Source of the DNA: a virus
Length of the DNA stretch: 64,000 bases
IMG/VR virus record: IMGVR_UViG_3300049844_000277
Location: 36,520-100,519 of that record
Reading direction: 5' to 3' (one strand)
Part shown: piece after piece, positions 1 through 64,000 of the stretch
Numbering within the stretch: the first letter of the stretch is position 1
How the letters are laid out: each line of letters starts with the position of its first letter
Notes under the pieces: generated by a model
Seen by the model: the letters and a program-made list of their open reading frames with translations, nothing else
Database searches by the model: none
Told to the model about the DNA's origin: nothing
Made by a program: the position numbers and the translations under genes

Positions 1-1203
1 AAACATTCCCGTAGACCCGAGTTGCTCAAGAAGCTGTGGGTGCTGTGCGAATAGGTCAAAAATATGACCTTGCATAGCTATAATACCGTCCAGCACGTGG
101 TCTGGAATCTGGGTTCCGGGCGCTAACCGCTCCACAATCATCTTAACAAATTCAGGCGTAGTGAGAATAACGCCAGCAGCGGACAGCGTAGAAAGCACCT
201 GCGCGACGGGATACTTAGATAAAGACTTTAGCGTATCGTCGTCGAACGACGGCATTCGCTGAACCGCGGGAAGAATCATATCGCGGTAACGCTGAATACC
301 GACGGCTTCCTGTTCAGACAAGGGCGACGTTTTGTGGTCAACTGCTACGCCTCGCACAATTTTATCAATGTCCGCGATTTTACGAATAGCAGCGCGCTTC
401 TCGTCCATCGCGTCTAGGTACTCACCGAGTTCAGCGGAGGTGCGTATGTTATACGCATTCTCTTCGGCTACTTTTTTGATCATATAGCCCGTGAGATCAG
501 CTGGCTTGGTTACAAAACTCAAATCGAAGAACTTTGGAGATGGATTGAGAGCTCCAGCGCGCAAGCCGCTAGCGGTTACTTGTCGCATTCCAAACTTTAG
601 GTGATCACAATACTGTTTACGTGTCGGAGCTTTGTGACCACAAACTGTGCAAACATCGTAGGCTATACGGGTTCCCATGCTTACAGCCGGATATTCTCCA
701 TCCGCGATCCGTTCCGCCAAATCCGGCGCGAGCTCATTCCTAAGTCCTAGGAGCAGCTCAACTCGATGCATTTGGGAGTTCCAAAATGCTTTGAGAATGT
801 CGCCGCAAGATTTCAGCGGATCTTTATTAAGATGGTGCCTATAGATCTTCCCGTGCGTCTCAAAACGCTTGTAATGATTCGGTAGAACTTCTTCTTGCGT
901 GACCCACGCGCCATCCGCCTGACAACAACCGCAAGTAGGTTTGAAACCGGTCTTGTAGGGGAACTCGTTGAAGCCGTCGCCATTACGGTTTAAATCGTAG
1001 GTTTCGTACGCTCCTAGCGCGATAACAAGAACAATGCTTGTTCCAGGTTTCGGCTCCACCGCTTTGATGTACTCAGACGCCTCGCTAGCCGTCTTAGTGA
1101 ACTTTTCACGCAAAGGTCTACCGTTGGCACCCCATAGAAGTACCGGTTGAACCGTTGCTTCGCCTGTAGCGAAGTGCGTGTCTAGTTCATAGATTTTCTT
1201 CAC
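1..1203 (-). CDS. Hypothetical protein, partial (C-terminus lies beyond the left window edge); zinc-finger-like Cys/His cluster
   Basis: The reverse strand stays open from 1203 (GTG that overlaps the downstream stop as GTGA) to position 1; it is not in the ORF track because it is truncated. My translation reads ...EYPAVSMGTRIAYDVCTVCGHKAPTRKQYCDHLKFGM..., showing CxxC...CxH spacing. Co-oriented and coupled with the next minus-strand genes. Confidence 0.45.
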   Translation of the reverse strand, partial: MKKIYELDTHFATGEATVQPVLLWGANGRPLREKFTKTASEASEYIKAVEPKPGTSIVLVIALGAYETYDLNRNGDGFNEFPYKTGFKPTCGCCQADGAWVTQEEVLPNHYKRFETHGKIYRHHLNKDPLKSCGDILKAFWNSQMHRVELLLGLRNELAPDLAERIADGEYPAVSMGTRIAYDVCTVCGHKAPTRKQYCDHLKFGMRQVTASGLRAGALNPSPKFFDLSFVTKPADLTGYMIKKVAEENAYNIRTSAELGEYLDAMDEKRAAIRKIADIDKIVRGVAVDHKTSPLSEQEAVGIQRYRDMILPAVQRMPSFDDDTLKSLSKYPVAQVLSTLSAAGVILTTPEFVKMIVERLAPGTQIPDHVLDGIIAMQGHIFDLFAQHPQLLEQLGSTGMF

Positions 1204-1658
1204 GCGAATAATCCTCGTAACAACTTTACCGCGTACTCCCGCCCTAGTAGCTGAACAGAACGGGTTGCGTCGTAATCGGCCCCAGACAATTTCTCAAGCT
1301 GCGCAGATAGCACATCATCAACGAGAGACGCGGCTGCCAGCTTGTGCATGAGCTCGTTAACGACAGTAGTATCCGAAGCTACCTTTTCACCAATTCCTTG
1401 GGCGGTGTTCCAAAGTTCCAAGAACGCCGTAACAGTATCCGATGACGCGCTCTTCACTGTCCCGAACAGATTATCGCACGTTGACGCCAATAGCTGCTGC
1501 GCTTCCGCTGACACTGAAGGGTCGTCACTCGCAGCCAGCTTCTCAAGCCCGGCCACGGTCTGTAGCGTCTTCCAGAACGTGGGGTAGTGCATAGCTACTC
1601 CTTGTCCGTTTCGGTCAGAGAAGTAAGCGCGCTCAGACCCTTCTGAATCTGACGCCAC
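1200..1658 (-). CDS. Hypothetical protein (152 aa)
   Basis: Intact ORF, co-oriented with neighbours, stop overlaps the next start (GTGA). No recognisable motifs. Confidence 0.45.
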   Translation of the reverse strand: MASDSEGSERAYFSDRNGQGVAMHYPTFWKTLQTVAGLEKLAASDDPSVSAEAQQLLASTCDNLFGTVKSASSDTVTAFLELWNTAQGIGEKVASDTTVVNELMHKLAAASLVDDVLSAQLEKLSGADYDATRSVQLLGREYAVKLLRGLFA

Positions 1659-1846
1659 TCCGCCAAACGCGTCATCATCTTCGCACCAATAATCTCAGAC
1701 GCCGTCTTTGCGTCTATCTCTTCCACGCCATACATTTTAGCCGCTATCTTGTTAAAGCCGAAACGACGTACCGCCTCGTGGAATTCAGGCGCGATAAACT
1801 CAGTTAAGTCTTGCATGTTAGTGCCCTCCGTACGTGGGCCGAGCAT
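1595..1846 (-). CDS. Hypothetical small protein (83 aa); true start probably downstream of the annotated one
   Basis: ORF in the minus-strand operon; its 5' end overlaps the flanking ORF, so boundaries are uncertain. Confidence 0.3.
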   Translation of the reverse strand: MLGPRTEGTNMQDLTEFIAPEFHEAVRRFGFNKIAAKMYGVEEIDAKTASEIIGAKMMTRLAEWRQIQKGLSALTSLTETDKE

Positions 1847-2825
1847 CCGCGATAGATCGCTCAGTATCCACTAAATTCTTGATAGTGGCATAATTTACGC
1901 CCGAGCCGCCAAGTACGGCTTCTCTAAGAAAAGACCTAACAGCATTAACATCTAAAGAAAGAGTAGGCGCGAATCTTACCATTGTACCGTAAGACTCTTT
2001 AAGCATCGACTTCGCCTCGGGATTACGCGAAATCGCGTCGCTTAGAACTGGGTCGGATTTGAGTAAAGTCTCGAATAGCGCTTTACGACGAGGTTCGACC
2101 ATAAAATGGTCTCTAAGCGCATCGAAACTCGTACCGATTCCGTGCGCCATTAAGCTAACCAGTGCTCCACCCGCTGACTGCCCTAAGCCTTTACCTAACC
2201 CTTCAACTACATTCTTTTGCGAAGATTCCCAGAACGTGGGTTCCGGCGGTAACGAACGTTTTACAGCACGGGACGCAGCTCTTGCGACAGCCGCTAAATC
2301 TTTTCTACGTTGTGCCCTTACTGCCGGAGGAATCTGGAAAGATGGTGTAGCTGCTTCCTTGGTCATCGAATGGAGCTCAGCTTTTTTCTCCAAAAACTTA
2401 TCCAGACTGGCGGTAATAACTCTCGTTGGATCCGCGTAAGCGTTCATGAGTTCTTCCTCATTTTGTCTCTGGGAAGCGTCAAAGGCTTTACCAAGTATAG
2501 GCGCTAAAAACGCAGTACCTATGGCGGCTCCAGCCAATCTAGGACGCTTGGAAAGAAAACCGTGTGCGCCCTGTAAACCTCGCGCTAAAACACCTGACTC
2601 GTTTGACGCAGGGGATAAAAATTTATCAATACCTCGACCAACGGTACCCGCTAAATTCTTAACACCTTCCGCGGTTCCCTTAGCGCTTTCAATAAGCGCA
2701 AGGCCACGACGTAGGTGTCCTCGTTGACCTTCGGGAAGCTCGGTGAGAACCTCGCGCGGATCTCTTCCGAGAGCCGTCTTCTCGAACAAAGCATCCACGT
2801 ATTCTTTAAAGAGTGCGTTATTCAC
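1818..2825 (-). CDS. Hypothetical protein (335 aa), Gly/Ala-rich, possible virion component
   Basis: Long intact ORF, tightly packed in the minus-strand block; no catalytic motifs recognised. Confidence 0.5.
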   Translation of the reverse strand: MNNALFKEYVDALFEKTALGRDPREVLTELPEGQRGHLRRGLALIESAKGTAEGVKNLAGTVGRGIDKFLSPASNESGVLARGLQGAHGFLSKRPRLAGAAIGTAFLAPILGKAFDASQRQNEEELMNAYADPTRVITASLDKFLEKKAELHSMTKEAATPSFQIPPAVRAQRRKDLAAVARAASRAVKRSLPPEPTFWESSQKNVVEGLGKGLGQSAGGALVSLMAHGIGTSFDALRDHFMVEPRRKALFETLLKSDPVLSDAISRNPEAKSMLKESYGTMVRFAPTLSLDVNAVRSFLREAVLGGSGVNYATIKNLVDTERSIADARPTYGGH

Positions 2826-2826
2826 G

Positions 2827-3639
2827 TCAGCGCCCTAGAGCAGGCATGTTTTTATCGACCCAAGCTAACGCCTTCGTCATTTTCTCGTAGGTCTGCCGCT
2901 CGGCGCACGCTTCCTTCAAGAGCTTCAGTTCCGGTGTTTCATCGGTCACCACGCGCTCTTGTAAAAAAGCTACCTTTTCAAAATCGGGCGGCGTGTGCTT
3001 GACGCGTAACTCCTCATACAAGAAAGCCATTTCCGCGGAAGCATCTGCGCCTAATTCTGCCCATGCGTTCTTTTCAAATTCGCTGAACTTGGGTCCGTAT
3101 CCCGGTGCTTTCTTGAATGTGCGAGCCAGGGAAGCCAATTTCTCCTCCCACTTTGCTCCGGCGGAAATCTTTTCAAGCTTAAACTCTGTAGCCAACTTTC
3201 GAAGATTCATTACAACAATATCTTCGCGGGCAGGTTTTTCAGTATACTCGGCAGTCTTCTCTTCTAGAGGTCCATCGAACTTCCGACCCAAACGCTTTTC
3301 CCGCATCATGTCGGGAACTTCGTTAGCTAGCTTATCGTTATGAACGCTGGCCGGACGAGGAGGCTCATTAGCCGTATTTAGTAGATTTCGAATTACGGTC
3401 TCAGGATCCCCTGTATCGAATTCAATCATACGGTCAGGGGCTCCTTCTTTCGCCTTGAACATGTTTTGAAAAACATAAACATTGGCCAGGCGAACAAGCG
3501 TTCGAATCTCGTCCGGATTTAGCTTGTGCTCTGAAGCAAACTTTTCGCAGAGTTCGTTAAGACTCTTTTTCGATACGAGATGCTGCTCTGCGATTCCCTG
3601 CGCATTCTTAATAAACTCATTCTCAGACCAGCGTGGCAT
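2827..3639 (-). CDS. Hypothetical protein (270 aa)
   Basis: Intact ORF, 1-nt spacing to the downstream gene, same strand as the structural block. Confidence 0.5.
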   Translation of the reverse strand: MPRWSENEFIKNAQGIAEQHLVSKKSLNELCEKFASEHKLNPDEIRTLVRLANVYVFQNMFKAKEGAPDRMIEFDTGDPETVIRNLLNTANEPPRPASVHNDKLANEVPDMMREKRLGRKFDGPLEEKTAEYTEKPAREDIVVMNLRKLATEFKLEKISAGAKWEEKLASLARTFKKAPGYGPKFSEFEKNAWAELGADASAEMAFLYEELRVKHTPPDFEKVAFLQERVVTDETPELKLLKEACAERQTYEKMTKALAWVDKNMPALGR

Positions 3640-3701
3640 TGGAAAGCTCCTTGCGAAGTTGTGTCCAGCGCCACGCTGAGTAGAAGAAGTCGGCCATGGC
3701 G

Positions 3702-4394
3702 TTAGTGCAGAATATCATCGAGCGGAACGGGAGCTTTTTCAACTGGGATTGTTTCGTCCTTACCTTCCAAGGCAATCCGTAGCTCTTCGTAAGCTTGTTT
3801 CGCTTCTTGAGGCTCCATCTTCTCAAGAATCTCTGCGTTCTTGATAGCCGTGGTCCACCACTTCTGAGCCTCCTTGGCTACGCGACTTGTAAGGCTATTC
3901 CCCTTGTGCGACATTCCTCGATAAAAAGAATCGATCATCGTATGTCGAACAATGGTACGAGTATCCACGGCGTCGCGTCCGCCATACATCCAAACCAGAT
4001 AATCTGAGCCGACCATTACGCCCGTCTTCAACAGCTCTACTGCGTAAGGGTCTCCGTCATACATGGAAGCATAGCTAATTCTTTCCAACCGGTTTCTGAA
4101 AACCGTAACATCGAAAAAGAGGTACGTGTAAGTTAGTAAAACCGATACGGGAATACTAAGTACACGCGAAACCGTAGTCGGGTCTGCGTCAGACAAAATA
4201 AACGCATCCATGACTGCACGGTGATTGCTGTCTAAGTACAAGTCGTACGCGTACTCTACCGTCGGGCTCACTTCTCCTCGGTCAACTATGTACGCGTACA
4301 ATGACTTCTCTAACTCGCCTTCAGGCGCAGGCGCAGAAGTCTTTACCATTTCCAACACCGCCTCAAACCGATGGCGGGGAGATATCTGTCGCAT
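3702..4394 (-). CDS. Hypothetical protein (230 aa)
   Basis: Intact ORF in the same operon; no recognisable motifs. Confidence 0.5.
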   Translation of the reverse strand: MRQISPRHRFEAVLEMVKTSAPAPEGELEKSLYAYIVDRGEVSPTVEYAYDLYLDSNHRAVMDAFILSDADPTTVSRVLSIPVSVLLTYTYLFFDVTVFRNRLERISYASMYDGDPYAVELLKTGVMVGSDYLVWMYGGRDAVDTRTIVRHTMIDSFYRGMSHKGNSLTSRVAKEAQKWWTTAIKNAEILEKMEPQEAKQAYEELRIALEGKDETIPVEKAPVPLDDILH

Positions 4395-4396
4395 AA

Positions 4397-7180
4397 TTAC
4401 CCCCGATATACGCTAGGGTCGTTTTGATTTCGAAGAACCAGAGTATTCTGGTTAATCTTCAAAATTAAATCACCCATTCCGCGGAATGTCGAGCGCAGAT
4501 TATCTTCCAGGGAAACGTAAGCAATGTCTCCGACATCACCCTTAATTCGAGTCTCATCCATCCAAAGAGTGAGTAAAACCCGCCCTAAGTTATCCAGAGA
4601 TTTCTCAAGATTAGGGAGATAGCCGGCAACCATTTCCTTAATCGCCGGAGCTTGGGCCATTGATGCCAGCGCTGCAGCGTCAAACGTGCCCGCGTCGTTA
4701 AGCTGCCCCGCTTGCTCAATGAATTGCGGATTCACCTGAGACTGGACGGTATCCACCGAACCGTCATCCGCTGCCATCATAGCTTGCGGAGGCTGCTGCT
4801 GCGCCTGAGCATTAGGGTCAGCGGCCATTTGAGCATTAGGGTCCGCACCCATCTGCTGCTGCGGTGCAGCCATTCCTTGAACCGGCGCGCCTGCGCCCAT
4901 CATCGACGGGTCCATTGGACCACCCATCGCAGCTGCCGCTGCGGCGGGAGCAGCTCCGGCTCCCCCGCCACTAGCAATCATACTCGCCCGCTGCTGGATG
5001 GCTTGAACCATCTGCTGCATTTGCGTCAAAGCCTGCATCTGGCTTTGAATGTTCTGCATCTGTTCAGCGACCGCCATATCAACGGGCGACGGACCTTGCG
5101 GAGGCTGCATCTGCGCCATCTGCATCTGCTGCATCGCGGCCTCAGCGGGATCGGCTTGCTCAGGCTGCTTCTCGGCGGCGCTCTTAGCGCGGCTCCGGAA
5201 TCCGGATTCCATCTTAGCCATGCTGTTGAACCGCTCCCCTGCCTGACGTGATGTCTCGCTAGCGCCGGGCTTGGAGAGGCGGGCCGAGGGCTCTTGCATC
5301 TTGCGAAGAACCGCTGAATCAGCGCTGCGTACTTTTTCAGCGATTACTCGGGGATCCCTAATTGACGTACGGTTCTCAGCAACGCTCAGCCGAGCCGCCA
5401 CCTTCTCCAACTTCTCCGGCTCAATAATCCAGAAAGAATAGTTCCCCTTCTCCGCCGCTTGCTTCAGGGCAAACTCAGCGTCATCAACAGAGATGACCGC
5501 GTCCGTTGCCAGCTTACGCAACGCTGAAACGAAGTTTGGCGCGTACTCACCAGAGATATTGAAACCATTCTCTCCGGTGTACTTCGACACCTTCACCTTC
5601 TCCGCGCCTTCAGCCAACATAGCGTCGGTCGTCCAGCAGAAGATGCTCTTCGGCGTGGTGAGGAAATCGCGCTGCGTGAGCTCATTCTTGGTTGGAAACC
5701 AAACGAAGTTGCTCGGCAAATAGACAATGTCCCCGTGCGTAGGAATCATTAGCTTACTGCCAGGATATTTATCGTCAGTAACCAGCGTCTTCTTGCCCCA
5801 AGAACCAATCACATCGATCCGTCGACTACCCTCAAAATCAGAGGTAACTGAATCAATAGTAACCGGAGCCGTGGCAACAAACGATGCACCGCGACGCTGA
5901 ACAAAGATACCCTTCTGACCCTTGCGAGGACCTGCGGCAGACGCTTCACCAACAGCCTTCTTGAAGACCTCAGAGCCTTCAAGCTGACTCATCGCTACTT
6001 GCGTACCGAGAAGGTCCGTAGAATCTATGAGGTCGCCGTCTTCGGTAATACCGACGTAACGGTCAATATGAAACTCATCCCGATAGCCGTCCTTGCCAGG
6101 GACACGGTACCGCTCATTGTGGCCCTGCATCTCATTCGCAGGTGCTGCGTTTGAGGGACGGAAACGAATGTTACGCGAAGGAATTCGCTTACCTTCAGCA
6201 TCGCCGAATAGGTTGATGGGGTTCGCGATAACTAAAGCAACAACAGGCTTACCGTCGCGCTTCCATAACTTGTAAGCACCGGCATCCTTAGGCTCATGTA
6301 AATCAAGATACGGTTGAATCGCTACCGCGCGATTAACACGCTTACGGTCATCCTTGGCGTAATAGCCCTTTACCTTCACGCCTTGAAAAGCGGCGGGTGA
6401 CTTAGGCCCAAAGATGTCTTTGAATTCAGCGGACGTAGTCTTGTCGTCCGCGACATACAACGCGCCACCATGATTCTTGATTCCACCGCCGTAGTCAGCC
6501 GTTTTCAGCGCATCGACAAGCGGCTTTTCACCATAGAACCACACCGCTTGCTTGAGCAATCGGGGCCGCGTCTCAAGCATCTTGGCCGCAGCCTTCTTGA
6601 CGCGAGAGGGCGCATTGCTGAGGAAAGTTAAAAATGAAAGCTCAGGCTCAGTCTGATTTCGTGCTTCATCAAAGACACGACTCGCCTGCTTAACCGCACC
6701 AGAGACGTCCGAGGCATAGCTGTAACGTCCAGTCGTCGGAGGAACGACCGTATTACGAATGTCGACGTCCGTCGGCATCGTTGTGGGCGGAGTTACACCC
6801 TTGCCCATTTCACCCAGAGATTGCTTGTCCAACTCCTCCAACCAGTCTTTGGATAGTGGGACGAAGACATTCAGATTCTTGTAGTACAAAATGTCCAGCG
6901 GCTTAATCTGATTATCCGCCATCACAACAGGAACGTAGAGCGTCTGCCCTCGCCTAAGGATAACAAACGCGCCGACACCCGAGCCGTCATCGGGTGAAGT
7001 TTCCAGGACTTTGAATGTAACAACGTCCGGAGCAATATTGGGTAATTTCGAGAGGAGGACGTTGTACGCCATTTGGGAAAGACCTTGGTCGAACAAAGCT
7101 TTCGCTTGATCGCCGGTTCCTCCCAGCTGTCCCATCGCTTGCGTCCTAGGCGAAATCGCTGGCATGTCATCTCCCGACAA
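4397..7180 (-). CDS. Large virion-associated protein (927 aa) with Q/M/A-rich low-complexity linker; possible portal or internal virion protein
   Basis: 927-aa ORF. About 650 aa of globular sequence, then a roughly 150-aa low-complexity MQQMQMAQMQPPQ...AAPQQQMGADPNAQ tract, then a conserved-looking C-terminal domain. Position inside the morphogenesis-like block. Confidence 0.5.
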   Translation of the reverse strand: MSGDDMPAISPRTQAMGQLGGTGDQAKALFDQGLSQMAYNVLLSKLPNIAPDVVTFKVLETSPDDGSGVGAFVILRRGQTLYVPVVMADNQIKPLDILYYKNLNVFVPLSKDWLEELDKQSLGEMGKGVTPPTTMPTDVDIRNTVVPPTTGRYSYASDVSGAVKQASRVFDEARNQTEPELSFLTFLSNAPSRVKKAAAKMLETRPRLLKQAVWFYGEKPLVDALKTADYGGGIKNHGGALYVADDKTTSAEFKDIFGPKSPAAFQGVKVKGYYAKDDRKRVNRAVAIQPYLDLHEPKDAGAYKLWKRDGKPVVALVIANPINLFGDAEGKRIPSRNIRFRPSNAAPANEMQGHNERYRVPGKDGYRDEFHIDRYVGITEDGDLIDSTDLLGTQVAMSQLEGSEVFKKAVGEASAAGPRKGQKGIFVQRRGASFVATAPVTIDSVTSDFEGSRRIDVIGSWGKKTLVTDDKYPGSKLMIPTHGDIVYLPSNFVWFPTKNELTQRDFLTTPKSIFCWTTDAMLAEGAEKVKVSKYTGENGFNISGEYAPNFVSALRKLATDAVISVDDAEFALKQAAEKGNYSFWIIEPEKLEKVAARLSVAENRTSIRDPRVIAEKVRSADSAVLRKMQEPSARLSKPGASETSRQAGERFNSMAKMESGFRSRAKSAAEKQPEQADPAEAAMQQMQMAQMQPPQGPSPVDMAVAEQMQNIQSQMQALTQMQQMVQAIQQRASMIASGGGAGAAPAAAAAAMGGPMDPSMMGAGAPVQGMAAPQQQMGADPNAQMAADPNAQAQQQPPQAMMAADDGSVDTVQSQVNPQFIEQAGQLNDAGTFDAAALASMAQAPAIKEMVAGYLPNLEKSLDNLGRVLLTLWMDETRIKGDVGDIAYVSLEDNLRSTFRGMGDLILKINQNTLVLRNQNDPSVYRG

Positions 7181-7184
7181 AAAT

Positions 7185-7240
7185 CATTGTACTACGTAAA
7201 GCGAAACGGCCGCCGGTCCATTAGGACCCAGCGGCCGTCG
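7185..7240 (-). terminator. Putative intrinsic terminator between the 419-aa and 927-aa genes (minus strand)
   Basis: GC-rich imperfect hairpin cggccgccggtccattaggacccagcggccg (with an inner GGTCC-ATTA-GGACC hairpin), followed on the minus strand by the T-rich tttcgcttt...gatttttg. Confidence 0.3.
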
Positions 7241-7268
7241 TGGGCCCACTAACTGGGAGCGAAGGAAC

Positions 7269-8528
7269 TTAGCTCGCCGAAGCCGCGATTTCTCGAATGC
7301 GACCCAGAAGAGCGCTCTCCTTCTTCTGAGCCTTACCCGATTCGTCCTCGTGCTCAACTTCCTTCTTCATCTTCTTGCCCTTCTCAGACTTCGACTCGTC
7401 GCCCTTCATACCTTCCGCGCAAGCCGCCTCTGCTGCCTTCTTCTCCGCATGCAGATGGTTTAAGTACTCCTGCCTCGCGGTGTGGTCGTACCCAATCATC
7501 CGGCTGATAGCCGCAACCTTCTCGTCATCGCTCATCTCCGGAAGGTACGGACCCACGTCTTCCGCGGTCTTCTTAAAGAGGACCAGGAAAGCATCTTCCT
7601 CTGAAGTCTTGGAAGCTTCAATGACCGAGTTCGTCCCAGCGGGGCTGTTCTTAGGCGCCTTAGGGTGCGGCATCTCAGTGCCGACATGGTGCGTCTGAGG
7701 CTCCGAGATGTTGGCGTTACCCATTCCAACTAGGTACGCCCCCTGAGGACGATTCTTTGCGTCAAGCTTCGCCACTGAATCTACCGAGTCGGTAAGCTTG
7801 TTCTTGTCCTTACCGTCATGTAGTCCAACGAGCTTATTCGCAATCTTCTTAAGCTCGGCATCAAGCCCCGCCGCCTTCGCCGAACCGGCGTCCTTCGCTA
7901 CCGAATTCGTACCAGCAGGCGTATTCGCTGGACCCTTGGGATTCTTGCTCAAGTCACCAACGTGACCCTGCATAGACTCGAGCTCAGTCTTGCCCATGCC
8001 GTGGTGATACATTCCCTCGGGTCGTTGCTTTTGGTCTAACGCAGCAACCTCCCCATTATGTGCAGCTTGCGCGGGGTCATTACCCTTGTCGCCACCGTGC
8101 ATGAGAGCGCCGCCGGATGCTTGCTTAACCTCTTCCGCAGCCTTGGTCATACAGGCAACAGCCTCTTCGCCCGCAAGAGACTCGTAGTCCGCTTGAGCAG
8201 CGGTCTTCGTAACTTCAGCAGCAGCTTTTGCTACCTCGGGGCTGGGAGGAGGAAGCGGCATACCGCCCTCACCCGGAGGACCACCGGCAGCGCCGGCCTG
8301 CTCCATGAGCGCGTGAGCAATTTCCATGAGCTTATTCGCCACAGCGGCAAGCTCTTCCGGCGAATGACCGCCCTCAGGAGAAACTTCCGGCATTGGCGCG
8401 GCTACCGGAGAATCGGCGACAGCATCCGCCGCCTCATCCATGGCTTCCTTTGACGGAAACGCGATGATCCCCTGGCGAACCAGTTCGTGTGCAACTCCCC
8501 GTGCTGCGGCGCGCTTAAAGAGTCCCAT
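7269..8528 (-). CDS. Acidic Ala-rich protein with internal tandem repeat (419 aa); scaffold- or decoration-like, hypothetical
   Basis: Two repeat units: QRPEGMYHHGMGK...GHVGD...PKGPANTPAGTNSV and NRPQGAYLVGMGN...HHVG...PKAPKNSPAGTNSV. Helical, acidic composition; flanked by a terminator-like hairpin. Confidence 0.5.
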   Translation of the reverse strand: MGLFKRAAARGVAHELVRQGIIAFPSKEAMDEAADAVADSPVAAPMPEVSPEGGHSPEELAAVANKLMEIAHALMEQAGAAGGPPGEGGMPLPPPSPEVAKAAAEVTKTAAQADYESLAGEEAVACMTKAAEEVKQASGGALMHGGDKGNDPAQAAHNGEVAALDQKQRPEGMYHHGMGKTELESMQGHVGDLSKNPKGPANTPAGTNSVAKDAGSAKAAGLDAELKKIANKLVGLHDGKDKNKLTDSVDSVAKLDAKNRPQGAYLVGMGNANISEPQTHHVGTEMPHPKAPKNSPAGTNSVIEASKTSEEDAFLVLFKKTAEDVGPYLPEMSDDEKVAAISRMIGYDHTARQEYLNHLHAEKKAAEAACAEGMKGDESKSEKGKKMKKEVEHEDESGKAQKKESALLGRIREIAASAS

Positions 8529-8633
8529 GAAAGTTTGCTCCTTTTACTTTTACTTTGGCCGGAGTGTAGGCCAATGGTTGAGATTTAACAATCAATGTAG
8601 TCGGTCGGCGCCGCTACGTACAACTTAGGAGAA

Positions 8634-9083
8634 TCACCCGCCTGAAACAACTTCAGGCTTTGTATCGAACTTGCGCCCCAGTTCGCGCCCAAGAGTTCCT
8701 AACAACATACCACCGCCAAGCTGTCCCGCAAATCCGCCCAAAGGAGCCCCTAACAGAGACCCTGTTAAATTTCCAATAGCTTGTCCTACTACTTCTCCGC
8801 GATATTCAGACGGTGTCGCCTTAGTTTGTAGTGCTGTAAACACCAAAGGAAGCGTAAGAGTTCGCGAAAGATCTCCGCCTGTACGCGGTAAACCTTGCGT
8901 GTATAATCCTGTCTCTGGGTGAAAAAGTGTGCCGTGGTATATTTGCTTTGCGGCCTCTATCGGTCTTCCAATCGCTGAAATGCGTGCCGCCGTAAGAAAA
9001 TCACGAAACGCTCCCGCGCACTTAGTAGCCTCGAAATCTCGTAGTGCGTTTGACGCGCCTGCTATATACGCCCAGTCACGCAT
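8634..9083 (-). CDS. Hypothetical protein with Gly-rich C-terminus (149 aa)
   Basis: Intact ORF 3 nt downstream of the beta' C-terminal gene on the same strand; C-terminus is GxxGxxG-rich. Confidence 0.4.
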   Translation of the reverse strand: MRDWAYIAGASNALRDFEATKCAGAFRDFLTAARISAIGRPIEAAKQIYHGTLFHPETGLYTQGLPRTGGDLSRTLTLPLVFTALQTKATPSEYRGEVVGQAIGNLTGSLLGAPLGGFAGQLGGGMLLGTLGRELGRKFDTKPEVVSGG

Positions 9084-9085
9084 AA

Positions 9086-10885
9086 TTAGTAACGCCCTTC
9101 CGGACCCATCCCAAATTCAGCCCCATAAGCATAGGCGGGTACCGGATGCGTACTGTGTAAATCAGACGCAGCGCCGGTTCGTGCCCCCTGCAGAAGGGAA
9201 TCCTTTAGATATCGGTGAGCCAAGCGCGCCATCCAGTCAGGATGTAGCAGTGGATTACGTGCCATCGGACGCATCAAAAATTCTACCCGAGGTAATGTAG
9301 TGGCGACAGATACTTCCGAAATTTTATGCTCATTCAATTTCTGTATAACTGATGGTGTTAACGGAGTTCCGGCGGTGAAGTGAAGAACTTCTTTACCGAG
9401 TACACCACCCTCCGCCTGCTTCAACGGAACAGATTTACTGTGCCGTGCTGCGGCATCTCTATACGTTGAGTAAGGAATAACCTCGCCCTTTACCAACGTA
9501 GGATGCTCATCAGTATGCTCGAGAACTTTGACGTGGTTGAGGTCCGCGCGGGCAACCAACTCAAGGTGCCGCTTGTCGACATTGAGTCCTTGTCCATGAT
9601 AGATGTCGTGCAATGTGTCCACGAGGTACTGTCGTCCGACACCAAAGCCCTTGTGATGAATGAGCTCGTCTGGTTTCGGAATTCCTTCTGATAAGACATC
9701 CCCCGCCTCTACTTTCTGTCCCACATGAACTAAGATTTTTAAGTTTGGTCCGGCGTAATGTTGTAAAGCATCAACATGCACGTATGTTCCACCGTGCGGA
9801 GCTGGGATTATTTTTGTAATAGTACCTGCGTGCTCTGCTAGCGGTGCTTTATTAATGAAGGTCTGGGGGATTTCCAAAAGCTGACGGATACCAGACATCC
9901 CCTCTAACTTGGGGGATGTACCTTTGAGTAACCGCATACCGTGCTTAGCGCCGAGCGCCATTTGAGTCAACGGTTCGGAGATAGACTGGGCGGCACGGAC
10001 TCCGACGTTAACACCGATAGCGTGCGGACGTCCTCGCTCATCTAGACCCTGGCACTTACGACAGACGCCATCCTTGGTGACGCAGGTCATTGGTGAACGC
10101 ACGTACACTGTACTGACCTTTGCCTGAAGCTTAGACGCCACTTCTTTTGTAACTAAATCATTCCGATGAAATCCAGCCTGGTCTCGAGATAAATAGCGGT
10201 CAACAATATTTCCATCGGAACTATTCATTGCGAGACCGTTATCAGTTCCGCAATCGTCCTGGGTAATAACCAGCGGATACATATTGTTGGTCATCACCTT
10301 AGACATATCGCCAGGCTCTGCGATGGCCGTATAGGTTTGTACGATGTTATGTCGCGCTTCGTTTCCTGCGGCCCAATGGTCAGCAGCGGACAACCCTTCG
10401 GCGTAGGACTTACTGATTAGCCAGGGATTTATCTCCCCTTTGCTTGTCGTAGTCGCAACCGGGGACGCAATGGTTTTCATCAGCTGCGGAATATTGCCGC
10501 GCGCACCCGACAATGCCATCGAGGTCATAGAACCTGGATGCTTTTTGGTGTGCTCAAGCATCTTCTTTTGTACATCTAAAATAATCTTCTCTTTGGCGTC
10601 TCTATTGTCCGCGTTTTTAATTGCGGCGACAGCGGGCTGCATGATGCTGTCGCGTTCTTTGTACTCCGGCGTAATGTCATCCAACCCTACAGAGACACCT
10701 TCAAGCGTAGAGATGTCGTCCCCTAAGGTTTTTAGCTTAGAGACAATTTCTACGTATTCGGCAGGATCTTCCTTGGCCAAGTCCAACATTTTCTGTTGGA
10801 ACTCTTTTTTATTTAGTGTGCCCGTAATGTGATGCTTCCCGGGCAGCAGGCTATTGACCAGAAACCTACCTAACGGCTGAGCCAT
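9086..10885 (-). CDS. rpoC: DNA-directed RNA polymerase beta' subunit, C-terminal half (separate polypeptide)
   Basis: Translation contains the conserved beta' C-terminal blocks: GVSVGLDDI, MALSGARGN...QL (trigger-loop region), ITQDDCGTDNG, MTCVTKDGVCRKCQG, GVRAAQSISEPLTQMAL, and the terminal ...ARNPLLHPDWMARLAHRYLKDSLLQGARTG region. Confidence 0.85.
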   Translation of the reverse strand: MAQPLGRFLVNSLLPGKHHITGTLNKKEFQQKMLDLAKEDPAEYVEIVSKLKTLGDDISTLEGVSVGLDDITPEYKERDSIMQPAVAAIKNADNRDAKEKIILDVQKKMLEHTKKHPGSMTSMALSGARGNIPQLMKTIASPVATTTSKGEINPWLISKSYAEGLSAADHWAAGNEARHNIVQTYTAIAEPGDMSKVMTNNMYPLVITQDDCGTDNGLAMNSSDGNIVDRYLSRDQAGFHRNDLVTKEVASKLQAKVSTVYVRSPMTCVTKDGVCRKCQGLDERGRPHAIGVNVGVRAAQSISEPLTQMALGAKHGMRLLKGTSPKLEGMSGIRQLLEIPQTFINKAPLAEHAGTITKIIPAPHGGTYVHVDALQHYAGPNLKILVHVGQKVEAGDVLSEGIPKPDELIHHKGFGVGRQYLVDTLHDIYHGQGLNVDKRHLELVARADLNHVKVLEHTDEHPTLVKGEVIPYSTYRDAAARHSKSVPLKQAEGGVLGKEVLHFTAGTPLTPSVIQKLNEHKISEVSVATTLPRVEFLMRPMARNPLLHPDWMARLAHRYLKDSLLQGARTGAASDLHSTHPVPAYAYGAEFGMGPEGRY

Positions 10886-10891
10886 GGGAAT

Positions 10892-11308
10892 CTATCTCGC
10901 CCCGTATGGGTCATTAGGAGGCGGAGGTTGTTGAGGTTGAGACGGTGTCATGGCCTGCTGTATGCCCATCATAGCTAGGGGAATAGACGCTTGAATCGCC
11001 ATATCCCGCCCAAAACTTTTTAAACCTGATTTCCAACCACCTGGCTCTTGGGCTGGCGTTGCGGGGACCTCAGGTGTCTTTGGTACAGTGTCCGCAGACG
11101 TCACTGCCGGATTGGCGGTACCACCAAAAATAGGCGGCTTGCCTGCTGGCTGCTGTACCGGCGCTGCTGGCGATGTCTTCGGCGTAACAGGTTTGCCCTT
11201 CTGACCCTTCGCGAAGCGCAGCATCTGAACGGGCGCAGGCGCAGCCGTTTTCGTAAACGTCATCCACGCATCAGTAGTTCCCACAGAATAAAAGATATCG
11301 GCAATCAT
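10892..11308 (-). CDS. Hypothetical Pro/Ala-rich protein (138 aa) inside the split-rpoC locus
   Basis: ORF whose start overlaps the upstream stop (ATGA); low-complexity PA-rich sequence. Confidence 0.35.
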   Translation of the reverse strand: MIADIFYSVGTTDAWMTFTKTAAPAPVQMLRFAKGQKGKPVTPKTSPAAPVQQPAGKPPIFGGTANPAVTSADTVPKTPEVPATPAQEPGGWKSGLKSFGRDMAIQASIPLAMMGIQQAMTPSQPQQPPPPNDPYGAR

Positions 11309-11664
11309 ATCGCAGCTCCGTCCCGACCAATGCCGGAGTAATCATACGTAGGCGAGCCGCCGCTCCAAGGACTTGATACTCCGCCCCATCGTACGGGGTT
11401 CCCAAAACGCTCGCGACGTTTATCACGCTCAGGGGAAATCCCCGGGTCCATGTCCGTAAGATGCTTAGCTAACCGCTCCGCGGCTACGTTCATATCCCCG
11501 TGCGGAATAGCATGCTGCATGGCATGAGCGGCGGTTCTCACGCCGAAATCTTCTTCTGCGCGAATTCTACCTTCAGCGTAAGCTAAATTCGTCATACGAA
11601 AACCTAGGCTACTCTCGCCCACTACGCAATCGATTAGGTGTAACAGCGTTCTCTTTCCAACCAA
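11305..11664 (-). CDS. Hypothetical protein (119 aa) inside the split-rpoC locus
   Basis: Intact ORF, ATGA overlap with the downstream gene. Confidence 0.35.
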   Translation of the reverse strand: MVGKRTLLHLIDCVVGESSLGFRMTNLAYAEGRIRAEEDFGVRTAAHAMQHAIPHGDMNVAAERLAKHLTDMDPGISPERDKRRERFGNPVRWGGVSSPWSGGSPTYDYSGIGRDGAAI

Positions 11665-11750
11665 CTAAAGCTTCGCGCTTTTTAACGGCATCCTTTAGTT
11701 TCTGCGCTAATTCTTCAGCGGCGATGCGCTGTCCTTCCTCGTAAGCGTAC

Positions 11751-12380
11751 TTAAGTACCGGCTCCACGGGAACCTCCTTCACAGAACATCATTCGCCGTA
11801 GGTCATCAGCATGCTGCTGGTCAGTAAGGACCATTTGCTCCAGCATGACCTTAAGCGACAAATTATCTCCGGCCATGTCTGACAGATGTCGTAACTCTTC
11901 AATCAATTGCTTCTCAGTTTGTAGAAGAGTCATGAAAATCTGGTGGAGGTCACTCATGTTCGGGATGACACCTACCTTAGGAATAGGTTCTCCGCCTAAC
12001 GCCGTAATCTTCATTGCGAGATGGTAGGCGTCCATCCGCTCTTCTTTGATGTGCTCTTTAAAGTGGTCGTAGATAACATCTCTAAAGTGCGCACGAATAC
12101 GATCGCCATAATTCATATACATGAAGATGATGGTATATTTGTAGCGCAGCAACTTATTACACTGAGCCACTACCTTATCCTGGGCAACCGCGAAGAATCC
12201 TTCCTCGGCCGATACAGCAAGAGGATGAGCACCAGCAGATGCTGTGGCAAGCGGAGGCATGGCGAACATCTCCTCCGTGTGCGGGGATGACTCCATTGTG
12301 TCCGCCATTGGACTGCTAGGAACTGGAAGACTCGAGCCACTCTCAGCCATGGAAGTACCCACTTTGTAGCGCTGCGTCAT
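11751..12380 (-). CDS. Hypothetical helical protein (209 aa) immediately after the rpoB-rpoC fusion; weak ferritin-like E/H spacing
   Basis: Start ATG overlaps the fusion-gene stop (ATGA). Paired E...H residues (KEHIKEERMDAYH, EQMVLTDQQH), but no clean ExxH pairs. Confidence 0.35.
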   Translation of the reverse strand: MTQRYKVGTSMAESGSSLPVPSSPMADTMESSPHTEEMFAMPPLATASAGAHPLAVSAEEGFFAVAQDKVVAQCNKLLRYKYTIIFMYMNYGDRIRAHFRDVIYDHFKEHIKEERMDAYHLAMKITALGGEPIPKVGVIPNMSDLHQIFMTLLQTEKQLIEELRHLSDMAGDNLSLKVMLEQMVLTDQQHADDLRRMMFCEGGSRGAGT

Positions 12381-15300
12381 GTACCCACCTCAACTCGAGT
12401 ATTGAGCGTAATCTCCCCGCGCTTATAGGCGGCGAGAGCTTCTTCTCTATTTTTGAAATGGCGTACTTTATCGTTCGCGGAACTCTCGGCTTTGGACGCC
12501 AAATGTACCCCAAGCATAGCTTCCATTCGTGGCGCTACCATCAAGCTATCTTTTTCACGGTCCGAGAATAGAAGGTTTGAGAGAGTCATCCCCTTCACTT
12601 CATCTATCGCGGGCTTCAGTACGGGAACGTGGATTTGGAATGTGTCCCAAACTACGAGGCCGTCGTTGACCGCGAAAATTTGTGTGTCAGGAACAATAAG
12701 GTCATAGACGGTTTCTTTTCTTAATACCTCGACCGACTCTACTAGATCCCAGGTAATTCCAACGTTCTCAACGATCCTTGCCCAAGCATCGACATCTGGT
12801 GTTTTGGCCGTCCGGAAAAAATGCAACATACGCCGAGCGTTTTGCCTCGTAACGTATGGAGCCTCTTTTCGTTTAGATCGTAGCGTAGCCAATGATGCGC
12901 AGAACGAACTATCTTCCGCGCACGGACCAGTACGGCTGGAGGCGAGGGTCATTAGATTTTTAGGAACAGGAACAATATCCACCTGATCCACAAGTTCATC
13001 AGCTTCTAGGAGGTTCAAAGCCTCCAAAGATTTAGAGTTGTTCCAAATTCCTCTACGAAGCCAGGACACGTTACGCTGGAGGTCTACGGTACTAATAGGT
13101 ATCGTATAAGCTACAGCTTTTTGGAGACGTCCCTCCTTCGGATATGCTTCGCTCACAGAACACCGGACGCCGATAGTTTGTAACAAAAAACGTAATGAAG
13201 CTGCTAACGCAGCAGACGACGTGTGAAGGGCGGCCATCACTTGAAGTTTTGCCTTACCGGCGCTGACAGTGAGTGTACCGTCACCGTTCAACATTCCGAT
13301 GAGCACACCCCACCGAGCCTCCTCAGACCAGTCCCCAAACGCTGGCACGCGTTTCGAGAGACAAGAGCGTCCGGGTACCCTCTCATCTAAGTAACAAGTC
13401 TTGAACAGCTCAACGCACTTCTGCGCACCACTAAAGTGGTCTTTGATACTTTGTCCTGTTATTCCGTTAGATGCGTCGTGTACCTCACGATACGTATTTC
13501 GCTTAATGAGCTTACCCTCAAACGCATTCACCGCGGCAGCAAAGCGTTCACGGTGCACGTCACTAACTTTCGTGTACCCGAAATAATGATCGGTTTCACC
13601 CAGTAAGAAACCGTCGGACAAGAATGCGCCGACCATCCATCCAAACTCAAAATCCCCCTGTGACCCCGTTAACGGTAAATGCCGCACAACCGGAGCTAAC
13701 TTTCCAACGGAATCCGAGGGCGCTGTTGCTTCGATCTGACCTGTTTCATGGTTATAAATACACAACGACTCATTCGTCGACGCCGTAACGCTTAAACCAC
13801 GACGCATTTCTACTTTCGCCACTTCGCATCCGTCTTCAATCGTAAGTCCTGTCACCGGGGACATTACTGATTTACTTGCGGAGTGGTCGTAAGAAAGAAC
13901 GCGAAAACCCTCCGGAACGGCGTAACTGCGAGCACCATTCTTGTCGATACTATAGGGCTCCTCAGCGTGTGGAATCTCTTGAAGCTCCGCTTCCACCAGC
14001 GCCTGTACCGCTGAGGTCCAACAAACACGAGTCTCTGCCGCGAATTTCATGGCTGTCTCCTTGGCTTCATCGCCAAGGAGCGCTTTACAAGCCGCACCTT
14101 CTGCTGTCAACACAACTTTCGTCGAACCCAAGAAACAGTTTCCATCGTAATCCGCATTGAAGCCAAGCTCTGCGAACGGATTTACGCGAATCGTCTTCCC
14201 CGCAACAGGGACGGCGTGAGCGCCAATAAACCCGTACCGGTGGAGAGTCGGAGCGCGATTCACCATCACCGGACGCTCCTTAATCTCCGCCATCAACGCG
14301 TCGTGCGCTGCCGGATGTTTCTTTTCCAACATCTCTTTCGCTTGAATGGCTCCGAAGCCGCGACGGATAAGGCGTGAGATAATAAACTTCCCGTACATGC
14401 CCCAAAGCATGTCTATCGGAATACCTATCTCATCCATGCTCAGAGAGCCGTCTGGAGCTATGGTTCCGCGGCCGGAGATATCTTGCTGCCGCTTCATTAT
14501 TCGTTTTTGGAAAAAGGAACTGTTCCCCGATACGGAAGGTTTACCGTTACGGCGAACAACTACAGTACCATTAGGGACTGTCACACAATACACGGTTCCT
14601 TTGTACGGGTACGCCTCGGTAAAAGAGCCCGACTCAATGGTGACATCAGAAAACCCCCGCACAGAAAAAAGATAATGCGGGAGATGGTGATCCTTAACTG
14701 GCGGACAAATTCCTCTAAAAATAACTTGGTAACCTATTTTTGCAGCGAGATGCTGTAGGTCATCAATTAATTGTAAACTAGCGGTACCGGCGTGAGCACT
14801 CAGCGGTTTACGCCGATAATGGGTTTTCGGGTTTTTCACGTTCTTCGCTAACGAAGGGTGAAGGGTTCCATCTCCACGCAGATATCCGCGCAATAATCCC
14901 TCTAACATAGCAGAAGGCCACGCTAAAATATCTGAAGATAAGTGTTTACTCTCGCACCCACGCCCGCAATGATGCGTTAACCAATCCGCCAGTGAGCGTA
15001 ACCTAATAGTCCACCAGATTACCTGGTATCCATCTTTACGCGTATATGTTTTGCGTACAAAGGGAATATCCAATTTTTTAAAGCACAAATCCACCGCGCG
15101 AACGTGTGGAGACGTTGCGGCTTGACACAAAGAAACCTGGGTTCCTGTTGTGGAAATCCAACCTTCCGCAATCCACCAACCTACAAACTCCGCAAAGGCC
15201 AAAGGATCTGGAGTAAATGTTCCTACTAAATTAGCCGTACGCCGTTTTTTGTTATCCGTAGAAACTTCACACGTATCTCCCGCGAAAACCAACTCCGGAA

Positions 15301-18300
15301 AAGTACCCTCCCACTCCTCAGCGCTAACCATTACCCTCCGGCGGTCCGTGCCTATAAAAGTATCCGCGCGTACCTTTTCCCACGGAGTCCAGACATAGAG
15401 CGCCTTACCGTTACTTACGCGCTTACGGCGATACGAGACTACATGTTCGTGGTTAGGTGTTACACATAAATCAAGTTCACGGCTGCGCGTATGTATCAGA
15501 TCTCCGTCGAACGGCATGGATACTAACGCGGTCGGCTTCTGCCATTCAAATTCCCGGGTGTCTAAGTTAACCGTAGCGACACGAGTTTTTCCGGTGTACT
15601 TAGAAAAACGAACCCACCCTTTTTCTGTAAGAATATCTGTTTGATCATCGTAACATTTTGGCGTAGTTTTCCCGGTAATATGCTCGAGAAATCCCTTTAC
15701 GTTTCTCTTTTGGAGTTTGGGGTTATCTGATTCGTGCGTACCAATCACGGCGCCTACCGCGTGAAACAAGTTCTGACGAAGCTTCGCTTGTTCATCCGGC
15801 GGAAGAATTGGAGATTCAATTTGCTTCCGTAATGACTGATTATGAAGGATAGCGCTTTGGTACAGGTAGTTCGAATCACCTACTACGAGCTCAGAGCCAC
15901 TCTTCCCCGGAAGAATGGGTCGCATTATTGGAGGAAGAACAGGCAACTTGGATAGGACGTACGCATCTCCCGGCTTGAGCTCCTGCCGATTCAGCGCCTC
16001 AAGGAACTTCAACTGCTTTACTGCGTCATCTAGCTTCGTACCGGAGAGCGACTTAATAGAGTTACGGAGCTCCGCGATACGCGCCTTAACGTCGATAGCG
16101 TTAAGCTTTTTCTTTACCGCAGCGCCACCATTCGTATGGTGATACTGGTCAAAATCTTTCGCGGTCATCCCCAGCAAGCGACGGGCAGGGTCGGCGAATA
16201 CAGGATTTACAACGGGCTCGGCGAGCTCAATGTGGCTCCACCGTGTTCCAGTGGTACCGCCAGTAACCGCGGGGTCAAACAATCCCCCACGTTCAGCGGC
16301 CAAATCTTTAGCGCGTACTAACTTCTCATTTTGTACTTCGCCAGATGACATCCGTAGAATGTCTTTATCGGTAAGCGGAGAGAGCGTGCTGATACTTCCA
16401 CGCGAATCAACTTTGACCCCTGCGCCATGCAGCATACCGATGAACTTGTCATAAACGAACGACGACTTGAGTGGAGGGAGAGGCAGTCCCAGCTGAATCG
16501 CCCGCCAGAACTCATCGTTCTTCTGGCTCTTAATAGCCGCCGTCTCTCGAAGCACGTTCCGCGCATTATGTGCAACGAGGGCATTGAACTCCATTTTACC
16601 GACGGCTTTCGCGCCTTCGTCACCGCCCTTAATTGGCTGCTGATTAACGTCGTACGCACCCGTACCGCGCGCGGCGTAGTTGGTCTCCGTGGTCTTAAAC
16701 AAGCGAAGTACGTATTGCGGCCCAACCAGGATTCCCGGAATCTTTTTACCCGACACAGGGTCTATCAGCGTTTCCTTGTCCTTGACCTTGTGCTCCTTCA
16801 GTAAATCCTTTGCCCACTGTACGTTGTCACGCCCTGAAAAGTTTTCAACGACAATAGGTTTACCGATTTTCTTGGCAACCTTAGCGACACACGTCTCTAG
16901 TATTTGCGACGGATTGATTCGGGAAATTACGCCAGCCGAGGTATACAAAACCTCAATCGGCTTACCCGTCTCATCTTGAAGCATCTTGTGATCGGGAACA
17001 ATAAGGGAAACAACGCCCTTGTTTCCGTGGCGTCCTGTGTTTCCGCACCATACTGATTTACCATTTCTGCGAACATACAAAACATGTCCAGGAACAGTTA
17101 CACAGTAAACTGGTGATTTGTACGAATCTACAAAACATTCCACCTGACCCTTCTGTCGTTTGATATGTCCATGATTCACAGTAGGTGTTAATTTCGAATT
17201 AATAATTCGTACCTGCCAATAATCACGACACCAAAAATCTTTACCTTTGATTGTTTGATACCCTTCAGCTTTCGCTAACGACACATTAGCAGCTTTACCA
17301 ATATGTAGTGCGAGACGCTGAACATCATCCGCCAAACGTTTGGATGTTGTTTTGTAGCATATCGGTTGGCCATTTTTAGTATGACCGTCACCCCACATCA
17401 ACCAGTTGAATAGCGTCTCTTGATCCGCTCGAGACCAAGCGAACACCTCAAGCGGGATAAATTTCTCGTAAGACTTACCGAACTGTTTAAAGTACTGCCA
17501 ATATTGCTTGGAATGAATACGAACCTTATCACCTGTGTCCGTGAATAAAATCCCTTCCTCACGAAGAAACTTTTCTAACTGTTTTCGATTTGGCTGATTA
17601 ATTTGCGTAATCTCTATGCCGTAAGTACCGGATTCTTCAATCGTAATGAGATTACCTTCAGATAAAAACGCACCGAGAAGAGCGGCTAAGGTTTTAGTCG
17701 GAAGCGCTTTATCATCTAAAACACGTAAACCCCGGCCCCCTTGTCCCGCGCGCACAGTTATCGAGTCAAATACAAACGACTCAGGAGAGTGCCCCACCCA
17801 AATCCCATCCTTCTTATAACTGACCCTTTTTCCTGCGATTTCATACGCCGGTAAAAGTTGGAAAGATTTCTCGTTGCGCGGTTGAACGTACATATGATGT
17901 CCGTCGGTCACAAACAAATCTACCTGTTGTGATTCGATGCGGTACATCCGTCCGCCTTCTGGATACGAATGAATTGCGTCGGGCTCTAGGTACTCGATAT
18001 TTTCGCCATTCTGTAACGTACAAATCTTATCCGTAATACGTACATCCGCTATCGGTTTCCACCCTTCCCACGTGAGAACCTCAGTCTCTGCATCATAACA
18101 GAGCTTGTCTCCGACGCGCATCGGCTCACGGGTCTTAACCGTTACAACGACACGCTTGTCCGTCACATAAACATCCATGACTTCACCTTCGAAGTCGTGG
18201 TCCCACGTACGAACAAGTTCCCGATACGGCGTAACTAACGTCTTCTTTAGGTTACCGAGAAGCGCATCAGACGCCGAAAGTTTACCTCGTGTGACTCCAG

Positions 18301-20887
18301 CGATGAGTATGTCGTGAGGCATAACCTTCATGCCCTTCTTCACGACACCATTGGGGTCAAGCTTACGATACTGCTCTGCGGTATACTTCGACCCGTAGTA
18401 CTGCTGATGGATATCCCTGCCAACCTTGGAGTCGCGATCTACTTCAACAACTTCCTTGTACATATGCTCTGACGTTAACTTCTCGGCGGCGCCAGAGGAG
18501 ATAACGACGGCATCGTTGGAGTTCATTCCGTAATACGGAACGTACCCTACCGTCATATTCGTACCGAGAGCGAAGGAACCGTTGCGGGTAAAATTAGACT
18601 CCGCGAGCGGCTGATCCGCTTCTACCTTATCACCAGGCTTCACCAGAATGTCGTGATGAAGGTGTGTCTTAGATGCGAACGGAAAATTATTCTCGTATGG
18701 AACCCGAATCAAATCTTTCTCAGCAGCTACCTTTTCCCGATTACGCTCGGAGAGGTAGTCCTCTTTAAACTCATCCCAGGTATACTCATCCATGGAACCG
18801 TAGCCCCAAGGAGGACCGTGCTTCTCGTAAGCGCTTTTAGCGGCCTCTTTGGAATCGAAGCCAAGCATGCACTTGTCTTCGTCGTGAGACCCATCCTTCT
18901 TGCGCTGATGTACGACGTAAACATTATCGAAAGAACCATCTTCCTTCAGATAAACGTCGACCGTTTCACCGTCGTCGCCGACGGTCTTAGGAATGTGTCC
19001 GTAGGCCACGGACATCTTCTTTTCCCACTTCTCTCCTTCGGCGTTAGTGCCGGTACGAATATCTCCCGGTTCAAGCTCAATCTTAACGAGCACACCTTGA
19101 ACAGTCTTTTGACGCTTGACCGCCCCGCCTCGTTTCTCGAAAGCGCTCTTCTCGCTTAAGAAATCTTCAGCGTGCTTCTTTCCGCTAGGGTCGATGTAGA
19201 TGTATTGCCCATCAACCTTCACTACTTTGCCCGCTACAGGTGCCGTAGGAAGAACCAGCCCCGCGAGCTCCTTCTCCCAGCTTGAATGCTCAACACCCTT
19301 CTCAGTCAACTTATTGGCGGCTGATTGTACAAGAGGTGCTTCGCGATGAACGAGAGGAAGGGCTTGTGTTTGAACCTTACCACCCATGATGGCACGGTTC
19401 CCCTGCATCGACTCAAGGAACGGGACAAGGTTAGTTGCCGGAGAATACAACTGAGCCACGTCGTACAACTGGTGAGTCACCTTTGCCGCTGGTACGTGCT
19501 CCAACTGCCCTTTGTTCATTGCGGTGACCATTCCCGTAAGCTTTTGCTTAGGGAACGCCACGACCGCCTCGGACATTTGAGCCGCAGACAGCATCTCATA
19601 CTTACCGGACTTAATGTTCTTAGCTGCGGTGTAGAGATTTCCCGTAGCATCCCGGTGCGCCATCATCGCCGTGCGAATATCAATACCAGCGCGGAAGGAC
19701 TCAGACGTACGAACGGGGTCCAGTATCCCTAGATGACTCGAATGAATAGTACGCGCTTCAGCGGGAATCGCGCGCTCATTCGGAATACCTCCTTCGCCGA
19801 GAGATGTAACACGCACAGCGTGGTCGATGGCCTCCATCGGGTTGATGTGCGTGGGAATCGAGCTCAGTTGTGAACCCGTAAGAAAACTTCGGATGCCGGG
19901 CGAAAAGGGCGACGAAGGAAGAATCGCACGGAGTTCAGTCTTATGTGTTGCGCGACCCTTTACCTTATTTGCCAGGGCACGTGCATCCAGCGTTATACGT
20001 TCCTTGATAAAATCGTCTACCGAATGATACGTCTTGAAACGTAAAGCGTCACGATCATCAGTATCCGCATTATCCCGGTACACCTGTAATAGCCGCTTCG
20101 ACGCAACGAGTAGTGCCTGCGGCGTAACCGATGAAAAAGCGTGCCCCAAGGTTTGTTGGTTAACCTCGGGATCCATAGACGTAACAGCGTAAGCTGCTCG
20201 AATAGCATCAAGCTGTGTCTCAGGATTAGTCGCAGCACGTTTAGCCGGATGCACTACTTTCTCGTAAAGCTTATTCAAATGCTTATCGTGCTTACCTTCG
20301 AAAGCCGCCTCATTTTGATGAGCGACATCCGAGCCCCAATGAGTAGAAATATCAGCGTGCGGAACGCCTAATTTTCGAAGTACGGGGTAAAGCGGAATAG
20401 ATGTCGTCCCATACTCGATGTATGGATGTCCTTGGGCAGGGTCTAACGAAAGTCGAAAATTGGTTCCCTTCGACAAGTTAAAGGCGGCCTCTAGTTCCTC
20501 ATTTCCACGTCGCCGCGTATAGACGCCAGGCTTGAGCCGAAGTTGATTTGATACGTTGTACTCGTTACCGTCCAAAATAAAAGTATGCCGTCCTGTGAAA
20601 TAAGGAAGACTCAATAACGTAAAGTTCTTAACTTTCTCAACTTCTTTACCGGAAGCATCACGTAGTGTGACGGTTCCTTTTATCGGCTCAGAAAGAGAAC
20701 CACCGCTCAATAGCGCGTGCTTTTGATCGTTTGGGCCAAAGTCCTTTTCATGGACCTTCAGGTCACTGACCTCAATACTCTTATCCCGCAATGTCAGTGG
20801 AAAAGCGTTTCGCAACGCATCGAGCGCCTTTGCACGAATTTGAACTCGACGGGACTCGGCATCGGTAAGCACGGGAGTGAGCGACAT
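12377..20887 (-). CDS. rpoBC: Fused DNA-directed RNA polymerase beta subunit plus beta' N-terminal half (2836 aa), interrupted by three LAGLIDADG inteins
   Basis: Beta motifs: N-terminal GTFILDGNEYNVSNQLRLKPGVY; VTSLGEGGIPNERAIPAEARTIHSSHLGILDPVRTSESFRAGIDI; FLESMQGNRAIMGGKVQTQALP; NMTVGYVPYYGMNSNDAVVIS; MRVGDKL/TGRHGNKGVVS split by an intein; LETCVAKVAKKIG; GTGAYDVNQQPIKGGD...GKMEFNALVAH. From about aa 1500 come beta' motifs: GHIELAEPVVNPVF; LPVLPPIMRPILP; SNYLYQSAI; NRAPTLHRYGFIGAHAVPVAGKTIRVNP; NADYDGN/TFQIHVP split by an intein. The ORF ends about 90 aa after the catalytic loop. Confidence 0.9.
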   Translation of the reverse strand: MSLTPVLTDAESRRVQIRAKALDALRNAFPLTLRDKSIEVSDLKVHEKDFGPNDQKHALLSGGSLSEPIKGTVTLRDASGKEVEKVKNFTLLSLPYFTGRHTFILDGNEYNVSNQLRLKPGVYTRRRGNEELEAAFNLSKGTNFRLSLDPAQGHPYIEYGTTSIPLYPVLRKLGVPHADISTHWGSDVAHQNEAAFEGKHDKHLNKLYEKVVHPAKRAATNPETQLDAIRAAYAVTSMDPEVNQQTLGHAFSSVTPQALLVASKRLLQVYRDNADTDDRDALRFKTYHSVDDFIKERITLDARALANKVKGRATHKTELRAILPSSPFSPGIRSFLTGSQLSSIPTHINPMEAIDHAVRVTSLGEGGIPNERAIPAEARTIHSSHLGILDPVRTSESFRAGIDIRTAMMAHRDATGNLYTAAKNIKSGKYEMLSAAQMSEAVVAFPKQKLTGMVTAMNKGQLEHVPAAKVTHQLYDVAQLYSPATNLVPFLESMQGNRAIMGGKVQTQALPLVHREAPLVQSAANKLTEKGVEHSSWEKELAGLVLPTAPVAGKVVKVDGQYIYIDPSGKKHAEDFLSEKSAFEKRGGAVKRQKTVQGVLVKIELEPGDIRTGTNAEGEKWEKKMSVAYGHIPKTVGDDGETVDVYLKEDGSFDNVYVVHQRKKDGSHDEDKCMLGFDSKEAAKSAYEKHGPPWGYGSMDEYTWDEFKEDYLSERNREKVAAEKDLIRVPYENNFPFASKTHLHHDILVKPGDKVEADQPLAESNFTRNGSFALGTNMTVGYVPYYGMNSNDAVVISSGAAEKLTSEHMYKEVVEVDRDSKVGRDIHQQYYGSKYTAEQYRKLDPNGVVKKGMKVMPHDILIAGVTRGKLSASDALLGNLKKTLVTPYRELVRTWDHDFEGEVMDVYVTDKRVVVTVKTREPMRVGDKLCYDAETEVLTWEGWKPIADVRITDKICTLQNGENIEYLEPDAIHSYPEGGRMYRIESQQVDLFVTDGHHMYVQPRNEKSFQLLPAYEIAGKRVSYKKDGIWVGHSPESFVFDSITVRAGQGGRGLRVLDDKALPTKTLAALLGAFLSEGNLITIEESGTYGIEITQINQPNRKQLEKFLREEGILFTDTGDKVRIHSKQYWQYFKQFGKSYEKFIPLEVFAWSRADQETLFNWLMWGDGHTKNGQPICYKTTSKRLADDVQRLALHIGKAANVSLAKAEGYQTIKGKDFWCRDYWQVRIINSKLTPTVNHGHIKRQKGQVECFVDSYKSPVYCVTVPGHVLYVRRNGKSVWCGNTGRHGNKGVVSLIVPDHKMLQDETGKPIEVLYTSAGVISRINPSQILETCVAKVAKKIGKPIVVENFSGRDNVQWAKDLLKEHKVKDKETLIDPVSGKKIPGILVGPQYVLRLFKTTETNYAARGTGAYDVNQQPIKGGDEGAKAVGKMEFNALVAHNARNVLRETAAIKSQKNDEFWRAIQLGLPLPPLKSSFVYDKFIGMLHGAGVKVDSRGSISTLSPLTDKDILRMSSGEVQNEKLVRAKDLAAERGGLFDPAVTGGTTGTRWSHIELAEPVVNPVFADPARRLLGMTAKDFDQYHHTNGGAAVKKKLNAIDVKARIAELRNSIKSLSGTKLDDAVKQLKFLEALNRQELKPGDAYVLSKLPVLPPIMRPILPGKSGSELVVGDSNYLYQSAILHNQSLRKQIESPILPPDEQAKLRQNLFHAVGAVIGTHESDNPKLQKRNVKGFLEHITGKTTPKCYDDQTDILTEKGWVRFSKYTGKTRVATVNLDTREFEWQKPTALVSMPFDGDLIHTRSRELDLCVTPNHEHVVSYRRKRVSNGKALYVWTPWEKVRADTFIGTDRRRVMVSAEEWEGTFPELVFAGDTCEVSTDNKKRRTANLVGTFTPDPLAFAEFVGWWIAEGWISTTGTQVSLCQAATSPHVRAVDLCFKKLDIPFVRKTYTRKDGYQVIWWTIRLRSLADWLTHHCGRGCESKHLSSDILAWPSAMLEGLLRGYLRGDGTLHPSLAKNVKNPKTHYRRKPLSAHAGTASLQLIDDLQHLAAKIGYQVIFRGICPPVKDHHLPHYLFSVRGFSDVTIESGSFTEAYPYKGTVYCVTVPNGTVVVRRNGKPSVSGNSSFFQKRIMKRQQDISGRGTIAPDGSLSMDEIGIPIDMLWGMYGKFIISRLIRRGFGAIQAKEMLEKKHPAAHDALMAEIKERPVMVNRAPTLHRYGFIGAHAVPVAGKTIRVNPFAELGFNADYDGNCFLGSTKVVLTAEGAACKALLGDEAKETAMKFAAETRVCWTSAVQALVEAELQEIPHAEEPYSIDKNGARSYAVPEGFRVLSYDHSASKSVMSPVTGLTIEDGCEVAKVEMRRGLSVTASTNESLCIYNHETGQIEATAPSDSVGKLAPVVRHLPLTGSQGDFEFGWMVGAFLSDGFLLGETDHYFGYTKVSDVHRERFAAAVNAFEGKLIKRNTYREVHDASNGITGQSIKDHFSGAQKCVELFKTCYLDERVPGRSCLSKRVPAFGDWSEEARWGVLIGMLNGDGTLTVSAGKAKLQVMAALHTSSAALAASLRFLLQTIGVRCSVSEAYPKEGRLQKAVAYTIPISTVDLQRNVSWLRRGIWNNSKSLEALNLLEADELVDQVDIVPVPKNLMTLASSRTGPCAEDSSFCASLATLRSKRKEAPYVTRQNARRMLHFFRTAKTPDVDAWARIVENVGITWDLVESVEVLRKETVYDLIVPDTQIFAVNDGLVVWDTFQIHVPVLKPAIDEVKGMTLSNLLFSDREKDSLMVAPRMEAMLGVHLASKAESSANDKVRHFKNREEALAAYKRGEITLNTRVEVGT
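12644..14137 (-). mobile_element. Intein 3 (about 498 aa, LAGLIDADG type) inserted in the catalytic NADFDGD Mg-binding loop of beta'
   Basis: Sequence NADYDGN-CFLGSTKVVL...FGWMVGAFLSDGFLLG...WGVLIGMLNGDGTLT...VYDLIVPDTQIFAVNDGLVVWD-TFQIHVPV. The flanks align with the bacterial NADFDGDQMAVHVP. The C-terminal residue appears to be Asp with Thr at +1; the exact boundary is uncertain. Confidence 0.7.
14522..15655 (-). mobile_element. Intein 2 (378 aa, LAGLIDADG type) in RNAP beta' N-terminal region
   Basis: Starts CYDDQTDILTEKGW. Motifs FVGWWIAEGW and LLRGYLRGDGTL. Ends YCVTVPNGTVVVRRNGKPSVSGN followed by Ser. Excision gives ...ITGKTTPK-SSFFQKRIMKRQQDISGRGTI, aligning with the bacterial [24 protein letters not shown]. 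Confidence 0.75.
17039..18100 (-). mobile_element. Intein 1 (354 aa, LAGLIDADG homing-endonuclease type) in RNAP beta between GDKL and TGRHGNKG
   Basis: Starts CYDAETEVLTWEGW (block A-like). LAGLIDADG-like motifs LLGAFLSEGNL and FNWLMWGDGHT. Ends ...YCVTVPGHVLYVRRNGKSVWCGN followed by Thr. Excising it restores GDKL-TGRHGNKGV, matching the bacterial GDKMAGRHGNKGV. Boundaries verified on the DNA. Confidence 0.8.
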
Positions 20888-21053
20888 GTTCGTAAGTATA
20901 GACCCTTATTTTGGTATCAGTATATGAGTCACATGCTGTGGCTCATAGAGGGAAGTACCATCACCACCACCAGAGGGGAAGTACAGTGAAAGTGGCAAGG
21001 GTACAGAAGAGGGGTGTAGTAAAAGTAACAACGAGAAAGGAAGTGAGGGCGAG

Positions 21054-21725
21054 ATGTTCCGACAGGAACTAAAGCTCCCCCTCCCCCCAATCCCGTTGCT
21101 ACGGGAAGCGCTCATCTGCGCCGTGGATGACCCTCGAAGATGGGGACAGCCAGGAACTCCGGGTGAAACAATGCCCGAAGCCAAGCAGATGAACATTCTC
21201 GCAGAAATCGCCGCCGACCTCTGCAGGGGTACGCGGTGTTTCTTCTGCGGGAGACAGCAACCGGAGACTCCTCTCGAGGATGTATACCGGTTCAATCCCA
21301 ACACCCCGCTGTGCGAATGTCTTACGCCGTATAGGCGTATGGCGTTCGATTACATCGAGGGATGGGATTGTGAGGAAGGGAAGAAGTCCATCCTCACGCA
21401 AGTGGAGAAGGGAACGATGGACCCGCAGACAAAAGTCTATCAGTATATCTGTAAGTGCGGGACGTTGGCGGTAGTCACCGCTAAAACGCTCGCGAGTGGG
21501 TTGCGAACCTATCAAAAGCACAAGAGACGTAACTTGTGCGATAGGTGCTACAAAGAGCAGGGTAGAAAGCTGGCCGCAGCTATGGTTATGGCTGCGAGGT
21601 CCAAGCATGGGGCGGAGCAAGGTCCGCATGCTAAAATTAATAAAACACCCACCCTACTGAAACCATCAGTAGATACCACAAACATAGTTGTAAATGCACC
21701 GGGGGTAGTAATCCCTCAGTGCTAG
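21054..21725 (+). CDS. Cys-rich hypothetical protein (223 aa) with several CxxC pairs (zinc-ribbon-like)
   Basis: CFFCGRQ, CECLTPY, CKCGT, CDRCYKEQ. Sits in the gap between two minus-strand genes; preferred over the antisense 176-aa ORF. Confidence 0.35.
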   Translation: MFRQELKLPLPPIPLLREALICAVDDPRRWGQPGTPGETMPEAKQMNILAEIAADLCRGTRCFFCGRQQPETPLEDVYRFNPNTPLCECLTPYRRMAFDYIEGWDCEEGKKSILTQVEKGTMDPQTKVYQYICKCGTLAVVTAKTLASGLRTYQKHKRRNLCDRCYKEQGRKLAAAMVMAARSKHGAEQGPHAKINKTPTLLKPSVDTTNIVVNAPGVVIPQC

Positions 21726-21845
21726 AAGGGACCGGTACTTGAACATCAAGTACGTCGCTTTGGTCGCCCTGATTCTGCTCGGGGTTTAAGGCCAAGGCAG
21801 CTCTCTCGTGGGAGGTATCTCTCACGAGAGAGTCTTGGTCTTGTT

Positions 21846-22343
21846 TCAAATATCAGGCTCTGGCGCAGTCCCGTCTACGCGAGGTTCCGGCTTCTTTTTT
21901 TTCGTCGGAATCTTCTCATACCAGCGTAACGAGATAATTACAGAACCATCCTTCTGCGGAATCTCTTGCTCCGAACCAAAGAGCATCTTACCCGCCAGAA
22001 TCGCATTGATTGTCTCTTCGTACTCAGGACGAGTTACGTGCGGGCACTCGTAATCGCCTGTGTCCGGTAAATTCGCTGCGCCAGAAGCGAAATCATTTCC
22101 GCAGCGGGAGCACGATTCCCATGGGCGGAAAATAGTAAACACTTTACGATGAATCTTGAAGTCATACGCCGTAACTCCGGCTATACCATCGGCCTCTGTA
22201 TCTATGACGCGATGCTTGTCGTTAAATGGTAACGGAAAACCATCTGGAAGGTCTCTTCCACGCTCATCAGGCTCAGATGGCCCCTGCATCGCGGCGCTGA
22301 GTACAGATGCGAAGTCAGAACCTACTTCAGCTTTTAACGGCAT
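21846..22343 (-). CDS. Hypothetical protein (165 aa), acidic, with CSRC...C motif
   Basis: Intact ORF directly downstream of the portal-like gene on the same strand. Confidence 0.45.
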   Translation of the reverse strand: MPLKAEVGSDFASVLSAAMQGPSEPDERGRDLPDGFPLPFNDKHRVIDTEADGIAGVTAYDFKIHRKVFTIFRPWESCSRCGNDFASGAANLPDTGDYECPHVTRPEYEETINAILAGKMLFGSEQEIPQKDGSVIISLRWYEKIPTKKKKPEPRVDGTAPEPDI

Positions 22344-22362
22344 TAATCACTCCCGAAGATAT

Positions 22363-25300
22363 TTATACAGGCTGATTTTGTTGCGCCATTTGCGCCTTCG
22401 CCTGCTGTCCTTGTTGGTTCTGAAGATCTTCCAGGCGTTGAATGACAACCGCATGCATCACAGCGTCTTCCTTACTTAAGCTATCCAACTGTGAACGCCT
22501 AGAACCAACATCCAGCCCCATGAGCTGCTGCACTATCTGGTCAGCCTGCGCGATGACCGCCTGCTGGTCGTAGTTGAGCCCAGGAGTACCTTGAGCCTGT
22601 AGCTGAACCTGCTGGGACAAGTTATTCTGTAGTTTTCGTAGCTCATTCTGGACGCGCTGATTGTGCCGCGCCTCATCAAGAGTTTCTTGTAGACGCTTCT
22701 CTCGTTCTGCGTCCAAATCAATGTCGAGTCGCTCTAGTATGGTAGTCATTGAGACGTACGAGGGACCCGCTTGCCCGGTAGCCATGCTGAGCAGTAATTG
22801 TTTAGACTCAGTGTCATCGACCATCTTCAAAGGCGTAAGTTTCGCCTCTATCTTCTCCCAGCCAAGATACCGGGACATCTGGTCGCTGTACCACTGTAGT
22901 AGGTCATTCATATCATCCGCGTGCCCTTGCGTTTGATTCTGAATGAGCCGGAGAGTTGCCTCCATGCCTGCTTTAGTTAGTCCACCGTAGAGGAACTCCT
23001 GCGGAATACCTAACGCAGCCATAATGCTCTTCTCAGCTTCTTGAAGCTCACCGAGCGTTAACATCGCCCGTCCATCGCCACCAAGATTGGATACACCAAG
23101 AGCTACTGGTGCCATCATTATGTGTAAGGGGTCACGTCGCCAGCGACGAATATTTTGTTTCATTTCATCTTGCCAACGCGCAAGAGAAATCATTTGCGTA
23201 AAATCTTGCTGTCCGTTTTGTGCGGGATGCAAGATACGCATTGGCACGACGTGCTCCAGCGCGATCGAATTTTTAGTAGCCCCACCCGCGATACAAAACG
23301 TGGAATCCTCCGCGATCTTGAAGTCAATGTATTGTTCCTCTTCCGACTCCTCTACCACGCTCACTCTCGCCGCAAAATAATCTTTCCAGAAAAAGCCACT
23401 CTTGCCGATGGTAATCTCTTCCGCATCCTCCCAATTCCATAGCGCGTAAAGCCGCTCTTGGGACGCACCGCTAACCCGTACGTGGTAACTCGGTCCGTTT
23501 GGGGTAATAACACGCCCATCAGCAAGCGCGTGAATCGGGGTAATGTGCTCACGAATCGTCGCAATACATCCTACGTGAAGGAGCATACGGTAAACATCAT
23601 ACGCAAGGCCCGCACTGGAGGTGGCGAGAGTATCTTGCCCTTCCCGCGTGTGACCATCCGCCTCCCAGAGACCTTTCAAGAATGCGAGCTTTACAGAATC
23701 CGGCGCATGAAATACTTCCGAAGGAACGCGCTTAACGCGCGCGGTTCCCGGAACCATGCCCTTGATGAGAGCCTTCACAATCACATCACACAAGGTAACC
23801 ATGCTACAGTTACCTCTCTGATTGTATCCACCGCACTCCAAGCCAAACTCTCGCCGAATTGCTTCCCGGAGGGGCTCTTCCGTCTTACTGCCCATCGCAA
23901 TCATAACGGTACGCTGGTTACAGGAACCATTTCCAACGTAATGCCCGAGGATATACGCGAAGTCCTCTGTCATCGGGCGCGTCGCGGGGAGGCGTTTTGG
24001 AACGGACCCTTCTTTCAGCTTCCTACGCGCAATCTTCCCAGGGACTCCCTTCACATGCTCACCGGCGCTCTCCGCCTCAAACGCCTGCGCGGAGGGTAAT
24101 GACATCGCGCTGTAAACGTAATTCTCGGTGTTCGCGAAACCGGTGTACTTAGCAACATCTACCTGCTGCGGCTCCGACGGAATTGTCCGGGGGTAGAGGA
24201 TATAATCACCCTTCTCGAACTGTTCCGCGGGACACATCACCTCTTCGTACAAATGCGGATTCTGAAGAATCTCCGACGACGTCTGCTTGTCTTTCGTATC
24301 CGACCGACGTGCGTCGCTTGTCCGTCGAAGGGTAAGGATGGGATGGTGCGGGGAAAATACCCCGCTGAGATGCCGAAGCCCCGAAAGCGTAATACGGCAT
24401 CCGATTTCATCATCCTTCGCATCCCGATACCACTTCTGCTCGACTGGACGCCACCGCCCGAGGTGTGTTCTCACCAAGTCGCCAACACGTACATCATCCG
24501 CGGGCACGAGACCGGTAGACGTCTCAATGAGTGTATCGAGACTGACGCACTCGTTCGCCTTCCTTAGCGTCATGGTGTAGAGGAAGAGCTTGATTGTCGA
24601 CGCAAGCGGAGGAAATCCCCACTGCTGGTCAATACCCGAAGGACTTGGAACCTTGATATGAAAAAGAGCGTCCTTCTCAAAACGAAACGTCTTGTTGTCT
24701 CGAATGTTTTCCAAGAACTCCATAGGCATCGAATTAATAAGATGCTTTGACCCCGATTTAACTTGGTCCTTAACGTCCTGCGGGATGTTATAGTAGTATA
24801 CAGATTGTCCCGTAATCGGATTGTAATCTATATCCATTAGCTTGGGATCCCACCGAATAATATGGACCCGGCTAGCAGCTAGAATCTTACGGTCAACGAC
24901 TGTACCACGCACATCTCGCTTGCAATGCAGGCAGTGGTAGGTGAAAGCCAGCGATTTCAGCTCAAACTTGTAATCAGTGTGCTGAATAGCAACGAGTTGC
25001 TGACAACTAGGACACTTCAGACTACGAACGAACGGCTTATAAATTGATGTAAAATGATTGCCATATATGTGCTTATCGAGCGACGCCATGAGAAGCGCAC
25101 TCTTAATCTTCAAAGTTTTTTCAAAAAGACGGCGATAGTTGCGCCGGAGTGCTTCATTCGATGTTCCGTACTCGAGGTCAGTTACGACGAGCTCTCCAAA
25201 TTTACGCAGAGCCGCGTAAACATGTGCACTATTATACATCAAATATTCGCACCATTTAAAGAGATCTTTTAGCTTTCTTGGTACAAAACCCGTTAGGAAG

Positions 25301-25374
25301 TCATGTGCAGGGTTTGGGTGTGAAGCCGCCCGGTCAAAAACGGACATTGTATCAGTGTTAGGAAGGTCAGCCAT
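22363..25374 (-). CDS. Putative portal / head-tail connector-like protein containing an intein (1003 aa precursor, about 576 aa spliced)
   Basis: Extein has the Q-rich C-terminal tail typical of portals (QQVQLQAQ...QQAKAQMAQQNQPV), and the gene sits first in the structural operon. N-extein has a CPSC...HCLHC zinc ribbon. The portal assignment is tentative. Confidence 0.45.
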   Translation of the reverse strand: MADLPNTDTMSVFDRAASHPNPAHDFLTGFVPRKLKDLFKWCEYLMYNSAHVYAALRKFGELVVTDLEYGTSNEALRRNYRRLFEKTLKIKSALLMASLDKHIYGNHFTSIYKPFVRSLKCPSCQQLVAIQHTDYKFELKSLAFTYHCLHCKRDVRGTVVDRKILAASRVHIIRWDPKLMDIDYNPITGQSVYYYNIPQDVKDQVKSGSKHLINSMPMEFLENIRDNKTFRFEKDALFHIKVPSPSGIDQQWGFPPLASTIKLFLYTMTLRKANECVSLDTLIETSTGLVPADDVRVGDLVRTHLGRWRPVEQKWYRDAKDDEIGCRITLSGLRHLSGVFSPHHPILTLRRTSDARRSDTKDKQTSSEILQNPHLYEEVMCPAEQFEKGDYILYPRTIPSEPQQVDVAKYTGFANTENYVYSAMSLPSAQAFEAESAGEHVKGVPGKIARRKLKEGSVPKRLPATRPMTEDFAYILGHYVGNGSCNQRTVMIAMGSKTEEPLREAIRREFGLECGGYNQRGNCSMVTLCDVIVKALIKGMVPGTARVKRVPSEVFHAPDSVKLAFLKGLWEADGHTREGQDTLATSSAGLAYDVYRMLLHVGCIATIREHITPIHALADGRVITPNGPSYHVRVSGASQERLYALWNWEDAEEITIGKSGFFWKDYFAARVSVVEESEEEQYIDFKIAEDSTFCIAGGATKNSIALEHVVPMRILHPAQNGQQDFTQMISLARWQDEMKQNIRRWRRDPLHIMMAPVALGVSNLGGDGRAMLTLGELQEAEKSIMAALGIPQEFLYGGLTKAGMEATLRLIQNQTQGHADDMNDLLQWYSDQMSRYLGWEKIEAKLTPLKMVDDTESKQLLLSMATGQAGPSYVSMTTILERLDIDLDAEREKRLQETLDEARHNQRVQNELRKLQNNLSQQVQLQAQGTPGLNYDQQAVIAQADQIVQQLMGLDVGSRRSQLDSLSKEDAVMHAVVIQRLEDLQNQQGQQAKAQMAQQNQPV
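23269..24549 (-). mobile_element. Intein (427 aa, LAGLIDADG type) in portal-like protein
   Basis: Starts CVSLDTLIETSTG (classic block A). Motifs ILGHYVGNGS and FLKGLWEADGHT. Ends YIDFKIAEDSTFCIAGGATKN followed by Ser. Boundaries verified on the DNA. Confidence 0.75.
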
Positions 25375-25430
25375 TTGCGGCCCTCAGTCGTTCTTGTTTA
25401 CGCATCCTCAGTATAGCCTTTGGAGAAGGC

Positions 25431-27488
25431 ATGCCGGAAATTTCCCTCGAACAAATAAACGGAACCGCCGTATTCACTTCGGCGGGTATGCTTCCGGGTC
25501 TAGAACGCGTTCACGCAGGAATGCTGGATGTAGATAAAAAACGCTGGTGGTTTCCAGCGTATCCTCCGTTCGGACTTCTAGCAATTAACGACCTAAAAAA
25601 AATCATAAAAGGAGTCTCGTTCTCGAAAGAAGCGATACAACAAATTGACTTCTTGGAATCCGTCCCAGAGAGATTAACAAAACGTACCCTACCAGAGGGC
25701 TTTCAATTTATCACGCAGCCGTTCGAGCACCAGATTGACGTTCTCACACACGCGCTTCACTATCCGCGCTTCGCCCTCTATCTCGATCCGGGAACCGGTA
25801 AAAGCAAGATAATGGTTGACCTCAAACGCTGCTTCCCGGACGAGCGTATGTTGGTCATCACACCCAAAGTTACTGTAGTCAATTGGGTTAGAGAAGCAGC
25901 TCAACATTCTGGAAATACTCTTAAAGCCGTAGCGCTTCAAGGTACTCCAGAACAAAAAAGAGATATCATTCGAAGGTATAAGGAGTACGATATAATCATA
26001 GCATCTTATGGAACAGCAAGGAACTTGGGATATCCCCGACTGTATCCTGAAACCTTAAAAGCGTTGAAGGCGGCTACGGAAGCAGGAACCCCTCTCACAG
26101 AGAGCGGCCTTGCAACGTTGGTAAGGGGGATTCGTTTTATTTCGGATCCAGGTAGACAATTTGATTTAGCTTTGGCGTGGGCACTCGGTGCTCCAATAGC
26201 ACGAGTATGTGCGTGGGCTGAGGAAGAATCAAAAAAAGAACCACAGTGGTTGAAAGATATTGACTTCAAAATAATAGTAGCGGACGAAAGTCAAAACCTT
26301 AACAATACGTCAGCTGACCAAACAAAAGCCGCACTAGCGTTATCTAAGCAAGCGCCGCGAAGATATTTGATGTCAGGTACTCCAACTCTCGGAGACCCGC
26401 GACATCTCTACGCGCAGATGAAGTTTCTTTCGCCGGCCATCATTCCGGAAAACTGGTTACAGTTTTCAGATATGTTCTTAGTGCGAAGCACCTACAACAA
26501 AAAAATCGTAACAGGGTTCAAGAATATAAATATCCTGAACGAGCGCGTAAACAGAGTAGCAATTCGTAAGACAAAAGAGGAGTGTCTCGATCTTCCTCCG
26601 AGAACAATCATCGACGTTCCGGTGGACTTGTCGAACGAGCAGAAAAAGCTTTACAACAAGATGGTCGAAGAGATGCAGATTGATTTGCAGGATTTCTTCG
26701 ACTCAGAAAGTACTTTAGCTGTACAAAATGCTGCGGTTCTCTTGAACAAGTTGGCACAAGTTACGTCGGGTTTTATCATCGACAGCCAGCGTAAAACTGA
26801 CCTCTGCGACACCTGTATTCACCTAGTAAAGTGCGTCGATTCAAACATCCAGCCATATACAGAACGTTGCCAGGTTGTACAAAAGAGTCCGCCTGGAAGT
26901 GTGAATCTTCTTAAAGAAAACCCAAAGCTAACTATCCTCGACGGACTGCTGGATGAAATCTTAGTGAATGAAACCTCAAAAGTAATTATTTGGGGCCAAT
27001 ATCACGCCGAACTCGATTCAATAGAGGAGCTATTACAAAAGAAGAAAATTACTCTGGTGCGTGGTGGAGAAGGGAATATTCAGAAGAGAATAGATACGTT
27101 CAACCTCGACCCAGACTGTCGCGTATACCTCAGTCACGTAGCAACTGGTGTAGGTATTACTCTGAACTCTGCCGCGTACATGATTTTTTATGCGCTCCCT
27201 TGGTCACTGGGACATTATCTTCAAGCTATCGACCGAAACTTCAGAGCCGGACAGAAGATGAAGACCGTCGTATATAGGTTGATCGCCGCAGATACTGTAG
27301 ATTACTTCAAAGCATTAGCGCTCTCTGAGAAAAAAGATTTGAGCGCTATGTTGACCAATAAGATCGCGTGCGCTACGTGCACTCACGCGCAGAAATGCCT
27401 GCAAAACAATATTGAGGTATTTGAACCTGGCTGCATATATCAACGAAACGTCAAACGTACTATAGCGAAGGCGAGGGTACTCGAATGA
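25431..27488 (+). CDS. SNF2-family (Rad54-like) DNA helicase/translocase with inserted Cys cluster
   Basis: Walker A LDPGTGKS; motif II VADESQNL; motif III LMSGTPTLG; C-terminal helicase motifs GVGITLNSAAYMIFY and QAIDRNFRAGQK. Insert CDTCIHLVKC. Confidence 0.85.
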   Translation: MPEISLEQINGTAVFTSAGMLPGLERVHAGMLDVDKKRWWFPAYPPFGLLAINDLKKIIKGVSFSKEAIQQIDFLESVPERLTKRTLPEGFQFITQPFEHQIDVLTHALHYPRFALYLDPGTGKSKIMVDLKRCFPDERMLVITPKVTVVNWVREAAQHSGNTLKAVALQGTPEQKRDIIRRYKEYDIIIASYGTARNLGYPRLYPETLKALKAATEAGTPLTESGLATLVRGIRFISDPGRQFDLALAWALGAPIARVCAWAEEESKKEPQWLKDIDFKIIVADESQNLNNTSADQTKAALALSKQAPRRYLMSGTPTLGDPRHLYAQMKFLSPAIIPENWLQFSDMFLVRSTYNKKIVTGFKNINILNERVNRVAIRKTKEECLDLPPRTIIDVPVDLSNEQKKLYNKMVEEMQIDLQDFFDSESTLAVQNAAVLLNKLAQVTSGFIIDSQRKTDLCDTCIHLVKCVDSNIQPYTERCQVVQKSPPGSVNLLKENPKLTILDGLLDEILVNETSKVIIWGQYHAELDSIEELLQKKKITLVRGGEGNIQKRIDTFNLDPDCRVYLSHVATGVGITLNSAAYMIFYALPWSLGHYLQAIDRNFRAGQKMKTVVYRLIAADTVDYFKALALSEKKDLSAMLTNKIACATCTHAQKCLQNNIEVFEPGCIYQRNVKRTIAKARVLE

Positions 27489-27931
27489 GATTAATCCTAG
27501 AAAAAAACGAAATCGTCGCCATCTTGGGAAAACATTTCGACGTTGAACTAGACCCCGAAAAAGTAATCATCAAAACAGACCCGCTAGAAATCGAAGTAAG
27601 CGGAATTCCCATGACCGACGCACAACCACGAGAAGAAACGAATGTTGTAACGCTAAGGTCTGGACCAGGAACATATTCAGCGGTGAAGAGCTCTGCGGTG
27701 GATCCAACGGACATCGTCAAAAAGCGAGATGACCCCGACGCTACGACGGAACCGCCTACACCAGGAGACGATGACTTGGGCGGTCCGGGACAAGACTTAC
27801 ACCCGGCAGCAGTCCTTGCGGCATCAAAAGCTCTCGAGCGACAACTCGAACAAGAGAATCCCCTCCTTAAGAGACGAGCCGGACGAGGAACCTCTCGCGC
27901 ACCTGAAGGATTTGAAAACGAGATTACGTGA
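27485..27931 (+). CDS. Hypothetical acidic protein (148 aa)
   Basis: ORF with start/stop overlaps to both neighbours (translational coupling). Confidence 0.45.
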   Translation: MRLILEKNEIVAILGKHFDVELDPEKVIIKTDPLEIEVSGIPMTDAQPREETNVVTLRSGPGTYSAVKSSAVDPTDIVKKRDDPDATTEPPTPGDDDLGGPGQDLHPAAVLAASKALERQLEQENPLLKRRAGRGTSRAPEGFENEIT

Positions 27932-28833
27932 TGACCAAAGGCAACGTTCTGGAACAACCTCACGCGACGGGCCCGAAACCCTCACGTACACAAAAACTGT
28001 TACATCAATTAAACGTTAAGGAAGACTTTCTAGACCTTAAGCTACCCAAAGGTTTTTTCTCAAACTCGCAGTACAACAGCTGGCTAATTTGCGGTCGAGC
28101 ATACGAGTTTAAGTACGTAGAGCAAGTTCCTACGCCTGAGTACGCCTCAACAAGCCGTGGAAACGCTGTGCACGCGGGCGTAGAGCACATGCTTCGAGCG
28201 AAGCTCGCTAGCAAGCACACGACAGTAGAGGAAGGTAGAGAAGTAGTAAGTAAGGTATTCGACGAAAAAGCAAAAGGCGTTGTTGATTGGGGCGAAGAAG
28301 AACCCGGTAAGATTAAAGACGTAGCCATACGACTATTTAACACCTACGCAACATACGGATTACCGAAGGTCAATCCCATAGGGATCGAAGAAGGATTCGC
28401 GAAAAAAGTAGGTGACGTACCGATGGTTGGGTGGGTAGATTTAATCGACGAACAACCCGCCGTAGTAACCGCCAACATGGCGGAAGAGGATGCCGCACTA
28501 GCTCCAACACGCTTAATCACCGCAGACCTAAAAACCGGAAAAGCGAAATGGAGCGAAAAGGAAGTAGCACTTGACCCACAGCTGACTCTGTACTCATACG
28601 TAGTCGGAACACCTTATGTGCGTGTCGACCAACTCATCGACCACAAAAAGGCACCGACATTTCTTCAAGCTAACAGCACAAGAACTCCCCGAGATGCTGA
28701 AATTTTGGTAGAGCACGTCAACGAAGTAGCTGACTTCGTAAGAAAAGGAATCTTCCCAAAAACACACATTGATAATTGGGCATGCGACTCCGGGCATTGT
28801 TCGTTCTGGGATCTGTGTAGAGGAAAAAGATAA
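27928..28833 (+). CDS. PD-(D/E)XK nuclease of the RecB/Cas4 family (301 aa) with C-terminal Cys cluster
   Basis: GWVDLIDEQ...ITADLKTGK (DxKTG signature of RecB-family nuclease domains) and C-terminal CDSGHCSFWDLC. Confidence 0.7.
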   Translation: MMTKGNVLEQPHATGPKPSRTQKLLHQLNVKEDFLDLKLPKGFFSNSQYNSWLICGRAYEFKYVEQVPTPEYASTSRGNAVHAGVEHMLRAKLASKHTTVEEGREVVSKVFDEKAKGVVDWGEEEPGKIKDVAIRLFNTYATYGLPKVNPIGIEEGFAKKVGDVPMVGWVDLIDEQPAVVTANMAEEDAALAPTRLITADLKTGKAKWSEKEVALDPQLTLYSYVVGTPYVRVDQLIDHKKAPTFLQANSTRTPRDAEILVEHVNEVADFVRKGIFPKTHIDNWACDSGHCSFWDLCRGKR

Positions 28834-28836
28834 GAG

Positions 28837-29439
28837 ATGTACTGTGCTACATGTAATACTGACTTACCAGAATCCGCGTTCGGAGATAGAGCAGAAACAG
28901 CCTCTGGAAAACGATATTATTGTCGAAAATGCGGAACCAAGAAAAACGTACACTGGCGAAAAAAGAAAGCGGCAGAAGGTTTCTGCTATTCATGCGGTAA
29001 GCGAAAACCTCTTAAAAATAAAACACGGTGTAGGCGTTGCATAGCAATAGCGAAAAAAAGATATCTTGAGAAAACACCTGAAATGCACGCGGAAGCGAAC
29101 CTGAAACAACGAACCAGGTTGGCCGCATTAAAACGGGAAGTTTACGCCGCGTACGGCGGTTATCGCTGCGCCTGTTGTGGTGAAAAACACGAAGAATTCT
29201 TGAGTATTGATCACATAGAAGGAAACGGTAAGCAGCACCGGAAGGAAGTAGGCAGTGGGGGACGCGGTAGTGCGTTGTACAGGTGGCTAAAGAAAAATAA
29301 TTTTCCACCGGGGTTCCAGATTCTGTGCATGAACTGTAACTTTGCGATAGGACACTACGAATCGTGCCCACACAACCCCACGGTAAAAAGAGTAGTTAAA
29401 CGCAGAAGAACCAGGGAACACACATGGCCATCAAGATGA
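28837..29439 (+). CDS. HNH endonuclease with N-terminal zinc ribbons
   Basis: CACCGEKHEEFLSIDHIEGNGKQHRK...ILCMNCNFAIGH (Cys/His-box with HNH spacing); N-terminal CxxC...CxxC ribbons. Confidence 0.7.
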   Translation: MYCATCNTDLPESAFGDRAETASGKRYYCRKCGTKKNVHWRKKKAAEGFCYSCGKRKPLKNKTRCRRCIAIAKKRYLEKTPEMHAEANLKQRTRLAALKREVYAAYGGYRCACCGEKHEEFLSIDHIEGNGKQHRKEVGSGGRGSALYRWLKKNNFPPGFQILCMNCNFAIGHYESCPHNPTVKRVVKRRRTREHTWPSR

Positions 29440-29789
29440 GCATGAAGTGTACTCGTTGTCACCGCGAAGACATCCTCGAGCTGGAGACGCTCGCGGAAGC
29501 CACTGCTCTGGAGGAGCACCAGAAGCGTAAGGCGGTTGTGCTGAAGAAGCTCAAGGACTTCGTAGGAAGTCTTCCCGCAGAAGACCTCCCGGATTTCTTC
29601 GCGGTCCTAGGGGACAAGGTTCTGATTCACGACTACCTGTGCGACCCACAGGATGACTCAAAGCGCTCCTGCGCTAGTCGCGTAAGTGACTTGCTCGCGG
29701 GTGTGAACGAACTCGGCGAGCGTAAGCCGAGAACGAAGAAGGAAAAGGAAAAGGAAAAGGAAAAGGAAAAGACTCCGCAAGCGGCGTAA
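29424..29789 (+). CDS. Hypothetical protein with C-terminal (EK)n repeat (121 aa)
   Basis: ORF ending ...RKPRTKKEKEKEKEKEKTPQAA, encoded by a GGAAAA hexamer tract. Confidence 0.4.
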   Translation: MAIKMSMKCTRCHREDILELETLAEATALEEHQKRKAVVLKKLKDFVGSLPAEDLPDFFAVLGDKVLIHDYLCDPQDDSKRSCASRVSDLLAGVNELGERKPRTKKEKEKEKEKEKTPQAA

Positions 29790-29793
29790 GCGT

Positions 29794-30003
29794 ATGAAAG
29801 AGAGGATCCCTGTGCCGGATACTGAAAAATATGGCGTTGAAGAAGTAGAAAACGCGGAAAAGCTGGCGGAGGAAAACCTAAATACGTGTCCTCGATGCCG
29901 GAGTAAACTTCGTCCGCGCGACGTCACAGGGATCCTCTTGTGTTTGAAATGTGGTACCTTACCTTTTGAGGCTACGGACCATGGCACTCCGAAGTCTCGC
30001 TAA
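29794..30003 (+). CDS. Small zinc-ribbon protein (69 aa)
   Basis: CPRCRSKL...CLKCG four-Cys ribbon. Confidence 0.4.
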   Translation: MKERIPVPDTEKYGVEEVENAEKLAEENLNTCPRCRSKLRPRDVTGILLCLKCGTLPFEATDHGTPKSR

Positions 30004-30275
30004 AAATTCGGCTAGAGTTCAGCGAAAACTAGCCGCGCAGCAGCATCTCATCTACAAGCTCAAAGCCATACGAGCTTTATGGGTTACAGCCCATAATACG
30101 CCGCAGGCGATTGAGAAAATGGAACGAGAGTTTCTTTTTCTTGTAGGTGAGATAGTGGAAGGTACCCCTGTAGAAAAACTTGTTATGATCAACATAAACA
30201 AGTCAGCCTTTCTACGGGAATTTAACGACGGATAGCGTTCCCATTCAGCTAAAACACCGTACATGGAGGAGCCAC

Positions 30276-31250
30276 ATGGCTGCCGCCGAAAAACCTGTAT
30301 TGCCTACGTGGACCAAACCGAACCTCGTGACTATTGAACCAACACCGAGGAACCCTCCGAAGCTCATTGAACTCGCGGTCAAGGATATCCTCACGAAAGC
30401 GGGAGACAATATCCGAACAGGAGAACTTCCCGATATTGAAGAGCTTGCCAAGAGTATCAAAGCCGAAGGATTGCTAGAACCAATCATCGTTACTGCCGCA
30501 GAGACGCCGGGAAAGTACTCGGTGATTGCAGGGCACCGCCGACTGACCGCCGTTCGAAGCTTGGGCGAAGAATCTGTCCCTGCGTTGGTAGTAGATGCGG
30601 ATAGCAATCGACGCATCAAGCTAGCGCTCATCGAAAACATCCAACGAAAGGACATGGCTCCGTTGGATAAAGCGAAGGCGTTCGCGAAGCTCATCAAAAA
30701 TACAGGGCTGGAGCAGCAGCAAGTGGCTCAGGCTATCGGAGTTGCCCCAGGATACGTCTCACAATATTTGACTCTCCTCGCGCTACCGGAATCAGCTATC
30801 TCTGCGCTTCGAGATGAAACGCTTTCATTCACACAAGCGCGAGTTCTTTGCCGACTACTTCCGCACATAAAAGAAATCGACGCCCTAGTACTCGAAGCCT
30901 CCAACCTTACCGCTGCCGCGATGGAGACAAAGGTTGCGCATATCCTTGGGACGCTCAAAGCATCGAAAGCTGAAGCTGAAGCTGAAGCCGATGCTGAAGA
31001 TGATAAGGTAAACCCTGAGGATGCGGACGGACGTCCGAAGAAGAAGAGAGTAGCTAAGACCGTGGTACCCGATAAAGCAGTCGAGTATTACGCCGAAGCG
31101 GACTTCCATCCGCTCAAGAAAGAAGACATTCGGGAACTGATGGTCAGCTACAAGCGAAAAGAAGTAAACGCTGAGAGCGAGAAAAAGAGAGAAGAGTATC
31201 GCCTGATTCTCAAGGGAATCACGTTAGCAGCGGATCTTCGTCTTAAGTGA
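30276..31250 (+). CDS. parB: ParB/Spo0J-like partition or nuclease-domain protein
   Basis: ParB-box IAGHRRLTAVRSLG; LIENIQRKDMAPLDKAKAF; HTH GLEQQQVAQAIGVAPGYVSQYLTLL. Confidence 0.8.
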   Translation: MAAAEKPVLPTWTKPNLVTIEPTPRNPPKLIELAVKDILTKAGDNIRTGELPDIEELAKSIKAEGLLEPIIVTAAETPGKYSVIAGHRRLTAVRSLGEESVPALVVDADSNRRIKLALIENIQRKDMAPLDKAKAFAKLIKNTGLEQQQVAQAIGVAPGYVSQYLTLLALPESAISALRDETLSFTQARVLCRLLPHIKEIDALVLEASNLTAAAMETKVAHILGTLKASKAEAEAEADAEDDKVNPEDADGRPKKKRVAKTVVPDKAVEYYAEADFHPLKKEDIRELMVSYKRKEVNAESEKKREEYRLILKGITLAADLRLK

Positions 31251-31259
31251 AGAGATTCA

Positions 31260-32093
31260 CTACTCAAGAAAAACATCTTGAGACGTTTCTACTTGATTTG
31301 CCAATAAGTATGTCTTGATTTGCGCGAGAGTGTCCTTCTTAATCTGCCGGACACGTTCAGAAGATAAATCTACTCTTCTGGAAATCTGCCGGAGATTTTT
31401 AGGCTCTTCTCTCGCGCCGTAATACGCCAGGACAATATATTTATCTCGTTCGCGTAGAGATAAGTTATCTAACGCACGACGTAACATAGTAAGGCCGTAC
31501 GTATTCACTAAATCACGTTCTAAGCTCACATCGCAGTGTCCAGCTACGTCAATAGCGCCAACAGCATCCAACGTAACGTGCGGCTGCTCTACATCAACAC
31601 CGCCACCACTCTTACGTTGCGCTCTTAACGCTTTCTGCTTATGGGCAGGGACACGAATAATTCCTTGACTATCTAACTCCTCTAGTATTTTCTCGCGAAC
31701 CCACCACGCAGCGTATGTAAGAAACTTAGTATTGCGTGAGGTATCAAAACGATCCGCCGCGACTAGAAGTCCTACGTTACCGGCGGATATCAGTGACGTC
31801 AATAGTTCGTTGTCGAACTTTGGTCCCTTAGTGCGATAAGCATATTCTTTCGCTACTTTCACAACAAAGCGAAGGGCTCCCGAAATAAGTCGATCACGCG
31901 CTTTAAAGTTTCGCGGAGTATTACACCTAGGACATCGGGTAGCTGAAGATCCCAAGCTATACGAAGACCTGCACGCAGAACAAGTGCGGTAGGCCTTTAC
32001 TAGATCGCGTTCCTCTCGTTGAGGAATGAATTCATTACCACGTAAATCAGCGAAATAAGCCGAGACTACACGGTCATTGTCCATTGGGTTCAT
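31260..32093 (-). CDS. Sigma-70 family RNA polymerase sigma factor with N-terminal zinc-ribbon insertion
   Basis: Region 2.2 GNVGLLVAADRFD; region 2.3/2.4 FLTYAAWWVREKILEEL; region 4 LSLRERDKYIVLAYYG...LRQISRRVDLSSERVRQIKKDTLAQIK. Inserted CSACRSS...CPRCN. Confidence 0.8.
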   Translation of the reverse strand: MNPMDNDRVVSAYFADLRGNEFIPQREERDLVKAYRTCSACRSSYSLGSSATRCPRCNTPRNFKARDRLISGALRFVVKVAKEYAYRTKGPKFDNELLTSLISAGNVGLLVAADRFDTSRNTKFLTYAAWWVREKILEELDSQGIIRVPAHKQKALRAQRKSGGGVDVEQPHVTLDAVGAIDVAGHCDVSLERDLVNTYGLTMLRRALDNLSLRERDKYIVLAYYGAREEPKNLRQISRRVDLSSERVRQIKKDTLAQIKTYLLANQVETSQDVFLE

Positions 32094-32206
32094 TTTTAAA
32101 CGATCCTCGTTTTAGTGCTGGAAATAGTCAGAAGCTGGGAGTAAGGTGCCCGAGCAATCAACGCAACGAAACCAACAACTAATCCACAAATCAAGAAAGC
32201 ATAACA

Positions 32207-33250
32207 ATGGCTAAGAACAAAGACGTGACCCCCGCCGCGGAACCGGCCGTAATCGTTAATCCGCCGAACGCGACTTCCGCTATCGTCAAAACTGAAGAAA
32301 GCGGGTCTTCGGAGTTCGCTGCGCGCAAAGCTTTGGCCATGCGACTACCCGAAGCCATTCGACCTCGGGCCATGATGTTGAAGCGTCCTACGCCGAATGA
32401 GCTCATGGAGATTGTCATGAACCTTCCTGAGAATAGCCAGGAAGCGATGATGACTCTGGTGGCCAAGACTAACCCAGAGAAGCAGGGGTTGCACACCTCG
32501 TCTAGCGGCTTCGAGCCAACCGCGTTGAAGGTTTACCACGGTACCGGTAACGACCCCATTAGACCCCGACAAACGCTCCCAGGTCAATTCTACTCCGCGG
32601 ACTCTCGGGTTATCGGTGAGAAGTTCAACGCCGTTCCTCTGGCAATCTATGAGGGACACATCCTATGGCCAGAGAAGACCAAGGATTCCAACGAGAGTAA
32701 AGCACCTATCTGCGTTTCAGTCGACCGTAGGATGGGGAGCAAATACGGAAACTGCGACGCTTGTCCGCTTCACCCAAACCTTCGTCCGTATGCGCAGGGT
32801 GGGTGCATGCGAGAAATAACTGTGTACCTCCTCGACCAAGACATGACGTCCATCTACGAGCTCAAGTTCAGTAAGACGAGCGAGGGTGCCGGTAAGGCGC
32901 TCATGGGTGTCATGAAGAAGTCCAACTTCCTCTGGGAGCGCTGGTTTACCTTCGAGGCGAAGGAGCGAGTCGACAAGGGTAACAAGTGGTACATCATTCA
33001 GTCTAGTCCTGTTGCCGATGCTACAAAGGCAATCACGGATACGAAGTTCCATCCGCTATTCAACGCGCTCTCAAAGGTCATTGACGCGGACATCTACTAC
33101 ACGCAGATGGCGAACATCTATGACCGCGCTCGTAACAGTCCTGACTCGAGTGAATCGGTGGTAAACGCCACCCCGGTCGTAGCGTTCGATGAGAAGGCGT
33201 TTCTGAAGAGCGATACCGACGCCGTCCCGGATTACTCCAAGAACGTCTAA
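32207..33250 (+). CDS. Hypothetical protein (347 aa)
   Basis: Long intact ORF in the replication module; CDACPLHP...GGCM Cys motif; no assignable family. Confidence 0.5.
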   Translation: MAKNKDVTPAAEPAVIVNPPNATSAIVKTEESGSSEFAARKALAMRLPEAIRPRAMMLKRPTPNELMEIVMNLPENSQEAMMTLVAKTNPEKQGLHTSSSGFEPTALKVYHGTGNDPIRPRQTLPGQFYSADSRVIGEKFNAVPLAIYEGHILWPEKTKDSNESKAPICVSVDRRMGSKYGNCDACPLHPNLRPYAQGGCMREITVYLLDQDMTSIYELKFSKTSEGAGKALMGVMKKSNFLWERWFTFEAKERVDKGNKWYIIQSSPVADATKAITDTKFHPLFNALSKVIDADIYYTQMANIYDRARNSPDSSESVVNATPVVAFDEKAFLKSDTDAVPDYSKNV

Positions 33251-33288
33251 GCAATTATCGTCGTAACTAACAGGAGGGCGGGGCTCAT

Positions 33289-34128
33289 TTGAGCTCCGCT
33301 CTACCTGTCTGTGTCATTACAAAGGACGCGCACATGTCTTTACCCCTGCCCGAGTACGTACTGAAAGGCATGCCGTGGTCCATCTCTAAGGCGGGGGTAG
33401 TATCTAAGTGCTCCCAGCAATACGAATACAAATACGGCCCGCTAAGAAGAACGTACATTGAAGAAACGTCTTCTTCTGAGGAGAGCCGTATCGGAATCGC
33501 AGTACACCAAGCACTAGAGTTCAGCTTAGACAGGATTCCTGTAAAGCAAGCCTTCCAATTCGCCGCCGACAAGAATGAGCTCACGACTAACGAAGTAGAA
33601 AAGATCAAAAGTTTCTACGACCAAGTCACTCGCTTCGTCGCGTTCATCGAACGCTTTAAGGCAAAGTACGGAGTAAAGCCACAAAACGTACTCATCGAAT
33701 ACCGGATGGGGTTATCTCCGGAGTTCAAGCATACGTCATTCAACGATGACAGCGGACTATTCCGGGGCGTAATAGATTTGATGATGATAACCGAACAAGG
33801 TGACGCGGTAATCATCGACCACAAAACCGGAAAACAAAAAGAGATGTCGATGTACGAGGACCAGTGCAAAGCTTACTGCATCCTTGCTTTAGCCCTGCGC
33901 CCTGAACTCAAGGGAGTTCAAACAGCGATCAACTTCGTACAAACCGACCAGGTTAAGTGGAACTCCCGAGTAACCGCGGAAACTATCCGTGAAAAGTACT
34001 ACCCATGGCTCGTCGATTTCCTAACGCAAGCCTGTGCTGCGCTACAGAATCCTCCCCAGCCTAATGAGGGTTGGTGGTGTGGCTGGTGTGGATACAAAGA
34101 TACGTACTGCCCCAAATTCAAAAAATAA
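33289..34128 (+). CDS. Second PD-(D/E)XK RecB/Cas4-like nuclease (279 aa) with C-terminal Cys cluster
   Basis: GVIDLMMITEQGDAVIIDHKTGK (DxKTG signature) and C-terminal WWCGWCGYKDTYC. Confidence 0.65.
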   Translation: MSSALPVCVITKDAHMSLPLPEYVLKGMPWSISKAGVVSKCSQQYEYKYGPLRRTYIEETSSSEESRIGIAVHQALEFSLDRIPVKQAFQFAADKNELTTNEVEKIKSFYDQVTRFVAFIERFKAKYGVKPQNVLIEYRMGLSPEFKHTSFNDDSGLFRGVIDLMMITEQGDAVIIDHKTGKQKEMSMYEDQCKAYCILALALRPELKGVQTAINFVQTDQVKWNSRVTAETIREKYYPWLVDFLTQACAALQNPPQPNEGWWCGWCGYKDTYCPKFKK

Positions 34129-34143
34129 CCGCACGAGCTACTC

Positions 34144-37100
34144 GTGCCCACAACCCGAGGAGCTCTCATGGAGAAGCCCGCAGAAATCTGCAGCGGATGT
34201 CCTCGAGAAATCGAGACAGAGACCCATCCCTACGGTTATGTTGAATCGTGGATTGATTCAAACGCCGAACTCATCATCATAGCGGAAGCTCCTGTCTGCG
34301 ATCGCCACGGTAACGTTCCTAGCTCTTTCGACGATGACAGCGGTAAAATCATTCGAACCGCCGTATCCGAGCTACGTAACTTACCTTCGCACAGTAAGCT
34401 AGCGGTCTCGTATACGTACGCAGTACTCTGTACAAGCAACCAGGGCGACAAAGACCCCGAAAAAGCCGTACTGCAACGGTGCCGTACGCTGCTCCAAGCT
34501 GACTTACGTCGCGCAAACAAGAACGCCGTCCTGCTGGTAATGGGTATGTCTGCCCTTCGCGCACTAGAAATAAAAGCCGCGAAGTTGAAGGACATGCAGG
34601 GGCGATTACTCCAAAAGCAGAAAATTGGAGAAGGTGATGACGCTCCGATATTCGATGTCGTCGTAACCGTCTCGACAAAACAGTTGTTCGCGATGCCGGG
34701 AATCTACACGACGTTCGTAGCGGACCTGCGACGAGCTGCGGACGCTGCGAGCGCAGGTGGATTAACACACGTTACCCCACTCGAAAAACTAACCGAAAAA
34801 TACGTAATCCCGAAAACAATCGAAGAAGTACGCCAAATCTGTCGCGAAATACTGAATTATCAAGAAGGTAAAGTATCTGCAGATAACTGGCCTATCTCTG
34901 TAGACACCGAGACAAACACCAAGTTTCCACACCGAGAAAACTTGAAAGTATTGGCGGTGTCCTTCGCATGGGCGGAGGGTAAAGCTACTGCAATTCCATT
35001 AGAGCACCCCACTACACCCTACGCGTACCAAGACGCGATACCGTACGTACGCGAAGTCTTAGCGAGCAAGAAGCCGAAGTTCCTTCATAATGCTAAGTTC
35101 GACCTTAAAGTCTTCATGAAAGCGGGCTGGCCGATTAACGGGTTCGCTTGGGATAGCATGCTAGGGGAACATGCTCTCGAAGAAGATAAAAAGGGACAGT
35201 ACGGATTAAAGCAGTTGACCCGTACTTTCTTCCCGGAATTCGCGACATACGCCGACTCTCTTCAAGAAATGCTCACGCACGAAGAGGGCGACTCGCAGCT
35301 CGACAACCTGAGGAAAGCGCCAAAAGCTTCAACTTCGAAAGATGGGGGATTTGAAAGTATCCCACTTCCCACGCTATTGCTTTATGCGGCAGTCGATGCA
35401 GATATGACACGGCGGCTAGTGTTACTGCAGGAAAAAAGAATTACCGACGAGCAGAACAGAGTAATCGTAGAAACGAATATAACGAAGAGAGAGCAGGCGC
35501 TGGCGATTTCGGCGAGGAAGAAAATACGGCTGAGAATTGCGCCGCTACATAGTGAGACGGAGATGTTGAAGAAGTACATGGTGCTCTACCCCGTCCCAGA
35601 ACTCTGTTCCGCTGATAAGCCGGTAAGACAACTAGTACTGAACAACGTATTCCCCGTTACCCCAGCTCTCGCGAGAATGGAGTTTAAGGGCATACGGATA
35701 GACAGACCGTACCTAACTACGTTGCGTGAAGCGTTGGGAAAAGTCGTCACAGAAACCGCTGCAGAGCTACAGGATATGGCGGGCAGAGAGATAACTCTCA
35801 ATAGTCCGGCAGAGATAGCTGAAATCCTGTTCAACAGCGGGTTTATACATCCAACAACTCACGCCCCCACGACTTATCCCCTCACAGGCATCGGTAAGAC
35901 AAAAACGGGACAGATACAAACCACCGAGAAAGTGATGCAGTACTTGGTGGCGAAGTATCAGTGCCCCTTTGCAGCTAAAAAACTAATCTACGCCAAGGCA
36001 TATAAAGCGAAAAATACGTTCTGTCAGAATGTGTGGGATCTCTCGGAGCTCGACGGGTATCTACACACGAACTACAACCAGCACGGCACAAATTCGGGTA
36101 GACTGTCCTGTGTCGCGGGAGAAACCGTACTAGATACTAATTACGGAAAAATCGAGATACAGAATCTCGATCTGGAGAAGATGCCGGGGATTACCATCCA
36201 GACCCACGAACTCCGCGAACAACCGATTCTACGTAAAATAGAAAAAGGCATTGAAGAAATGTTCGAGGTCGAACTCGAAGACGGGCGCACCATCACCGTG
36301 ACTAAAAAACATCGCTTCTTGACGCCGACGGGGTGGAAACGACTCGAGGAACTGTCAGAAAATGCCGAAATACTCTGCGCCGCCTCCGTGGGTAGTGGAC
36401 CAAATATGCGACTCGTTACAACCCGGATAAAAAGCATACGTCCCGTAGGTCCTAAGAAAGTCTGGGACCTCACAGTAGCGGTCGATCACTCTTACATCGC
36501 CCACGGATTTGTTAACAAAAATTCCAACGATGAAAACATGCAAAACATCCCCAAGAAATTGGCGGGTGTTAACATTAAGAAAGTGTTCCTCCCGGACGAT
36601 GATTCGTATGTCTTCGTCAACGCTGATGCGAAGGGTGCCGAAGTACGAATCCTAACCGCCTACTGCCGAGACCAAGCGCTCATACAATCGCTCAACGCGG
36701 GGCAGGACACGCATTGTTTCATCGCGTCCAAGATTGTTGAAATCGTACGTCAGAGTCCTGGTGCAACGGCGGTTCTCGGAAGCATGAATCTAAGCGATGA
36801 GTATCCTCTGACGTACGAAGACTTCGCGGCTAGAGACAAGCTAAAAGAAACCAATAGTAAGTACGGGGCGATGCTCGACAAATTCAGAACCGCTGTCAAA
36901 CGCGTAGTGTTCGGTATTCTGTACGGCGCCGGTCCTCAGAAAATTGCGGAAACTATTGGTATCAGTCTAGAGCAAGCACAACAGCTCATTCACACTCTGT
37001 TCGCTTTGTTTCCGTCCATCAAGACGTACATGGCGCAGACAAAGTGGGAACTACAACAATTTAATTTAGTCGAAACGTTCTTCGGTAGACGCCGTAGATT

Positions 37101-37527
37101 TAGTGTATCGGGAGCGCCGAAGTATCAAATAGGGAGAGCTGAACGTCAGACAGTTAATTTTAAAATCCAAAGCACAAGCTCTGATATCGTAATGGGACGA
37201 TTACTAGCAATCGAAGAACCTCTCAAAGATTTGGGAGGTAGACTTCTATTGACAGTGCACGACAGCCTTGGGTTTCAAATCAAGAAAAAATATATCCGAC
37301 AGCTACCTGATTTCATTTATACGTATTTGGAGAAGGGTGCAGCAGACGCCCATCCATGGCTCCCAGTCGCATTTAAATGGGACTACGAAGTTGGGTCATC
37401 ATACGGCGAACTCAAATCACTGGAATCCTACCTTGCCAACACGAAAATAGAGGAATACTCGAACGATGCCTACGTCGCCGAGGCTTTCACAGAAGAAGAC
37501 GCAAGAACCTCCCTCTCCGAACCCTGA
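34144..37527 (+). CDS. polA: Family A DNA polymerase (Pol I-like) with N-terminal UDG-like domain and 3'-5' exonuclease domain, carrying a mini-intein
   Basis: UDG family-4-like ELIIIAEAPVCDRHG...FDDDSGKIIRTAV. Exo I SVDTETNT; Exo II FLHNAKFDLKVF; Exo III LLLYAAVDAD. Motif A NADAKGAEVRIL; motif B KRVVFGILYGAG; motif C LTVHDSLGF. GRLS/SNDENMQNIP split by the intein. Confidence 0.9.
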   Translation: MPTTRGALMEKPAEICSGCPREIETETHPYGYVESWIDSNAELIIIAEAPVCDRHGNVPSSFDDDSGKIIRTAVSELRNLPSHSKLAVSYTYAVLCTSNQGDKDPEKAVLQRCRTLLQADLRRANKNAVLLVMGMSALRALEIKAAKLKDMQGRLLQKQKIGEGDDAPIFDVVVTVSTKQLFAMPGIYTTFVADLRRAADAASAGGLTHVTPLEKLTEKYVIPKTIEEVRQICREILNYQEGKVSADNWPISVDTETNTKFPHRENLKVLAVSFAWAEGKATAIPLEHPTTPYAYQDAIPYVREVLASKKPKFLHNAKFDLKVFMKAGWPINGFAWDSMLGEHALEEDKKGQYGLKQLTRTFFPEFATYADSLQEMLTHEEGDSQLDNLRKAPKASTSKDGGFESIPLPTLLLYAAVDADMTRRLVLLQEKRITDEQNRVIVETNITKREQALAISARKKIRLRIAPLHSETEMLKKYMVLYPVPELCSADKPVRQLVLNNVFPVTPALARMEFKGIRIDRPYLTTLREALGKVVTETAAELQDMAGREITLNSPAEIAEILFNSGFIHPTTHAPTTYPLTGIGKTKTGQIQTTEKVMQYLVAKYQCPFAAKKLIYAKAYKAKNTFCQNVWDLSELDGYLHTNYNQHGTNSGRLSCVAGETVLDTNYGKIEIQNLDLEKMPGITIQTHELREQPILRKIEKGIEEMFEVELEDGRTITVTKKHRFLTPTGWKRLEELSENAEILCAASVGSGPNMRLVTTRIKSIRPVGPKKVWDLTVAVDHSYIAHGFVNKNSNDENMQNIPKKLAGVNIKKVFLPDDDSYVFVNADAKGAEVRILTAYCRDQALIQSLNAGQDTHCFIASKIVEIVRQSPGATAVLGSMNLSDEYPLTYEDFAARDKLKETNSKYGAMLDKFRTAVKRVVFGILYGAGPQKIAETIGISLEQAQQLIHTLFALFPSIKTYMAQTKWELQQFNLVETFFGRRRRFSVSGAPKYQIGRAERQTVNFKIQSTSSDIVMGRLLAIEEPLKDLGGRLLLTVHDSLGFQIKKKYIRQLPDFIYTYLEKGAADAHPWLPVAFKWDYEVGSSYGELKSLESYLANTKIEEYSNDAYVAEAFTEEDARTSLSEP
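36109..36522 (+). mobile_element. Mini-intein (138 aa, no endonuclease domain) in the PolA GRLSS-NPNLQNIP motif
   Basis: CVAGETVLDTNYGKIEI...KKVWDLTVAVDHSYIAHGFVNKN followed by Ser. Excision restores TNSGRLS-SNDENMQNIP, matching the family-A consensus. Boundaries verified on the DNA. Confidence 0.8.
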
Positions 37528-37792
37528 TGTGGTAGTGCACACGCCTCTAGCGCTACACACCAAGAACCTCAAAGAAGCTGTAGGTACCCTCGTCATCTTT
37601 TACCTCGTAAACAACGGAAGACCTCTTCGAGGAATTTTGTTGGAATATGACGATGAGACAGTAGTTATCGCTCCTAAAACTACAATTCCCCGCGAAAAGA
37701 TAGTAGCCTTCTATCAGGCCAAAAATGCTCCTCCCAAAAACAAAGAAGTTCCAAGATCTTCTGTTCGTCGATACAGAAACGACGGGACTTGA
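37466..37792 (+). CDS. Hypothetical small protein; annotated start overlaps polA, a GTG at about 37529 is more likely
   Basis: ORF running between polA and the exonuclease gene; ends uncertain. Confidence 0.25.
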   Translation: MPTSPRLSQKKTQEPPSPNPDVVVHTPLALHTKNLKEAVGTLVIFYLVNNGRPLRGILLEYDDETVVIAPKTTIPREKIVAFYQAKNAPPKNKEVPRSSVRRYRNDGT

Positions 37793-38297
37793 CCCTACTA
37801 AGCATGAGATACTCGAGGTCGCGGCGATACGTACAACGCCTGATGCGAAGCAGGTGCTGACGACGTATCACGCGAAAATAAAGCCACTACGTATCGAAAC
37901 CGCGGAACCAAAGGCTCTTGAGATAAACAAGTATTCCGCGGAGGAGTGGACCTTTGACAAGTGCGTCAATCCTGAGGTTGTGGTAAGAGCCCTAATGGCT
38001 ATGTCGCACAATACGGTGCTAGTAGGGCACAACGTATCGTTCGATGAGGGATTTCTTACGGCTTTATTGCGTCAATTCTACGCGACAGTTCCGTGGGGAT
38101 ACCATAAGATCGATACAGTCGCACTCGCGTGGCCCCTATTCATGTACACTCCCGCTGAAGGAGTGAGCTTAGAAAAGGTTTGTAGATATCTCGGTACTAC
38201 AAACAAACCTGAGCATCGAGCAATGAACGATGCCCTCGCGTGCAGGGATGTGTATTTAAGTCTGATGTCTCGTTGGGAAAAAGCTTGTGAAGCGTAA
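37725..38297 (+). CDS. DnaQ-like (DEDDh) 3'-5' exonuclease
   Basis: Exo I LFVDTETTGLDP; Exo II LVGHNVSFDEGFL; Exo III HRAMNDALACRDVY. Confidence 0.85.
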   Translation: MLLPKTKKFQDLLFVDTETTGLDPTKHEILEVAAIRTTPDAKQVLTTYHAKIKPLRIETAEPKALEINKYSAEEWTFDKCVNPEVVVRALMAMSHNTVLVGHNVSFDEGFLTALLRQFYATVPWGYHKIDTVALAWPLFMYTPAEGVSLEKVCRYLGTTNKPEHRAMNDALACRDVYLSLMSRWEKACEA

Positions 38298-38793
38298 CCT
38301 GTAGATACGTAAAATCTTTGTTCCAGTACATCTGGAGTCAGCGTAGCGCTGACATGCTTCCCAGAGCTCTTAGTTTGGTAGCCTAGCTAACAAATATAAG
38401 GTCAATGGCCGCCGGGGAAAAATGAACTCCCTGAACCCCACCGAGCTCGAGCAAACAATAAATATATAGTAGAACATAGAAAGATCTTTCCTGCCCGGTA
38501 CCATTTCGGAGTCAGCGTAGTGCTGACATATGGCCCGATGTTAGCGCGAAGCCTAGCTTCAAGCTAAGAGAAGGTCATTATGGGCCGCCTCCGCCTCAAG
38601 GGCAATATCCTTAAGTATGTGGCGCCTATATTGGACATTCCGCGGAATCATAGAACTAAGAGGAAAGACGTAGGGAGCGTAGGGATTCGAGCTGTAAACA
38701 CAGCGCCCGCGTAGTGCGGGCAGCCGTAAGCTGTTCAGATAAGCTATGAGATAAGCTTGAAATCAACCATATCCTCACTGAATGAGGAATCCC
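38298..38793. repeat. About 500-bp noncoding region with two copies of a roughly 90-bp hairpin-containing repeat and further hairpins
   Basis: GGAGTCAGCGTAGCGCTGACAT at about 38333 and GGAGTCAGCGTAGTGCTGACAT at about 38509 (7-bp stem, TAG loop). Each is followed by related ...agcctagct...aaggtcaatggccgcc segments. Also GCCCGCGTAGTGCGGGC (about 38703) and TCCTCACTGAATGAGGA (about 38773) hairpins. Lies between convergent genes. Confidence 0.6.
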
Positions 38794-40398
38794 TTACGCG
38801 TAGAATTTCAGGTCATTAGACACAAGCTTATGTGCAAACCATCCGAACAGTTGTGCATGAAGACAATCGTCAGGTAATTGGGGACTGTGTCGCCAAACCT
38901 TTTTACCTGACGACGTAACTTCTTCATAGACGTTCAGAATATCTTTAATCGCTTCACGTGATTCTTCTCGTGGCGGATATACAACCGAACCCCGCTTCAG
39001 AAACATGAGATAGTTATCAATCATCGTCGTGCGGTCAGCGAGATACCTGTCCAAGCCATTGTGCTTTATCGGCTGACCTAACGCTCCGTACTGCATCATG
39101 TGCACGCGGTGAGCGCCTAGACGGTCTCGTAGCGTCGCATTAGGTAGTGCGCCTTCGCCAGCGTCACCGATGACCATCGCAACAGCGTAATGCTGGCAAA
39201 TCGCAGCGATATTCTCGACATCTGCGACGGCGTTGCTTCCTGGGTAAATTCGGAAGTAGAGCGTACGTAACTTCTGTGTTGCGGGATGAAAGCCCCACAC
39301 CCATAGGACCGTACGGCTAACGCCCGTCGTTCCGCCGCCCGACCAATCAACGCCGGCAACAGTAATCGAACAGCCTTCCAAATTTTTACCTGGCGTAGGG
39401 GATATCTGGGGGCCTGTGCACAGTGCTTCGAGCTCCTCCAGTGAAATAAGTCTACGACCTACGGCATCTGATACACCCAAGACCTCATTGCGGAACTTAG
39501 CCGCGGAAAACATGTCATGGTCACGGAGGATATCATCCCAACGCGCCTGAGCGTCCTCGACTGCACTCGGCTTTTCGGGCGTATTTTTTACACACGACGG
39601 GATGTTCAGCGGCATAATCAATTGAGAAATGTGAAAGCCTTTAATGGAGTGTTTTCCAGTACCCTTGTCGGCAATACGCATATCGATCCACTGCCCTGCG
39701 CGGGGATTTAAAACCTTCCCACAATTAAGACAAATGGGGCCGTGTTTACCGAGAGACTTCTCACTAATAACGAAGTTGTATTTACTACACCCCTCGCACT
39801 TCATCACCCATTCGCTCTGAGAAGACTGATCCCACAAAAATTGAATGGAGTTCTCCATAGTTTTCGGAGTTCCGGCGTAAGTTTCGAACCGGTACGCGGA
39901 ATTCTTCATACACGCCAAAATTACGGGAATGACACTGTCGTATAATACGTCCTGTACTTCGTCAAACAAACAACGGTCAGCGGAAAAACCACGCGCACGA
40001 TCCGCGTCATCGGTCGCGTACGTGAACCCGTTCTCTGACCCGTTCGTATACGACCGATGTAATACGCGATCCGCGTGATCTGGAGATAAGAAGTATTTCT
40101 TAATCAACGGCGAATACGACAATGTTTTACCAACACGCGTGTTAGAGAACAAGAGAGTTTGCTCGCGTGAAGGACTGGAATAGTAACTCTTGAAAAATGG
40201 GCGAGAAACAGATTCAGATATAATAAAGTTAGCCAGAGATGTGCTTTTACTGACCTGACGCGCAGTCATCAGAAGCGTCGATTTATAACCTCCGTCATAT
40301 ATCGATTTGAAAAATGGATAGTCTGTAAGACTAAAGGGAGCGCCGTCTAGCCATAATAGACGCTCAGCCACTTCCGAAAGACGTTTACTTCCAATCAC
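38794..40398 (-). CDS. terL: Terminase large subunit (ATPase plus RNaseH-like nuclease) with zinc-ribbon insert
   Basis: Walker A LLMTARQVSKST; Walker B CLFDEVQDV; YAGTPK coupling motif; CEGCSKYNF...CLNCGK ribbon; nuclease-domain GVDWSGGG...MVIGDAGEG. Confidence 0.85.
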   Translation of the reverse strand: MIGSKRLSEVAERLLWLDGAPFSLTDYPFFKSIYDGGYKSTLLMTARQVSKSTSLANFIISESVSRPFFKSYYSSPSREQTLLFSNTRVGKTLSYSPLIKKYFLSPDHADRVLHRSYTNGSENGFTYATDDADRARGFSADRCLFDEVQDVLYDSVIPVILACMKNSAYRFETYAGTPKTMENSIQFLWDQSSQSEWVMKCEGCSKYNFVISEKSLGKHGPICLNCGKVLNPRAGQWIDMRIADKGTGKHSIKGFHISQLIMPLNIPSCVKNTPEKPSAVEDAQARWDDILRDHDMFSAAKFRNEVLGVSDAVGRRLISLEELEALCTGPQISPTPGKNLEGCSITVAGVDWSGGGTTGVSRTVLWVWGFHPATQKLRTLYFRIYPGSNAVADVENIAAICQHYAVAMVIGDAGEGALPNATLRDRLGAHRVHMMQYGALGQPIKHNGLDRYLADRTTMIDNYLMFLKRGSVVYPPREESREAIKDILNVYEEVTSSGKKVWRHSPQLPDDCLHAQLFGWFAHKLVSNDLKFYA

Positions 40399-40426
40399 AA
40401 GTTAAACCGTGGTAGGAAATGATTAA

Positions 40427-40627
40427 ATGAGCAACGTTGGACAGGAAAAAACTGTACAAGGCGAAAATTATTGGGACCGCTGCGTTATGCCACGGATTAC
40501 TCCGTACGAAGGATCGACTCTAAGCGTAGCATATAAGTGTTTCGAACTAGCCTGTAGAATCACACGATCCTTTCAACGCAAAAACATTCTTAGCGATAGT
40601 AGCGAATACGTAAGGGTCCTCGTGTAG
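40427..40627 (+). pseudogene. 66-codon ORF whose first 27 residues resemble the N-terminus of the MoxR-like gene at 41213; probable duplicated 5' gene fragment
   Basis: MSNVGQEKTVQGENYWDRCVMPRITPYEG versus MSNTAQNSVATTESYWDKYGIPRVTLHEA (12 of 27 identical, no gaps). The 3' end is overlapped by the antisense EndoVII gene. Confidence 0.35.
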
Positions 40628-41185
40628 TAAGCCGAAAGCAGCATTACAATTACCGTGCGCTAACCCCCGAACAACGCCTGTAGTGTGGTCATGGTCAATT
40701 TTCGGAACCTCAAAAAGAGGGCGATCGCATAACCAACAACGTCCCGACTGAGCGATAAGTAACGTATGCCATCGGGAAAGAGTTAGTCCGTAGGTGTGAC
40801 GTGCACGGTGTCCTGGATTAGCGAGACGCCACGCTTTTGTACGCGCTTTCGCCGTTGCCGAATTAGCACGGTAGTACGCAGCTTGATACTCTCTAATCTT
40901 ATCGCGGTTACTAGCGTAATATTTCGAAGCACGAGCCTTTACTTTCTGCGGATTAGCTTTACGGTAGTCAGCTCTTTGTAATCGGATCTCTTCCGCGTGC
41001 TCCTCCCTATAATTCTTACTGTACTTCTTAATCCGAGGCGCATTCTTCTTACTATATTTTTTCTGCTGTGCGCGAATTTCCTCACGATGCGCGTAATAGT
41101 ACTGAGCCGCCAATATTCTCGAGCAGGGCGCGCATCGCCCATCTTTGCGTTTCTCCGTACTCCCACACTTGTTACATTTTCCCAT
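40547..41185 (-). CDS. Recombination endonuclease VII family protein (T4 gp49-like, HNH-related) with basic repetitive N-terminal region
   Basis: CWLCDRPL...IDHDHTTGVVRGLAHGNCNAAFG (EndoVII zinc/His-Me signature). N-terminus has repeated KYSKKN/KYYASN basic units and a CNKCG...CAPC ribbon. Confidence 0.7.
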   Translation of the reverse strand: MGKCNKCGSTEKRKDGRCAPCSRILAAQYYYAHREEIRAQQKKYSKKNAPRIKKYSKNYREEHAEEIRLQRADYRKANPQKVKARASKYYASNRDKIREYQAAYYRANSATAKARTKAWRLANPGHRARHTYGLTLSRWHTLLIAQSGRCWLCDRPLFEVPKIDHDHTTGVVRGLAHGNCNAAFGLLHEDPYVFATIAKNVFALKGSCDSTG

Positions 41186-41212
41186 TTACACAATATACAC
41201 TAGAGCAAACAT

Positions 41213-42496
41213 ATGAGCAATACCGCGCAAAACAGCGTAGCCACCACAGAAAGTTATTGGGATAAGTACGGGATTCCTAGAGTAACACTTCACGAAGCCC
41301 TTGCACAAATTGAACTCTCCATTATCTACAATCAAACAAGAGGAGTTTTTTGTTTAATCTCAGAAGCTGGAGAAGGAAAATCGCAAGGAATTCACCAACT
41401 AGCTCGAAAACACCGAAGGCGTGTGGTGGACATCCGAACATCGCAATTTTCTATGATTGGCGCAGGTGTTCCCCAGAGAGCAGACGAAACAGGGCACTTC
41501 AAAATCGCCATCCCAAATGATTACCCGAAACCGGGAGAAAAGTGCCTACTAGTATTCGATGAAATCAACCAAGGGCAACAACACGCCGTAGCGCTATTTT
41601 TCAAACTATTGGAAGATCGAGGAATCTACGACTACACACTCCCCAACGATTGCATCATCGTTGCTTTGATGAACCCCTCGACCGCGAACTACTCAGTCAC
41701 TAAAATTGAAACTAATTCAGCTTTTAACAGACGACTACAAAAACTCTACGTATACAACACTTTCTCCGATTGGAAGAAGCACGCACAAACAAACGACTTC
41801 CACTACACAGATGGGCTTCAGAAGCCCTGCCATCCGATGGTTGTACGGTTGCTCACAGCTACTCCCGCCATGCTGTATACCGCCAAGGATAGAGACGGGA
41901 ATAAGCAGTATGCCTGTCCCGCAACCTGGCAGACCGTATCTCTGTCGCTCTACAACCTCGCCGATGCGGGCGTGGACCTCACAAGTGAGCGAGCGGAGAA
42001 TCGAATCGCCGCGTCTATCAATATCGTCAACGCGCGGATGCTCGTGGAGTTCATCAAGAACAACGAGATACTCATCGGCCCGGAAGAAGTTCTGTTCAAG
42101 TACAAGCCGAAGAGCAAGCTTCGAGAGCGAGTGCTCGAAATACAAAAGGAGCCCGGCGGTACGTACACGCAGCTCGTAGAAGATGTCGCGCAATACATCT
42201 TCCGCGAGAGACCGGAAGCCGAAGTCATCGCGCCCAACCTCGTTCAGTTCTGGCACGATATGCCGGTCGAACAAGCGCAGCCGTTCTACCAAATGCTAGA
42301 TGCTGCCTGTCAGGCACACGGCGGTATCAAGGAGCCCAAGAACGTTCAGTACATGCAGGCGCTCACCACCGCGAATCGTCAGTATCCGCTGTGGAAAGAA
42401 ATCAACGACAGAATCAACCGCATTCACGACGAGGTCGAGAAGAAGATTCATGGGCGAGGGGTCGGGAAAGACCCCATGCTCAGTGCTCAAATGTAG
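41213..42496 (+). CDS. MoxR-like AAA+ ATPase
   Basis: Walker A SEAGEGKSQ; Walker B plus MoxR signature LLVFDEINQGQQHAVALFFKLLEDRG; downstream sensor-like region. Confidence 0.7.
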   Translation: MSNTAQNSVATTESYWDKYGIPRVTLHEALAQIELSIIYNQTRGVFCLISEAGEGKSQGIHQLARKHRRRVVDIRTSQFSMIGAGVPQRADETGHFKIAIPNDYPKPGEKCLLVFDEINQGQQHAVALFFKLLEDRGIYDYTLPNDCIIVALMNPSTANYSVTKIETNSAFNRRLQKLYVYNTFSDWKKHAQTNDFHYTDGLQKPCHPMVVRLLTATPAMLYTAKDRDGNKQYACPATWQTVSLSLYNLADAGVDLTSERAENRIAASINIVNARMLVEFIKNNEILIGPEEVLFKYKPKSKLRERVLEIQKEPGGTYTQLVEDVAQYIFRERPEAEVIAPNLVQFWHDMPVEQAQPFYQMLDAACQAHGGIKEPKNVQYMQALTTANRQYPLWKEINDRINRIHDEVEKKIHGRGVGKDPMLSAQM

Positions 42497-43223
42497 CGAG
42501 CTCTCGACGCAGATGCTTGGTTCTATCTTCGACGTAACGCCAAGCAACAGCTAACCGGCCAAGCTGCGCCCCCAAGGCGGAAATATCGAACGTACGTGCT
42601 TTTCGTTCGAGCTCCTCCTTGGGGAGCGCTTGCCAAGCCGCTTCGGTTTCTTTTTGAAGCACTAAGGAATCCGCGCTCAATTTACTCGTCAACTCTTCCA
42701 ACGCGAATCCCAAGCCGACGGGTGGAAGTACTAGTCCCTCGTCGAAGAGAGATACACCGACGTACGCAGCGACGCTCTCGTCATATTCAGGTCGAGTAGA
42801 TTCACCATCAGTCAGCGCAAACAAGAGCTCCGCCTCAAAAGCGGCCCACGCCATCTGCGCTGAATCACACTTCGGCACGTCGTTCGGACTTACCATCTCC
42901 TGCGTCAAGGCGTGCGTCGTTGCGCCGAATACGCGGTAATCCCAGTAAAAGCTGGGAGTCAGCGCGAGCGCAACACCCGCCATTAATTTATCTCGATTCG
43001 AGGTGTGGATGGGTAGTTCGTGCCATAGCGTTTCAGGCTCGTAAGCCGTGAAATGTGGACCCAGTAAATAACGGGCTGATACAAGTAAGGCTGTTGCAGA
43101 CGTATCTGCGTTTTGTAGCAACTCTTTAGCGGTCTGCTCGTGTACGGACGTAGGGATGCGGAAATATGCCGCATAGGCTTCCTTTACTGCGAGACGTTGT
43201 AGCTCAGAAAGCGTCATCGACAA
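42480..43223 (-). CDS. Hypothetical protein (247 aa)
   Basis: Intact ORF, antisense to the flanking MoxR and VWA genes. Confidence 0.45.
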   Translation of the reverse strand: MSMTLSELQRLAVKEAYAAYFRIPTSVHEQTAKELLQNADTSATALLVSARYLLGPHFTAYEPETLWHELPIHTSNRDKLMAGVALALTPSFYWDYRVFGATTHALTQEMVSPNDVPKCDSAQMAWAAFEAELLFALTDGESTRPEYDESVAAYVGVSLFDEGLVLPPVGLGFALEELTSKLSADSLVLQKETEAAWQALPKEELERKARTFDISALGAQLGRLAVAWRYVEDRTKHLRRELATFEH

Positions 43224-44239
43224 TGCGCCCTCAACTGAAGCTTCAAATCCAGAGGAAGCGTATCGACTACAACAGCAAGCTTGGATTGGTCAACTTCACC
43301 CCCGGGTGCTACCTCATCTCGAAGTTCCTTGCCGCCTAAATCTTCCCAGAAAGAAGCGGGAAGCGCTGCTATCTTCTTCATCGGAACAAACGTACCACCC
43401 AAATCAACAGAATGGGCCGCCTGCTTTTCCGTATTGAACACCGTCCTCACGGCATCCGGAAGATTTCGGTCGTAGTGCTTATCTAAACCTGACTGCTCGT
43501 CGAGCTCCGCGAGAACCGACGCAAACTTCATCAAGCCTTTTCGATCAAAAATTTCTACAGGCTTCTGCTTCAAGCCGTCCGCCAAAGTTTGATACGCTAG
43601 CTTAAATACCTTCGCATCTTCGGGAAGCTTGTTTGCACGGGCCTCAACCCAATCCCGCGCGGTCTTCGTATTCGAGACTACGAGTCCCGCGAGTTGTAGG
43701 ACCTCAGGGCGGAGCTCGACGTTAAGCTCATCTGCTCGCTTCACCAACTCCGCGCAGGCCGAGACACGGTGCTCCATATCCAACTTGGGCAAGGACTCTA
43801 CCAGTTCTTCTTGTGCCCGCTTACACTGCTCAGGATTCGTCACACGAAACAGCCTAAGAGTTGGTAAAAGATATTGATTATCCTCCGAAGCTACCTTCGC
43901 CGTCTCCTCTTGGAAGATAGATTCAGGAACGGCGTATACCTCTAACGCCTGCGCGATATTCGCGCGTACCTCCTCAGGAAGCTCCGAAGCTACCTTTGAG
44001 TACGCGTAGCTCAGCATGGCGTGCTCAGGTGTATGAAGAGGAAATTTTCGCTCCGACGGCCAAGCAAAGGCCGAATCGGGAAGCGCATCAGCTTCACTCG
44101 GCTCTATCGTCGCCTGCTTAACAAACTCCTCCATAGCAGGCATACGGTTGATCTGCCGGTACAAGGTACCAAATGCGGTATCGGAAAATTGGTCAATCGC
44201 TGACATTGTTGACCTCTGCAAGAGAAGACGTCGCGTCAA
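43214..44239 (-). CDS. Hypothetical protein (341 aa)
   Basis: Intact ORF overlapping the previous gene by 10 nt on the same strand. Confidence 0.45.
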   Translation of the reverse strand: MTRRLLLQRSTMSAIDQFSDTAFGTLYRQINRMPAMEEFVKQATIEPSEADALPDSAFAWPSERKFPLHTPEHAMLSYAYSKVASELPEEVRANIAQALEVYAVPESIFQEETAKVASEDNQYLLPTLRLFRVTNPEQCKRAQEELVESLPKLDMEHRVSACAELVKRADELNVELRPEVLQLAGLVVSNTKTARDWVEARANKLPEDAKVFKLAYQTLADGLKQKPVEIFDRKGLMKFASVLAELDEQSGLDKHYDRNLPDAVRTVFNTEKQAAHSVDLGGTFVPMKKIAALPASFWEDLGGKELRDEVAPGGEVDQSKLAVVVDTLPLDLKLQLRAHCR

Positions 44240-44251
44240 GAGTATAGGCGG

Positions 44252-45946
44252 ATGTTGGGAAGTGAGCCAGCATACTTCTTAAAGGATATCCAAAAAATGT
44301 CAAACCAGCCTGAACAAGAAAATGCACTCCAGAAATCGATGGTTTTCTGGGTGTCCCGCCGAGGAGCCTCTAACTACTGGGCCTCGGTCGTGAATGGAAT
44401 GAATAAGAGGTTCTCTAACGACGAAGGAACAATGTCGGTGCAGCTCACAGAGAACTGGAAATATATCCTCACCTGCCATCTTCCAGCGTTCGAATCGTGG
44501 TCGCCGAGAATGCGACTACTTGCTCTCGTTCACGAATGCGCTCACGTAGTTCTTCAGCACATTCCCCGGCTGTTCAAGATGTTGGCCAATTGTACAGACC
44601 CGTTCGTACGCACAGCCATCACATCGACGTTCAACTTCGCAGCAGACTTCGCGGCGAATGACGCAATCGTTCGACTTGAAGACGGATTCACAGAAGCGCA
44701 CAAAGCCTTCATGCACGTCAGTCCAGACGGAAAGCCGATTCCTCTCTCCAAAGAAGAAGAGGAGAAACTTCCCGGTGAATGGCCATTTCTTTTGCCAGAA
44801 GAATTTGGACTACCTCGTGGAAAGACAATGGAAGAGTACTTCGTGCTCATCCTCAAGGACCTCCCGAAGTTCAAACAACACGTCGAGGAGATGATGAAAA
44901 ACCTCGAACGTATTCTGAGTGAAATGGGGGAAGACTCCGAAGGAGAAGGAGAGGGAGAATCAGAGGATGGAAGTGGCGGCCAGGGAAAATCTCCCTCCCG
45001 TCGAAACATTCCACCTAAAGGGATTCCCGGCATTCCCGACGAAATCGTCAAGCACGCTCTCAACTCACCAGAGACCTTCGAGATGTTGCAGAAGGCCTTT
45101 GATAAGATTTCCAGTAAAGCACACAAGCAGTGGAACGAAAAAGCAAAGGAGATGACACCTGAGGAAGCAATCTCTGCGGGCAATAAGCTCAAGAAGCACG
45201 CGCAGACGATGGTCAGGGCCGCGAATGACCGCGTAAAGAGAGACCGCGGATTCATGCCCGGCGGAGTCCAGAAGATAATTGACGCGCTGATGGAGCCGGA
45301 CCAGATTCCCTGGGATTCAATTCTTCGAGACATCATTCACGGAGCAATAAGCGCTCGCGTTCAAGAGGAGATGGTCTCTCCGAATCTGTCTCTCATCAAC
45401 GAAGACTACTTGGAGCCGTGGCCTGGGCAAACATTGGAATTTGGCTTCAACATCACCTGGATGACCGATACCTCTGGTTCGATGGGTGATAGTGAATACG
45501 CGCGGGCGTGTAACTGCATGAACTCGCTGCTTGCGCAGAACAAGTTCGTATCCGTCACATACTGCGAGTGTGACGCCATCATGCAAAAGGAGGTGAAAGT
45601 CACAAACATCGAACCGCTCACAGAGGAATACTTGAGCGAGCTCCGTACACGCCGAGGATATGGAGGAACTGTCTATACGCCGTTCTTCAAGCGCGTAATG
45701 GGTGCGGATGAACCTCGGGATTGGATTGATGGCGCACCACGACTAGAGGATGCGCATCCCAAACCGGACTTAATGGTAATCTGCACGGATGGTGGCGTTC
45801 GTCTCATGGGAGAATGCTTCCCGAAGTATCGGCCAGAATGTCCCATCATCTGGTTGTTGATGCCAGGCTGCCATGCTACGACCGGAATGGATGATGTCGC
45901 GCCGGACCGGTTGATTCAGATGTATAAAATGCGGGAGGAGGAGTAG
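44252..45946 (+). CDS. MoxR-associated protein: putative HExxH metallopeptidase domain plus von Willebrand factor A (MIDAS) domain
   Basis: LALVHECAHVVLQH (HExxH); FNITWMTDTSGSMGDSE (DxSxS MIDAS motif); acidic linker EDSEGEGEGESEDGSGG. Confidence 0.65.
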   Translation: MLGSEPAYFLKDIQKMSNQPEQENALQKSMVFWVSRRGASNYWASVVNGMNKRFSNDEGTMSVQLTENWKYILTCHLPAFESWSPRMRLLALVHECAHVVLQHIPRLFKMLANCTDPFVRTAITSTFNFAADFAANDAIVRLEDGFTEAHKAFMHVSPDGKPIPLSKEEEEKLPGEWPFLLPEEFGLPRGKTMEEYFVLILKDLPKFKQHVEEMMKNLERILSEMGEDSEGEGEGESEDGSGGQGKSPSRRNIPPKGIPGIPDEIVKHALNSPETFEMLQKAFDKISSKAHKQWNEKAKEMTPEEAISAGNKLKKHAQTMVRAANDRVKRDRGFMPGGVQKIIDALMEPDQIPWDSILRDIIHGAISARVQEEMVSPNLSLINEDYLEPWPGQTLEFGFNITWMTDTSGSMGDSEYARACNCMNSLLAQNKFVSVTYCECDAIMQKEVKVTNIEPLTEEYLSELRTRRGYGGTVYTPFFKRVMGADEPRDWIDGAPRLEDAHPKPDLMVICTDGGVRLMGECFPKYRPECPIIWLLMPGCHATTGMDDVAPDRLIQMYKMREEE

Positions 45947-45958
45947 AATAGGCGCACT

Positions 45959-46264
45959 ATGCCAACCGTCACTCCTCCAATAACTGATGACTCGGATTGC
46001 AGGGGCTACAAAGTACGATTCAACGAATCTTGGGAAGGGTCTATCTACAAAGCGAACCGTCATTGCTGGATGGCTACGCTAACCAAGAAACAGAAGAATC
46101 GCGCGCTTGTCATTCGTCCCGGAAAAAATTTTCCAAATCCTACGGAAGCGAAGAAATGGTGTGAAGAACAATTTGAACTAGAAGAAAAATCAGCGGTCCC
46201 ATACGAACAAAAACTTCGAGACGTACTCGTCGCAATCCGTAAACAAATAGAAGAAACCCTATAA
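45959..46264 (+). CDS. Hypothetical protein (101 aa)
   Basis: Intact ORF, same strand, short spacing. Confidence 0.4.
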   Translation: MPTVTPPITDDSDCRGYKVRFNESWEGSIYKANRHCWMATLTKKQKNRALVIRPGKNFPNPTEAKKWCEEQFELEEKSAVPYEQKLRDVLVAIRKQIEETL

Positions 46265-46265
46265 C

Positions 46266-46652
46266 ATGTCGCTATACAACTCGCTTTTCGGCCAAGAAAC
46301 TCTGGCCCCAGTTCTCCTAAACGCGCTGAACCTGTCTCGAGAAACCGTCGGAAGATATCGAGACTGTTATCTGGCGAAGGGGGAAGACTTAGGAATGCGC
46401 ATCATCGTATTCACGCGAAACGGTGGCGGTAATCGTGAAGACTACGAAGAAGTAACTCGCTATCTTCAAGCACATCCCCTGTACGTTCGCGACTGGGATG
46501 AAGAGTACGATTGTACTTACGCGTCGTACGAGTTTCGCGTACCAGAGTCGCTAGCCAAGGCCTTGGAAAAATTTGATGAGGAAGAACTCATGCCGCAGTA
46601 CGCACCGATGGAAAAATTCAAAGCGGTAATTGAGAAGCTCAACAGTCAGTAA
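46266..46652 (+). CDS. Hypothetical protein (128 aa)
   Basis: Intact ORF followed by a CT-rich tract and a strong terminator. Confidence 0.45.
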   Translation: MSLYNSLFGQETLAPVLLNALNLSRETVGRYRDCYLAKGEDLGMRIIVFTRNGGGNREDYEEVTRYLQAHPLYVRDWDEEYDCTYASYEFRVPESLAKALEKFDEEELMPQYAPMEKFKAVIEKLNSQ

Positions 46653-46684
46653 CAGTCCTCCTCCCCCTCCCCTTCCCCCTCTAG

Positions 46685-46721
46685 GGCTTCTACGTACGCG
46701 TAGGAGCCCTTTCTTTTTCTT
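46685..46721 (+). terminator. Rho-independent terminator
   Basis: GGGCTTCTACG-TA-CGTAGGAGCCC (11-bp stem with one G-U pair), immediately followed by TTTCTTTTTCTT. Confidence 0.7.
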
Positions 46722-46728
46722 AGGTACC

Positions 46729-47331
46729 ATGGACCTCTACTGTCTTCGTGTTCGTAGGAACATCGCTGGACGTAAATTTCCCTTCGATAGAGTGTATCTC
46801 GCGAAATACGGGGATCACGTTATATTCAAAAGATTATTCAGGTATGCCTTCATCCTTCCCGTTGAAGGCGTACTAAAGGAAACGCTGTACTGTCTCCCCA
46901 TTGAAGACAGCATGACGCACGCATTCGACAGAGTAGAAACGCCTGAGAAAATTCCAGATGTAGAGTGGAAGACGCTCATCGACTCGACGGACTGGGTACT
47001 CGCGGTACCGATTCTATCGAAGTACGTGACCGCTAACATGCCGAGATATATTATTGCCAAGTCCACGGTGCCCCGAAGAGACAAGAAAAACTCTAACGCG
47101 TGCGCAAACCCGTTTCCAAACATGACGTACTTGCAGACACCCGAGCAAAACATTCGGCCAATATGTGTCGCATGTCCGAACTTTATCCAGCATCAGAACG
47201 GTCACTGCGAACTTGGAGATAAGCTCTGCTACGACTCTCTTTCCCTGGGAATCCGAAATCACTTTGAAGAAGGCATGATGGTTCCTCCTGCCCCGGAAAA
47301 AGAACAAGTGACTGAGGAGGGGAACGACTAA
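46729..47331 (+). CDS. Cys-rich hypothetical protein (about 200 aa), first gene of the RT operon
   Basis: ATG at 46729 after the terminator (the track ORF begins earlier, at 46630, inside the CT tract). CVACPNF...HCELGDKLC. Stop overlaps the RT start (TAATG). Confidence 0.5.
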   Translation: MDLYCLRVRRNIAGRKFPFDRVYLAKYGDHVIFKRLFRYAFILPVEGVLKETLYCLPIEDSMTHAFDRVETPEKIPDVEWKTLIDSTDWVLAVPILSKYVTANMPRYIIAKSTVPRRDKKNSNACANPFPNMTYLQTPEQNIRPICVACPNFIQHQNGHCELGDKLCYDSLSLGIRNHFEEGMMVPPAPEKEQVTEEGND

Positions 47332-48467
47332 TGCCTGTCTACAAACAAAATTTCCTTGAGCGAATTGAAGTACGCGAGCCACTCATCAAAGGCGTACCCC
47401 TTATCGTCGATGACTGGAGTCTGGCATTCCAGCTAGGTTTTACGGGTAAGACCGCGTGGTACATCATCCATGAACGCGCCAGTATGTACCGGGAGTTCAT
47501 GCTGAAAAAGAAGTCTGGGGGTCTCCGTAGAACGTTTGATCCAACTAACCTCCTGCGCATTTTCCAGAAACAACTACGCGCACGCATTCTGTTCCCGCTC
47601 GTATCTCGCCTAGGTCCGCACGTAGCCGCGTATCAGGTCGGTAAGAGCACGCTTGATGCGGCAAACTGGCACCTGCGCGAGTGTAAAATCTGCGACGACA
47701 CGACCCGTCCCGGCACGAGTCCTGTGAAACATGAGTGTCCTCGACGGGGTGTGAAGTTCAAAATGGATTTGAAGGATTTCTTTCTATCGACTCGTCGGTC
47801 CTGGATACGACAGTATTTCCACGAAGTCGTCGGATACAATCACTACGTCTCGTCGATTCTGGGGCACCTACTGACGACGAGTTATAAAGATGAGCGGAGA
47901 AAAGACAGGAACGGCGTTCCGCCAGGCGCATTAACAGCTGGCGATATTTGTAATCTCATCTGTGATTGGAAGATAGATCAACCGCTTATGGCGGCACTAC
48001 CCACAGGCTGGAAGTACACACGGTACGCCGATGACTTGTATTTCTCGTACGACGCACCCCTTCCATCAAAAGAAGTAAACAAGATAATCCGACTAGCCTC
48101 GGACACCATCACCGGCTCCGGTTACCGGGTAAATTGGAAAAAGCTCCAAGTGCAACACTGGAGCCGGCCCCAGCGAGTACTAGGTATCAATATCAACAGA
48201 AAACTAAACATCCCTGCGACTGAGTACCGTCGAATGCACATGATTCTGTATAAAGCAAAGAAGCATGGATTCCAGGCGCAACTTACGTGGGCAAAGAAAG
48301 CCGATGTTCCGGAACTTCACGCCTGGATAACCGGCAAACTGAATTACTACGCGCGATTCGCACCAGATAAAACCAATAAACTACAACGGCTTTATCAAGA
48401 AGCGAAGGACGCGAATCCAAGCGAAGAGGCCGCGGTGTTCAACTTTGGAACCGGTGCAAACCCATGA
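47331..48467 (+). CDS. Reverse transcriptase (RT domain motifs 1-7 plus thumb GxxNYY), 378 aa, no endonuclease or maturase extension
   Basis: Motif 1 KKKSGGLRRTFDP; motif 2 AAYQVGKSTLDAA; motif A KFKMDLKDFFLS; motif B' GVPPGALTAGDICNLICDW; motif C TRYADDLYFS; motif 6 YRVNWKK; motif 7 RVLGININ; thumb WITGKLNYYARF. Insert CKICDD...HEC between motifs 2 and A. Confidence 0.8.
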   Translation: MPVYKQNFLERIEVREPLIKGVPLIVDDWSLAFQLGFTGKTAWYIIHERASMYREFMLKKKSGGLRRTFDPTNLLRIFQKQLRARILFPLVSRLGPHVAAYQVGKSTLDAANWHLRECKICDDTTRPGTSPVKHECPRRGVKFKMDLKDFFLSTRRSWIRQYFHEVVGYNHYVSSILGHLLTTSYKDERRKDRNGVPPGALTAGDICNLICDWKIDQPLMAALPTGWKYTRYADDLYFSYDAPLPSKEVNKIIRLASDTITGSGYRVNWKKLQVQHWSRPQRVLGININRKLNIPATEYRRMHMILYKAKKHGFQAQLTWAKKADVPELHAWITGKLNYYARFAPDKTNKLQRLYQEAKDANPSEEAAVFNFGTGANP

Positions 48468-49840
48468 ACATGTACACGGTTTGCCACGCGTACGATGCAC
48501 GTAACGCAAGGTCAGATGCACTTGCGCTTTTGTTCAATACTCCCGACACTAAAAAAATAGCAGGAATCCCTGAGCTCTCCGAAATATATCCCAACGGATA
48601 TTTCGTCACTAGTATCTCCGACATAAAATCAGGAGACCCCTACAGACACTCATACTACCAAAGACAAAGATACTCCCACAATCCTGCTCCTTACACGATG
48701 GTATCCATTTTCGCTACGTACCCCCGTCCAGATGAGGCAAAACTAAACAGCGAAGATATTTGCTTCTTCGTAAATGGAAAAACATATCAGGTTAATCTAC
48801 GTACCCGCTACAACCACTGCCTGTCGTTGTTCAAAGCGGTAGGTTGTGCGCAATGCCCTGATAACGGGCTCCCCTGCGTATCCCAGGAAGCCGAAGAGCT
48901 AATCGAGCTTGATAAGAAACTCACCGACGCCGAAAGGCCTGTGTATTTCAACGAGACAGCGTTCTCGAACAATACCGAGTTCTTGAACGATATCGACGAC
49001 ATAGAGTTCTTAAAGTACCTACAAAGAAAGCACCCGTCCCTCGGTGACTTCAAACTTGTCAAACCCGGATCAACAAGTCCACGTTCGTTCCATAGTACTT
49101 TCCGCCCGTACTGGGACCACGACTTTTCGCTAGTTCCACGTAATGAAAAAGAAAAGTCAGACGCGGCATCTCGAGCAGCACGGACACGTAAGTTCAAGAA
49201 GGAAGAATGTCCTCAGTGCGTCATCAAAGATAGCTGCTCGAATGCATCCCGGTGTGATGGTAGATATCCGCCACAGGAGACGATTATCAAGCAGGCGAAT
49301 GCGGAGCTTACTGCGGCGATAGCCGGGTCGATACTTCCCGAGTGGGCGATATGGGAAGTTGCTCGAGGCGCGGGACAAACAGCAAAACATTCCAGGTGGC
49401 ACATCATGCTCACCGGAATACTATTAGACCGATATGGAAATGGGTCTCTCCGCGCTACAGTTCACCGCGCAAAAACAGACATCGATGAGTACAAAAGACT
49501 CAATACGTACGAAGAAATCGCTGAAGTATTTAACTTAGCGAAAACGGAAAAAGATGTGCCGCCCGAGCGTGGACCACTGAGGAGCTTTGAGCTCCGCGCA
49601 GTTTGGTGGTTGGCGCTTCTTGCTCGCTCAACCGCTCGAAGGGCTACAGGTTGGGGAGGTTCCCGGTACGTCGTAAGTATCGGTGTAGATGAGAAGACCG
49701 GTATCTCGCTCGAATGGACAAACGGGCGAGATATATCCCACTGGCACAGCAACAATCTACGTAAGATTGAAGATGTATCGAGGTGCCTCACGCCGAATAG
49801 TTTGTACGGCGTAGCTAAGGAACAATTCGTTCAGCGGTAG
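48464..49840 (+). CDS. RT-associated hypothetical protein (458 aa)
   Basis: Start overlaps the RT stop (ATGA). Contains a CPQCVIKDSCSNASRCDG cluster; no recognisable catalytic motifs. Confidence 0.55.
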   Translation: MNMYTVCHAYDARNARSDALALLFNTPDTKKIAGIPELSEIYPNGYFVTSISDIKSGDPYRHSYYQRQRYSHNPAPYTMVSIFATYPRPDEAKLNSEDICFFVNGKTYQVNLRTRYNHCLSLFKAVGCAQCPDNGLPCVSQEAEELIELDKKLTDAERPVYFNETAFSNNTEFLNDIDDIEFLKYLQRKHPSLGDFKLVKPGSTSPRSFHSTFRPYWDHDFSLVPRNEKEKSDAASRAARTRKFKKEECPQCVIKDSCSNASRCDGRYPPQETIIKQANAELTAAIAGSILPEWAIWEVARGAGQTAKHSRWHIMLTGILLDRYGNGSLRATVHRAKTDIDEYKRLNTYEEIAEVFNLAKTEKDVPPERGPLRSFELRAVWWLALLARSTARRATGWGGSRYVVSIGVDEKTGISLEWTNGRDISHWHSNNLRKIEDVSRCLTPNSLYGVAKEQFVQR

Positions 49841-50918
49841 GACACACTTCCTGGTACGCAAGGAAGGCTTCTGTATCTGCGAGGAGGGCGGCCGACTGAG
49901 CTTCGTCGGCTGCTCTCTTCGCTGTCGCCGCTTCGGCGGCAGCCGTATCTGCGTCTTTCTTTTTTTGGCTCGTAATGGACACTTCACCGAGCTTATTAGT
50001 ACAGGTGAGCGCCATATCGCTTCTAAACGCTTCGAGGACTGACTGTCCGTTCGTAACTTCATCCACGACCGCTGCATCCATGGCAGTCTTAGCGGCGTCC
50101 CAGATGGCTTTCGCGCTGGTGTAGGCGCTCTTTGCGGCGTCGTAGGTAGCATTATCTGCGGTACCTGCTCGATAGGCGTCGGCCACACTAACGAACGTAG
50201 TAACTGCGTTGGTGTAGGTAACCGACGCTGAAATAAAGTTGTTGACGCTTGCCCGGTACGTGCTAATAGCCGTGTTCCCGGAGTTGAAGCGCCCCAGCAT
50301 CGCGCTACACTTCTGGCTCTCACTTAACGCCGTGACGTTGTCTTCGTTCGCCGCTGAAGCTGCGGCTGCGGTTACGGTAGCGTCCGTCGTTGCTTCGGCT
50401 GCCGTCACTTTGCTAGCCAGGTACTCGGCGTGCGCCGTAGTGTACTCGGACTCCCGTTCCGCAACGATGCCCGCGGTGAGGGGCATTGAAATCGTCGAGT
50501 AGTCTGGCGGCGAGGTAAGAGGCGCCAAAAACTGCTCGTTGTAGGTATGCCAATCGGCAATCAGATTGTCGACACGTTGTTGAATGAGAAGCTTGGCGCT
50601 CGAGGCCGTAGCAATGTCATCATAAACAACCGTGAAGTTCGTGCTGAGATAAAGGGTCTGATTTAAGCCGACCGCCGTTTCTCGGCCTAAGGACAGCGTC
50701 GTCAAATCAGCTACGTTAGCGACGCGAAGAAAAGTATCTGACTTTGGATCAACTGAGTTAACTATCTGATGGACAAAAATATTTGACGTGTACGGAGAAG
50801 GCCCGTATAGGGGGAGATCTCCTGCCTCGACCGAGTCGATGCTCGAATCAATCTTGAAGCGTTGAATACTAGCTTCGTCGAGAAATACAGTGCAACGTTG
50901 TCCAAGAGTGGTAGGCAT
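49815..50918 (-). CDS. Ala/Thr-rich structural-like protein (367 aa), possible tail fibre or adhesin component
   Basis: Composition and repeats (AAKSAYTSAKAIWDAAKTAMDAA) typical of fibrous virion proteins; convergent with the RT operon. Confidence 0.4.
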   Translation of the reverse strand: MPTTLGQRCTVFLDEASIQRFKIDSSIDSVEAGDLPLYGPSPYTSNIFVHQIVNSVDPKSDTFLRVANVADLTTLSLGRETAVGLNQTLYLSTNFTVVYDDIATASSAKLLIQQRVDNLIADWHTYNEQFLAPLTSPPDYSTISMPLTAGIVAERESEYTTAHAEYLASKVTAAEATTDATVTAAAASAANEDNVTALSESQKCSAMLGRFNSGNTAISTYRASVNNFISASVTYTNAVTTFVSVADAYRAGTADNATYDAAKSAYTSAKAIWDAAKTAMDAAVVDEVTNGQSVLEAFRSDMALTCTNKLGEVSITSQKKKDADTAAAEAATAKRAADEAQSAALLADTEAFLAYQEVCPTAERIVP

Positions 50919-50945
50919 TTTTTGTTTTTCTTGTTTCCCTTGTTC

Positions 50946-51395
50946 TTACGGCACCGTAACGGCGGTAGTGCCAATCACGAACGAGGTCGCGATTATATCA
51001 TACTCTTGCGCCAAGCTCGTCAAGCGTGACTCGATGGTCGCCGCAAAGTCGATAGCCTGATTCGCCGCAGTATACAACTGGGTAACAGTGTTTTGTCGGT
51101 AAAAGGGAATGGCGGGCGTTGCTACGTCGGGATACGTCTGCACGTCAAGCACGGTGGCTATATGGTCATAGAGGCCGTCGCTGTACCGGTACACAAACAC
51201 AGCGTCATCGATATTAACCGTACTGGTGACCGTAGCCGCAACGCTGTATTGCGCCGGTGGACCAGTAATCGTCGACTGAACCAGATTGTACGTGATGCTA
51301 GTAGCGGCCATGGTGCTCCCAGTATAGGCCGCACATCTATCCATGTCTAAACAACTTCGAATCGGCCTTTGGGATGTGCAGAAGACCATCCCCAT
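50946..51395 (-). CDS. Hypothetical structural-like protein (149 aa), Thr/Val-rich
   Basis: Intact ORF upstream of the 367-aa gene on the same strand. Confidence 0.4.
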   Translation of the reverse strand: MGMVFCTSQRPIRSCLDMDRCAAYTGSTMAATSITYNLVQSTITGPPAQYSVAATVTSTVNIDDAVFVYRYSDGLYDHIATVLDVQTYPDVATPAIPFYRQNTVTQLYTAANQAIDFAATIESRLTSLAQEYDIIATSFVIGTTAVTVP

Positions 51396-51427
51396 TCTCT
51401 ATTTCTACCGTGTAAACCCCCGAACTG

Positions 51428-51937
51428 TTGATGACGACAAACTCAGATTATTGGCTGAGATGGGCAAGCGCCCAAGGAGCTACGATGCCGGCACACTCCC
51501 GAGGTCAAAGTCAAAGTCAAATCCAAAACCCAAATCTGGACGTGTTTCTAGAAGGTGACGTATATACGACGAATTGTCGATGCTCTGATTGTGGGAACAA
51601 TCACAGGAAAACAGAAAGAAAAGAATATTACTGGGCCACGGTCTCGAACTGCCACCGTGAATTAGCTCGAGCAGCAGAGGTTTACACGGCGGTCTGGGAG
51701 CCGAACACGGCGGGGTCTACCGTCGCAAAGCAGCTCATCGTTCCGCTGACCATCGGCCTCGCGGAGCTTGAAGTTCATCCTGAAAAATTTGAGAGCATCG
51801 CTCGTCGAAGCGTGTGTGCTCCGTACGGGGGATATCAATCCTTCGTGCATTTCATCCAAGGCTATCTGCAAGCGTGCATCGAGTACCCTGACGCCACCGT
51901 GCGGGTATCTACGCATAATTGGGGGCTACGTGATTGA
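51428..51937 (+). CDS. Hypothetical protein (169 aa) with CRCSDCGNNH motif
   Basis: Intact ORF; its stop overlaps a GTG that probably starts the next gene. Confidence 0.4.
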   Translation: MMTTNSDYWLRWASAQGATMPAHSRGQSQSQIQNPNLDVFLEGDVYTTNCRCSDCGNNHRKTERKEYYWATVSNCHRELARAAEVYTAVWEPNTAGSTVAKQLIVPLTIGLAELEVHPEKFESIARRSVCAPYGGYQSFVHFIQGYLQACIEYPDATVRVSTHNWGLRD

Positions 51938-52250
51938 TCTAATCGAGCAGCTAACTCGGCAGAAGGAGTTCTCTCTTAGGACCTTTGGGCCCGGCGATTC
52001 ACGCGAGAGATTCGCTGGATTGCGGGAGCATATTGAGAAGGAACTGAGAGAGCTGGAGTCCGCCCCGTACGACTTGGAAGAGTGGATAGACATCATCTTG
52101 TTGGCGCTGGACGGCGCATGGAGGACCGGCGCAAGTCCAGCAGAGATAATCGCAATGCTCCAATACAAGCAACGAAAGAACGAAGAAAGAAAGTGGCCCC
52201 GCTGGCAAGACGTTTCGTTTGAGCGAGCGATGGAACACATCAAGGACTAA
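51929..52250 (+). CDS. MazG-like all-alpha NTP pyrophosphohydrolase (probable GTG start; track ORF 51768..52250)
   Basis: RERFAGLREHIEKELRELESA...YDLEEWIDIILLALDGAWRTGASPAEI resembles the MazG/HisE EExxE...EExxD helical motif pair. GTG at 51929 overlaps the upstream stop (GTGATTGA). Confidence 0.35.
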
Positions 52251-52499
52251 CTGCGTAGTATCCCTCCCCACGACTATGTCTGACTGCTCTTCTTCTTCCC
52301 TTCCCTCCCCTTCTTCCCTTCCCTCTTCTTCTTCCCCTTCTTTTGACGCCGACATTCTGGCCGATGCCGAATCACGCGAGTACAACGAGTTCCTTCGCCG
52401 CGCTTACCTCCGCCGACGAATAGATAAACCTGGCTCTCGGTTAATCGGATACGGCGGCATGCCGAAGAATGACCAGCAAGCGAGATTCGGGCCCGCGAT

Positions 52500-53651
52500 T
52501 TGGGAGTTTACGCCGGAGATCGCCAATATGGCGGCGCGGTATGCTTCTTATGTGCAGGGTCGGTACCTCCGATATCTCCGCGTCCGTCTTCCCCCACGAC
52601 ATCGGGAGTCATAGTCACAATGGAACGTGCGTACGGCGTAGCAATTGCCTCCATCTATTTGGAGAAGCTGAAGTATCACGTCTTTCCTATTCGGCAGATA
52701 CTCGGAATAACGACTGGAGAACCCCGCTGTGACTGTACGGATGAAACGTGTCCGAACGTCGGAAAACATCCGCGAGTAGCGTGGTCTAAGAATACTGCGA
52801 CCGCGTCTGCTTGGGAACGTTGGCCAAATGACGGCTTTGGAATCGCAACAGGTGCGCGTTCGGGTATTTGGGTCTTGGATGTCGACCCGAAGAATAACGG
52901 TCCGGAGACACTACGGGTGCTCGAGCAGGCTCCAGGGCACGCTCCATTACCCAGGACAATAACCGTAAAGACGGGCTCGGGAGGGGAACATTACTACTTC
53001 CGATATCCTGGTCCGAATTACCGTAACACCGCCGGTGCGCTCGGGTTGGGACTAGACACGCGTGGTGACGGTGGATTCGTCGTTGGGCCTGGGTCACTGC
53101 ACAAGAGCGGGCGACGGTACACGTGGAAGCATGGGCCCGCCGATGCGCCGCTCGCCGATCCGCCTGAGTGGTTGCTCAAGTTGGTGAAGCAAACAGCCAA
53201 ATACCGGCGAGACGTGAACGTTGAAAAACAAGGGCTGCACACAGCACCTGTCCCACGCGCAGAGGCGGAATATCTTCTCGAAATAATGTTGGACCCGGAC
53301 TGCAGGCTAACGCAGTGGATGCGCACGTCTCCCGACGACGTCAGCCGAGAAACGTGGCGAGGATTTGCGACAAACCTCGCTTGCGCTGTAGTCGATCATC
53401 CTGAGTTGATCGAAAAAGCCTGCGAAGCGTTCCACGAAATCTCGTCCGGATATTCGCGCTATAAGGTTTCTGAAACGGAGCGAGTATTTAGAGATTCCGT
53501 AACAGTTGCACGGGTTTACGGCCCAATGTCGTTCGAGCACATGGTGAGGTCAGGAATGCCCTCAGAGCACGCTATTCCTCCCCACGCAAAAAACTTGTTG
53601 CACTCCGCGCAGTTGGAGATGCGGAGAAAAAGGCCTCGCAAGTCGGATTGA
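52500..53651 (+). CDS. Archaeo-eukaryotic-type primase (Prim-Pol N-terminal domain) protein; true start possibly the Met at about 52620
   Basis: AEP motif I GIWVLDVDPKN; motif II TGSGGEHYYFRYPG; motif III GLDTRGDGGFVVGPGSLH. The N-terminal 40 codons of the track ORF lie in a CT-rich tract. Confidence 0.7.
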   Translation: MGVYAGDRQYGGAVCFLCAGSVPPISPRPSSPTTSGVIVTMERAYGVAIASIYLEKLKYHVFPIRQILGITTGEPRCDCTDETCPNVGKHPRVAWSKNTATASAWERWPNDGFGIATGARSGIWVLDVDPKNNGPETLRVLEQAPGHAPLPRTITVKTGSGGEHYYFRYPGPNYRNTAGALGLGLDTRGDGGFVVGPGSLHKSGRRYTWKHGPADAPLADPPEWLLKLVKQTAKYRRDVNVEKQGLHTAPVPRAEAEYLLEIMLDPDCRLTQWMRTSPDDVSRETWRGFATNLACAVVDHPELIEKACEAFHEISSGYSRYKVSETERVFRDSVTVARVYGPMSFEHMVRSGMPSEHAIPPHAKNLLHSAQLEMRRKRPRKSD

Positions 53652-53826
53652 AAAGTGGAATCCTCTCCGCTTCACACTTCACGCTTCGCGTCCGCGGCGC
53701 CTTCGAAAAACCTCGCCACACCCTTGCCGTCCGAACACATAAGCGGGTCTTCCCGTACCCACTCAGTCAAAGACGGCAAGGATGTGACGTAGGCGCCCCA
53801 CCATCCCCCACGGAAAGAGGAGCATA

Positions 53827-55728
53827 ATGCTGCTGCCTAGTCCTGCTGAGGTCAAAGAACTAATCGTCTCTGCAGCCTTTCAAAGCGATGCGTTCATCGT
53901 GGCAAAAGGCGAAAAGACGCAAACAATGAAGGATATAGAAGCTGAAAAAGCGGCCCACGCAATGGCGGCCCGTCAGTCTAGTGGTCTACCACAAAGTACA
54001 AACGCACTTCAAACTTCGCCAAACCCGGACCCTGCGCCACCTCCCGTAGTGGAGAAGTTGGCCGGGGTTCTTAAGTTCCTAATCCAGAATGACCCCGTAC
54101 TGCTAGCAAAAACGAAGATTGAATTCAAAAAGCATTTCACAGGAGTCCTGACAAAGGGAAAGCTCATCTTAGAGCCTCTTTGTGACTCCCTCTTCGATTC
54201 AGCATCGGCCGAAGACATCACCTACAAAGAATTACGTAAGTTGGGAATGCATCGGGGCGGGCAGATACCCGGCGTGGAGACGTTGGGCCGGTGGATTCGA
54301 AGTGAAGCGTATAGCCAGTGCGTACCCAACGGACCACTGACCGATGACTACGTCTCCTTAATAGTCTTACTCACGCTCGACCCTGAGCTTCTAAAGGGCA
54401 AGCTGGAGTGGGACGATATGAACAAGGCTATTACGATTAACAGAGAACCTATTGATTTAGCAAAGACAGTAAGTCGAATCCGTACGCAGATAGGGGATAC
54501 TTACTCTCAGGAAGTCGGACGCTTACGTAAAATGCGTCGAATCGTCCCCTCACATCAATCTGTAGAGCAAGCCCTGGAAGCCCTGGCGAAGGAAAATCCG
54601 TTCCACGCAACGAAAGAATGGATGGACGCGCTCCCTGCGTGGGACGGCGTCGACCGCATGCTTCCGCTCCTAAAGGCTATCAGAGGCTGGGTGGATACGT
54701 CTGCCATTGACATGCCGCAACATATAAAAGAAGAGCACGAAAGGATAAACAACCTAGCGCTGAAACAGCTAACCAAAACACTCATCGGCACGGTAGCTAG
54801 AACATACGAGCCCGGGTGTCAGATGGACACGATGTTAGTGTTAAAATCCAAGCAGGGGACCAAGAAATCCACATTATTCCGCGTACTGGCACCAGCAGGT
54901 AGGTTCTCGGCATCGCACGGTGAATTCGGGACTAAAGACTCCCGAATGGTATACACGAAGAATACCTGGGTAGAGATTGCGGAACTGAGTGGGATGCAAC
55001 GCAAAGAAATACAAACAATCAAAGCTGAAATCAGTGACCGCAGTGATGACTTCCGACCACCGTACGCTAAAGCTATCATCAATAACCCTAGGTGGTGCGT
55101 GCTCGTAGGGTCTACGAACGACGATAAGTTCCTGAAAGACCAGTCGGGGTCGCGTCGATTCTGGATTATCGTCATAGGAGACGACACGAAGGCGGATATG
55201 GTCTTCGTGGAGAACAATAAGCCACAGCTATGGGCACAGGCGGTGGCTCTCTATAAGGCTGCCCCTATGTGCCAGGACTGCCTCGCGCGGGCCGATGGGG
55301 AGACCCGCTGCCCGACGCACCGCTGGTGGCTTACCGACGAGGAGGACAGCTTCAGAGAGAAGTACAACGAGAACTTCACGGAAGTGGAACCCTACGTAGA
55401 GGCGCTCAGGGACTGGATGAGCAGCGCAATCTCGGACCGTCGTTCGTCGAAACAGGGGCTACACACGGCGGTAAAAAATACCGACCACATGACGGTCGCG
55501 CAATTTCTTCAGGAGGTCATTATGCTACCGCCAGAGAAGGTTTTTGATCGAATCCAGCAGGATAGAATGGCCCGAGCACTCAAAATTTGCGGATACACTA
55601 AAAAACACACAGAACACGGAAATATTTGGATAAGTCCAGGAATGCGCAATAGACCAGATTTGAAATTAGTCGCTAAAGAAAAAACAGAGGCGGTATCGGA
55701 GAATTTGACAAAAACGTCGGAACAATGA
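53827..55728 (+). CDS. Primase-associated SF3 helicase (P4/D5/VirE-like P-loop NTPase)
   Basis: Walker A VLKSKQGTKKST; Walker B region WCVLVGSTND; signature GSRRFWIIVIG as in P4-alpha/VirE proteins. Confidence 0.7.
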   Translation: MLLPSPAEVKELIVSAAFQSDAFIVAKGEKTQTMKDIEAEKAAHAMAARQSSGLPQSTNALQTSPNPDPAPPPVVEKLAGVLKFLIQNDPVLLAKTKIEFKKHFTGVLTKGKLILEPLCDSLFDSASAEDITYKELRKLGMHRGGQIPGVETLGRWIRSEAYSQCVPNGPLTDDYVSLIVLLTLDPELLKGKLEWDDMNKAITINREPIDLAKTVSRIRTQIGDTYSQEVGRLRKMRRIVPSHQSVEQALEALAKENPFHATKEWMDALPAWDGVDRMLPLLKAIRGWVDTSAIDMPQHIKEEHERINNLALKQLTKTLIGTVARTYEPGCQMDTMLVLKSKQGTKKSTLFRVLAPAGRFSASHGEFGTKDSRMVYTKNTWVEIAELSGMQRKEIQTIKAEISDRSDDFRPPYAKAIINNPRWCVLVGSTNDDKFLKDQSGSRRFWIIVIGDDTKADMVFVENNKPQLWAQAVALYKAAPMCQDCLARADGETRCPTHRWWLTDEEDSFREKYNENFTEVEPYVEALRDWMSSAISDRRSSKQGLHTAVKNTDHMTVAQFLQEVIMLPPEKVFDRIQQDRMARALKICGYTKKHTEHGNIWISPGMRNRPDLKLVAKEKTEAVSENLTKTSEQ

Positions 55729-56436
55729 ACTTATTAAAAAACAATAGGTGTAAGCAAGTTTCGGGCCAACAAACTTTTTCAAAAATTCCTGAAAGGGGCG
55801 TTCAGCCGCAAATGTCCGTAATTACTAAAACTCGAAGAAAAACCTGAACAGGCTGAATGCCCTGACATGGTGCTTCTTATATAAGCATGGAGTAACAGGG
55901 GTATTACTGACCCACCCTGGGTCATTTTTGACGGACACTGGGTATAAAGTTCAGAAACATATTCAGGGTATTCAGGTATTCAGTTATCCAATAAAATCAA
56001 GTACTTAGAACGAAAAATGGCTGAATACCCCCTGAATATCCCCCCCTATGGCACCAGAATTGCTTGTGCGGTCAAAATCGAACTTTCTGGGCTATTTTCT
56101 GGGCTATTATTTTGTTCAGTATTCCTTTTAACCAAATGCCCGAACTGGCGAACATTGATCACGTGCCATCCCGCGCGCCCAACATTGATCCCGTGCTGTC
56201 CGAGCCGACCCTCAGCGGGGTCAAGCTCCCGTGCTGTCCGCGCCAGCCTCCGGCCGGCCCCGCTTCCGCAAGGGAAACCTTCCCGACGTCCCGACGAAGA
56301 CTATACCCTAGCCTAGCCTTATCCTCCACCCCCGTCCCCACTCTCGCTGTAGCCGTAGATTTCCTGGCAAGTCTCGCCAAAGGCCTCCAGCGGGCCGTAG
56401 GACCGACGAACCGGCGTAACCCGGTCCGACCCCTTG

Positions 56437-56482
56437 CCCGACCCCCGAACGTCGCTCCTGCGCCCGCCTAGGCCCCTTCCCG
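56437..56482. repeat. Direct repeat copy 1 (46 bp, GC-rich)
   Basis: cccgacccccgaacgtcgctcctgcgcccgcctaggccccttcccg. Confidence 0.8.
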
Positions 56483-56562
56483 CCGGTCCGCCGAATCCGC
56501 CTCAAACCGCCCTGAGTGGCCTCCAGGCGCTCAAACGCCCCAGACCCGACCCAAGACCCTAC

Positions 56563-56608
56563 CCGACCCCCGAACGTCGCTCCTGCGCCCGCCTAGGCCC
56601 CTTCCCGG
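56563..56608. repeat. Direct repeat copy 2 (46 bp, identical)
   Basis: The same 46-mer, 126 bp downstream of copy 1. Confidence 0.8.
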
Positions 56609-56888
56609 CCTAGACTCGAGGGGAACTCTCGCCGGGAGAAGACCCTTGAAGCCCCTACCCGCCCTGACGCTTCGCGACGTCCTCAAGAACGAAATTGAAA
56701 ACGATCGACGGAACGTCGAACAGATTTCCGTCTCTCGCCAGGATTCAGTTAACCGTTCAATCGCCATATGTGCGCGCCGGTACATCGAAGCGCTGGACTT
56801 TGGCGATGAAACGTTGTTGTTTGATGCCGAAGATAATTTGCGGCTTGCGCTTGATAACGTTCGTTCTTGATTATTCGCTTACTTCAAA

Positions 56889-57446
56889 ATGTTATTTCTC
56901 GGAGTCGATCAATCACTACGCAGCTCCGGAGTGGCTGTCATTTCCGAGGAACAAGAATCTGTCTATCTTGGGCGTATAGCCCCTGCTAAGCTTTCAGATG
57001 CACCAAGGTTGGCTGCAATAAGAGACGCATTACAGACACTCATTACTACAACACCAGACATCCGCTTTGCCGCGCTAGAAGGGTACGCGTATGACGTTGG
57101 CGCTGGTAGAGTGTTTGAGCTGGGTGAAGTTGGCGCTGTTGTTAAGTTGGCGCTTTATGACGCTAAAATCCCGTTTATCGTCGTTCCGCCGGCCTCTCTA
57201 AAGCAATTCGTAGCTGACCACGGCAACGCCAATAAGACGCAAATGCGGATATCTGTATTACGTCGTTGGGGTTATGACATTACCCAGGACGACGAATGTG
57301 ATGCCTTTGGTTTGGCGCAAGTCGCTAGAGCTGTACACCTTAACAAGGGCACGACTCGCTCCGAACTCGAAGTACTGAAGAAGCTACGTACAACAGACAA
57401 GAAGGTTTCTTTAGTCAGCTTCAAGACCCGATTCCCTTCCATCTAA
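56889..57446 (+). CDS. RuvC-like Holliday junction resolvase
   Basis: N-terminal LFLGVDQSLRSSGVAVI (RuvC motif I hhGIDPG..tGhAV-like); catalytic-acid region ...ALEGYAY; C-terminal DDECDAFGLAQVA (RuvC DAADAL-like). Confidence 0.65.
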   Translation: MLFLGVDQSLRSSGVAVISEEQESVYLGRIAPAKLSDAPRLAAIRDALQTLITTTPDIRFAALEGYAYDVGAGRVFELGEVGAVVKLALYDAKIPFIVVPPASLKQFVADHGNANKTQMRISVLRRWGYDITQDDECDAFGLAQVARAVHLNKGTTRSELEVLKKLRTTDKKVSLVSFKTRFPSI

Positions 57447-57458
57447 GAGAATAAGAAT

Positions 57459-57659
57459 ATGCGTTGCTCCAACTGCGAATCCCCGATGAAGGATGTCGAC
57501 GGTATGACTGTTCGGCTTAATAAGGACAATACAGCCCTCACGCATCTCTGCGGTGAGTGTATCTCAGGAGTTTTGACGCTTAAGATTGTCTTGTCCCGTC
57601 AGCGGGCGCAGGATTCGTTTACGTTTTCTGGTTATTTGCCGGTAGCGTCGGAGAGGTGA
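57459..57659 (+). CDS. Small zinc-ribbon protein (66 aa)
   Basis: CSNC...CGEC pairs. Confidence 0.35.
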   Translation: MRCSNCESPMKDVDGMTVRLNKDNTALTHLCGECISGVLTLKIVLSRQRAQDSFTFSGYLPVASER

Positions 57660-57886
57660 GTGAGAGTGAGGAGCTTATGAGCAAGAGACGTTGCATCGAG
57701 TGCGAAGAAATAATTCCACCGGATTCTCTTTTTTACCGAGTGACTCGCCCAGGAGACCAAGCCATTGAGAGCTGCTGTGCGCGATGTGTTCCGAGCTTAC
57801 GGGCTCGCGTGAAGGCCGCCAATGCTTTGTACGTGGAATTCGGTCGCGCCGATGAGGTGGCTCCTTTACCGCAGCCGGTGAACTGA
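57656..57886 (+). CDS. Small Cys-rich protein (76 aa)
   Basis: CIECEE...CCARC; start overlaps the upstream stop. Confidence 0.35.
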   Translation: MSESEELMSKRRCIECEEIIPPDSLFYRVTRPGDQAIESCCARCVPSLRARVKAANALYVEFGRADEVAPLPQPVN

Positions 57887-57889
57887 ACG

Positions 57890-58375
57890 ATGCCTCTTTT
57901 ACCGAGTACATTGTCGTCCGGACTCATAAAGCTCGACGACCCGAGTGGTCCCAATCCCAAGAACATCCCTGCGGTAGCGCAGGCTTGGTTTAATCTTTGG
58001 TGGGACTATGCGCAGAACATGACGTACTTGGTTCCTGGAGGCGGCGGACGGCCTCTCGTCGAAAGTTCGTTCAAATCAATTTTGATGGGCGGGCTTTCAC
58101 CGGTTCCTGTGCCGATAACTTTCTTTGTAGCTTTGGGCACAGCGATGTTGGCGGCGTGGGCGACGCTAGGAACTCCGGCGACTCTCACACCGCCGATTGT
58201 ATCCCTGATTCCGCAGCCCGTACCGTTTGCACCAGCGGGCGTCGCAATAGTTCCAATCGGGATGGCATCAAAAGATAAGAAGCTTCCTCGGGCGGCGCTA
58301 GCGACGCTCATTCATACGTGGACAATCACAGCGCAGGCCGTTGGTCCCAGCGGTCCTGTGGGGCCTATCTCGTAG
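57890..58375 (+). CDS. Hypothetical Pro/Gly-rich, possibly membrane-associated protein (161 aa)
   Basis: Hydrophobic stretch ITFFVALGTAMLAAWATLG; intact ORF. Confidence 0.35.
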   Translation: MPLLPSTLSSGLIKLDDPSGPNPKNIPAVAQAWFNLWWDYAQNMTYLVPGGGGRPLVESSFKSILMGGLSPVPVPITFFVALGTAMLAAWATLGTPATLTPPIVSLIPQPVPFAPAGVAIVPIGMASKDKKLPRAALATLIHTWTITAQAVGPSGPVGPIS

Positions 58376-58699
58376 GTGACCGGGATGATTATCAGTGAAC
58401 GCGACGGGTGGGTAAACCCACGCCACGCATCCGTTGTTTATGATTTGTTCTGCCGCAACTGCTGTTTACCACGCTCGAAGCACGTCGACGGTAAGTGCTT
58501 ATTTGATTCTACCTCTTTCGAGTTTGCATCTCTGGAGCGACAAATATCACTCGCTTGCGCGCAGATGTTTGAAGGTAGGCCGGCTACTGAGCGTACGCTG
58601 GATATAGTCCAGCAGTACGCAGCTTATTTGCGAAGGGATTTATGTCTCTTGGGGTTTACAGAAAAGAATCCAACTGGAATACAGTTTAAACATGTCTGA
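58376..58699 (+). CDS. Hypothetical protein (107 aa)
   Basis: Intact ORF contiguous with neighbours. Confidence 0.35.
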   Translation: MTGMIISERDGWVNPRHASVVYDLFCRNCCLPRSKHVDGKCLFDSTSFEFASLERQISLACAQMFEGRPATERTLDIVQQYAAYLRRDLCLLGFTEKNPTGIQFKHV

Positions 58700-58943
58700 T
58701 ACTTCCGATGCGGTTGCGTATTTTCGAGACCGAGAGAAATTTTTATTCAAGCGTAGTTTGAATGAACTCTTCTCCGAGCAGGAAGCAGTGTGGGAACGCC
58801 ACTCTCGCACACTCGACCGATTCAATAGATTGACCGACGTAACGGCGGTGACCAGTGAAAATACAGTAAATATGGTAGCGGTTGATGTGTCGGGGAAGGG
58901 AATCTATTCCTCGGATGTTGGGGTATTTTTTCTAAGTCGTTAA
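58692..58943 (+). CDS. Hypothetical protein (83 aa)
   Basis: Intact ORF; start overlaps the upstream stop. Confidence 0.3.
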   Translation: MSDTSDAVAYFRDREKFLFKRSLNELFSEQEAVWERHSRTLDRFNRLTDVTAVTSENTVNMVAVDVSGKGIYSSDVGVFFLSR

Positions 58944-58955
58944 AGGAGTCTTAAA

Positions 58956-59867
58956 ATGTCTGCTCAAATTGTTCCGTTTCAGTTCGAAGGCGAAGAAGAA
59001 GTTCGAGTCATCATGAAGAACGGAGAGCCGTGGTTCGTTGCTTCAGACCTGTGTCGGGTCCTGGACATCAAGGACGTCTCCGTCGCCGTACGTAACTTCC
59101 CGGAATCACTGATTGGTCGGTGTTTAACACCGACGAGCGCGGGGGAGCGAGAAGCCATTACCCTCAGCGAAGCCGGCATGTGGCGGCTGGTCATGCGCTC
59201 CGACAAGCCCAAGGCCCTCGAGCTCCAACAGTGGCTTTCGGAGCACGTACTTCCGAGTATTCGTAAGACCGGTGTGTACTTTGCCGGGATTTCTCCTGAA
59301 TCGCTGAAAAGCCAGCGCGTTCAGCACGCTATTCAGCTCGTACACCTCACTGCTGAATTCGAGTTAGCACAGGAGCAACTTAACGAACATACCCGGCAAC
59401 TGATTCGGCAGAATCAGGCTCTCAATAAGCATGAACAACAGTTGAAGACCCTCGAAGAGACAACGGCCATCATCGACGACTACGTCACCATTAAGGGAGC
59501 CGCAAAGAAGCTCGGGGTACGCATCGATTCAACTCTCGCTGGAATGATGGGTAAAGTCGCAGCGACCCGAACTAAGCAGCGGGGGTTACTCATTCGAGAT
59601 GTTGCTGATTTACAACACGGAACAGTGCACGCATATCCTCGAGAAATCGCGGAAGAGGCAGTGCTGTTTGTAACGGCGAATGAACCACAGCGGCTCATCG
59701 AAAAACAAGAAGCCGCAGCGAAGAGGGAAGCGAAGAAGCTTGAGCAGATGAAGGAGGAAGCTAGCGCAGTTCCTACTTCTAACGGAGCGTCGAAGCATAG
59801 GCTCCAATTTATCGATCTTCCGGATGACGCATTTTTGAAGGAAGATGATAAGTCGACCATACAATGA
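58956..59867 (+). CDS. Bro-N domain protein (phage antirepressor-like) with C-terminal coiled-coil region
   Basis: VPFQFEGEEEVRVIMKNGEPWFVASDLCRVLDI...ITLSEAGMWRLVMRSDKPKALELQQWLSEHVLPSIRKTGVY matches the Bro-N signature. Confidence 0.7.
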   Translation: MSAQIVPFQFEGEEEVRVIMKNGEPWFVASDLCRVLDIKDVSVAVRNFPESLIGRCLTPTSAGEREAITLSEAGMWRLVMRSDKPKALELQQWLSEHVLPSIRKTGVYFAGISPESLKSQRVQHAIQLVHLTAEFELAQEQLNEHTRQLIRQNQALNKHEQQLKTLEETTAIIDDYVTIKGAAKKLGVRIDSTLAGMMGKVAATRTKQRGLLIRDVADLQHGTVHAYPREIAEEAVLFVTANEPQRLIEKQEAAAKREAKKLEQMKEEASAVPTSNGASKHRLQFIDLPDDAFLKEDDKSTIQ

Positions 59868-59946
59868 GCTAGGAACGCCCGTGCCTATTTCGGCGGATCT
59901 CGATGTTGAATAGTTCTGAAGAGACGATTATTTTACGGGGAATCTA

Positions 59947-60339
59947 GTGAGTATTAAGGAACAGTTAAAGAAGTACACAAAGGCGCATCACCGGTTGGAA
60001 TGGTTAGCCCGGGTTGAGGTTATACAGGAAGAGGCAGCTAAGGACGCGTATGGAGCTGCGGAGGAGATTCGTACTCGTCAGTTAGAAGTAATAACCCATT
60101 TGCTAAAGGCTGAATCTAGTAGCAAGCTCATTACGGAGCTGAAGCAGATTCGCGAACAGCGCGCGAATGACGATGATTGCGCGGATGAGACGGGAATGGA
60201 GACGTTGTGGGAGTTGGTTACGCATGGGGCTGCAGGACTTCATCACGATTTGGATTTCTCCAATAGGCGGAAACTGGACGCGTATGTTCGCGTTCTCAAC
60301 GGGATTCTTCGTATGGCTACGAAGGGGTCTGAGTACTGA
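59947..60339 (+). CDS. Hypothetical helical protein (130 aa)
   Basis: Intact ORF between the two Bro-N genes. Confidence 0.4.
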   Translation: MSIKEQLKKYTKAHHRLEWLARVEVIQEEAAKDAYGAAEEIRTRQLEVITHLLKAESSSKLITELKQIREQRANDDDCADETGMETLWELVTHGAAGLHHDLDFSNRRKLDAYVRVLNGILRMATKGSEY

Positions 60340-60376
60340 GTTCCCGGGAATCACTTTTTATTGAAAGGAGTTTTAC

Positions 60377-60691
60377 GTGGCTCTATCGACCGCATCACAC
60401 CAGTTTCAGGATTTGGGCGAGGTACGTACGGTGGTTAAGCAGGGAGAACCGTGGTTTGTCGCGGAAGATTTGTGTCAGATGCTGGGGGTAGAGGATGTTC
60501 CAGGAGCTGTTGCGCTCATTCCACGTGTTTTAAGGGAGACTGTGGAGGTTGAGACTTTAGATGGGCCGGAGCAGGCGGTGGTTCTTCGTGAATCTGGTAT
60601 GCATTTATTGGTGCAAAGAGCCAATTCGATTAATTCACTGCCCCTTCGTACGTGGTTGAAAGAAACCATTATTCCGAGCATTGAAGTGTGA
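60377..60691 (+). CDS. Second, short Bro-N domain protein (104 aa)
   Basis: HQFQDLGEVRTVVKQGEPWFVAEDLCQMLGV...VLRESGMHLLVQRANSINSLPLRTWLKETIIPSIEV. Confidence 0.65.
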   Translation: MALSTASHQFQDLGEVRTVVKQGEPWFVAEDLCQMLGVEDVPGAVALIPRVLRETVEVETLDGPEQAVVLRESGMHLLVQRANSINSLPLRTWLKETIIPSIEV

Positions 60692-60972
60692 GCAAAGAAC
60701 AGCAGCTCCAGGGAATTACGCCGTACGTACTTAGATTGAGCGCTCACTACGCTGCGTTGGGCATCGGTACGTATTACCCAAAGGGCTATAGCCAGTTCGA
60801 TCGTGTTGAAGTAGGTGTCAAGCAACCTTGGCAACCAGGCAAGCTCTTCACCGAGTCTTGTCTGATTCTCGAGGTTGCTTTTTTTAGCTCTAACGAGATG
60901 CTTCGCTACGTGGAGTTCGCACTGACGCCGGCTGGGTTTGGTGGGCGGCCGATCGTCAAAGAGATTAAGTGA
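60688..60972 (+). CDS. Hypothetical protein (94 aa)
   Basis: Intact ORF; start overlaps the upstream stop. Confidence 0.3.
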   Translation: MSKEQQLQGITPYVLRLSAHYAALGIGTYYPKGYSQFDRVEVGVKQPWQPGKLFTESCLILEVAFFSSNEMLRYVEFALTPAGFGGRPIVKEIK

Positions 60973-60979
60973 GTTATCG

Positions 60980-61396
60980 CTATAATCCGAACACGCTACT
61001 CGCCGCATCATATCCTTGTCGGTAAGCAGCAGGGTCTCCCGCCTTCTTCACCTCTTCGTAGAGCCCGCGGACCTTCTTGTCGCTCTTGTTCGCCTCGTCG
61101 TGCGCGGTCTCGTAGTTCATCCCACGGTTCTTCATCAGACGATGCTCGATGGCCTCGTGAATGACCGTTGAGACGCGGTCCTTAGGGGAGAGGTTCTTCT
61201 CCACCCACATCTCGCCTTTCGGGATGTACGAGTACCGCGAAGGGTTCCCGCCCATCGTGAAGTCGGTGTCGATGTCGTCCCGGACCTTCGTTCCGTCCAC
61301 CGTCTTTATTTTTAGCTCGTCGGGGCCTGAACGGGGCGCAGTGTCGCGGCGTTTTTCATCTGCTATTTTGGTGAGGTTCGTTGTTCTCGTAACCAT
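60980..61396 (-). CDS. Hypothetical protein (138 aa) with HEAIEH motif
   Basis: Intact minus-strand ORF; VIHEAIEHRLM resembles, but is not, a canonical HExxH motif. Confidence 0.35.
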   Translation of the reverse strand: MVTRTTNLTKIADEKRRDTAPRSGPDELKIKTVDGTKVRDDIDTDFTMGGNPSRYSYIPKGEMWVEKNLSPKDRVSTVIHEAIEHRLMKNRGMNYETAHDEANKSDKKVRGLYEEVKKAGDPAAYRQGYDAASSVFGL

Positions 61397-61561
61397 TTCT
61401 TAGTTTAGTTCATTTTGAGTAGGCTTAATTCCTTGGCGACTGTTACGGAATATCCTGAAATTCTTGTCCGGTACCCGCGACGTTGACAACTTCATGCCGC
61501 TGCCCGGTTAGGTTTGTGATGGATAGTCGTACCATGTAGAGAGTATAGCTATACTCCCTCC

Positions 61562-62122
61562 ATGCGCGTCGCCATCTATGATAAAAATCCAGGGTATGGT
61601 CTGTGGCAACACTTCCTCGCCTTAACCTGGCGCATCGGCTGCTGCATCCACTGGGTGTTCGGTAAGCTTGATGCGTATTACGGCGCATCATCGTGGGATG
61701 ATGCTTTTAAGTGGCTTGAGTCGAGGCCGGGGATGCTCACATCAGTTCAGTATTGGGGGCACGGAAGTCCCGGCACGGCGTGGCTTGCCGGGAAGCCGAT
61801 CGACGTCACCCAATTTAAACGTATCCAACATAAAGTAGTTCCGGCTACCGTCCTTTGGTTTCGTACGTGTTCGACGTTTCAAGGCGAGAGCGGACACACG
61901 GTATCGAAGTACCTGACTAACCTGCTAGGCTGTACCGTAGCCGCGCATACTCGAATCATCGGCGTATTTCAGGGCGGCTTACACACTCGACGTCCCGGCG
62001 AAGAACCAAGTTGGCCTGTGACGGAAGGCGAATTCCCGAATTCCAAATTGGCGCAGCTAGGACTTAAGTGGGGCAACAACACTGTCCTGTGCTTGGCGGC
62101 GAGAATTCCTAAGGGTTGGTAA
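61562..62122 (+). CDS. Hypothetical protein (186 aa)
   Basis: Intact ORF preceded by the 12-bp palindrome GTATAGCTATAC about 15 nt upstream. Confidence 0.4.
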   Translation: MRVAIYDKNPGYGLWQHFLALTWRIGCCIHWVFGKLDAYYGASSWDDAFKWLESRPGMLTSVQYWGHGSPGTAWLAGKPIDVTQFKRIQHKVVPATVLWFRTCSTFQGESGHTVSKYLTNLLGCTVAAHTRIIGVFQGGLHTRRPGEEPSWPVTEGEFPNSKLAQLGLKWGNNTVLCLAARIPKGW

Positions 62123-62183
62123 TAGTCTCGACTTCACTAAACCGTCTGCTTCACCAGCGCGGTAGACCTTGGGGTTTAGTGAA

Positions 62184-62256
62184 CTCCCCGAGTAGGACTC
62201 GAACCTACGACCTAGCGATTAACAGTCGCTCGCTCCACCAGCTGAGCTATCGGGGA
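62184..62256 (-). tRNA. tRNA-Asn (anticodon GTT)
   Basis: Reverse complement folds as: acceptor TCCCCGA/TCGGGGA; D arm GCTC-AGCTGGTG-GAGC; anticodon stem AGCGA/TCGCT with loop CTGTTAA; variable loop AGGTC; T arm GTAGG-TTCGAGT-CCTAC; discriminator G. No encoded CCA. Confidence 0.85.
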
Positions 62257-62261
62257 AGATG

Positions 62262-62459
62262 TTACTCTTTTTCTTTTTTAGCTTTTTCGCGGGAGATAAT
62301 CAGATTCGACGACATCGGAGTTAGTCCGTGTTTGGCGGCGAGCTTCTCTCTTACGTCTTTTGCCGCATCCATGAAACTCTTGAGAAGCTTGTTCTGCGTG
62401 AATCCATTCTTCTTTTGCAGGAATGTGATTTCCCAAGTGAACTTGACGATATCACTCAT
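62262..62459 (-). CDS. Small basic hypothetical protein (65 aa)
   Basis: Intact ORF directly upstream of the tRNA on the same strand. Confidence 0.3.
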   Translation of the reverse strand: MSDIVKFTWEITFLQKKNGFTQNKLLKSFMDAAKDVREKLAAKHGLTPMSSNLIISREKAKKEKE

Positions 62460-62466
62460 TTAGAGA

Positions 62467-62910
62467 TTACCGAGTAACGTAGACACCTAATACCACGCCC
62501 GCTATTACTCCGACGGCGAGGCCGACCCCGCCCGCGATGGCCCACGCTGGAAAAGGTCCGGGGCGTGCCTCTGCAGCGGTAGCGCGCGTCGTCTCAAGTG
62601 TGAGCAGGAAGTTCAGCCTCTCGTTATTTGATTGCAGAGTACTACACGCAGTCTTCTCGGCGTTCAGCGCTTCCTTAAGCTTGCTTACCGCTTTTTCGTG
62701 TTCTACTTTGATTTCGGCGTGCTTATTCTCCAGTTTAGTCAGCCTGTCTATTTCCAAATCCAGCGCAATCAACTTCCAAGCATCGTTGAACTCATAGCAC
62801 GCCTTATCGCCGCACATCTTCCACTTGGGGATGTACTTCAACTCGTTAGCATGCGCGGGTACAGAGAGACAGACGATGATAGTGATAGCGCCGAAGGGTC
62901 TACGGTTCAC
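62467..62910 (-). CDS. Lysis-associated membrane protein candidate: N-terminal signal peptide, coiled coil, C-terminal TM helix (unimolecular-spanin-like topology)
   Basis: MNRRPFGAITIIVCLSVPAHA signal (weak lipobox IIVC); central heptad-rich region; C-terminal WAIAGGVGLAVGVIAGVVLGVYVTR. Confidence 0.35.
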   Translation of the reverse strand: MNRRPFGAITIIVCLSVPAHANELKYIPKWKMCGDKACYEFNDAWKLIALDLEIDRLTKLENKHAEIKVEHEKAVSKLKEALNAEKTACSTLQSNNERLNFLLTLETTRATAAEARPGPFPAWAIAGGVGLAVGVIAGVVLGVYVTR

Positions 62911-63305
62911 AGCTTAACTCCCGCAAGCTTGTTGAGCGCCGTCCAGTCTTTATTTGCTACGGCTTGTAAGAGCTTCATCTGAGTTCGATGTTCTTCTTCG
63001 ATGAGATTGAGCTCTTCCTCTTTTCGCCGGACGGCTTTCAGAGATTCCTCGGCTACAACCTCGGCGACCATCCTTCGCTGCAGATTCGTCTCGACTTTCG
63101 CAGCAACGGCGGCCTGTTCAGCATCGAGCTTCCATCGATTGATTTCGTCTCGACGGATAGCCAATTCAGCGGCCCGCTTCTTAAGCAAACGATGAATCTG
63201 CACAACCATGACGGCAAGAAGTATTCCGCCTAGCAGTTTCCACCACCAGCTAGGCGGGTTCTTCACCTTCTTGGCGAGCTCGAGGATGCGGGATTTGATG
63301 GTCAC
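62907..63305 (-). CDS. i-spanin (Rz)-like type II membrane coiled-coil protein
   Basis: N-terminal TM WWWKLLGGILLAVMVV followed by a charged coiled-coil; stop overlaps the downstream start. Confidence 0.4.
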   Translation of the reverse strand: MTIKSRILELAKKVKNPPSWWWKLLGGILLAVMVVQIHRLLKKRAAELAIRRDEINRWKLDAEQAAVAAKVETNLQRRMVAEVVAEESLKAVRRKEEELNLIEEEHRTQMKLLQAVANKDWTALNKLAGVKL

Positions 63306-63323
63306 GGTTTGTTTACGTAGCTG

Positions 63324-63614
63324 TTAGGCGTCTACTGTCTCTGTTGTATCTTCTTTGGCTTCGTCGTTGGTTTCAGATTCGTCGTCGGCTTTTTCTTTAA
63401 TTTTTGGCAATACGTCGACTGTGAACGTTAGTGTCATAGGGATCGGCGTACTGTTGTTCGCATACTCGTCTACAAGCGTAGCGAGGAATACGAGCTTTAA
63501 TCTGCGTGTAGCATCCTCGGATGTGCTTCCCAAAGCCCACGCCCAGTTCAGTCCTGGGACGAAGGCTTTGTGTGTACCATCGAGCTGCTCTTCGATTCCG
63601 ATGCGGATTAGCAT
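63324..63614 (-). CDS. Small protein with HicB-like (UPF0150) N-terminal fold and acidic tail (96 aa)
   Basis: IRIGIEEQLDGTHKAFVPGLNWAWALGSTSEDATRRLKLVF resembles HicB/DUF1902 N-terminal domains; the tail is DDESETNDEAKEDTTETVDA. Confidence 0.3.
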   Translation of the reverse strand: MLIRIGIEEQLDGTHKAFVPGLNWAWALGSTSEDATRRLKLVFLATLVDEYANNSTPIPMTLTFTVDVLPKIKEKADDESETNDEAKEDTTETVDA

Positions 63615-63623
63615 TTAATAGGC

Positions 63624-64000
63624 TCAAGGAGGACTGATTGTGATCGTTCTCACTGTTCCACCGATTTTTATTTTGAGCGCGGAGCCGGTGACCCAGATGT
63701 CTCCGTCTTGTGGACTTCCTGGATCTCCTGTACGTGGTGCTATGCGTATAGTACCTCGGTTTGAGTTTATCGCAGAGAATATCGCCGCTAAGCCTGTATT
63801 TGCAATATTTTGACCATAGAAGCAGGTATGTGTACCGTTGTTACTCGTATTCGAATCAATGGAGGAGTAATAGCCTATATGCGCTGATGAGCCATTACTA
63901 GGATAGCTATAGGTGGAGAAAGCGTATCCGTCAGAACAAGATCCGATTACCGCGGCCGTCTCCGGGGAGTTTACAGTTGATGACGCGTAAATCCCGCTCG
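63624..64000 (-). CDS. Partial CDS (C-terminal about 125 aa; N-terminus beyond the right window edge), Ser/Thr/Gly-rich tail-fibre-like protein
   Basis: My reverse-strand translation is ...SGIYASSTVNSPETAAVIGSCSDGYAFSTYSYPSNGSSAHIGYY...RTGDPGSPQDGDIWVTGSALKIKIGGTVRTITISPP followed by a stop (TGA, complement of 63624-63626). Confidence 0.45.
   Translation of the reverse strand, partial: SGIYASSTVNSPETAAVIGSCSDGYAFSTYSYPSNGSSAHIGYYSSIDSNTSNNGTHTCFYGQNIANTGLAAIFSAINSNRGTIRIAPRTGDPGSPQDGDIWVTGSALKIKIGGTVRTITISPP

Follow-up and report, generated by a model that had tools for sequence, protein, structure and literature searches.

A phage locus for a probable two-chain, bacterial-type RNA polymerase with beta fused to the N-terminal half of beta' and an intein at the catalytic site

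Introduction

The closest described relatives of the locus reported here are genes gp206 and gp216 of Salmonella phage Arash (OQ632216; PMC10585845), which comprise the same fusion of the RNA polymerase (RNAP) beta subunit with the N-terminal half of beta' (beta-beta'N) and the same separate gene for the remainder (beta'C), in the same synteny with portal and structural genes. The proteins of Arash and of the Vibrio phages D181, D148 and D69 show ~33–35% identity over their full length to those studied here. Arash differs in having neither inteins nor an inorganic-pyrophosphatase-like (InPase) insertion, and in carrying other genes, on the opposite strand, between its two RNAP genes, while in Vibrio D181 a free-standing homing-endonuclease gene interrupts the fusion. 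The Arash and Vibrio records annotate the fusion as “beta subunit” or “hypothetical”, the Arash paper does not describe a fusion (PMC10585845), and we found no description of a beta-beta'N architecture in the literature searched, the coverage of which was incomplete.

The RNAPs of the phiKZ/AR9 type are likewise two-barrel phage enzymes that lack alpha and omega and have beta' cut after the catalytic double-psi barrel (PMC7824862; PMC13282480), and their virion RNAP is packaged and injected (PMC7824862; PMC13282480). In these, beta is in 2–3 pieces and beta' in 2, there is no sigma factor, and the sequences are far more divergent from bacterial RNAP, whereas the phage studied here has an undivided beta joined to beta'N as well as a sigma-70 gene, and its RNAP matches bacterial RNAPs best. 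End-to-end fusions of beta and beta' also occur in the RpoBC proteins of Helicobacter and Wolbachia (PRK09603, PRK14844), but there beta' is whole, and alpha2 and omega are still used. The phage protein matches the RpoBC profiles with scores of only ~2% of the family cut-offs, which suggests that the fusion arose independently in a distant lineage.

We consider it likely that two polypeptides encoded at the locus form the catalytic core of a bacterial-type multisubunit RNAP carried by the phage. It would represent a third architecture for phage multisubunit RNAPs, beside the fragmented phiKZ/AR9 and the single-chain crAss/YonO types: a near-bacterial enzyme cut to two chains, with a sigma-70 partner and probably without alpha and omega.

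Organisation of the RNAP locus

The window (the whole stretch of 64,000 nucleotides that was analysed) belongs to a phage genome, with genes for terminase, portal, PolA, prim-pol and VapE. The features relevant here are, by window position:

12377..20887 (-): fusion gene for beta and the N-terminal half of beta', precursor of 2,836 aa (ORF list, Pfam, PDB phmmer, NCBIfam)
16475..20887 (-): beta portion with the InPase insertion and intein 1 (precursor aa 1 to ~1471)
18707..19156 (-): InPase (PF18823) domain within beta, aa ~578–727 (Pfam)
17039..18100 (-): intein 1, 354 aa, LAGLIDADG, precursor aa 930–1283
16440..16480 (-): beta/beta' junction, precursor aa ~1471–1480 (profile coordinates)
14522..15655 (-): intein 2, 378 aa, LAGLIDADG, precursor aa 1745–2122
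14138..14158 (-): catalytic Mg-binding motif, encoded as NADYDGN (Asn codon AAC)
12644..14137 (-): intein 3, 498 aa, HINT and LAGLIDADG, precursor aa 2251–2748
11751..12380 (-): ferritin/Dps-like protein, 209 aa (Pfam Ferritin, E=4e-11)
11305..11664 (-): ORF of 119 aa, TTG start, no family match in Pfam or NCBIfam
10892..11308 (-): proline-rich, low-complexity ORF of 138 aa, no family match in Pfam or NCBIfam
9086..10885 (-): beta'C gene, 599 aa (Pfam Rpb1_4 and Rpb1_5)
22363..25374 (-): portal protein gene, next to the RNAP block on its upstream side, with a fourth intein
31260..32093 (-): sigma-70-family factor, 277 aa (Pfam Sigma70_r2 and r4)

An earlier note on this DNA had described five ORFs (2,836, 209, 119, 138 and 599 aa), with the three small ones between the two halves of beta' and the remainder of beta' as a separate gene about 1.5 kb downstream. 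All five were found at the positions listed, and 1,491 nt separate the stop of the fusion gene from the start of the beta'C gene. The junctions fusion/209 and 119/138 are 4-nt ATGA overlaps, and a gap of 6 nt lies between the 138-aa ORF and the beta'C gene. In 23 related loci the ferritin-like gene is likewise found directly 3' of the fusion; counterparts of the 119-aa ORF occur only in the three closest loci (59–64% identity). For the 138-aa ORF tblastn gave no match at 1e-4; two close relatives, L004 and L005, have similar-sized ORFs at its position.

A megablast search with the 11.8-kb block against 50,697 phage records gave no match, relatives of the block being detected only at the protein level. 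Ten flanking ORFs are nearly without matches in PHROGs and Pfam, and no template/variable repeats of the DGR type were found near the reverse transcriptase gene.

The beta-beta'N fusion protein

The 8.5-kb ORF had been read in the earlier note as a complete beta joined in frame to the N-terminal half of beta', and Pfam, PDB and NCBIfam comparisons agree with this; the motifs that it quoted are all present. Pfam assigns Rpb2_3 and Rpb2_6 (beta) as well as Rpb1_1 and Rpb1_2 (beta') to the ORF. That note had recognised a single intein and had missed both the InPase insertion and the catalytic-site Asn. The 2,836-aa precursor contains three LAGLIDADG inteins (354, 378 and 498 aa), removal of which leaves a product of 1,606 aa, and an intein-free orthologue of 1,604 aa exists in L004.

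In phmmer comparisons with PDB chains, residues 1–1117 of the spliced protein correspond to bacterial beta and residues 1226–1604 to positions 174–550 of beta'. The best matches are bacterial beta (E 1e-60) and beta' (1e-45) chains, with AR9-like phage subunits weaker, and the description of the enzyme as bacterial-type thus stands. The beta portion of the fusion aligns the PDB beta chains to near their C-termini; the rpoB profile is matched at positions 372–696 and 1018–1195 of 1238, with position 1195 at residue 172 of extein 2, and the motif GDKxxGRHGNKG is whole again once intein 1 is removed. The C-terminus of beta runs straight into the N-terminus of beta', in frame, and beta'N, end to end with the complete beta, reaches residue ~550 of E. 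coli beta'. Arash gp206 (1,525 aa) aligns with the fusion from end to end. Catalytic motifs are present across the two genes (GDK..HGNKG, NRAPTLHR, DxDG, the SGARGN bridge region and the trigger loop).

The start of beta' is shortened, as rpoC profile positions 1–155 correspond to just ~107 residues in the fusion. The clamp-helix segment KQLKFLEALNRQ...LPVLPP is present. There is no Cys at all between ERGGLFDPAVTGG and WSHIELAEP, and the four-Cys zinc ribbon of beta' is presumably missing, judged against the sequence of E. coli beta'.

Profile searches with the 2,836-aa and 599-aa proteins, proposed in the earlier note as a check, matched both the RpoB and the RpoC family. The scores are below the equivalog cut-offs, for rpoB 196 bits against 801 (TIGR02013) and 218 against 896 (PRK00405). 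As this applies by a wide margin to all NCBIfam scores, the protein is a distant relative of cellular RNAP and not an orthologue.

The insertion in beta is an InPase domain of 150 aa (PF18823, E=1.6e-32, 112.6 bits against a cut-off of 26.8, profile positions 10–132 of 135). Its GC3 is similar to that of the exteins, and it is missing from Arash gp206, D181 and many relatives. A pyrophosphatase domain inside beta suggests that product removal may be coupled to transcription. The “pyrophosphatase” gp23 of Arash, considered as a free-standing counterpart, is not homologous (E=6.7).

Position of the split in beta'

The beta'C protein contains the bridge-helix region (MALSGARGN) and the trigger loop (SISEPLTQMAL..KHG), matches PDB beta' chains (phmmer), and shares 33% identity with Arash gp216 across 99% of its length. 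Its residues 5–482 match positions 552–1071 of the rpoC_TIGR profile, and since extein 4 ends at profile position 533, the split is clean. The fusion had been said to stop about 90 residues after the catalytic loop, which holds after splicing (88 extein residues) and does not hold in the precursor, where the 498-aa intein follows NADYDG-N directly.

The split had further been described as lying at an archaeal/cyanobacterial-like position, and alignments to rpoA2, rpoC2 and gamma retain at most the cyanobacterial half of this statement. In cyanobacteria and plastids, rpoC1 (gamma) and rpoC2 (beta'') likewise divide beta' between the catalytic barrel and the bridge-helix module. Position 26 of the rpoC2 profile aligns to residue 42 of the phage beta'C, which hence starts ~16 residues before the rpoC2 start, and the phage beta'N ends ~65 residues before the end of gamma (gamma position 554 of 624 at the phage end). 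On these alignments, the phage cut is in the same inter-module region as that of rpoC1/rpoC2, at a different residue a few tens of residues N-terminal of it. The large insertion of rpoC2 is missing in the phage and, unlike rpoC1, the phage N-terminal piece is fused to beta.

Archaea likewise use two genes for their largest subunit (Rpo1N/Rpo1C, or A'/A''), but the archaeal A'' profile begins at about residue 247 of beta'C, just before the trigger loop, placing the archaeal cut ~250 residues downstream. Positions 46–68 of the rpoA2 profile align to beta'C residues 293–315, the bridge-helix region being in the C-terminal piece of the phage, and archaeal A' runs ~420 residues past NADFDGD as against 88 in the phage. 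The archaeal cut falls between bridge helix and trigger loop, and with the A'' profile matching only from ~250 residues into beta'C onwards, the split is not that of archaeal A'/A''.

Inteins 1 and 2 and the portal intein

Intein 1 interrupts a beta motif (GDKL/C...CGN/TGRHGNKG, slashes marking the junctions) and intein 2 lies in beta' (TTPK/C...SGN/SSFFQKRIMKRQQDISGRG), just before KRxxDxSGR. Intein 1 is exactly absent in L004, L005, Arash and D181 (GDK[LVI]TG[RL]HGNKG), and intein 2 in the relatives L004, L005 and Arash; the exact absence in L004 and L005, which have 82–85% identical beta'C proteins, defines the intein junctions. The inteins have a lower GC3 than the exteins (0.40 for intein 1 against 0.53–0.55 in its flanks; 0.43 for intein 2). 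Both carry the features expected of inteins, namely Cys1, a block B TxxH (VTDGHH and VTPNH), a C-terminal Asn and Ser or Thr at +1, with Gly and not His as the penultimate residue. They are paralogous to each other (BLASTP E=1.6e-16), with LAGLIDADG_3 as the Pfam match.

The insertion sites are at the most conserved active-site motifs, as in other RNAP inteins (PMC1635734). No report of inteins in bacterial-type or phage beta or beta' was found in the literature searched.

The portal gene contains the fourth intein of the window. The Arash portal protein gp204 matches it in two pieces (tblastn E=3e-45 and 2e-32), and comparison with the intein-free L004 gives the junction LRKANE/C...TKN/SIALEHVV; Pfam identifies LAGLIDADG_3 and Hint_2.

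Intein 3 and the catalytic aspartate

The third intein is located directly after the Mg-binding motif (DGN/CFLG...VVWD/TFQIHVP), which reads NADYDGN here as against NADYDGD in intein-free relatives, and it is exactly absent in L004, L005 and L006. Detection by sequence alone is weak: Pfam Intein_splicing scores 25.1 bits, under the cut-off of 35.8, and phmmer against PDB sequences gave chance matches only. An AlphaFold model with a pLDDT of 88.9 (an earlier one, of 714 aa and from a 3-sequence alignment, had reached 48.7 and was discarded) has as its best Foldseek matches PI-PfuI (E=4e-18), TliVMA (2.5e-17), PI-TkoII and PI-SceI. The predicted fold, together with the precise absence from orthologues, indicates that this insertion is an intein.

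It lacks the canonical class 1 block B His, penultimate His and C-terminal Asn; block B is S-x-N-E-S (Glu at B:10, no His). It does have Cys1, Asp F:4 and Thr+1, and a terminal Asp is documented as a variant among class 1 inteins (PMC4031507). Class 1 inteins with atypical termini (C-terminal Asp or Gln, non-His penultimate residue) and RNAP inteins (Mja rPol A'/A'', eukaryotic RPA2/RPB2/RPC2) have the HINT and LAGLIDADG fold, Cys1, Thr or Ser at +1 and the Asp of F:4 in common with it, but intein 3 is set apart from them by the Glu of block B, the aromatic penultimate residue and the Asn that replaces the catalytic Asp at position -1.

An exhaustive representative search assigned 549 cluster representatives to the intein 3 family (a word-indexed protein search with intein 3 alone gave one match). 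Members with Cys1, 20–56% identical, have Asn at -1 in place of the third catalytic Asp in 58 out of 58 cases, and those with Ser1 have Asp there (9 of 9). The C-terminal residue is Asp throughout (67/67), preceded by Trp or Tyr, and intein-free alleles keep the third catalytic Asp in 160 of 160 cases. There are also sister forms at this site that have no N-terminal nucleophile (DGD/K, N, F or A...SN/T), among them those of L012, L019, L026 and L030; a Cys in the motif C[DHN]L[AS]xFP is conserved in these forms alone. The family thus couples an active-site residue of the extein to the chemistry of the intein, Asn with Cys1 and Asp with Ser1. Since the two states form two clades, this covariation may reflect a single evolutionary event.

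The Asp triad is universal in RNAPs (10.1101/2024.06.20.599782). Canonical splicing of intein 3 would leave DxDGN without the third Asp, so that the mature active site is uncertain. One alternative is that intein 3 departs from the canonical class 1 type and that DxDGD is restored by excision shifted by one residue or by conversion of Asn to Asp. We regard this as possible but not probable. It would account for the strict pairing of the -1 residue with the first residue of the intein, the invariant terminal Asp and the Asp of intein-free alleles, and only an Asp-containing product fits the universal triad (10.1101/2024.06.20.599782), but no known splicing chemistry cleaves Gly/Asn or Trp/Asp bonds. 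In class 1 inteins, N-S acyl shift and Asn/Asp cyclisation act on the Asn/Cys and Asp/Thr bonds, by which Asn stays in the product (PMC4031507), and the pairing, distributed over two clades, possibly goes back to one event. The shifted boundary fits both clades formally; we rank it below canonical excision as no known chemistry cleaves the bonds concerned (reasoned from PMC4031507). The segment excised in this one-residue model would be [N/D][C/S]...[Y/W], with the terminal Asp staying in the product.

That splicing or maturation converts the encoded Asn to Asp is, taken by itself, rather doubtful. The side-chain amide of the Asn might attack the scissile bond at the C-terminus, with subsequent hydrolysis on the side of the extein; a metal-assisted self-deamidation in the active centre is another conceivable route. 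Such a conversion, if true, would add a so far undescribed chemistry to protein splicing, and the other, less exotic outcome, a natural multisubunit RNAP functioning with the triad Asp-Asp-Asn, would also be new; either the “invariant” Asp triad is broken or a new splicing or maturation chemistry is indicated. No description of an Asn/Asp catalytic-site intein was found in the literature searched (incomplete coverage). The junction peptide predicted for canonical splicing, ...ADYDGNTFQIHVPVLK, would carry Asn, and its Asp form would be heavier by 0.984 Da.

Proposed assembly of the enzyme and its probable place in the virion

We propose that gene 1 is translated as the 2,836-aa precursor, a full beta with InPase domain continued by beta' ~1–550, from which the three inteins would have to be excised by protein splicing to give the 1,606-aa beta-beta'N chain. 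The splice sites would be GDK/TGRHGNKG in beta and PK/SSFFQ and NADYDG(D or N)/T in beta'. Gene 2 would supply the 599-aa beta'C with bridge helix and trigger loop, and the two chains are predicted to assemble into the two-barrel active centre.

The earlier note had suggested looking for alpha- and omega-like subunits. No Pfam match to RpoA or RpoZ was found among the ORFs of at least 55 aa in the window, which covers 64 kb of the ~190-kb genome. As no alpha or omega gene was found there, we think that the alpha dimer is probably replaced as a scaffold by the covalent link between beta and beta'N. The locus would provide a natural test of whether such a tether can replace the dimer.

Initiation would probably be directed by a phage factor of the sigma-70 family, such as that encoded at 31260–32093 (TIGR02937, 70.5 bits against a cut-off of 42.9), a candidate initiation factor of the phage enzyme. 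This link is drawn from Arash, which packages a sigma factor with its RNAP (PMC10585845); the sigma factor of the window has no significant BLASTP similarity to that of Arash, gp10 (E=0.024).

Mass spectrometry of Arash virions identified gp206 at 100% coverage with 128 unique peptides, and by spectral count the two RNAP chains gp206 and gp216 rank first and fifth, with the sigma factor also present and counted, like the two chains, among the most abundant proteins of the virion (PMC10585845). In the window, portal, RNAP and structural genes are all on one strand and syntenic with Arash (tblastn with Arash proteins), and the flanks of the block match the Arash portal and Arash virion proteins detected by mass spectrometry (PMC10585845), in keeping with the earlier placement of the block between virion-morphogenesis-like genes. 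Most likely, the enzyme is a late product that is packaged into the capsid and, once injected, transcribes the early genes without need of the host polymerase.

An enzyme that stays out of the virion and acts as a middle or late polymerase, with the sigma factor redirecting host RNAP to early genes, seems unlikely to us. Many large phages do encode sigma factors for host RNAP (PMC7824862), and the sigma factor of the window is not detectably related to the packaged one of Arash. However, it is the presence of both RNAP chains and a sigma factor in Arash virions (PMC10585845), the position of the RNAP genes within the portal-to-structural module on the same strand, and the occurrence of just one RNAP set in the window and in related loci that argue for a packaged enzyme. 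The packaging reading is extrapolated from the 33%-identical Arash homologue and from synteny.

Conservation among related phages

The architecture had been presented as unusual, but it occurs well beyond this window. A single ORF spans the spliced residues from <30 to >1590 in 44 of 58 related IMG/VR loci, and Arash and the Vibrio phages have the same fusion. Judged by these comparisons, the beta-beta'N fusion is the rule in a large family of phages of ~170–195 kb that includes Arash and Vibrio D181, D148 and D69. With 58 IMG/VR loci and hundreds of protein clusters the architecture is widespread, and since cultured members exist (Arash and the Vibrio D-series), direct study is possible.

Captured fragments of host rpoB and rpoC, or a decaying copy crippled by its inteins and by the change from Asp to Asn, would be another conceivable origin, and three inteins in one gene and a third catalytic Asp encoded as Asn might be seen in this light. 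We consider it very improbable, as identity to any bacterial RNAP is just ~25–35%, with scores far under the equivalog cut-offs, the 8.5-kb ORF is uninterrupted, the family is kept across phages in which beta'C is 28–85% identical, and the homologues are abundant virion proteins in Arash (PMC10585845). The invariance of Asn(-1), Cys1 and the terminal Asp in 58 intein representatives of 20–56% identity also indicates purifying selection and not decay.

A sequencing or assembly artefact that joins separate rpoB-like and rpoC-like genes, raised in the earlier note as a frameshift near nt 16300–16500 of these single-contig data, is practically excluded. Beta and beta' are joined in frame in the same way in 44 independent IMG/VR loci, in 75 cluster representatives and in Arash gp206, found at 100% sequence coverage as one annotated protein of 1,525 aa (PMC10585845). 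Relatives with a split gene are interrupted at other points (by an HNH gene at spliced residues ~493/733, or at ~1233) and never at the beta/beta' boundary.

Two other groups of phages matched beta'C and were set aside because their architecture differs: Ralstonia phage RP13 has separate short pieces, and Rhizobium Kleczkowskaviridae phages have a whole beta' of 1,127 aa.

The relatives show every intermediate, from unfused beta' through beta-beta'N to the full beta-beta' fusion, which resembles that of Helicobacter and Wolbachia RpoBC. Among 150 intein-bearing cluster representatives, 58 have beta and beta'N, 17 have beta, beta'N and beta'C, and 5 have an unfused beta'; with all three parts in one chain, these 17 are joined by the relatives L054 and L057.

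Organisation of the RNA polymerase block

All five ORFs of the RNA polymerase (RNAP) block were recovered exactly as mapped in the earlier note:

12377-20887, minus strand: fusion ORF, 2,836 aa
11751-12380, minus strand: 209-aa ORF, ferritin/Dps-like four-helix-bundle protein
11305-11664, minus strand: 119-aa ORF, TTG start
10892-11308, minus strand: 138-aa ORF, proline-rich
9086-10885, minus strand: beta'C ORF, 599 aa

By Pfam, the 2,836-aa ORF has beta domains (Rpb2_3, Rpb2_6) as well as beta' domains (Rpb1_1, Rpb1_2), and the 599-aa ORF has Rpb1_4 and Rpb1_5. The longer ORF also contains a LAGLIDADG domain, a weak intein-splicing match and, overlooked in the earlier note, an InPase insertion within beta (PF18823, aa 590-709, E=1.6e-32). 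This domain is confined to a subset of the family and, going by its identity, might hydrolyse the pyrophosphate product locally.

After removal of the inteins the fusion product has 1,606 aa. In PDB sequence searches, spliced residues ~250-1117 match bacterial beta as far as the C-terminus of the PDB chains (E ~1e-60), and residues 1226-1604 match beta' 174-550 (E. coli numbering). In NCBIfam comparisons, residue 172 of extein 2 corresponds to rpoB profile position 1195 of 1238 and the rpoC match begins about 20 residues further on; the zinc-ribbon segment is absent, leaving just ~107 residues for rpoC positions 1-155. Pfam, PDB and NCBIfam coordinates thus agree with the proposal that beta is joined to the N-terminal half of beta' (beta'N) in one ORF while the remainder of beta' is separate. 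The NCBIfam scores of all RNAP pieces lie far under the curated equivalog cut-offs; both proteins are remote homologues of cellular RNAP and were not captured from a host.

In rpoC coordinates (NCBIfam), position 533 marks the end of the last extein and the 599-aa protein covers positions 552-1071, so that a clean cut in beta' separates the catalytic barrel from the bridge-helix module. A cut after the catalytic barrel is shared with the phiKZ-type phage RNAPs (Iyer et al., PMC7824862). The split had been likened to both the archaeal and the cyanobacterial one; the archaeal comparison is wrong, and the cyanobacterial one holds only approximately. Residue 42 of the 599-aa protein pairs with position 26 of the cyanobacterial rpoC2 profile, and cyanobacterial gamma reaches ~65 residues beyond the end of the phage N-terminal piece; phage and cyanobacterial (rpoC1/rpoC2) beta' are therefore divided within one and the same inter-module region, though not at an identical point. 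For the archaeal A'' profile, in contrast, the match to the 599-aa protein begins only at residue ~247, and the stretch following the Asp triad is ~420 residues long in archaeal A' but 88 in phage beta'N.

The 209-aa ferritin/Dps-like gene is translationally coupled to the fusion gene, its start overlapping the fusion stop (ATGA), and it occupies the same position in 23 related loci; its product may be either an accessory of the RNAP or a protein of the head interior. Conservation of the 119-aa ORF is limited to the three closest relatives, and only the position of the 138-aa ORF is conserved.

Distribution of the fusion

The architecture is found throughout the family, sequenced isolates included. 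The nearest sequenced phages in tblastn are Salmonella phage Arash and Vibrio phages D181, D148 and D69 (~33% identity). A profile-guided scan of IMG/VR yielded 58 loci (contigs up to 194 kb), 44 of which have a single ORF spanning spliced residues <30 to >1590. In Arash virions, gp206, the counterpart of the fusion protein, was the most detected protein (3,516 spectra, 100% coverage), gp216 (beta'C) ranked fifth, and a sigma factor, gp10, was detected too (PMC10585845). A frameshift artefact as the source of the fusion is excluded by the single ORFs together with the virion gp206.

None of the exceptional loci is broken at the beta/beta' boundary. The fusion is cut by a free-standing homing-endonuclease gene in D181 and the IMG/VR locus L055, and split around residue 570-712 in L029, while L043 and L053 carry beta'N as a separate piece. 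Conversely, L054 (5555-11776) and L057 (5495-11740) have beta, beta'N and beta'C in one ORF of ~2,075 aa, so the beta' split is optional within the family. Among intein-bearing cluster representatives (n=150), 58 join beta to beta'N, 17 are fully fused, and in 5 beta' is unfused.

The Arash paper assigns gp206 to beta and gp216 to beta' and does not remark on the fusion (PMC10585845); reviews of jumbo-phage RNAPs, like the mReC study, cover fragmented or crAss/YonO-type enzymes only. In the literature searched, with partial coverage of journals, we found no description of the beta-beta'N architecture or of the Asn/Asp anomaly of intein 3 described below. The earlier interpretation was largely right, with corrections to the intein count, the InPase domain, the split site and the spread of the architecture.

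Inteins

The fusion ORF contains not one intein, as claimed, but three (354, 378 and 498 aa), recognised by comparison with Arash and with two IMG/VR loci. In an alignment with the fusion protein, Arash gp206 (1,525 aa, annotated 'beta') forms five blocks, separated by one 150-aa segment and three of 354, 378 and 498 aa. The fusion orthologues of L004 (ORF of 1,604 aa) and L005, whose beta'C proteins are 85% and 82% identical, are uninterrupted, which fixes the junctions to the residue. Together with those in the portal and polymerase genes, there are five inteins in the 64-kb window (slashes mark junctions):

17039-18100, minus strand: intein 1, GDKL/C...CGN/TGRHGNKG
14522-15655, minus strand: intein 2, TTPK/C...SGN/SSFFQ
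Precursor aa 2251-2748: intein 3, NADYDGN/CFLG...VVWD/TFQIHVP
Within 22363-25374, minus strand: portal gene intein, LRKANE/C...TKN/SIALEHVV
34144-37527, plus strand: family A DNA polymerase with intein (Pfam Intein_splicing, aa 678-793)

GC3 of inteins 1-3 is 0.40, 0.43 and 0.49, against 0.51-0.60 in the exteins; the InPase segment is extein-like. Inteins 1 and 2 have a Cys at block F position 4 (VYCVTVP) besides Cys1, and a penultimate Gly; the Cys at F:4 resembles the class 3 signature, yet the N-terminal nucleophile is retained. The intein 2 site is empty in all 58 related loci. An insertion hot-spot in beta at spliced coordinate ~400 (near GEGG...RxIHxSHLG), empty in the window, is filled in 9 of the 58 loci by 145-360 aa.

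An intein at the catalytic centre

Intein 3 lies directly behind the Mg-binding motif. Intein-free alleles read DxDGD/T in all 116 proteins and all 44 locus ORFs, whereas the window reads DGN/C...WD/T, with codons AAC (Asn) and GAC (Asp). An exhaustive search of 1.84 billion protein cluster representatives gave 549 relatives of intein 3, 128 of them at E<=1e-30, mostly in proteins of 1,900-3,000 aa. An alignment of 67 sequences resolves into two clades. The first (58 sequences, mutual identity 20-56%) has Asn at -1, Cys1 and Asn-Glu at block B 9-10; the second (9 sequences) has Asp at -1, Ser1 and Asp-His at these positions. All 67 keep Asp at F:4 and have an aromatic residue before the C-terminal Asp, and the residue that follows the intein is Thr or Ser.

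Sequence tests of intein 3 itself are weak: Pfam Intein_splicing falls under its cut-off, and a search of PDB sequences gave no match. An AlphaFold model built with 30 homologues (pLDDT 88.9) matches the structures of PI-PfuI, TliVMA, PI-TkoII and PI-SceI. With known class 1 variants the family shares the C-terminal Asp and a non-His penultimate residue (PMC4031507), and its location recalls the archaeal and eukaryotic inteins at RNAP active-site motifs (PMC1635734).

The catalytic Asp triad is described as universally conserved (10.1101/2024.06.20.599782). With canonical splicing chemistry, the mature triad would retain Asn. We see three possibilities: the phage enzymes use an Asp-Asp-Asn triad, Asn becomes Asp in the course of splicing or afterwards, or the splice boundaries of intein 3 are unusual. 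In intein expression systems, Asp at -1 beside a Cys1 thioester favours premature N-terminal cleavage. Its avoidance is a plausible selective reason for Asn at -1 in combination with Cys1, and, if so, would explain why the Ser1 forms keep Asp. The covariation of Asn/Asp with Cys/Ser could nevertheless stem from one event, because the two states correspond to two clades.

A third form at the same site (L012, L019/L020, L026 and L030) is inserted after DYDGD, so that Asp at -1 is kept, ends in Ser-Asn and begins with K, N, F or A, that is, without an N-terminal nucleophile. Class 3 is ruled out by their Asp at F:4. Conserved in this group only is a Cys, in the motif C[DHN]L[AS]xFP, which may represent a different nucleophile arrangement.

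Phage context and proposed function

The window is clearly from a phage, encoding a large terminase (TerL match at 38794-40398), the intein-containing family A DNA polymerase, prim-pol, VapE-like, SNF2 and ParB proteins, a sigma-70-family factor and a reverse transcriptase. The 'virion-morphogenesis-like' flanks of the RNAP block are borne out by homology to Arash: portal protein gp204 matches 22363-25374 (minus strand) in two pieces with the intein between them, and structural proteins gp218, gp219 and gp222 match ORFs downstream of the block. The sigma-70 gene (31260-32093) scores above the sigma-70 superfamily cut-off and has no detectable similarity to Arash gp10. Profile searches found no alpha or omega family member among the ORFs of the 64-kb window.

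Identity, limits and conservation of the RNAP parts are established, as is the intein fold. We infer that three splicing events would yield the beta-beta'N chain, which with beta'C would form the two-barrel active centre from two chains. The covalent beta-beta'N tether plausibly stands in place of an alpha-dimer scaffold, and the phage sigma-70 factor would direct initiation. By analogy with the Arash proteome, the enzyme is probably packaged, injected and used for early transcription.

An SNF2-family helicase gene (25431-27488, plus strand) adjoins the portal-RNAP block in divergent orientation, and a helicase occupies the corresponding position in Arash and D181. SNF2 helicases are linked to RNAP genes in phiKZ-like phages, where a RapA-like role was suggested (Iyer et al., PMC7824862). 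The reverse transcriptase gene (47331-48467, plus strand; RVT_1, E=2e-14) is part of the replication module, with no DGR-like template/variable repeat pair within 44000-52500. A single tRNA-Asn (GTT) gene is located at 62183-62257 (minus strand).

Follow-up and report, generated by a model that had tools for sequence, protein, structure and literature searches.

A phage RNA polymerase gene carries two new Gly-Asn inteins of a known class-1 family, probably from separate allelic lineages

The two inteins ending in Gly-Asn in the RNA polymerase gene of this phage are two new members of an already known intein family. With a probability of roughly 0.9, they are separate members of this one widespread class-1 LAGLIDADG family, each belonging to its own allelic lineage and gained or kept by homing. 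A preliminary description of the window (the whole stretch of 64,000 nucleotides analysed) had suggested instead that one intein arose from the other by duplication or transposition between two sites of the same gene. Because the Gly-Asn terminus is a mark of the family, and because each intein is nearer to same-site alleles elsewhere, no duplication within this genome is indicated.

The host open reading frame encodes RNA polymerase beta fused to the N-terminal part of beta', as seen from Pfam matches to Rpb2_6, Rpb2_3, Rpb1_1 and Rpb1_2. It contains three inteins, and its predicted spliced product of 1606 aa agrees in length with intein-free relatives (1604 to 1612 aa). For annotation purposes the gene is a single 1606-aa beta/beta' polymerase with intein interruptions, and nothing exotic. 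Inteins 1 and 2 are separated by an extein segment that is 83 to 87% identical to contiguous, intein-free sequence of the IMG/VR relatives L007 to L011 and L014. Intein 3 sits within the catalytic NADFDGD motif, which is a more puzzling feature than the two Gly-Asn inteins. The features are as follows:

12377..20887, minus strand: RNA polymerase host ORF, 2836 aa (from the ORF list and its translation)
15656..17038, minus strand: extein segment from the end of beta to the start of beta', 461 aa, between inteins 1 and 2
17039..18100, minus strand: intein 1, 354 aa (ORF aa 930-1283), class 1 with a LAGLIDADG endonuclease domain
18059..18100, minus strand: intein 1 block A, CYDAETEVLTWEGW, including the Cys1 nucleophile
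17885..17920, minus strand: intein 1 block B, DLFVTDGHHMYV, with TxxH present as TDGH
17651..17689, minus strand: intein 1 first LAGLIDADG motif, LAALLGAFLSEGN, acidic Glu in ...FLSEG
17381..17413, minus strand: intein 1 second LAGLIDADG motif, LFNWLMWGDGH, acidic Asp in ...WGDG
17039..17107, minus strand: intein 1 block F/G, YCVTVPGHVLYVRRNGKSVWCGN, with F:4 Cys, penultimate Gly and terminal Asn, followed by TGRHGNKG
14522..15655, minus strand: intein 2, 378 aa (ORF aa 1745-2122), class 1 with a LAGLIDADG endonuclease domain
15614..15655, minus strand: intein 2 block A, CYDDQTDILTEKGW, including the Cys1 nucleophile
15437..15472, minus strand: intein 2 block B, DLCVTPNHEHVV, with TxxH present as TPNH
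15158..15196, minus strand: intein 2 first LAGLIDADG motif, FAEFVGWWIAEGW, with ...IAEG
14864..14905, minus strand: intein 2 second LAGLIDADG motif, LEGLLRGYLRGDGT, with ...RGDG
14522..14590, minus strand: intein 2 block F/G, YCVTVPNGTVVVRRNGKPSVSGN, with F:4 Cys, penultimate Gly and terminal Asn, followed by SSFFQKR

Intein 1 interrupts the beta motif GDKL^TGRHGNKG (a caret marks the junction) and ends in ...VWCGN^T, and intein 2 interrupts the beta' motif GKTTPK^SSFFQKR and ends in ...SVSGN^S. At the empty sites, relatives without inteins have RVGDKLT^GRHGNKG and GKTTPKSS^FFQKK, which fixes the boundaries of both inteins. The C-terminal strings and coordinates reported in the preliminary description proved exact (on the minus strand, 14522 falls in the final codon of intein 2, and 18100 in the opening codon of intein 1), as did the absence of the penultimate His from both inteins.

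In-frame insertion, a Cys1 nucleophile, a +1 Thr (intein 1) or Ser (intein 2), the block B TxxH motif and a terminal Asn are all found in inteins 1 and 2, as in class-1 inteins, while the His usual for this class at the penultimate position (G:6) is Gly in both. Assignment to class 3 (WCT) was considered and rejected: Cys1 is kept, position B:12 is Met in intein 1 and His in intein 2 instead of Trp, and G:5 is Cys and Ser, respectively, instead of Thr, so that both inteins belong to class 1. Each carries two LAGLIDADG motifs that end in an acidic residue plus Gly, and matches to Pfam LAGLIDADG_3 were obtained with E = 9.5e-9 for intein 1 and E = 1.3e-4 for intein 2. The splicing domains of both inteins were missed by the curated models TIGR01445, TIGR01443, PF14890 and Hint; their recognition as inteins is therefore based on motifs, insertion logic and predicted fold. 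The HINT fold was observed in the AlphaFold model of intein 1 (pLDDT 96, pTM 0.94), for which Foldseek retrieved the TliVMA, PhoVMA, PI-PkoII, PI-SceI and PI-PfuI inteins with E = 1e-15 to 1e-10. This model also matches Hedgehog Hint domains, and I-DmoI as well as PI-SceI are among its fold matches, in line with the alpha-beta-beta-alpha-beta-beta-alpha fold of two-motif LAGLIDADG endonucleases.

Inteins 1 and 2 can both be aligned over their entire length with the members of a family (25 to 54% identity) whose signature reads CYDxxTEVLT...VTPNH...VYCVTVPN..LYVRRNGK..W[CS]GN, the C-terminus being [WV][CS]-Gly-Asn. The family comprises 8460 representative proteins at E<=1e-3, with ThyX, RNA polymerase, methylase, terminase and other proteins as hosts, and its profile matches PI-PkoII with E = 2e-19. 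The same C-terminal block is found in ThyX of Corynebacterium phage P1201, in a Lak-A1 phage intein, in an EBPR siphovirus methylase, in the Gordonia GMA6 terminase and in a cluster C mycobacteriophage nucleotidyltransferase. Among 196 members, the penultimate residue is Gly in 96% and the terminal residue Asn in 100%; the F:4 Cys is present in 92% and two Arg residues in 98% and 96%. Block A is similarly conserved (C1 and T10 100%, G13 99%, W14 96%), as is block B (Thr 99%, His 100%). Invariant columns are C1, T10, G13, H68, G143, G149 and N354, with G353 in at least 90%, and in two sets of family inteins the GN terminus was counted in 122 of 132 and in 224 of 235. The terminus had been called atypical; it is real, but with a frequency of 96% in the family it is no private oddity of these two inteins.

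The G:6 His normally assists Asn cyclisation (PMC4031507), and in intein 2 the block-F His adjoining the terminal Asn is likewise replaced by Gly; this His is absent in about half of the family members. Both inteins could thus be viewed as degenerate, with loss of the penultimate His marking decay and poor or no splicing. We consider this most improbable. Conservation of the Gly in 96% of members speaks for selection rather than decay. The key residues are intact, namely Cys1, Thr and His of block B, the Ser or Thr at +1, the Asn at the C-terminus and the acidic residues of the LAGLIDADG motifs, and the host ORF runs without a break in a gene that looks essential. In addition, the penultimate His of phage class-1 inteins is often replaced by Gly, Lys or Ser, and full splicing is seen in the Bethlehem gp51 intein, whose penultimate residue is Gly, whereas changing this Gly to His (G316H) slows the reaction (PMC5050341). 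Residues other than His occur at G:6 in about 5% of functional inteins, and Cys is the second commonest F:4 residue (PMC4031507). Gly at G:6 is the regular state of the family, maintained by selection, and no defect. It is conceivable, though unlikely, that the family uses an undescribed catalytic arrangement for Asn cyclisation built on the invariant G:6 Gly and the F:4 Cys; if its chemistry does differ, the family would constitute a mechanistic subclass of class 1, going beyond a sequence variant.

Full-length BLASTP comparison of intein 1 with intein 2 gave 24% identity (67.8 bits, E = 5e-17), a resemblance far beyond chance. Their homology goes beyond a general class-1 likeness. The window's three remaining inteins have only 0 to 4 of the 23 C-terminal residues in common with them. 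The block F/G regions had been described as near-identical; pairwise alignment showed that the wording was overstated, with 14 of the last 23 residues identical (61%), which is the median for any two family members. A recent copying event between the beta and beta' sites (in either direction, by duplication or ectopic transposition), in this phage or a close ancestor, would account for the presence of both inteins in one ORF, for their common family block and Gly-Asn terminus, and for their significant full-length similarity. Nevertheless, we regard such an event as scarcely credible. The two share only 24% identity, and each has more than 100 closer inteins in other genomes. In each other's lists of 134 family matches they take only places 130 and 110, and their mutual score is beaten by all 150 of the 150 best representative proteins. 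The DNA of the shared block tells against it as well, as nucleotide identity is 56% over the final 26 codons of the alignment and just 7 of the 15 amino acids that agree there are encoded by the same codon, showing that synonymous sites have been randomised. Furthermore, the reconstituted 60-nt target sites have 9 bases in common in register, in agreement with the earlier view that the insertion sites are unrelated, and the closest relatives of the phage (83 to 87% extein identity) carry neither intein.

Same-site alleles at about 50% identity exist elsewhere for each intein, which likewise argues against a recent duplication. A marine metagenome rpoB intein (P0001) is 54% identical to intein 1 and occupies the same site (HVGDKL^C..SGN^SGRYGNKG); further alleles at this site are found in Rpb2_6 proteins (P0012, P0009 to P0011, P0017), and those of L031, L032 and L036 are about 35% identical to intein 1. 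For intein 2, a beta' intein at the same site (P0141, GKTTPK^C..VSGN^SSFFQKK) shows 47 to 50% identity, and dozens more relatives with 30 to 38% identity are located at the same or adjacent beta' positions. The intein 2 site was empty in 35 of the 35 IMG/VR relatives retrieved, and the history of this intein in the phage group is accordingly drawn from database proteins only. In a neighbour-joining tree with 100 bootstraps, whose deep branches are unsupported, intein 1 and P0001 were sisters in 100 replicates and intein 2 and P0141 in 88, and a clade of ten site-1 members was recovered in 74. Inteins 1 and 2 were never paired (0/100), so the tree too spoke against the proposed duplication. Allelic inteins are usually nearer to each other than are non-allelic inteins of the same species (PMC1635734). 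Mutual closest relationship combined with residual DNA similarity, as expected of recent paralogues, was not found for inteins 1 and 2.

An older relationship has to be weighed separately, namely a site switch in an ancestral polymerase gene by which the beta'-site lineage derived from a beta-site intein, or the reverse, making the two inteins very old paralogues. Within the phage group the family occupies at least three polymerase sites (a first-extein site in L012 and L040, site 1 and site 2), at least two family inteins are present in 80 of the 149 top database proteins, and the range of hosts, including ThyX, methylase and terminase, requires that sites were switched repeatedly. However, in the neighbour-joining tree the clades of site 1 and site 2 do not lie next to each other, and the node that joins them spans the whole tree; by distance only P0001 and L036 among the rpoB-site alleles are nearer to intein 1 than the ThyX inteins are. 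As the deep nodes are not resolved, they lend no positive support to such a switch, which we consider rather improbable.

The interpretation we favour, separate allelic lineages within one family, assigns intein 1 to the beta-site inteins at GDK(L/M/F)^xGRxGNKG and intein 2 to the beta'-site inteins at G..(S/T)PK^S(G/S)xFQ. Each would have reached the phage lineage, or stayed in it, through endonuclease-driven homing into an empty allele, and neither would have been copied from the other within the genome. During splicing, Cys1 would form a thioester with the N-extein, followed by acyl transfer to Thr+1 (intein 1) or Ser+1 (intein 2); the terminal Asn would then cyclise and release the intein, and an O-to-N shift would yield GDKL-TGRHGNKG and GKTTPK-SSFFQKR, the sequences present in intein-free relatives. 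The analysis shows the boundaries, the family membership, the allelic relationships and the fold; that both inteins are active in splicing and homing we infer. Resemblance between inteins of one gene does not by itself imply duplication, as a family signature can mimic paralogy, and the proper comparison for co-resident inteins is with same-site alleles in other genomes. The Gly-Asn inteins 1 and 2 raise no new biological question. Their terminus marks a very large family of phages, archaea and bacteria, which is of practical value in annotating inteins and in selecting new splicing tools.

Among known systems, inteins of RPB2, RPA2, RPC2 and their viral homologues occupy conserved polymerase motifs at multiple non-allelic sites (Goodwin et al. 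2006, PMC1635734), and the RPB2-b type has been reported to end in TGN (PMC1635734). The beta site of intein 1 is occupied by family members in RPB2 of the eukaryote or giant-virus type (P0070 and P0103, GDKF^C...TGN^SSRHGQKG); the hosts of RPB2-type inteins are eukaryotic and giant-virus polymerases, whereas inteins 1 and 2 reside in a beta/beta' fusion of a phage. Solved inteins (7qsu, 7qss and 7qst, TliVMA and PhoVMA; 2cw7, PI-PkoII; 1vde and 1lws, PI-SceI; 1dq3, PI-PfuI) combine a HINT and a LAGLIDADG domain as here, and they match the model of intein 1 with a Foldseek probability of 1.00 and a TM of about 0.6 at a sequence identity of 10 to 17%; sequence-only searches with the single intein sequences matched no solved structure. 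Class 3 inteins such as that of mycobacteriophage Bethlehem DnaB (PMC2807308) have the F:4 Cys and the frequent occurrence in phages in common with inteins 1 and 2, which in contrast keep Cys1. By its published description (PMC5050341), the Bethlehem gp51 intein is alike in being a phage class-1 intein with Cys1, a penultimate Gly and demonstrated splicing, but it resides in another host gene. The intein of gp3 of phage Daffodil, a cluster C nucleotidyltransferase, is 25% identical to intein 2 and ends in RRNGKVAMHGN. Finally, the P1201 ThyX intein and about 100 similar metagenomic ThyX inteins belong to the same family. The P1201 intein starts with CYSSDTEVLT, ends in VYCATVPNHTLYVRRNGKPVWSGN^S, has a LAGLIDADG domain and shows 29.6% full-length identity to intein 1. 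Although it is inserted in another host protein and at another site, it lies closer to intein 1, with a score of 119 bits, than does intein 2, with 68 bits.

Inteins 1, 2 and 3 are encoded in a single open reading frame (ORF), in which Pfam finds Rpb2 domains 3 and 6 followed by Rpb1 domains 1 and 2, and which therefore represents a fusion of the RNA polymerase beta subunit with the N-terminal part of beta'. The relevant features of the window are:

12377..20887, minus strand: fused polymerase ORF, 2836 codons, with inteins 1-3
17039..18100, minus strand: intein 1, 354 aa, ORF residues 930-1283, flanks ...RVGDKL / TGRHGNKG...
14522..15655, minus strand: intein 2, 378 aa, ORF residues 1745-2122, flanks ...GKTTPK / SSFFQKR...
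12644..14137, minus strand: intein 3, inside the beta' catalytic NADFDGD motif; -1 codon at 14138..14140
about 18761..19120, minus strand: InPase-like domain, ORF residues 590-709 (Pfam)
9086..10885, minus strand: separate downstream ORF, C-terminal part of beta' (Rpb1 domains 4 and 5)
23269..24549, minus strand: portal-protein intein, 427 aa, ending in KN
36109..36522, plus strand: DNA polymerase A mini-intein, 138 aa, ending in KN, at GRLS/SNDENMQNIP

Since Rpb1 domains 4 and 5 are encoded separately, the polymerase is a fused beta/beta' protein split within beta', about 90 residues past the NADFDGD motif. The beta part contains an inserted inorganic pyrophosphatase (InPase)-like domain (PF18823, E = 1.6e-32), and a crude mapping of exteins suggests that some relatives lack approximately 130-165 residues around this region. 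Large terminase, family A DNA polymerase, VapE-like primase/helicase and SNF2 helicase genes are phage-typical neighbours in the window. Judged from the polymerase sequence, the nearest cultured relatives are Vibrio phages D69, D181 and D148 and Salmonella phage Arash (36-38% identity), all with genomes of about 180-187 kb; a megablast search of the polymerase gene against cultured phages gave no match. The same fused polymerase is found on 35 IMG/VR contigs at 37-87% identity.

Relatives carry empty alleles at both sites (RVGDKLT/GRHGNKG at site 1, GKTTPKSS/FFQKK at site 2), and with all three inteins removed the polymerase measures 1606 aa, compared with 1604-1612 aa in intein-free relatives. 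The intein boundaries are therefore exact, and the outer limits of inteins 1 and 2 are precisely the 14522-18100 of the preliminary description, which had also read the C-terminal strings correctly: both inteins end in Gly-Asn and lack the penultimate His. It had further called their block F/G regions near-identical, and here the resemblance is real but the wording too strong, since only 14 of the 23 positions agree. Over their whole length the two inteins share 24% identity (67.8 bits, E = 5e-17), and the other three inteins of the window share just 0-4 of their final 23 residues with this pair; the similarity is thus not confined to a few residues common to class-1 inteins, and it exceeds what all of these share. 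That the insertion sites are unrelated holds as well, the reconstituted target DNAs having 9 of 60 bases in common. The last 26 codons of the two inteins show 56% nucleotide identity, with the same codon used for 7 of the 15 identical amino acids. This codon usage speaks against gene conversion of the C-terminal block alone, and the shared block is kept by selection at the protein level, not by recent copying or gene conversion.

The similarity of the two inteins had been taken to suggest duplication or transposition within this genome. Both are, however, closer to inteins occupying the same site elsewhere. A large protein database yielded 223 relatives of intein 1, the closest of which are located at the same rpoB site: P0001 (54% identity; junctions HVGDKL/C...SGN/SGRYGNKG), P0012 (57% over a partial match), and P0009-P0011 and P0017 (33-37%); about 100 ThyX inteins follow at 28-37%. 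For intein 2, a word-indexed protein search under-reported the relatives (20 hits, best 30% identity) and an exhaustive HMMER search was needed, which returned 8460 proteins at E<=1e-3. The best match, P0141 (47-50% identity), has its intein at exactly the same beta' site (GKTTPK/C...VSGN/SSFFQKK), dozens more at 30-38% identity are found at the same or directly adjacent beta' positions, and among the matches listed 150 of 150 proteins outscore intein 1 as relatives of intein 2. Closer relatives than the two inteins are to each other are present already among cultured phages: a Lak-A1 intein scores 123 bits against intein 1 and 115 bits against intein 2, the thymidylate synthase intein of Corynebacterium phage P1201 scores 119 bits against intein 1, and these cultured-phage relatives all carry the same block (e.g. 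VYCATVPNHTLYVRRNGKPVWSGN/S and VYCVTIPNHILYIRRNGKGVWCGN/S).

Ranked among 134 family inteins, intein 2 comes 130th for intein 1 and intein 1 comes 110th for intein 2, and their tail identity of 14/23 equals the median over all family pairs. In a neighbour-joining tree of 196 inteins, intein 1 falls among rpoB inteins from its own site, in a ten-member clade, and intein 2 belongs to a fifteen-member clade of inteins from the beta' site. In bootstraps run on an 84-taxon subset, intein 1 grouped with P0001 in 100 of 100 replicates, intein 2 with P0141 in 88 and the site-1 clade was recovered in 74, but inteins 1 and 2 were never sisters (0/100). The sequence comparisons thus do not support duplication; each intein is an allele of its own site-specific lineage. 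This agrees with the general rule that inteins at the same site (alleles) resemble one another more than they resemble non-allelic inteins from the same species (Goodwin et al. 2006, PMC1635734). The deep branches of the tree lack support, so a very old transfer from one RNA polymerase site to another during the history of the family is conceivable, if unlikely.

The block shared by inteins 1 and 2 is a family signature, and the two are new additions to a very large family of Gly-Asn inteins that was already known. The 196 aligned members have Cys at position 1 (100%), Thr (99%) and His (100%) in block B, Cys at block F position F:4 (92%), two Arg in the VRRNGK turn (98% and 96%), Gly at the penultimate position (96%) and a terminal Asn (100%); the initial searches gave 132 inteins, of which 122 terminate in GN, and the exhaustive search gave 235, of which 224 do. 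Family hosts include ThyX, RNA polymerase, methyltransferases, terminase and MCM-like helicases, among others, and 80 of the 149 top proteins contain at least two family inteins. The cellular distribution is known from few source names: the planctomycete Tautonia, Heimdallarchaeota, Nanoarchaeota and Methanobacteriota. In beta' homologues (P0141-P0290), family inteins occur at several registers a few residues apart (FG/C../SSPK, SPK/C../SG, SPKF/C../S, SPKFG/C../SVQRK), which suggests either that a short conserved stretch was invaded several times independently or that the insertion point has slid along it.

Within the phage group, both inteins are absent from the eight closest relatives (69-87% extein identity, six at 83-87%). 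Site 1 is filled on contigs L031, L032 and L036 by inteins about 35% identical to intein 1, and on L034 (7560..8000) by a mini-intein whose endonuclease has been lost; on L012 (5373..6425) and L040 (5367..6425), family inteins occupy yet another site, within the first extein. L034, L012 and L040 thereby show the same gene at different stages of the intein life cycle. No intein occupies site 2 in any of the 35 IMG/VR relatives. Relative to the window, P0141 has exteins 56-65% and an intein about 50% identical, and the corresponding values for P0001 are about 50% and 54%; inteins and exteins have therefore diverged to a comparable extent, as would be expected either from long-term residence with occasional loss or from recurrent homing between related phages.

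Intein 3 is perhaps what is most interesting in the window. Relatives without an intein at site 3 read NADYDGD/TFQIHVP there and the window reads NADYDGN/C...VVWD/TFQIHVP, so that Asn stands at -1 where the third metal-binding (Mg) Asp belongs, and the intein itself ends in Asp. A scan for the motif matched it in 24 intein-free relatives, and every one of them has this Asp and not Asn. The Asn-Cys...Trp-Asp/Thr pattern recurs in P0291 (43% identical) and on contigs L042, L043 and L056 (40%), and the combination of Asn, Cys1 and terminal Asp is found in three diverged lineages at 40-44% identity; site-3 inteins with Ser1 are still preceded by Asp, and the junction is D/C in L026 and L032. Canonical splicing of intein 3 would yield NADYDGN-T, a polymerase without the third catalytic Asp. 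Some site-3 inteins (L013, L047, L048, L054) have Lys, Gln or Glu as the first residue following NADFDGD and terminate in ...ILSN/T; lacking an N-terminal nucleophile, these may be class-3-like.

The penultimate His is absent from all five inteins of the window, which end in GN, GN, WD (intein 3), KN and KN. In inteins 1 and 2 it is the sole missing residue of the class-1 pathway: Cys1, the block B TxxH, the terminal Asn and a +1 Thr or Ser are present, as are two LAGLIDADG motifs each with intact acidic residues. Class 3 membership, raised by the Cys at F:4, is out, as Cys1 is present and the WCT Trp and Thr are absent. An AlphaFold model of intein 1 (47-sequence alignment; pLDDT 96, pTM 0.94) matches the solved endonuclease-containing inteins TliVMA, PhoVMA, PI-PkoII, PI-SceI and PI-PfuI (Foldseek E = 1e-15 to 1e-10), and the family profile matches PI-PkoII at E = 2e-19. 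Single-sequence searches of both inteins against PDB sequences gave no hit; only the family profile and the fold search matched. The curated models TIGR01445, TIGR01443, PF14890 and Hint likewise missed their splicing domains, LAGLIDADG_3 being the sole hit, and annotation built on such models could overlook Gly-Asn inteins of this kind. The Arg pair of VRRNGK is unlikely to stand in for the penultimate His: judged from the model's secondary structure, the two final strands (340-345 and 348-353) make up a hairpin, so that the pair would lie at the turn, far from Asn354.

Inteins 1 and 2 most likely follow the standard class-1 pathway, and presumably both splice and home. A penultimate Gly is also present in the Methanocaldococcus jannaschii RNA polymerase A' intein and the Chlamydomonas eugametos ClpP intein. 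In functional inteins the penultimate position (G:6) differs from His in about 5% of cases, and at F:4 only one residue is more frequent than Cys (PMC4031507). Phage class-1 inteins often carry Gly, Lys or Ser instead of this His, and in the Bethlehem gp51 intein, which has Gly there, splicing goes to completion, whereas precursor builds up in the G316H mutant (PMC5050341).

Follow-up and report, generated by a model that had tools for sequence, protein, structure and literature searches.

One open reading frame of the window (the whole 64,000-nt stretch of viral DNA that was analysed) very probably codes for the portal of an uncultivated, Arash-like phage (about 170-190 kb) and is interrupted after Glu275 by a class-1 intein whose endonuclease is probably crippled. 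The portal intein adds one more case to a type of element already known; the allele, the insertion site and the host portal family are new. For annotation, a 1003-aa "hypothetical protein" becomes a 576-aa portal plus an intein. The original prediction described a 1003-aa frame with a 427-aa insertion and an extein of about 576 aa ending in a Q-rich tail, and the translated frame bears out all three lengths and the tail. The long start of the frame is supported because its homologs have the same N-terminus, MAD.PN.D. The features discussed are collected in Table 1.

Table 1. Positions of the portal gene, its intein and other elements in the window (/ marks a splice junction)
Feature	Position	Strand	Remarks
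Portal protein precursor gene, 1003 aa + stop	22363..25374	-	ATG start
N-extein, portal aa 1-275, ends LRKANE	24550..25374	-	Alignment with intein-less homologs
CxxC...CxxC (C121, C124, C148, C151) in N-extein	24922..25014	-	Invariant, 71 homologs
Portal intein, 427 aa, Cys1 to Asn427; precursor residues 276-702	23269..24549	-	
Intein block B, VFSPHHP, Ser66-x-x-His69 replacing TxxH	24340..24360	-	Invariant in family
LAGLIDADG motif 1, ILGHYVGNGS; Asn at catalytic Asp/Glu position	23923..23952	-	
LAGLIDADG motif 2, FLKGLWEADG; catalytic Asp intact	23653..23682	-	
Intein blocks F and G, QYIDFKIAEDSTFCIAGGATKN; block-F Asp, terminal Asn	23269..23334	-	
C-extein, aa 276-576 of spliced portal, +1 Ser (TCG) to Q-rich tail	22366..23268	-	
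RNA polymerase intein 1, 354 aa, GDKL/CYDAE...VWCGN/TGRHGNKG	17039..18100	-	
RNA polymerase intein 2, 378 aa, TTPK/CYDDQ...SVSGN/SSFFQ	14522..15655	-	
RNA polymerase intein 3, 498 aa, Mg-binding loop, NADYDGN/CFLGST...GLVVWD/TFQIHVP	12644..14137	-	
PolA mini-intein, 138 aa, SGRLS/CVAGET...GFVNKN/SNDENMQNIP	36109..36522	+	Pfam-validated
EndoVII gene	40547..41185	-	
RT gene	47331..48467	+	PADLOC RT_XIII, 1.6e-46

Boundaries and domains of the insertion

The insertion is 1281 nt long, in frame and without a stop codon, and its junctions are clean. It starts with CVSLDTLIETSTG at residue 276 and ends with GGATKN at residue 702, where Ser follows. More than 100 clusters of homologs of about 576 aa lack the insertion and read LRKANE/AIALEH; the intein-bearing alleles read LRKANE/C...ATKN/SIALEH. 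Both boundaries are fixed by alignment to intein-less homologs with an identity of up to 88%, and they fall exactly where they had been predicted, including the GGATKN/S end. At least 11 further contigs, independent of one another and drawn from different samples, carry the same element at this codon. The insertion is not a product of chance, because it stays open and in frame over its whole length, matches LAGLIDADG_3 and recurs at one site.

Pfam finds Hint_2 at residues 1-72 of the intein, with the match starting at residue 1, and LAGLIDADG_3 at 7.7e-12; the latter and the two motifs agree with the LAGLIDADG blocks reported earlier. The C-terminal splicing region was not detected by Pfam in the full protein, in the intein or in a "mini-intein" construct from which the endonuclease had been deleted. 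The NCBIfam families matched are ones that contain inteins (Tes, DnaB, VMA, GyrA and RNR), with all matches confined to their intein portions, and the PDB sequences matched are those of the VMA intein (7qss/7qsu, V-type ATPase/TliVMA) and PI-PkoII. In BLASTP the portal intein matches the canonical intein of P0123, which is a thiamine-enzyme-like protein, at 3e-16 over blocks A-E. In this alignment Cys1 pairs with Cys1, and the VFSPHHP of block B pairs with VLTPDHP, a conservative replacement of Thr by Ser. Endonuclease-deleted constructs were aligned with canonical mini-inteins by hhalign through KN/S (96% probability, E 2.8e-9), with three of the five reference mini-inteins (Mxe GyrA, Ssp DnaB and Npu DnaE) entered by hand and block B of P0123 mis-placed by MAFFT in the reference alignment. 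The hhalign result pairs YIDFKIAEDSTFCIAGGATKN/S with VxDLxVxxxHxFxxNGxxxHN/x, which contains blocks F and G. The intein assignment had been made to depend on blocks B, F and G; B is recovered by BLASTP, and F and G by hhalign. An AF2 model of the intein from a six-sequence alignment has a pLDDT of 55, with values below 30 in the C-terminal 55 residues, and its first Foldseek matches are TliVMA, PI-PkoII and PI-SceI; at this low confidence the model does not prove a HINT fold, and the matches are supportive only. Judged by its sequence, the insertion is a class-1 intein in which a LAGLIDADG endonuclease domain with two motifs divides the predicted HINT splicing domain.

The endonuclease and the mobility of the intein

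Both LAGLIDADG motifs were aligned to the VMA intein 7qss/7qsu and PI-PkoII, and the Asn of motif 1 aligns with the metal-binding Asp/Glu of these solved intein endonucleases. This Asn is found in the window and in clusters P0011 and P0012, and the position is Asp in eight IMG/VR alleles and in L005; sister alleles have Asp at the end of both motifs. In LAGLIDADG enzymes a change from Asp to Asn at this position abolishes the cutting of one strand or of both. The substitution suggests that the window sub-lineage probably has a crippled endonuclease or a nickase, and that its intein is kept for the most part through inheritance and through recombination when phages infect the same cell.

About 3% of the related portal alleles have this intein, every time at the same site. 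Carriers make up 3 of the best 120 clusters and, in IMG/VR, 8 loci compared with 223 portal relatives. A profile search for portal loci favoured intein-less alleles, because one of its patterns spans the empty site, and no clean intein frequency can be drawn from the 80 loci that it kept. Of 579 extein residues, 3 differ between the occupied P0012 and the intein-less P0009, two of them at +1 and +2, and the spacing of their neighbouring genes is identical. The empty site has the sequence CGCAAGGCGAACGAA/GCCATCGCGCTCGAGCAC, and that of L004 reads TTCCTCTACACCCTCGTTCTCCGCAAGGCGAACGAA/GCCATCGCGCTCGAGCACGTCGTGCCGATGCGCATC. It was also observed that some portals hold two or three inteins. The element appears to be, or to have been, mobile at the DNA level, as it is sporadic, confined to one highly conserved site and polymorphic in near-identical phages.

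It is possible, if doubtful, that the endonuclease is fully active, that the intein is now spreading by homing and that the motif-1 Asn is tolerated or compensated. Motif 2 is intact, and the endonuclease core is under purifying selection, with a dN/dS of about 0.1 between the window and L002. Over the whole intein the same pair gives a pN of 0.16 and a pS of 0.8; synonymous sites are saturated, so that only pN/pS and the one regional ratio are usable. The two differences that flank the site in P0012 and P0009 look like a short co-conversion tract; however, P0009, the empty allele, was seen on 31 contigs and P0012, the occupied one, on a single contig, which is unlike a sweeping element. Recombination between phages can shift or delete an intein without any endonuclease, and the Asn stands where solved intein endonucleases have a metal-binding Asp/Glu. 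A crippled or nicking endonuclease is the preferred reading.

Splicing residues and the proposed splicing route

Cys1, Ser66, His69, the block-F Asp409, Asn427 and a +1 nucleophile are invariant in family members that are 52-76% identical; for Ser66 and His69 this holds in 12 alleles. The portal intein has no block-F His (Ser or Thr is found there), and the penultimate His is replaced by Lys426. The penultimate and block-F His residues are frequent in inteins and non-obligatory, and cyanobacterial DnaE inteins splice without a penultimate His (PMC5874633). The +1 residue of occupied portal alleles is Ser, encoded by TCG or AGC, or Cys. In the empty alleles this position is Ala in 108 of the 118 scorable clusters among the best 120, and some empty alleles carry a Ser "scar" rather than Ala. 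The intein thus brings its own +1 Ser or Cys codon to a site where empty alleles have Ala.

In the most likely splicing route, as read from these residues, Cys1 would carry out the N-S acyl shift with the help of Ser66 and His69 of block B, and the thioester would then be handed to the +1 Ser. Asn427 would cyclise without the usual penultimate His, with Lys426 in its place, and an O-N shift would link Glu275 to Ser, which would give the 576-aa portal and the free intein. The released portal could then form the dodecamer.

It is improbable that the insertion is a dead relic that does not splice, either as an extra domain of the mature portal or in a pseudogene. Two His residues are missing, at the penultimate position and in block F, and blocks F and G are invisible to Pfam, but the residues that are indispensable for splicing are all invariant, and both the cyanobacterial DnaE inteins (PMC5874633) and the Pfam-validated PolA mini-intein of the same window, which likewise ends KN/S, speak against this reading. 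The L005 allele has an in-frame TAG inside the intein, as a relic might; in the window the reading frame is open throughout and evolves under purifying selection, and no second portal-like ORF was found among the window ORFs scanned. The +1 nucleophile occurs only in occupied alleles, in the form of non-interconvertible Ser codons or Cys, which also argues for an intein that splices.

The order of helices and strands in the extein model places the insertion site, after Glu275, in a long helix that would lead from the wing to the clip. This placement in the stem/clip was read without superposition from a monomer model whose pLDDT near residues 241-390 is low, at about 50-75. So large an insertion in the stem/clip would be expected to prevent ring formation, and we infer that splicing must precede head assembly. 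In a speculative and rather unlikely reading, the portal intein is an assembly checkpoint that has been kept by selection after the loss of endonuclease activity.

Identity of the extein

That the spliced extein, 576 aa in length, is a phage portal is supported by structure prediction. Its AF2 model has a pLDDT of 76, and the top 50 Foldseek matches in the PDB are all phage portals, among them those of HK97, T4, lambda, HFTV1 and N4, with a probability of 1.0. In total 90 matches have E<=0.001, with low TM-scores of 0.3-0.5. The order of helices and strands in the model fits the wing-stem-clip-stem-wing-crown layout. In tblastn the extein matches the Arash portal Gp204 at 2e-78 with 31% identity, as well as the phage G portal gp14. 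Gp204 is a virion protein identified by mass spectrometry with 877 spectra (PMC10585845). The matches are those expected from the portal assignment first made, which a match to a non-portal family would have contradicted. The invariant CxxC...CxxC motif of the N-extein is a probable zinc ribbon inside the N-terminal (wing) region.

The extein could be another virion or DNA-handling protein, and there would then be no portal intein, but this is very unlikely. The extein has no Pfam match and no InterPro portal match, the PHROG portal family phrog_64 is matched at an E of 0.015 only, which does not place it in a curated portal family, and only noise (a CdiA toxin and L33 zinc ribbons) came out when the extein alignment was run as a profile against PDB sequences. 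The terminase gene lies 13 kb away, and the structural matches have the low TM-scores given above. On the other side, all of the 50 top structural matches are portals, the secondary-structure order is that of a portal, a second portal, gp14, is matched, and the Arash homolog is abundant in virions and annotated as a portal. An assembly chimera or other contig artefact, which might be suspected from the window protein being alone in its cluster, P0001, is of negligible probability, given the clean in-frame junctions and the independent contigs, from various samples, that have this intein at the identical codon.

Neighbouring genes and other inteins

The next large gene downstream of the portal gene encodes an RNA polymerase beta-beta' fusion. 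The portal gene had been said to head the structural operon, which is only partly right, as no capsid or tail gene takes this next place. The "structural operon" consists of virion-associated genes, the first of them being those for the portal and a virion-type RNA polymerase. A high density of selfish elements had also been proposed for the region, and this holds in part. The EndoVII and RT genes are present, but no HNH endonuclease was located among about 50 ORFs scanned (most, not all, of those of at least 120 aa), and the RT is retron-type and so no obvious selfish element. The count of five inteins in 64 kb stands, with one in the portal, three in the RNA polymerase and a PolA mini-intein.

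The penultimate His is absent from all five inteins of the window. The RNA polymerase catalytic-loop intein (intein 3) is an odder case than the portal intein and is unexplained. It ends in Trp-Asp and not in His-Asn, and it has Glu at the position of the block-B His. All of the occupied alleles, at least six of them distinct, have Asn at -1, and all 31 empty RNA polymerase alleles have the third Mg-binding Asp at this same position. A profile search with the single intein-3 sequence found nothing, and relatives were found with an alignment of three alleles. Reading the insertion as N-C...V-W, with the Asp retained, was rejected, as neither position 1 nor position +1 would then hold a nucleophile. 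It was noted that the rejected reading would need no substitution relative to the empty allele. The literature searched held nothing relevant on inteins that end in Asp or on one within the NADFDGD loop.

In a speculative and rather unlikely reading, splicing of the catalytic-loop intein creates or gates the active site of the RNA polymerase. One route may be the conversion of Asn to Asp coupled to an Asp-terminated, non-canonical branch resolution; in another, the RNA polymerase may function as DxDxN. Splicing coupled to the formation of the polymerase active site would, if true, be a new post-translational control of a virion enzyme. It is an equally speculative and unlikely idea that the inteins of the window lineage, instead of being ordinary parasites, are a co-adapted set whose removal is an obligatory maturation of virion proteins, that is, of the portal and the virion-type RNA polymerase; the catalytic-loop intein would be its clearest sign.

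Five inteins without a penultimate His may be of interest to protein engineers in search of new splicing chemistries, above all the catalytic-loop intein, in which Asn(-1)/Trp-Asp forms an invariant signature. The portal alleles also offer a natural series for the life cycle of an intein. This series includes active-looking (Asp) and crippled-looking (Asn) alleles, empty sites with Ala, empty sites with a Ser "scar", an occupied/empty pair that is three residues apart, and portals with several inteins.

Comparison with known systems

The best sequence and fold matches of the portal intein are TliVMA (7qss/7qsu), PI-PkoII (2cw7) and PI-SceI (1vde), which have the architecture predicted for it, a HINT domain split by a two-motif LAGLIDADG endonuclease, yet the identity is only 12-17%. 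The reference inteins have an acidic residue in both LAGLIDADG motifs, whereas in motif 1 of the window allele Asn is found. They also keep a His-Asn C-terminus, and the portal intein ends in Lys-Asn. Efficient class-1 splicing without a penultimate His is a property of the cyanobacterial DnaE inteins, which have Ser or Ala in its place (PMC5874633). The latter differ from the portal intein in that they are split mini-inteins without an endonuclease and are found in a replication protein.

Portal inteins had been called uncommon. The portal is indeed a minority host protein, but there is no novelty in such inteins, which are already known in actinobacteriophages (PMC5050341; bioRxiv 10.1101/2025.01.02.630785). 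Those of mycobacteriophage cluster C1 (Kelley et al. 2016, PMC5050341) are also LAGLIDADG-type inteins in the portal gene of a tailed phage, and they too are sporadic among relatives, with phages acting as intein reservoirs. In contrast, the portal family of the window is unrelated in sequence and comes from Arash-like large metagenomic phages, and its intein has the penultimate Lys and the motif-1 Asn.

Salmonella phage Arash (OQ632216) shares with the window the gene order of portal, small ORF, giant RNA polymerase beta-beta' fusion, gene for the beta' C-terminal part and virion protein. Both the portal and the RNA polymerase are found in Arash virions (PMC10585845). The portal and Gp206 of Arash are intein-free, however, and the InPase insertion is absent. 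Multiple self-splicing elements in essential genes of large phages have also been described for crAss-like phages (PMC7886860) and Jug phages (PMC12880540). The emphasis there is on group I introns and free-standing endonucleases, whereas the window has five inteins in three genes within 64 kb, three of them in one RNA polymerase gene.

Portal protein and gene order

The minus-strand ORF had been described as a portal-like protein interrupted by a LAGLIDADG intein, and the ORF is present with an extein of 576 aa remaining after intein removal. The spliced extein has no Pfam match, matches the PHROG portal family only at E 0.015, and finds nothing in a PDB sequence profile search. Searching phage genomes by tblastn, it matches hypothetical proteins of three Vibrio phages (33% identity), the "portal protein" Gp204 of Salmonella phage Arash (31%, 2e-78) and the portal gp14 of Bacillus phage G (22%, 9e-8). 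Arash virions contain Gp204 (93% coverage, 877 spectra; PMC10585845). An AF2 model of the spliced extein (pLDDT 76, 71-sequence alignment) gave 90 Foldseek hits in the PDB at E<=0.001, and all 50 of the 50 listed are phage portal proteins, among them HK97, 7-7-1, HFTV1, E217, T4, lambda, T1, N4 and others. The portal assignment is supported by both searches.

The model runs through a helix (257-282), strands and short helices (286-336), a helix (340-360), a loop and a 37-residue helix (374-410) to C-terminal helices. From known portal architecture, we infer that this order fits the layout stem, clip, stem, tunnel loop, wing helix and crown. On this reading the intein site would fall within the final third of the first stem helix, at the entry to the clip. 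The sequence around the site is almost invariant, and N274 and E275 are invariant. The N-terminal region has an invariant CxxC...CxxC (C121, C124, C148 and C151) in a beta-rich segment that weakly resembles the L33 zinc ribbon. We know of no precedent for this feature in a portal protein.

The portal gene opens a leftward block and is followed by a 165-aa ORF, a 2836-aa RNA polymerase beta-beta' fusion, a ferritin-like gene directly downstream of and overlapping the fusion gene (a position kept in the related loci L002 and L003), a beta' C-terminal gene and a 927-aa homolog of Arash virion protein Gp218. The suggestion that the portal heads a structural operon is correct as to its first place but otherwise only loosely true, as the polymerase fusion follows. 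Arash has the same synteny in its portal-RNA polymerase block, and both of its polymerase subunits were detected in virions (PMC10585845).

Features of the window (a slash in a sequence marks a splice junction)
Feature	Position	Strand	Details
Portal precursor ORF	22363..25374	-	1003 aa
Portal intein	23269..24549	-	residues 276-702, 427 aa, from CVSLDTLIETSTG to GGATKN, then Ser
Portal CxxC...CxxC segment	24922..25014	-	
RNA polymerase intein 1	17039..18100	-	aa 930-1283, GDKL/C...CGN/TGRHGNKG
RNA polymerase intein 2	14522..15655	-	aa 1745-2122, TTPK/C...SGN/SSFFQ
RNA polymerase intein 3	12644..14137	-	aa 2251-2748, inside NADYDG(D)
InPase (inorganic pyrophosphatase) domain	18692..19156	-	155 aa, PF18823, 1.6e-32; in beta part of RNA polymerase fusion
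Ferritin-like gene	11751..12380	-	
beta' C-terminal gene	9086..10885		
PolA mini-intein	36109..36522	+	138 aa, SGRLS/.../SNDENMQNIP
Terminase large subunit	38794..40398		
EndoVII	40547..41185	-	
RuvC-like nuclease	56889..57446	+	
PD-(D/E)XK nuclease	27928..28833	+	
PD-(D/E)XK nuclease	33289..34128	+	
Reverse transcriptase	47331..48467	+	retron-type, PADLOC RT_XIII 1.6e-46; Pfam RVT_1

The portal intein

With the spliced extein as query, 660 relatives were found among 5.8 billion proteins. The inserted segment is absent from 117 of the 120 best clusters (each about 570-610 aa) and its three carriers are P0001 (the window's own protein), P0011 and P0012. Alignment with the intein-less homologs, in which empty alleles read LRKANE/AIALEH and occupied ones LRKANE/C...ATKN/SIALEH, places both boundaries exactly where they were predicted. 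At the DNA level it is a clean in-frame insertion of 1281 nt. It is followed by a Ser codon in the window (TCG) and in L002 (AGC), whereas the intein-less alleles L003 and L004 have GCC (Ala) at this position. Position +1 is Ala in 108 of the 118 scorable clusters among the 120 best, whereas occupied alleles have Ser, or Cys in P0122; the intein therefore brings its nucleophile along. Ser at +1 (KANE/SI) also occurs in six intein-less clusters from scattered parts of the tree (P0038, P0039, P0052, P0056, P0071 and P0099). In these it may be a scar left when an intein was precisely lost, or the mark of a pre-adapted target site.

Pfam LAGLIDADG_3 matches the insertion at 7.7e-12, and Hint_2 matches its first 50-70 residues below threshold. 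The NCBIfam matches are confined to the intein portions of the models (Tes, DnaB, V-ATPase A, GyrA, RNR, RpoA'', PolII, IF2 and RFC), and the PDB sequences matched are the VMA intein (7qss/7qsu) and PI-PkoII. Residues 1-332 align by BLASTP (3e-16) with P0123, a canonical intein in a thiamine-enzyme-like protein, across block A, block B (VFSPHHP to VLTPDHP) and both LAGLIDADG motifs. Blocks F and G were not detected by Pfam, and therefore the endonuclease domain was deleted in silico and a profile-profile comparison was run. Four portal-intein family members treated in this way were compared with five mini-inteins, namely the Pfam-validated PolA mini-intein of the window, endonuclease-deleted P0123, together with the Mxe GyrA, Ssp DnaB and Npu DnaE inteins, whose sequences were entered by hand, a caveat for this comparison. 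Over columns 1-170, hhalign gave 96% probability (E 2.8e-9) and paired YIDFKIAEDSTFCIAGGATKN/S with VxDLxVxxxHxFxxNGxxxHN/x. The insertion has blocks A, B, F and G, and the original reading of it as an intein in a portal gene holds. Although the AF2 model of the intein is of low quality (pLDDT 55), it matches TliVMA, PI-PkoII and PI-SceI best in the PDB.

Some residues are non-canonical: block B has Ser for Thr, the block-F His is absent, and Lys replaces the penultimate His. None of the five window inteins has the penultimate His (Lys in the portal, Gly, Gly and Trp in RNA polymerase inteins 1-3, Lys in PolA), and the PolA mini-intein likewise terminates in KN/S. Splicing is known for inteins without this residue (PMC5874633).

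When IMG/VR was scanned with the intein profile, eight additional full-length copies (52-58% identity) came up. Each occupies this site in a portal homolog and ends TATKN/S; L005, a 178-kb relative, has a further copy. Cys1, Ser66, His69, block-F Asp409, Lys426 and Asn427 are invariant across these alleles. The comparison of the window with L002 shows saturation at synonymous sites (pS 0.68-0.94) but a pN of 0.11-0.18 in extein and intein alike, and a dN/dS of about 0.1 for the endonuclease core. These sequence comparisons fit a splicing-competent element that has long co-diverged with its host gene. The L005 intein has one in-frame TAG (9998..10000) where other alleles have Gln; the codon may be a nonsense mutation, may come from a sequencing error, or may be decoded as Gln.

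The portal intein is also polymorphic over a very short time-scale. Of 579 extein residues, 3 differ between P0012 and P0009, an allele without the intein that is represented by 31 contigs; two of the three are +1 and +2, and the neighbouring genes are identical in size and spacing.

How does the intein persist? The Asn of LAGLIDADG motif 1 (ILGHYVGNGS) stands in the alignment where the VMA intein has its catalytic Asp and PI-PkoII its Glu. It is common to the window, P0011 and P0012, while the residue is Asp (GWYAGDGS) in L005 and in every one of the eight IMG/VR alleles; the Asn is therefore derived in this sub-lineage. Asn at the LAGLIDADG catalytic acid should cripple cleavage of at least one strand. 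Judging from this motif, the endonuclease is probably disabled, and persistence by descent and phage-phage recombination is favoured. That the endonuclease is still active is a serious rival; motif 2 is canonical (FLKGLWEADG), and the endonuclease core is under purifying selection.

The presumed clip region of the portal is a hot spot for multiple inteins. Two related portals, L087 (1953 aa, about 5136..10995) and L089 (1978 aa, about 5130..11064), have the same intein and about 900 aa of extra insertion, which begins 20 residues downstream of the intein (SDPY/CLSVSTL...) and has its own LAGLIDADG motifs.

Other inteins and selfish elements

The count of five inteins in 64 kb is confirmed, with one in the portal, three in RNA polymerase and the PolA mini-intein. 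Compared with Arash Gp206 and the intein-free allele L003, the polymerase has three clean insertions. A further insertion, of 155 aa, is an InPase domain and not an intein; it is present in metagenomic relatives but absent from phage Arash. About 35 related polymerase genes have four intein sites between them, and the three occupied in the window are the highest load seen; its relatives have 0-2. PolA is 998 aa in the P0009 lineage versus 1127 aa in the window, a difference close to the size of the mini-intein.

RNA polymerase intein 3 interrupts the Mg-binding loop. Among the fetched loci, the 31 empty alleles all have NADYDGD followed by T, A or S, whereas every occupied allele (at least six distinct: window, L002, L005, L096/97, L100 and L099, from the window and loci L002, L005 and L095-L101; intein identity 27-58%) reads ADxDGN/C...(V or I)WD/T. 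Asn is at -1 where empty alleles have the third Mg-binding Asp, the intein terminates in Trp-Asp, and Glu takes the place of the block-B His. By homology the intein extends from Cys to Asp, and therefore the ligated polymerase would have Asn for the third catalytic Asp (DYDGN-T).

The original prediction also listed an HNH endonuclease, an EndoVII gene and a reverse transcriptase as selfish elements. EndoVII is present, as are RuvC-like and PD-(D/E)XK nuclease genes, but a scan that took in most, though not all, window ORFs of 120 aa or more turned up no HNH endonuclease. The reverse transcriptase is of the retron type, neither a group II intron nor an obvious selfish element. The ORFs flanking it have no family matches.

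The phage lineage is unusually intein-rich, and several inteins or introns per large phage is a known theme (PMC7886860; PMC12880540). The portal insertion is a class-1 LAGLIDADG intein of a kind already known, portal inteins having been documented in actinobacteriophages (PMC5050341; bioRxiv 10.1101/2025.01.02.630785).
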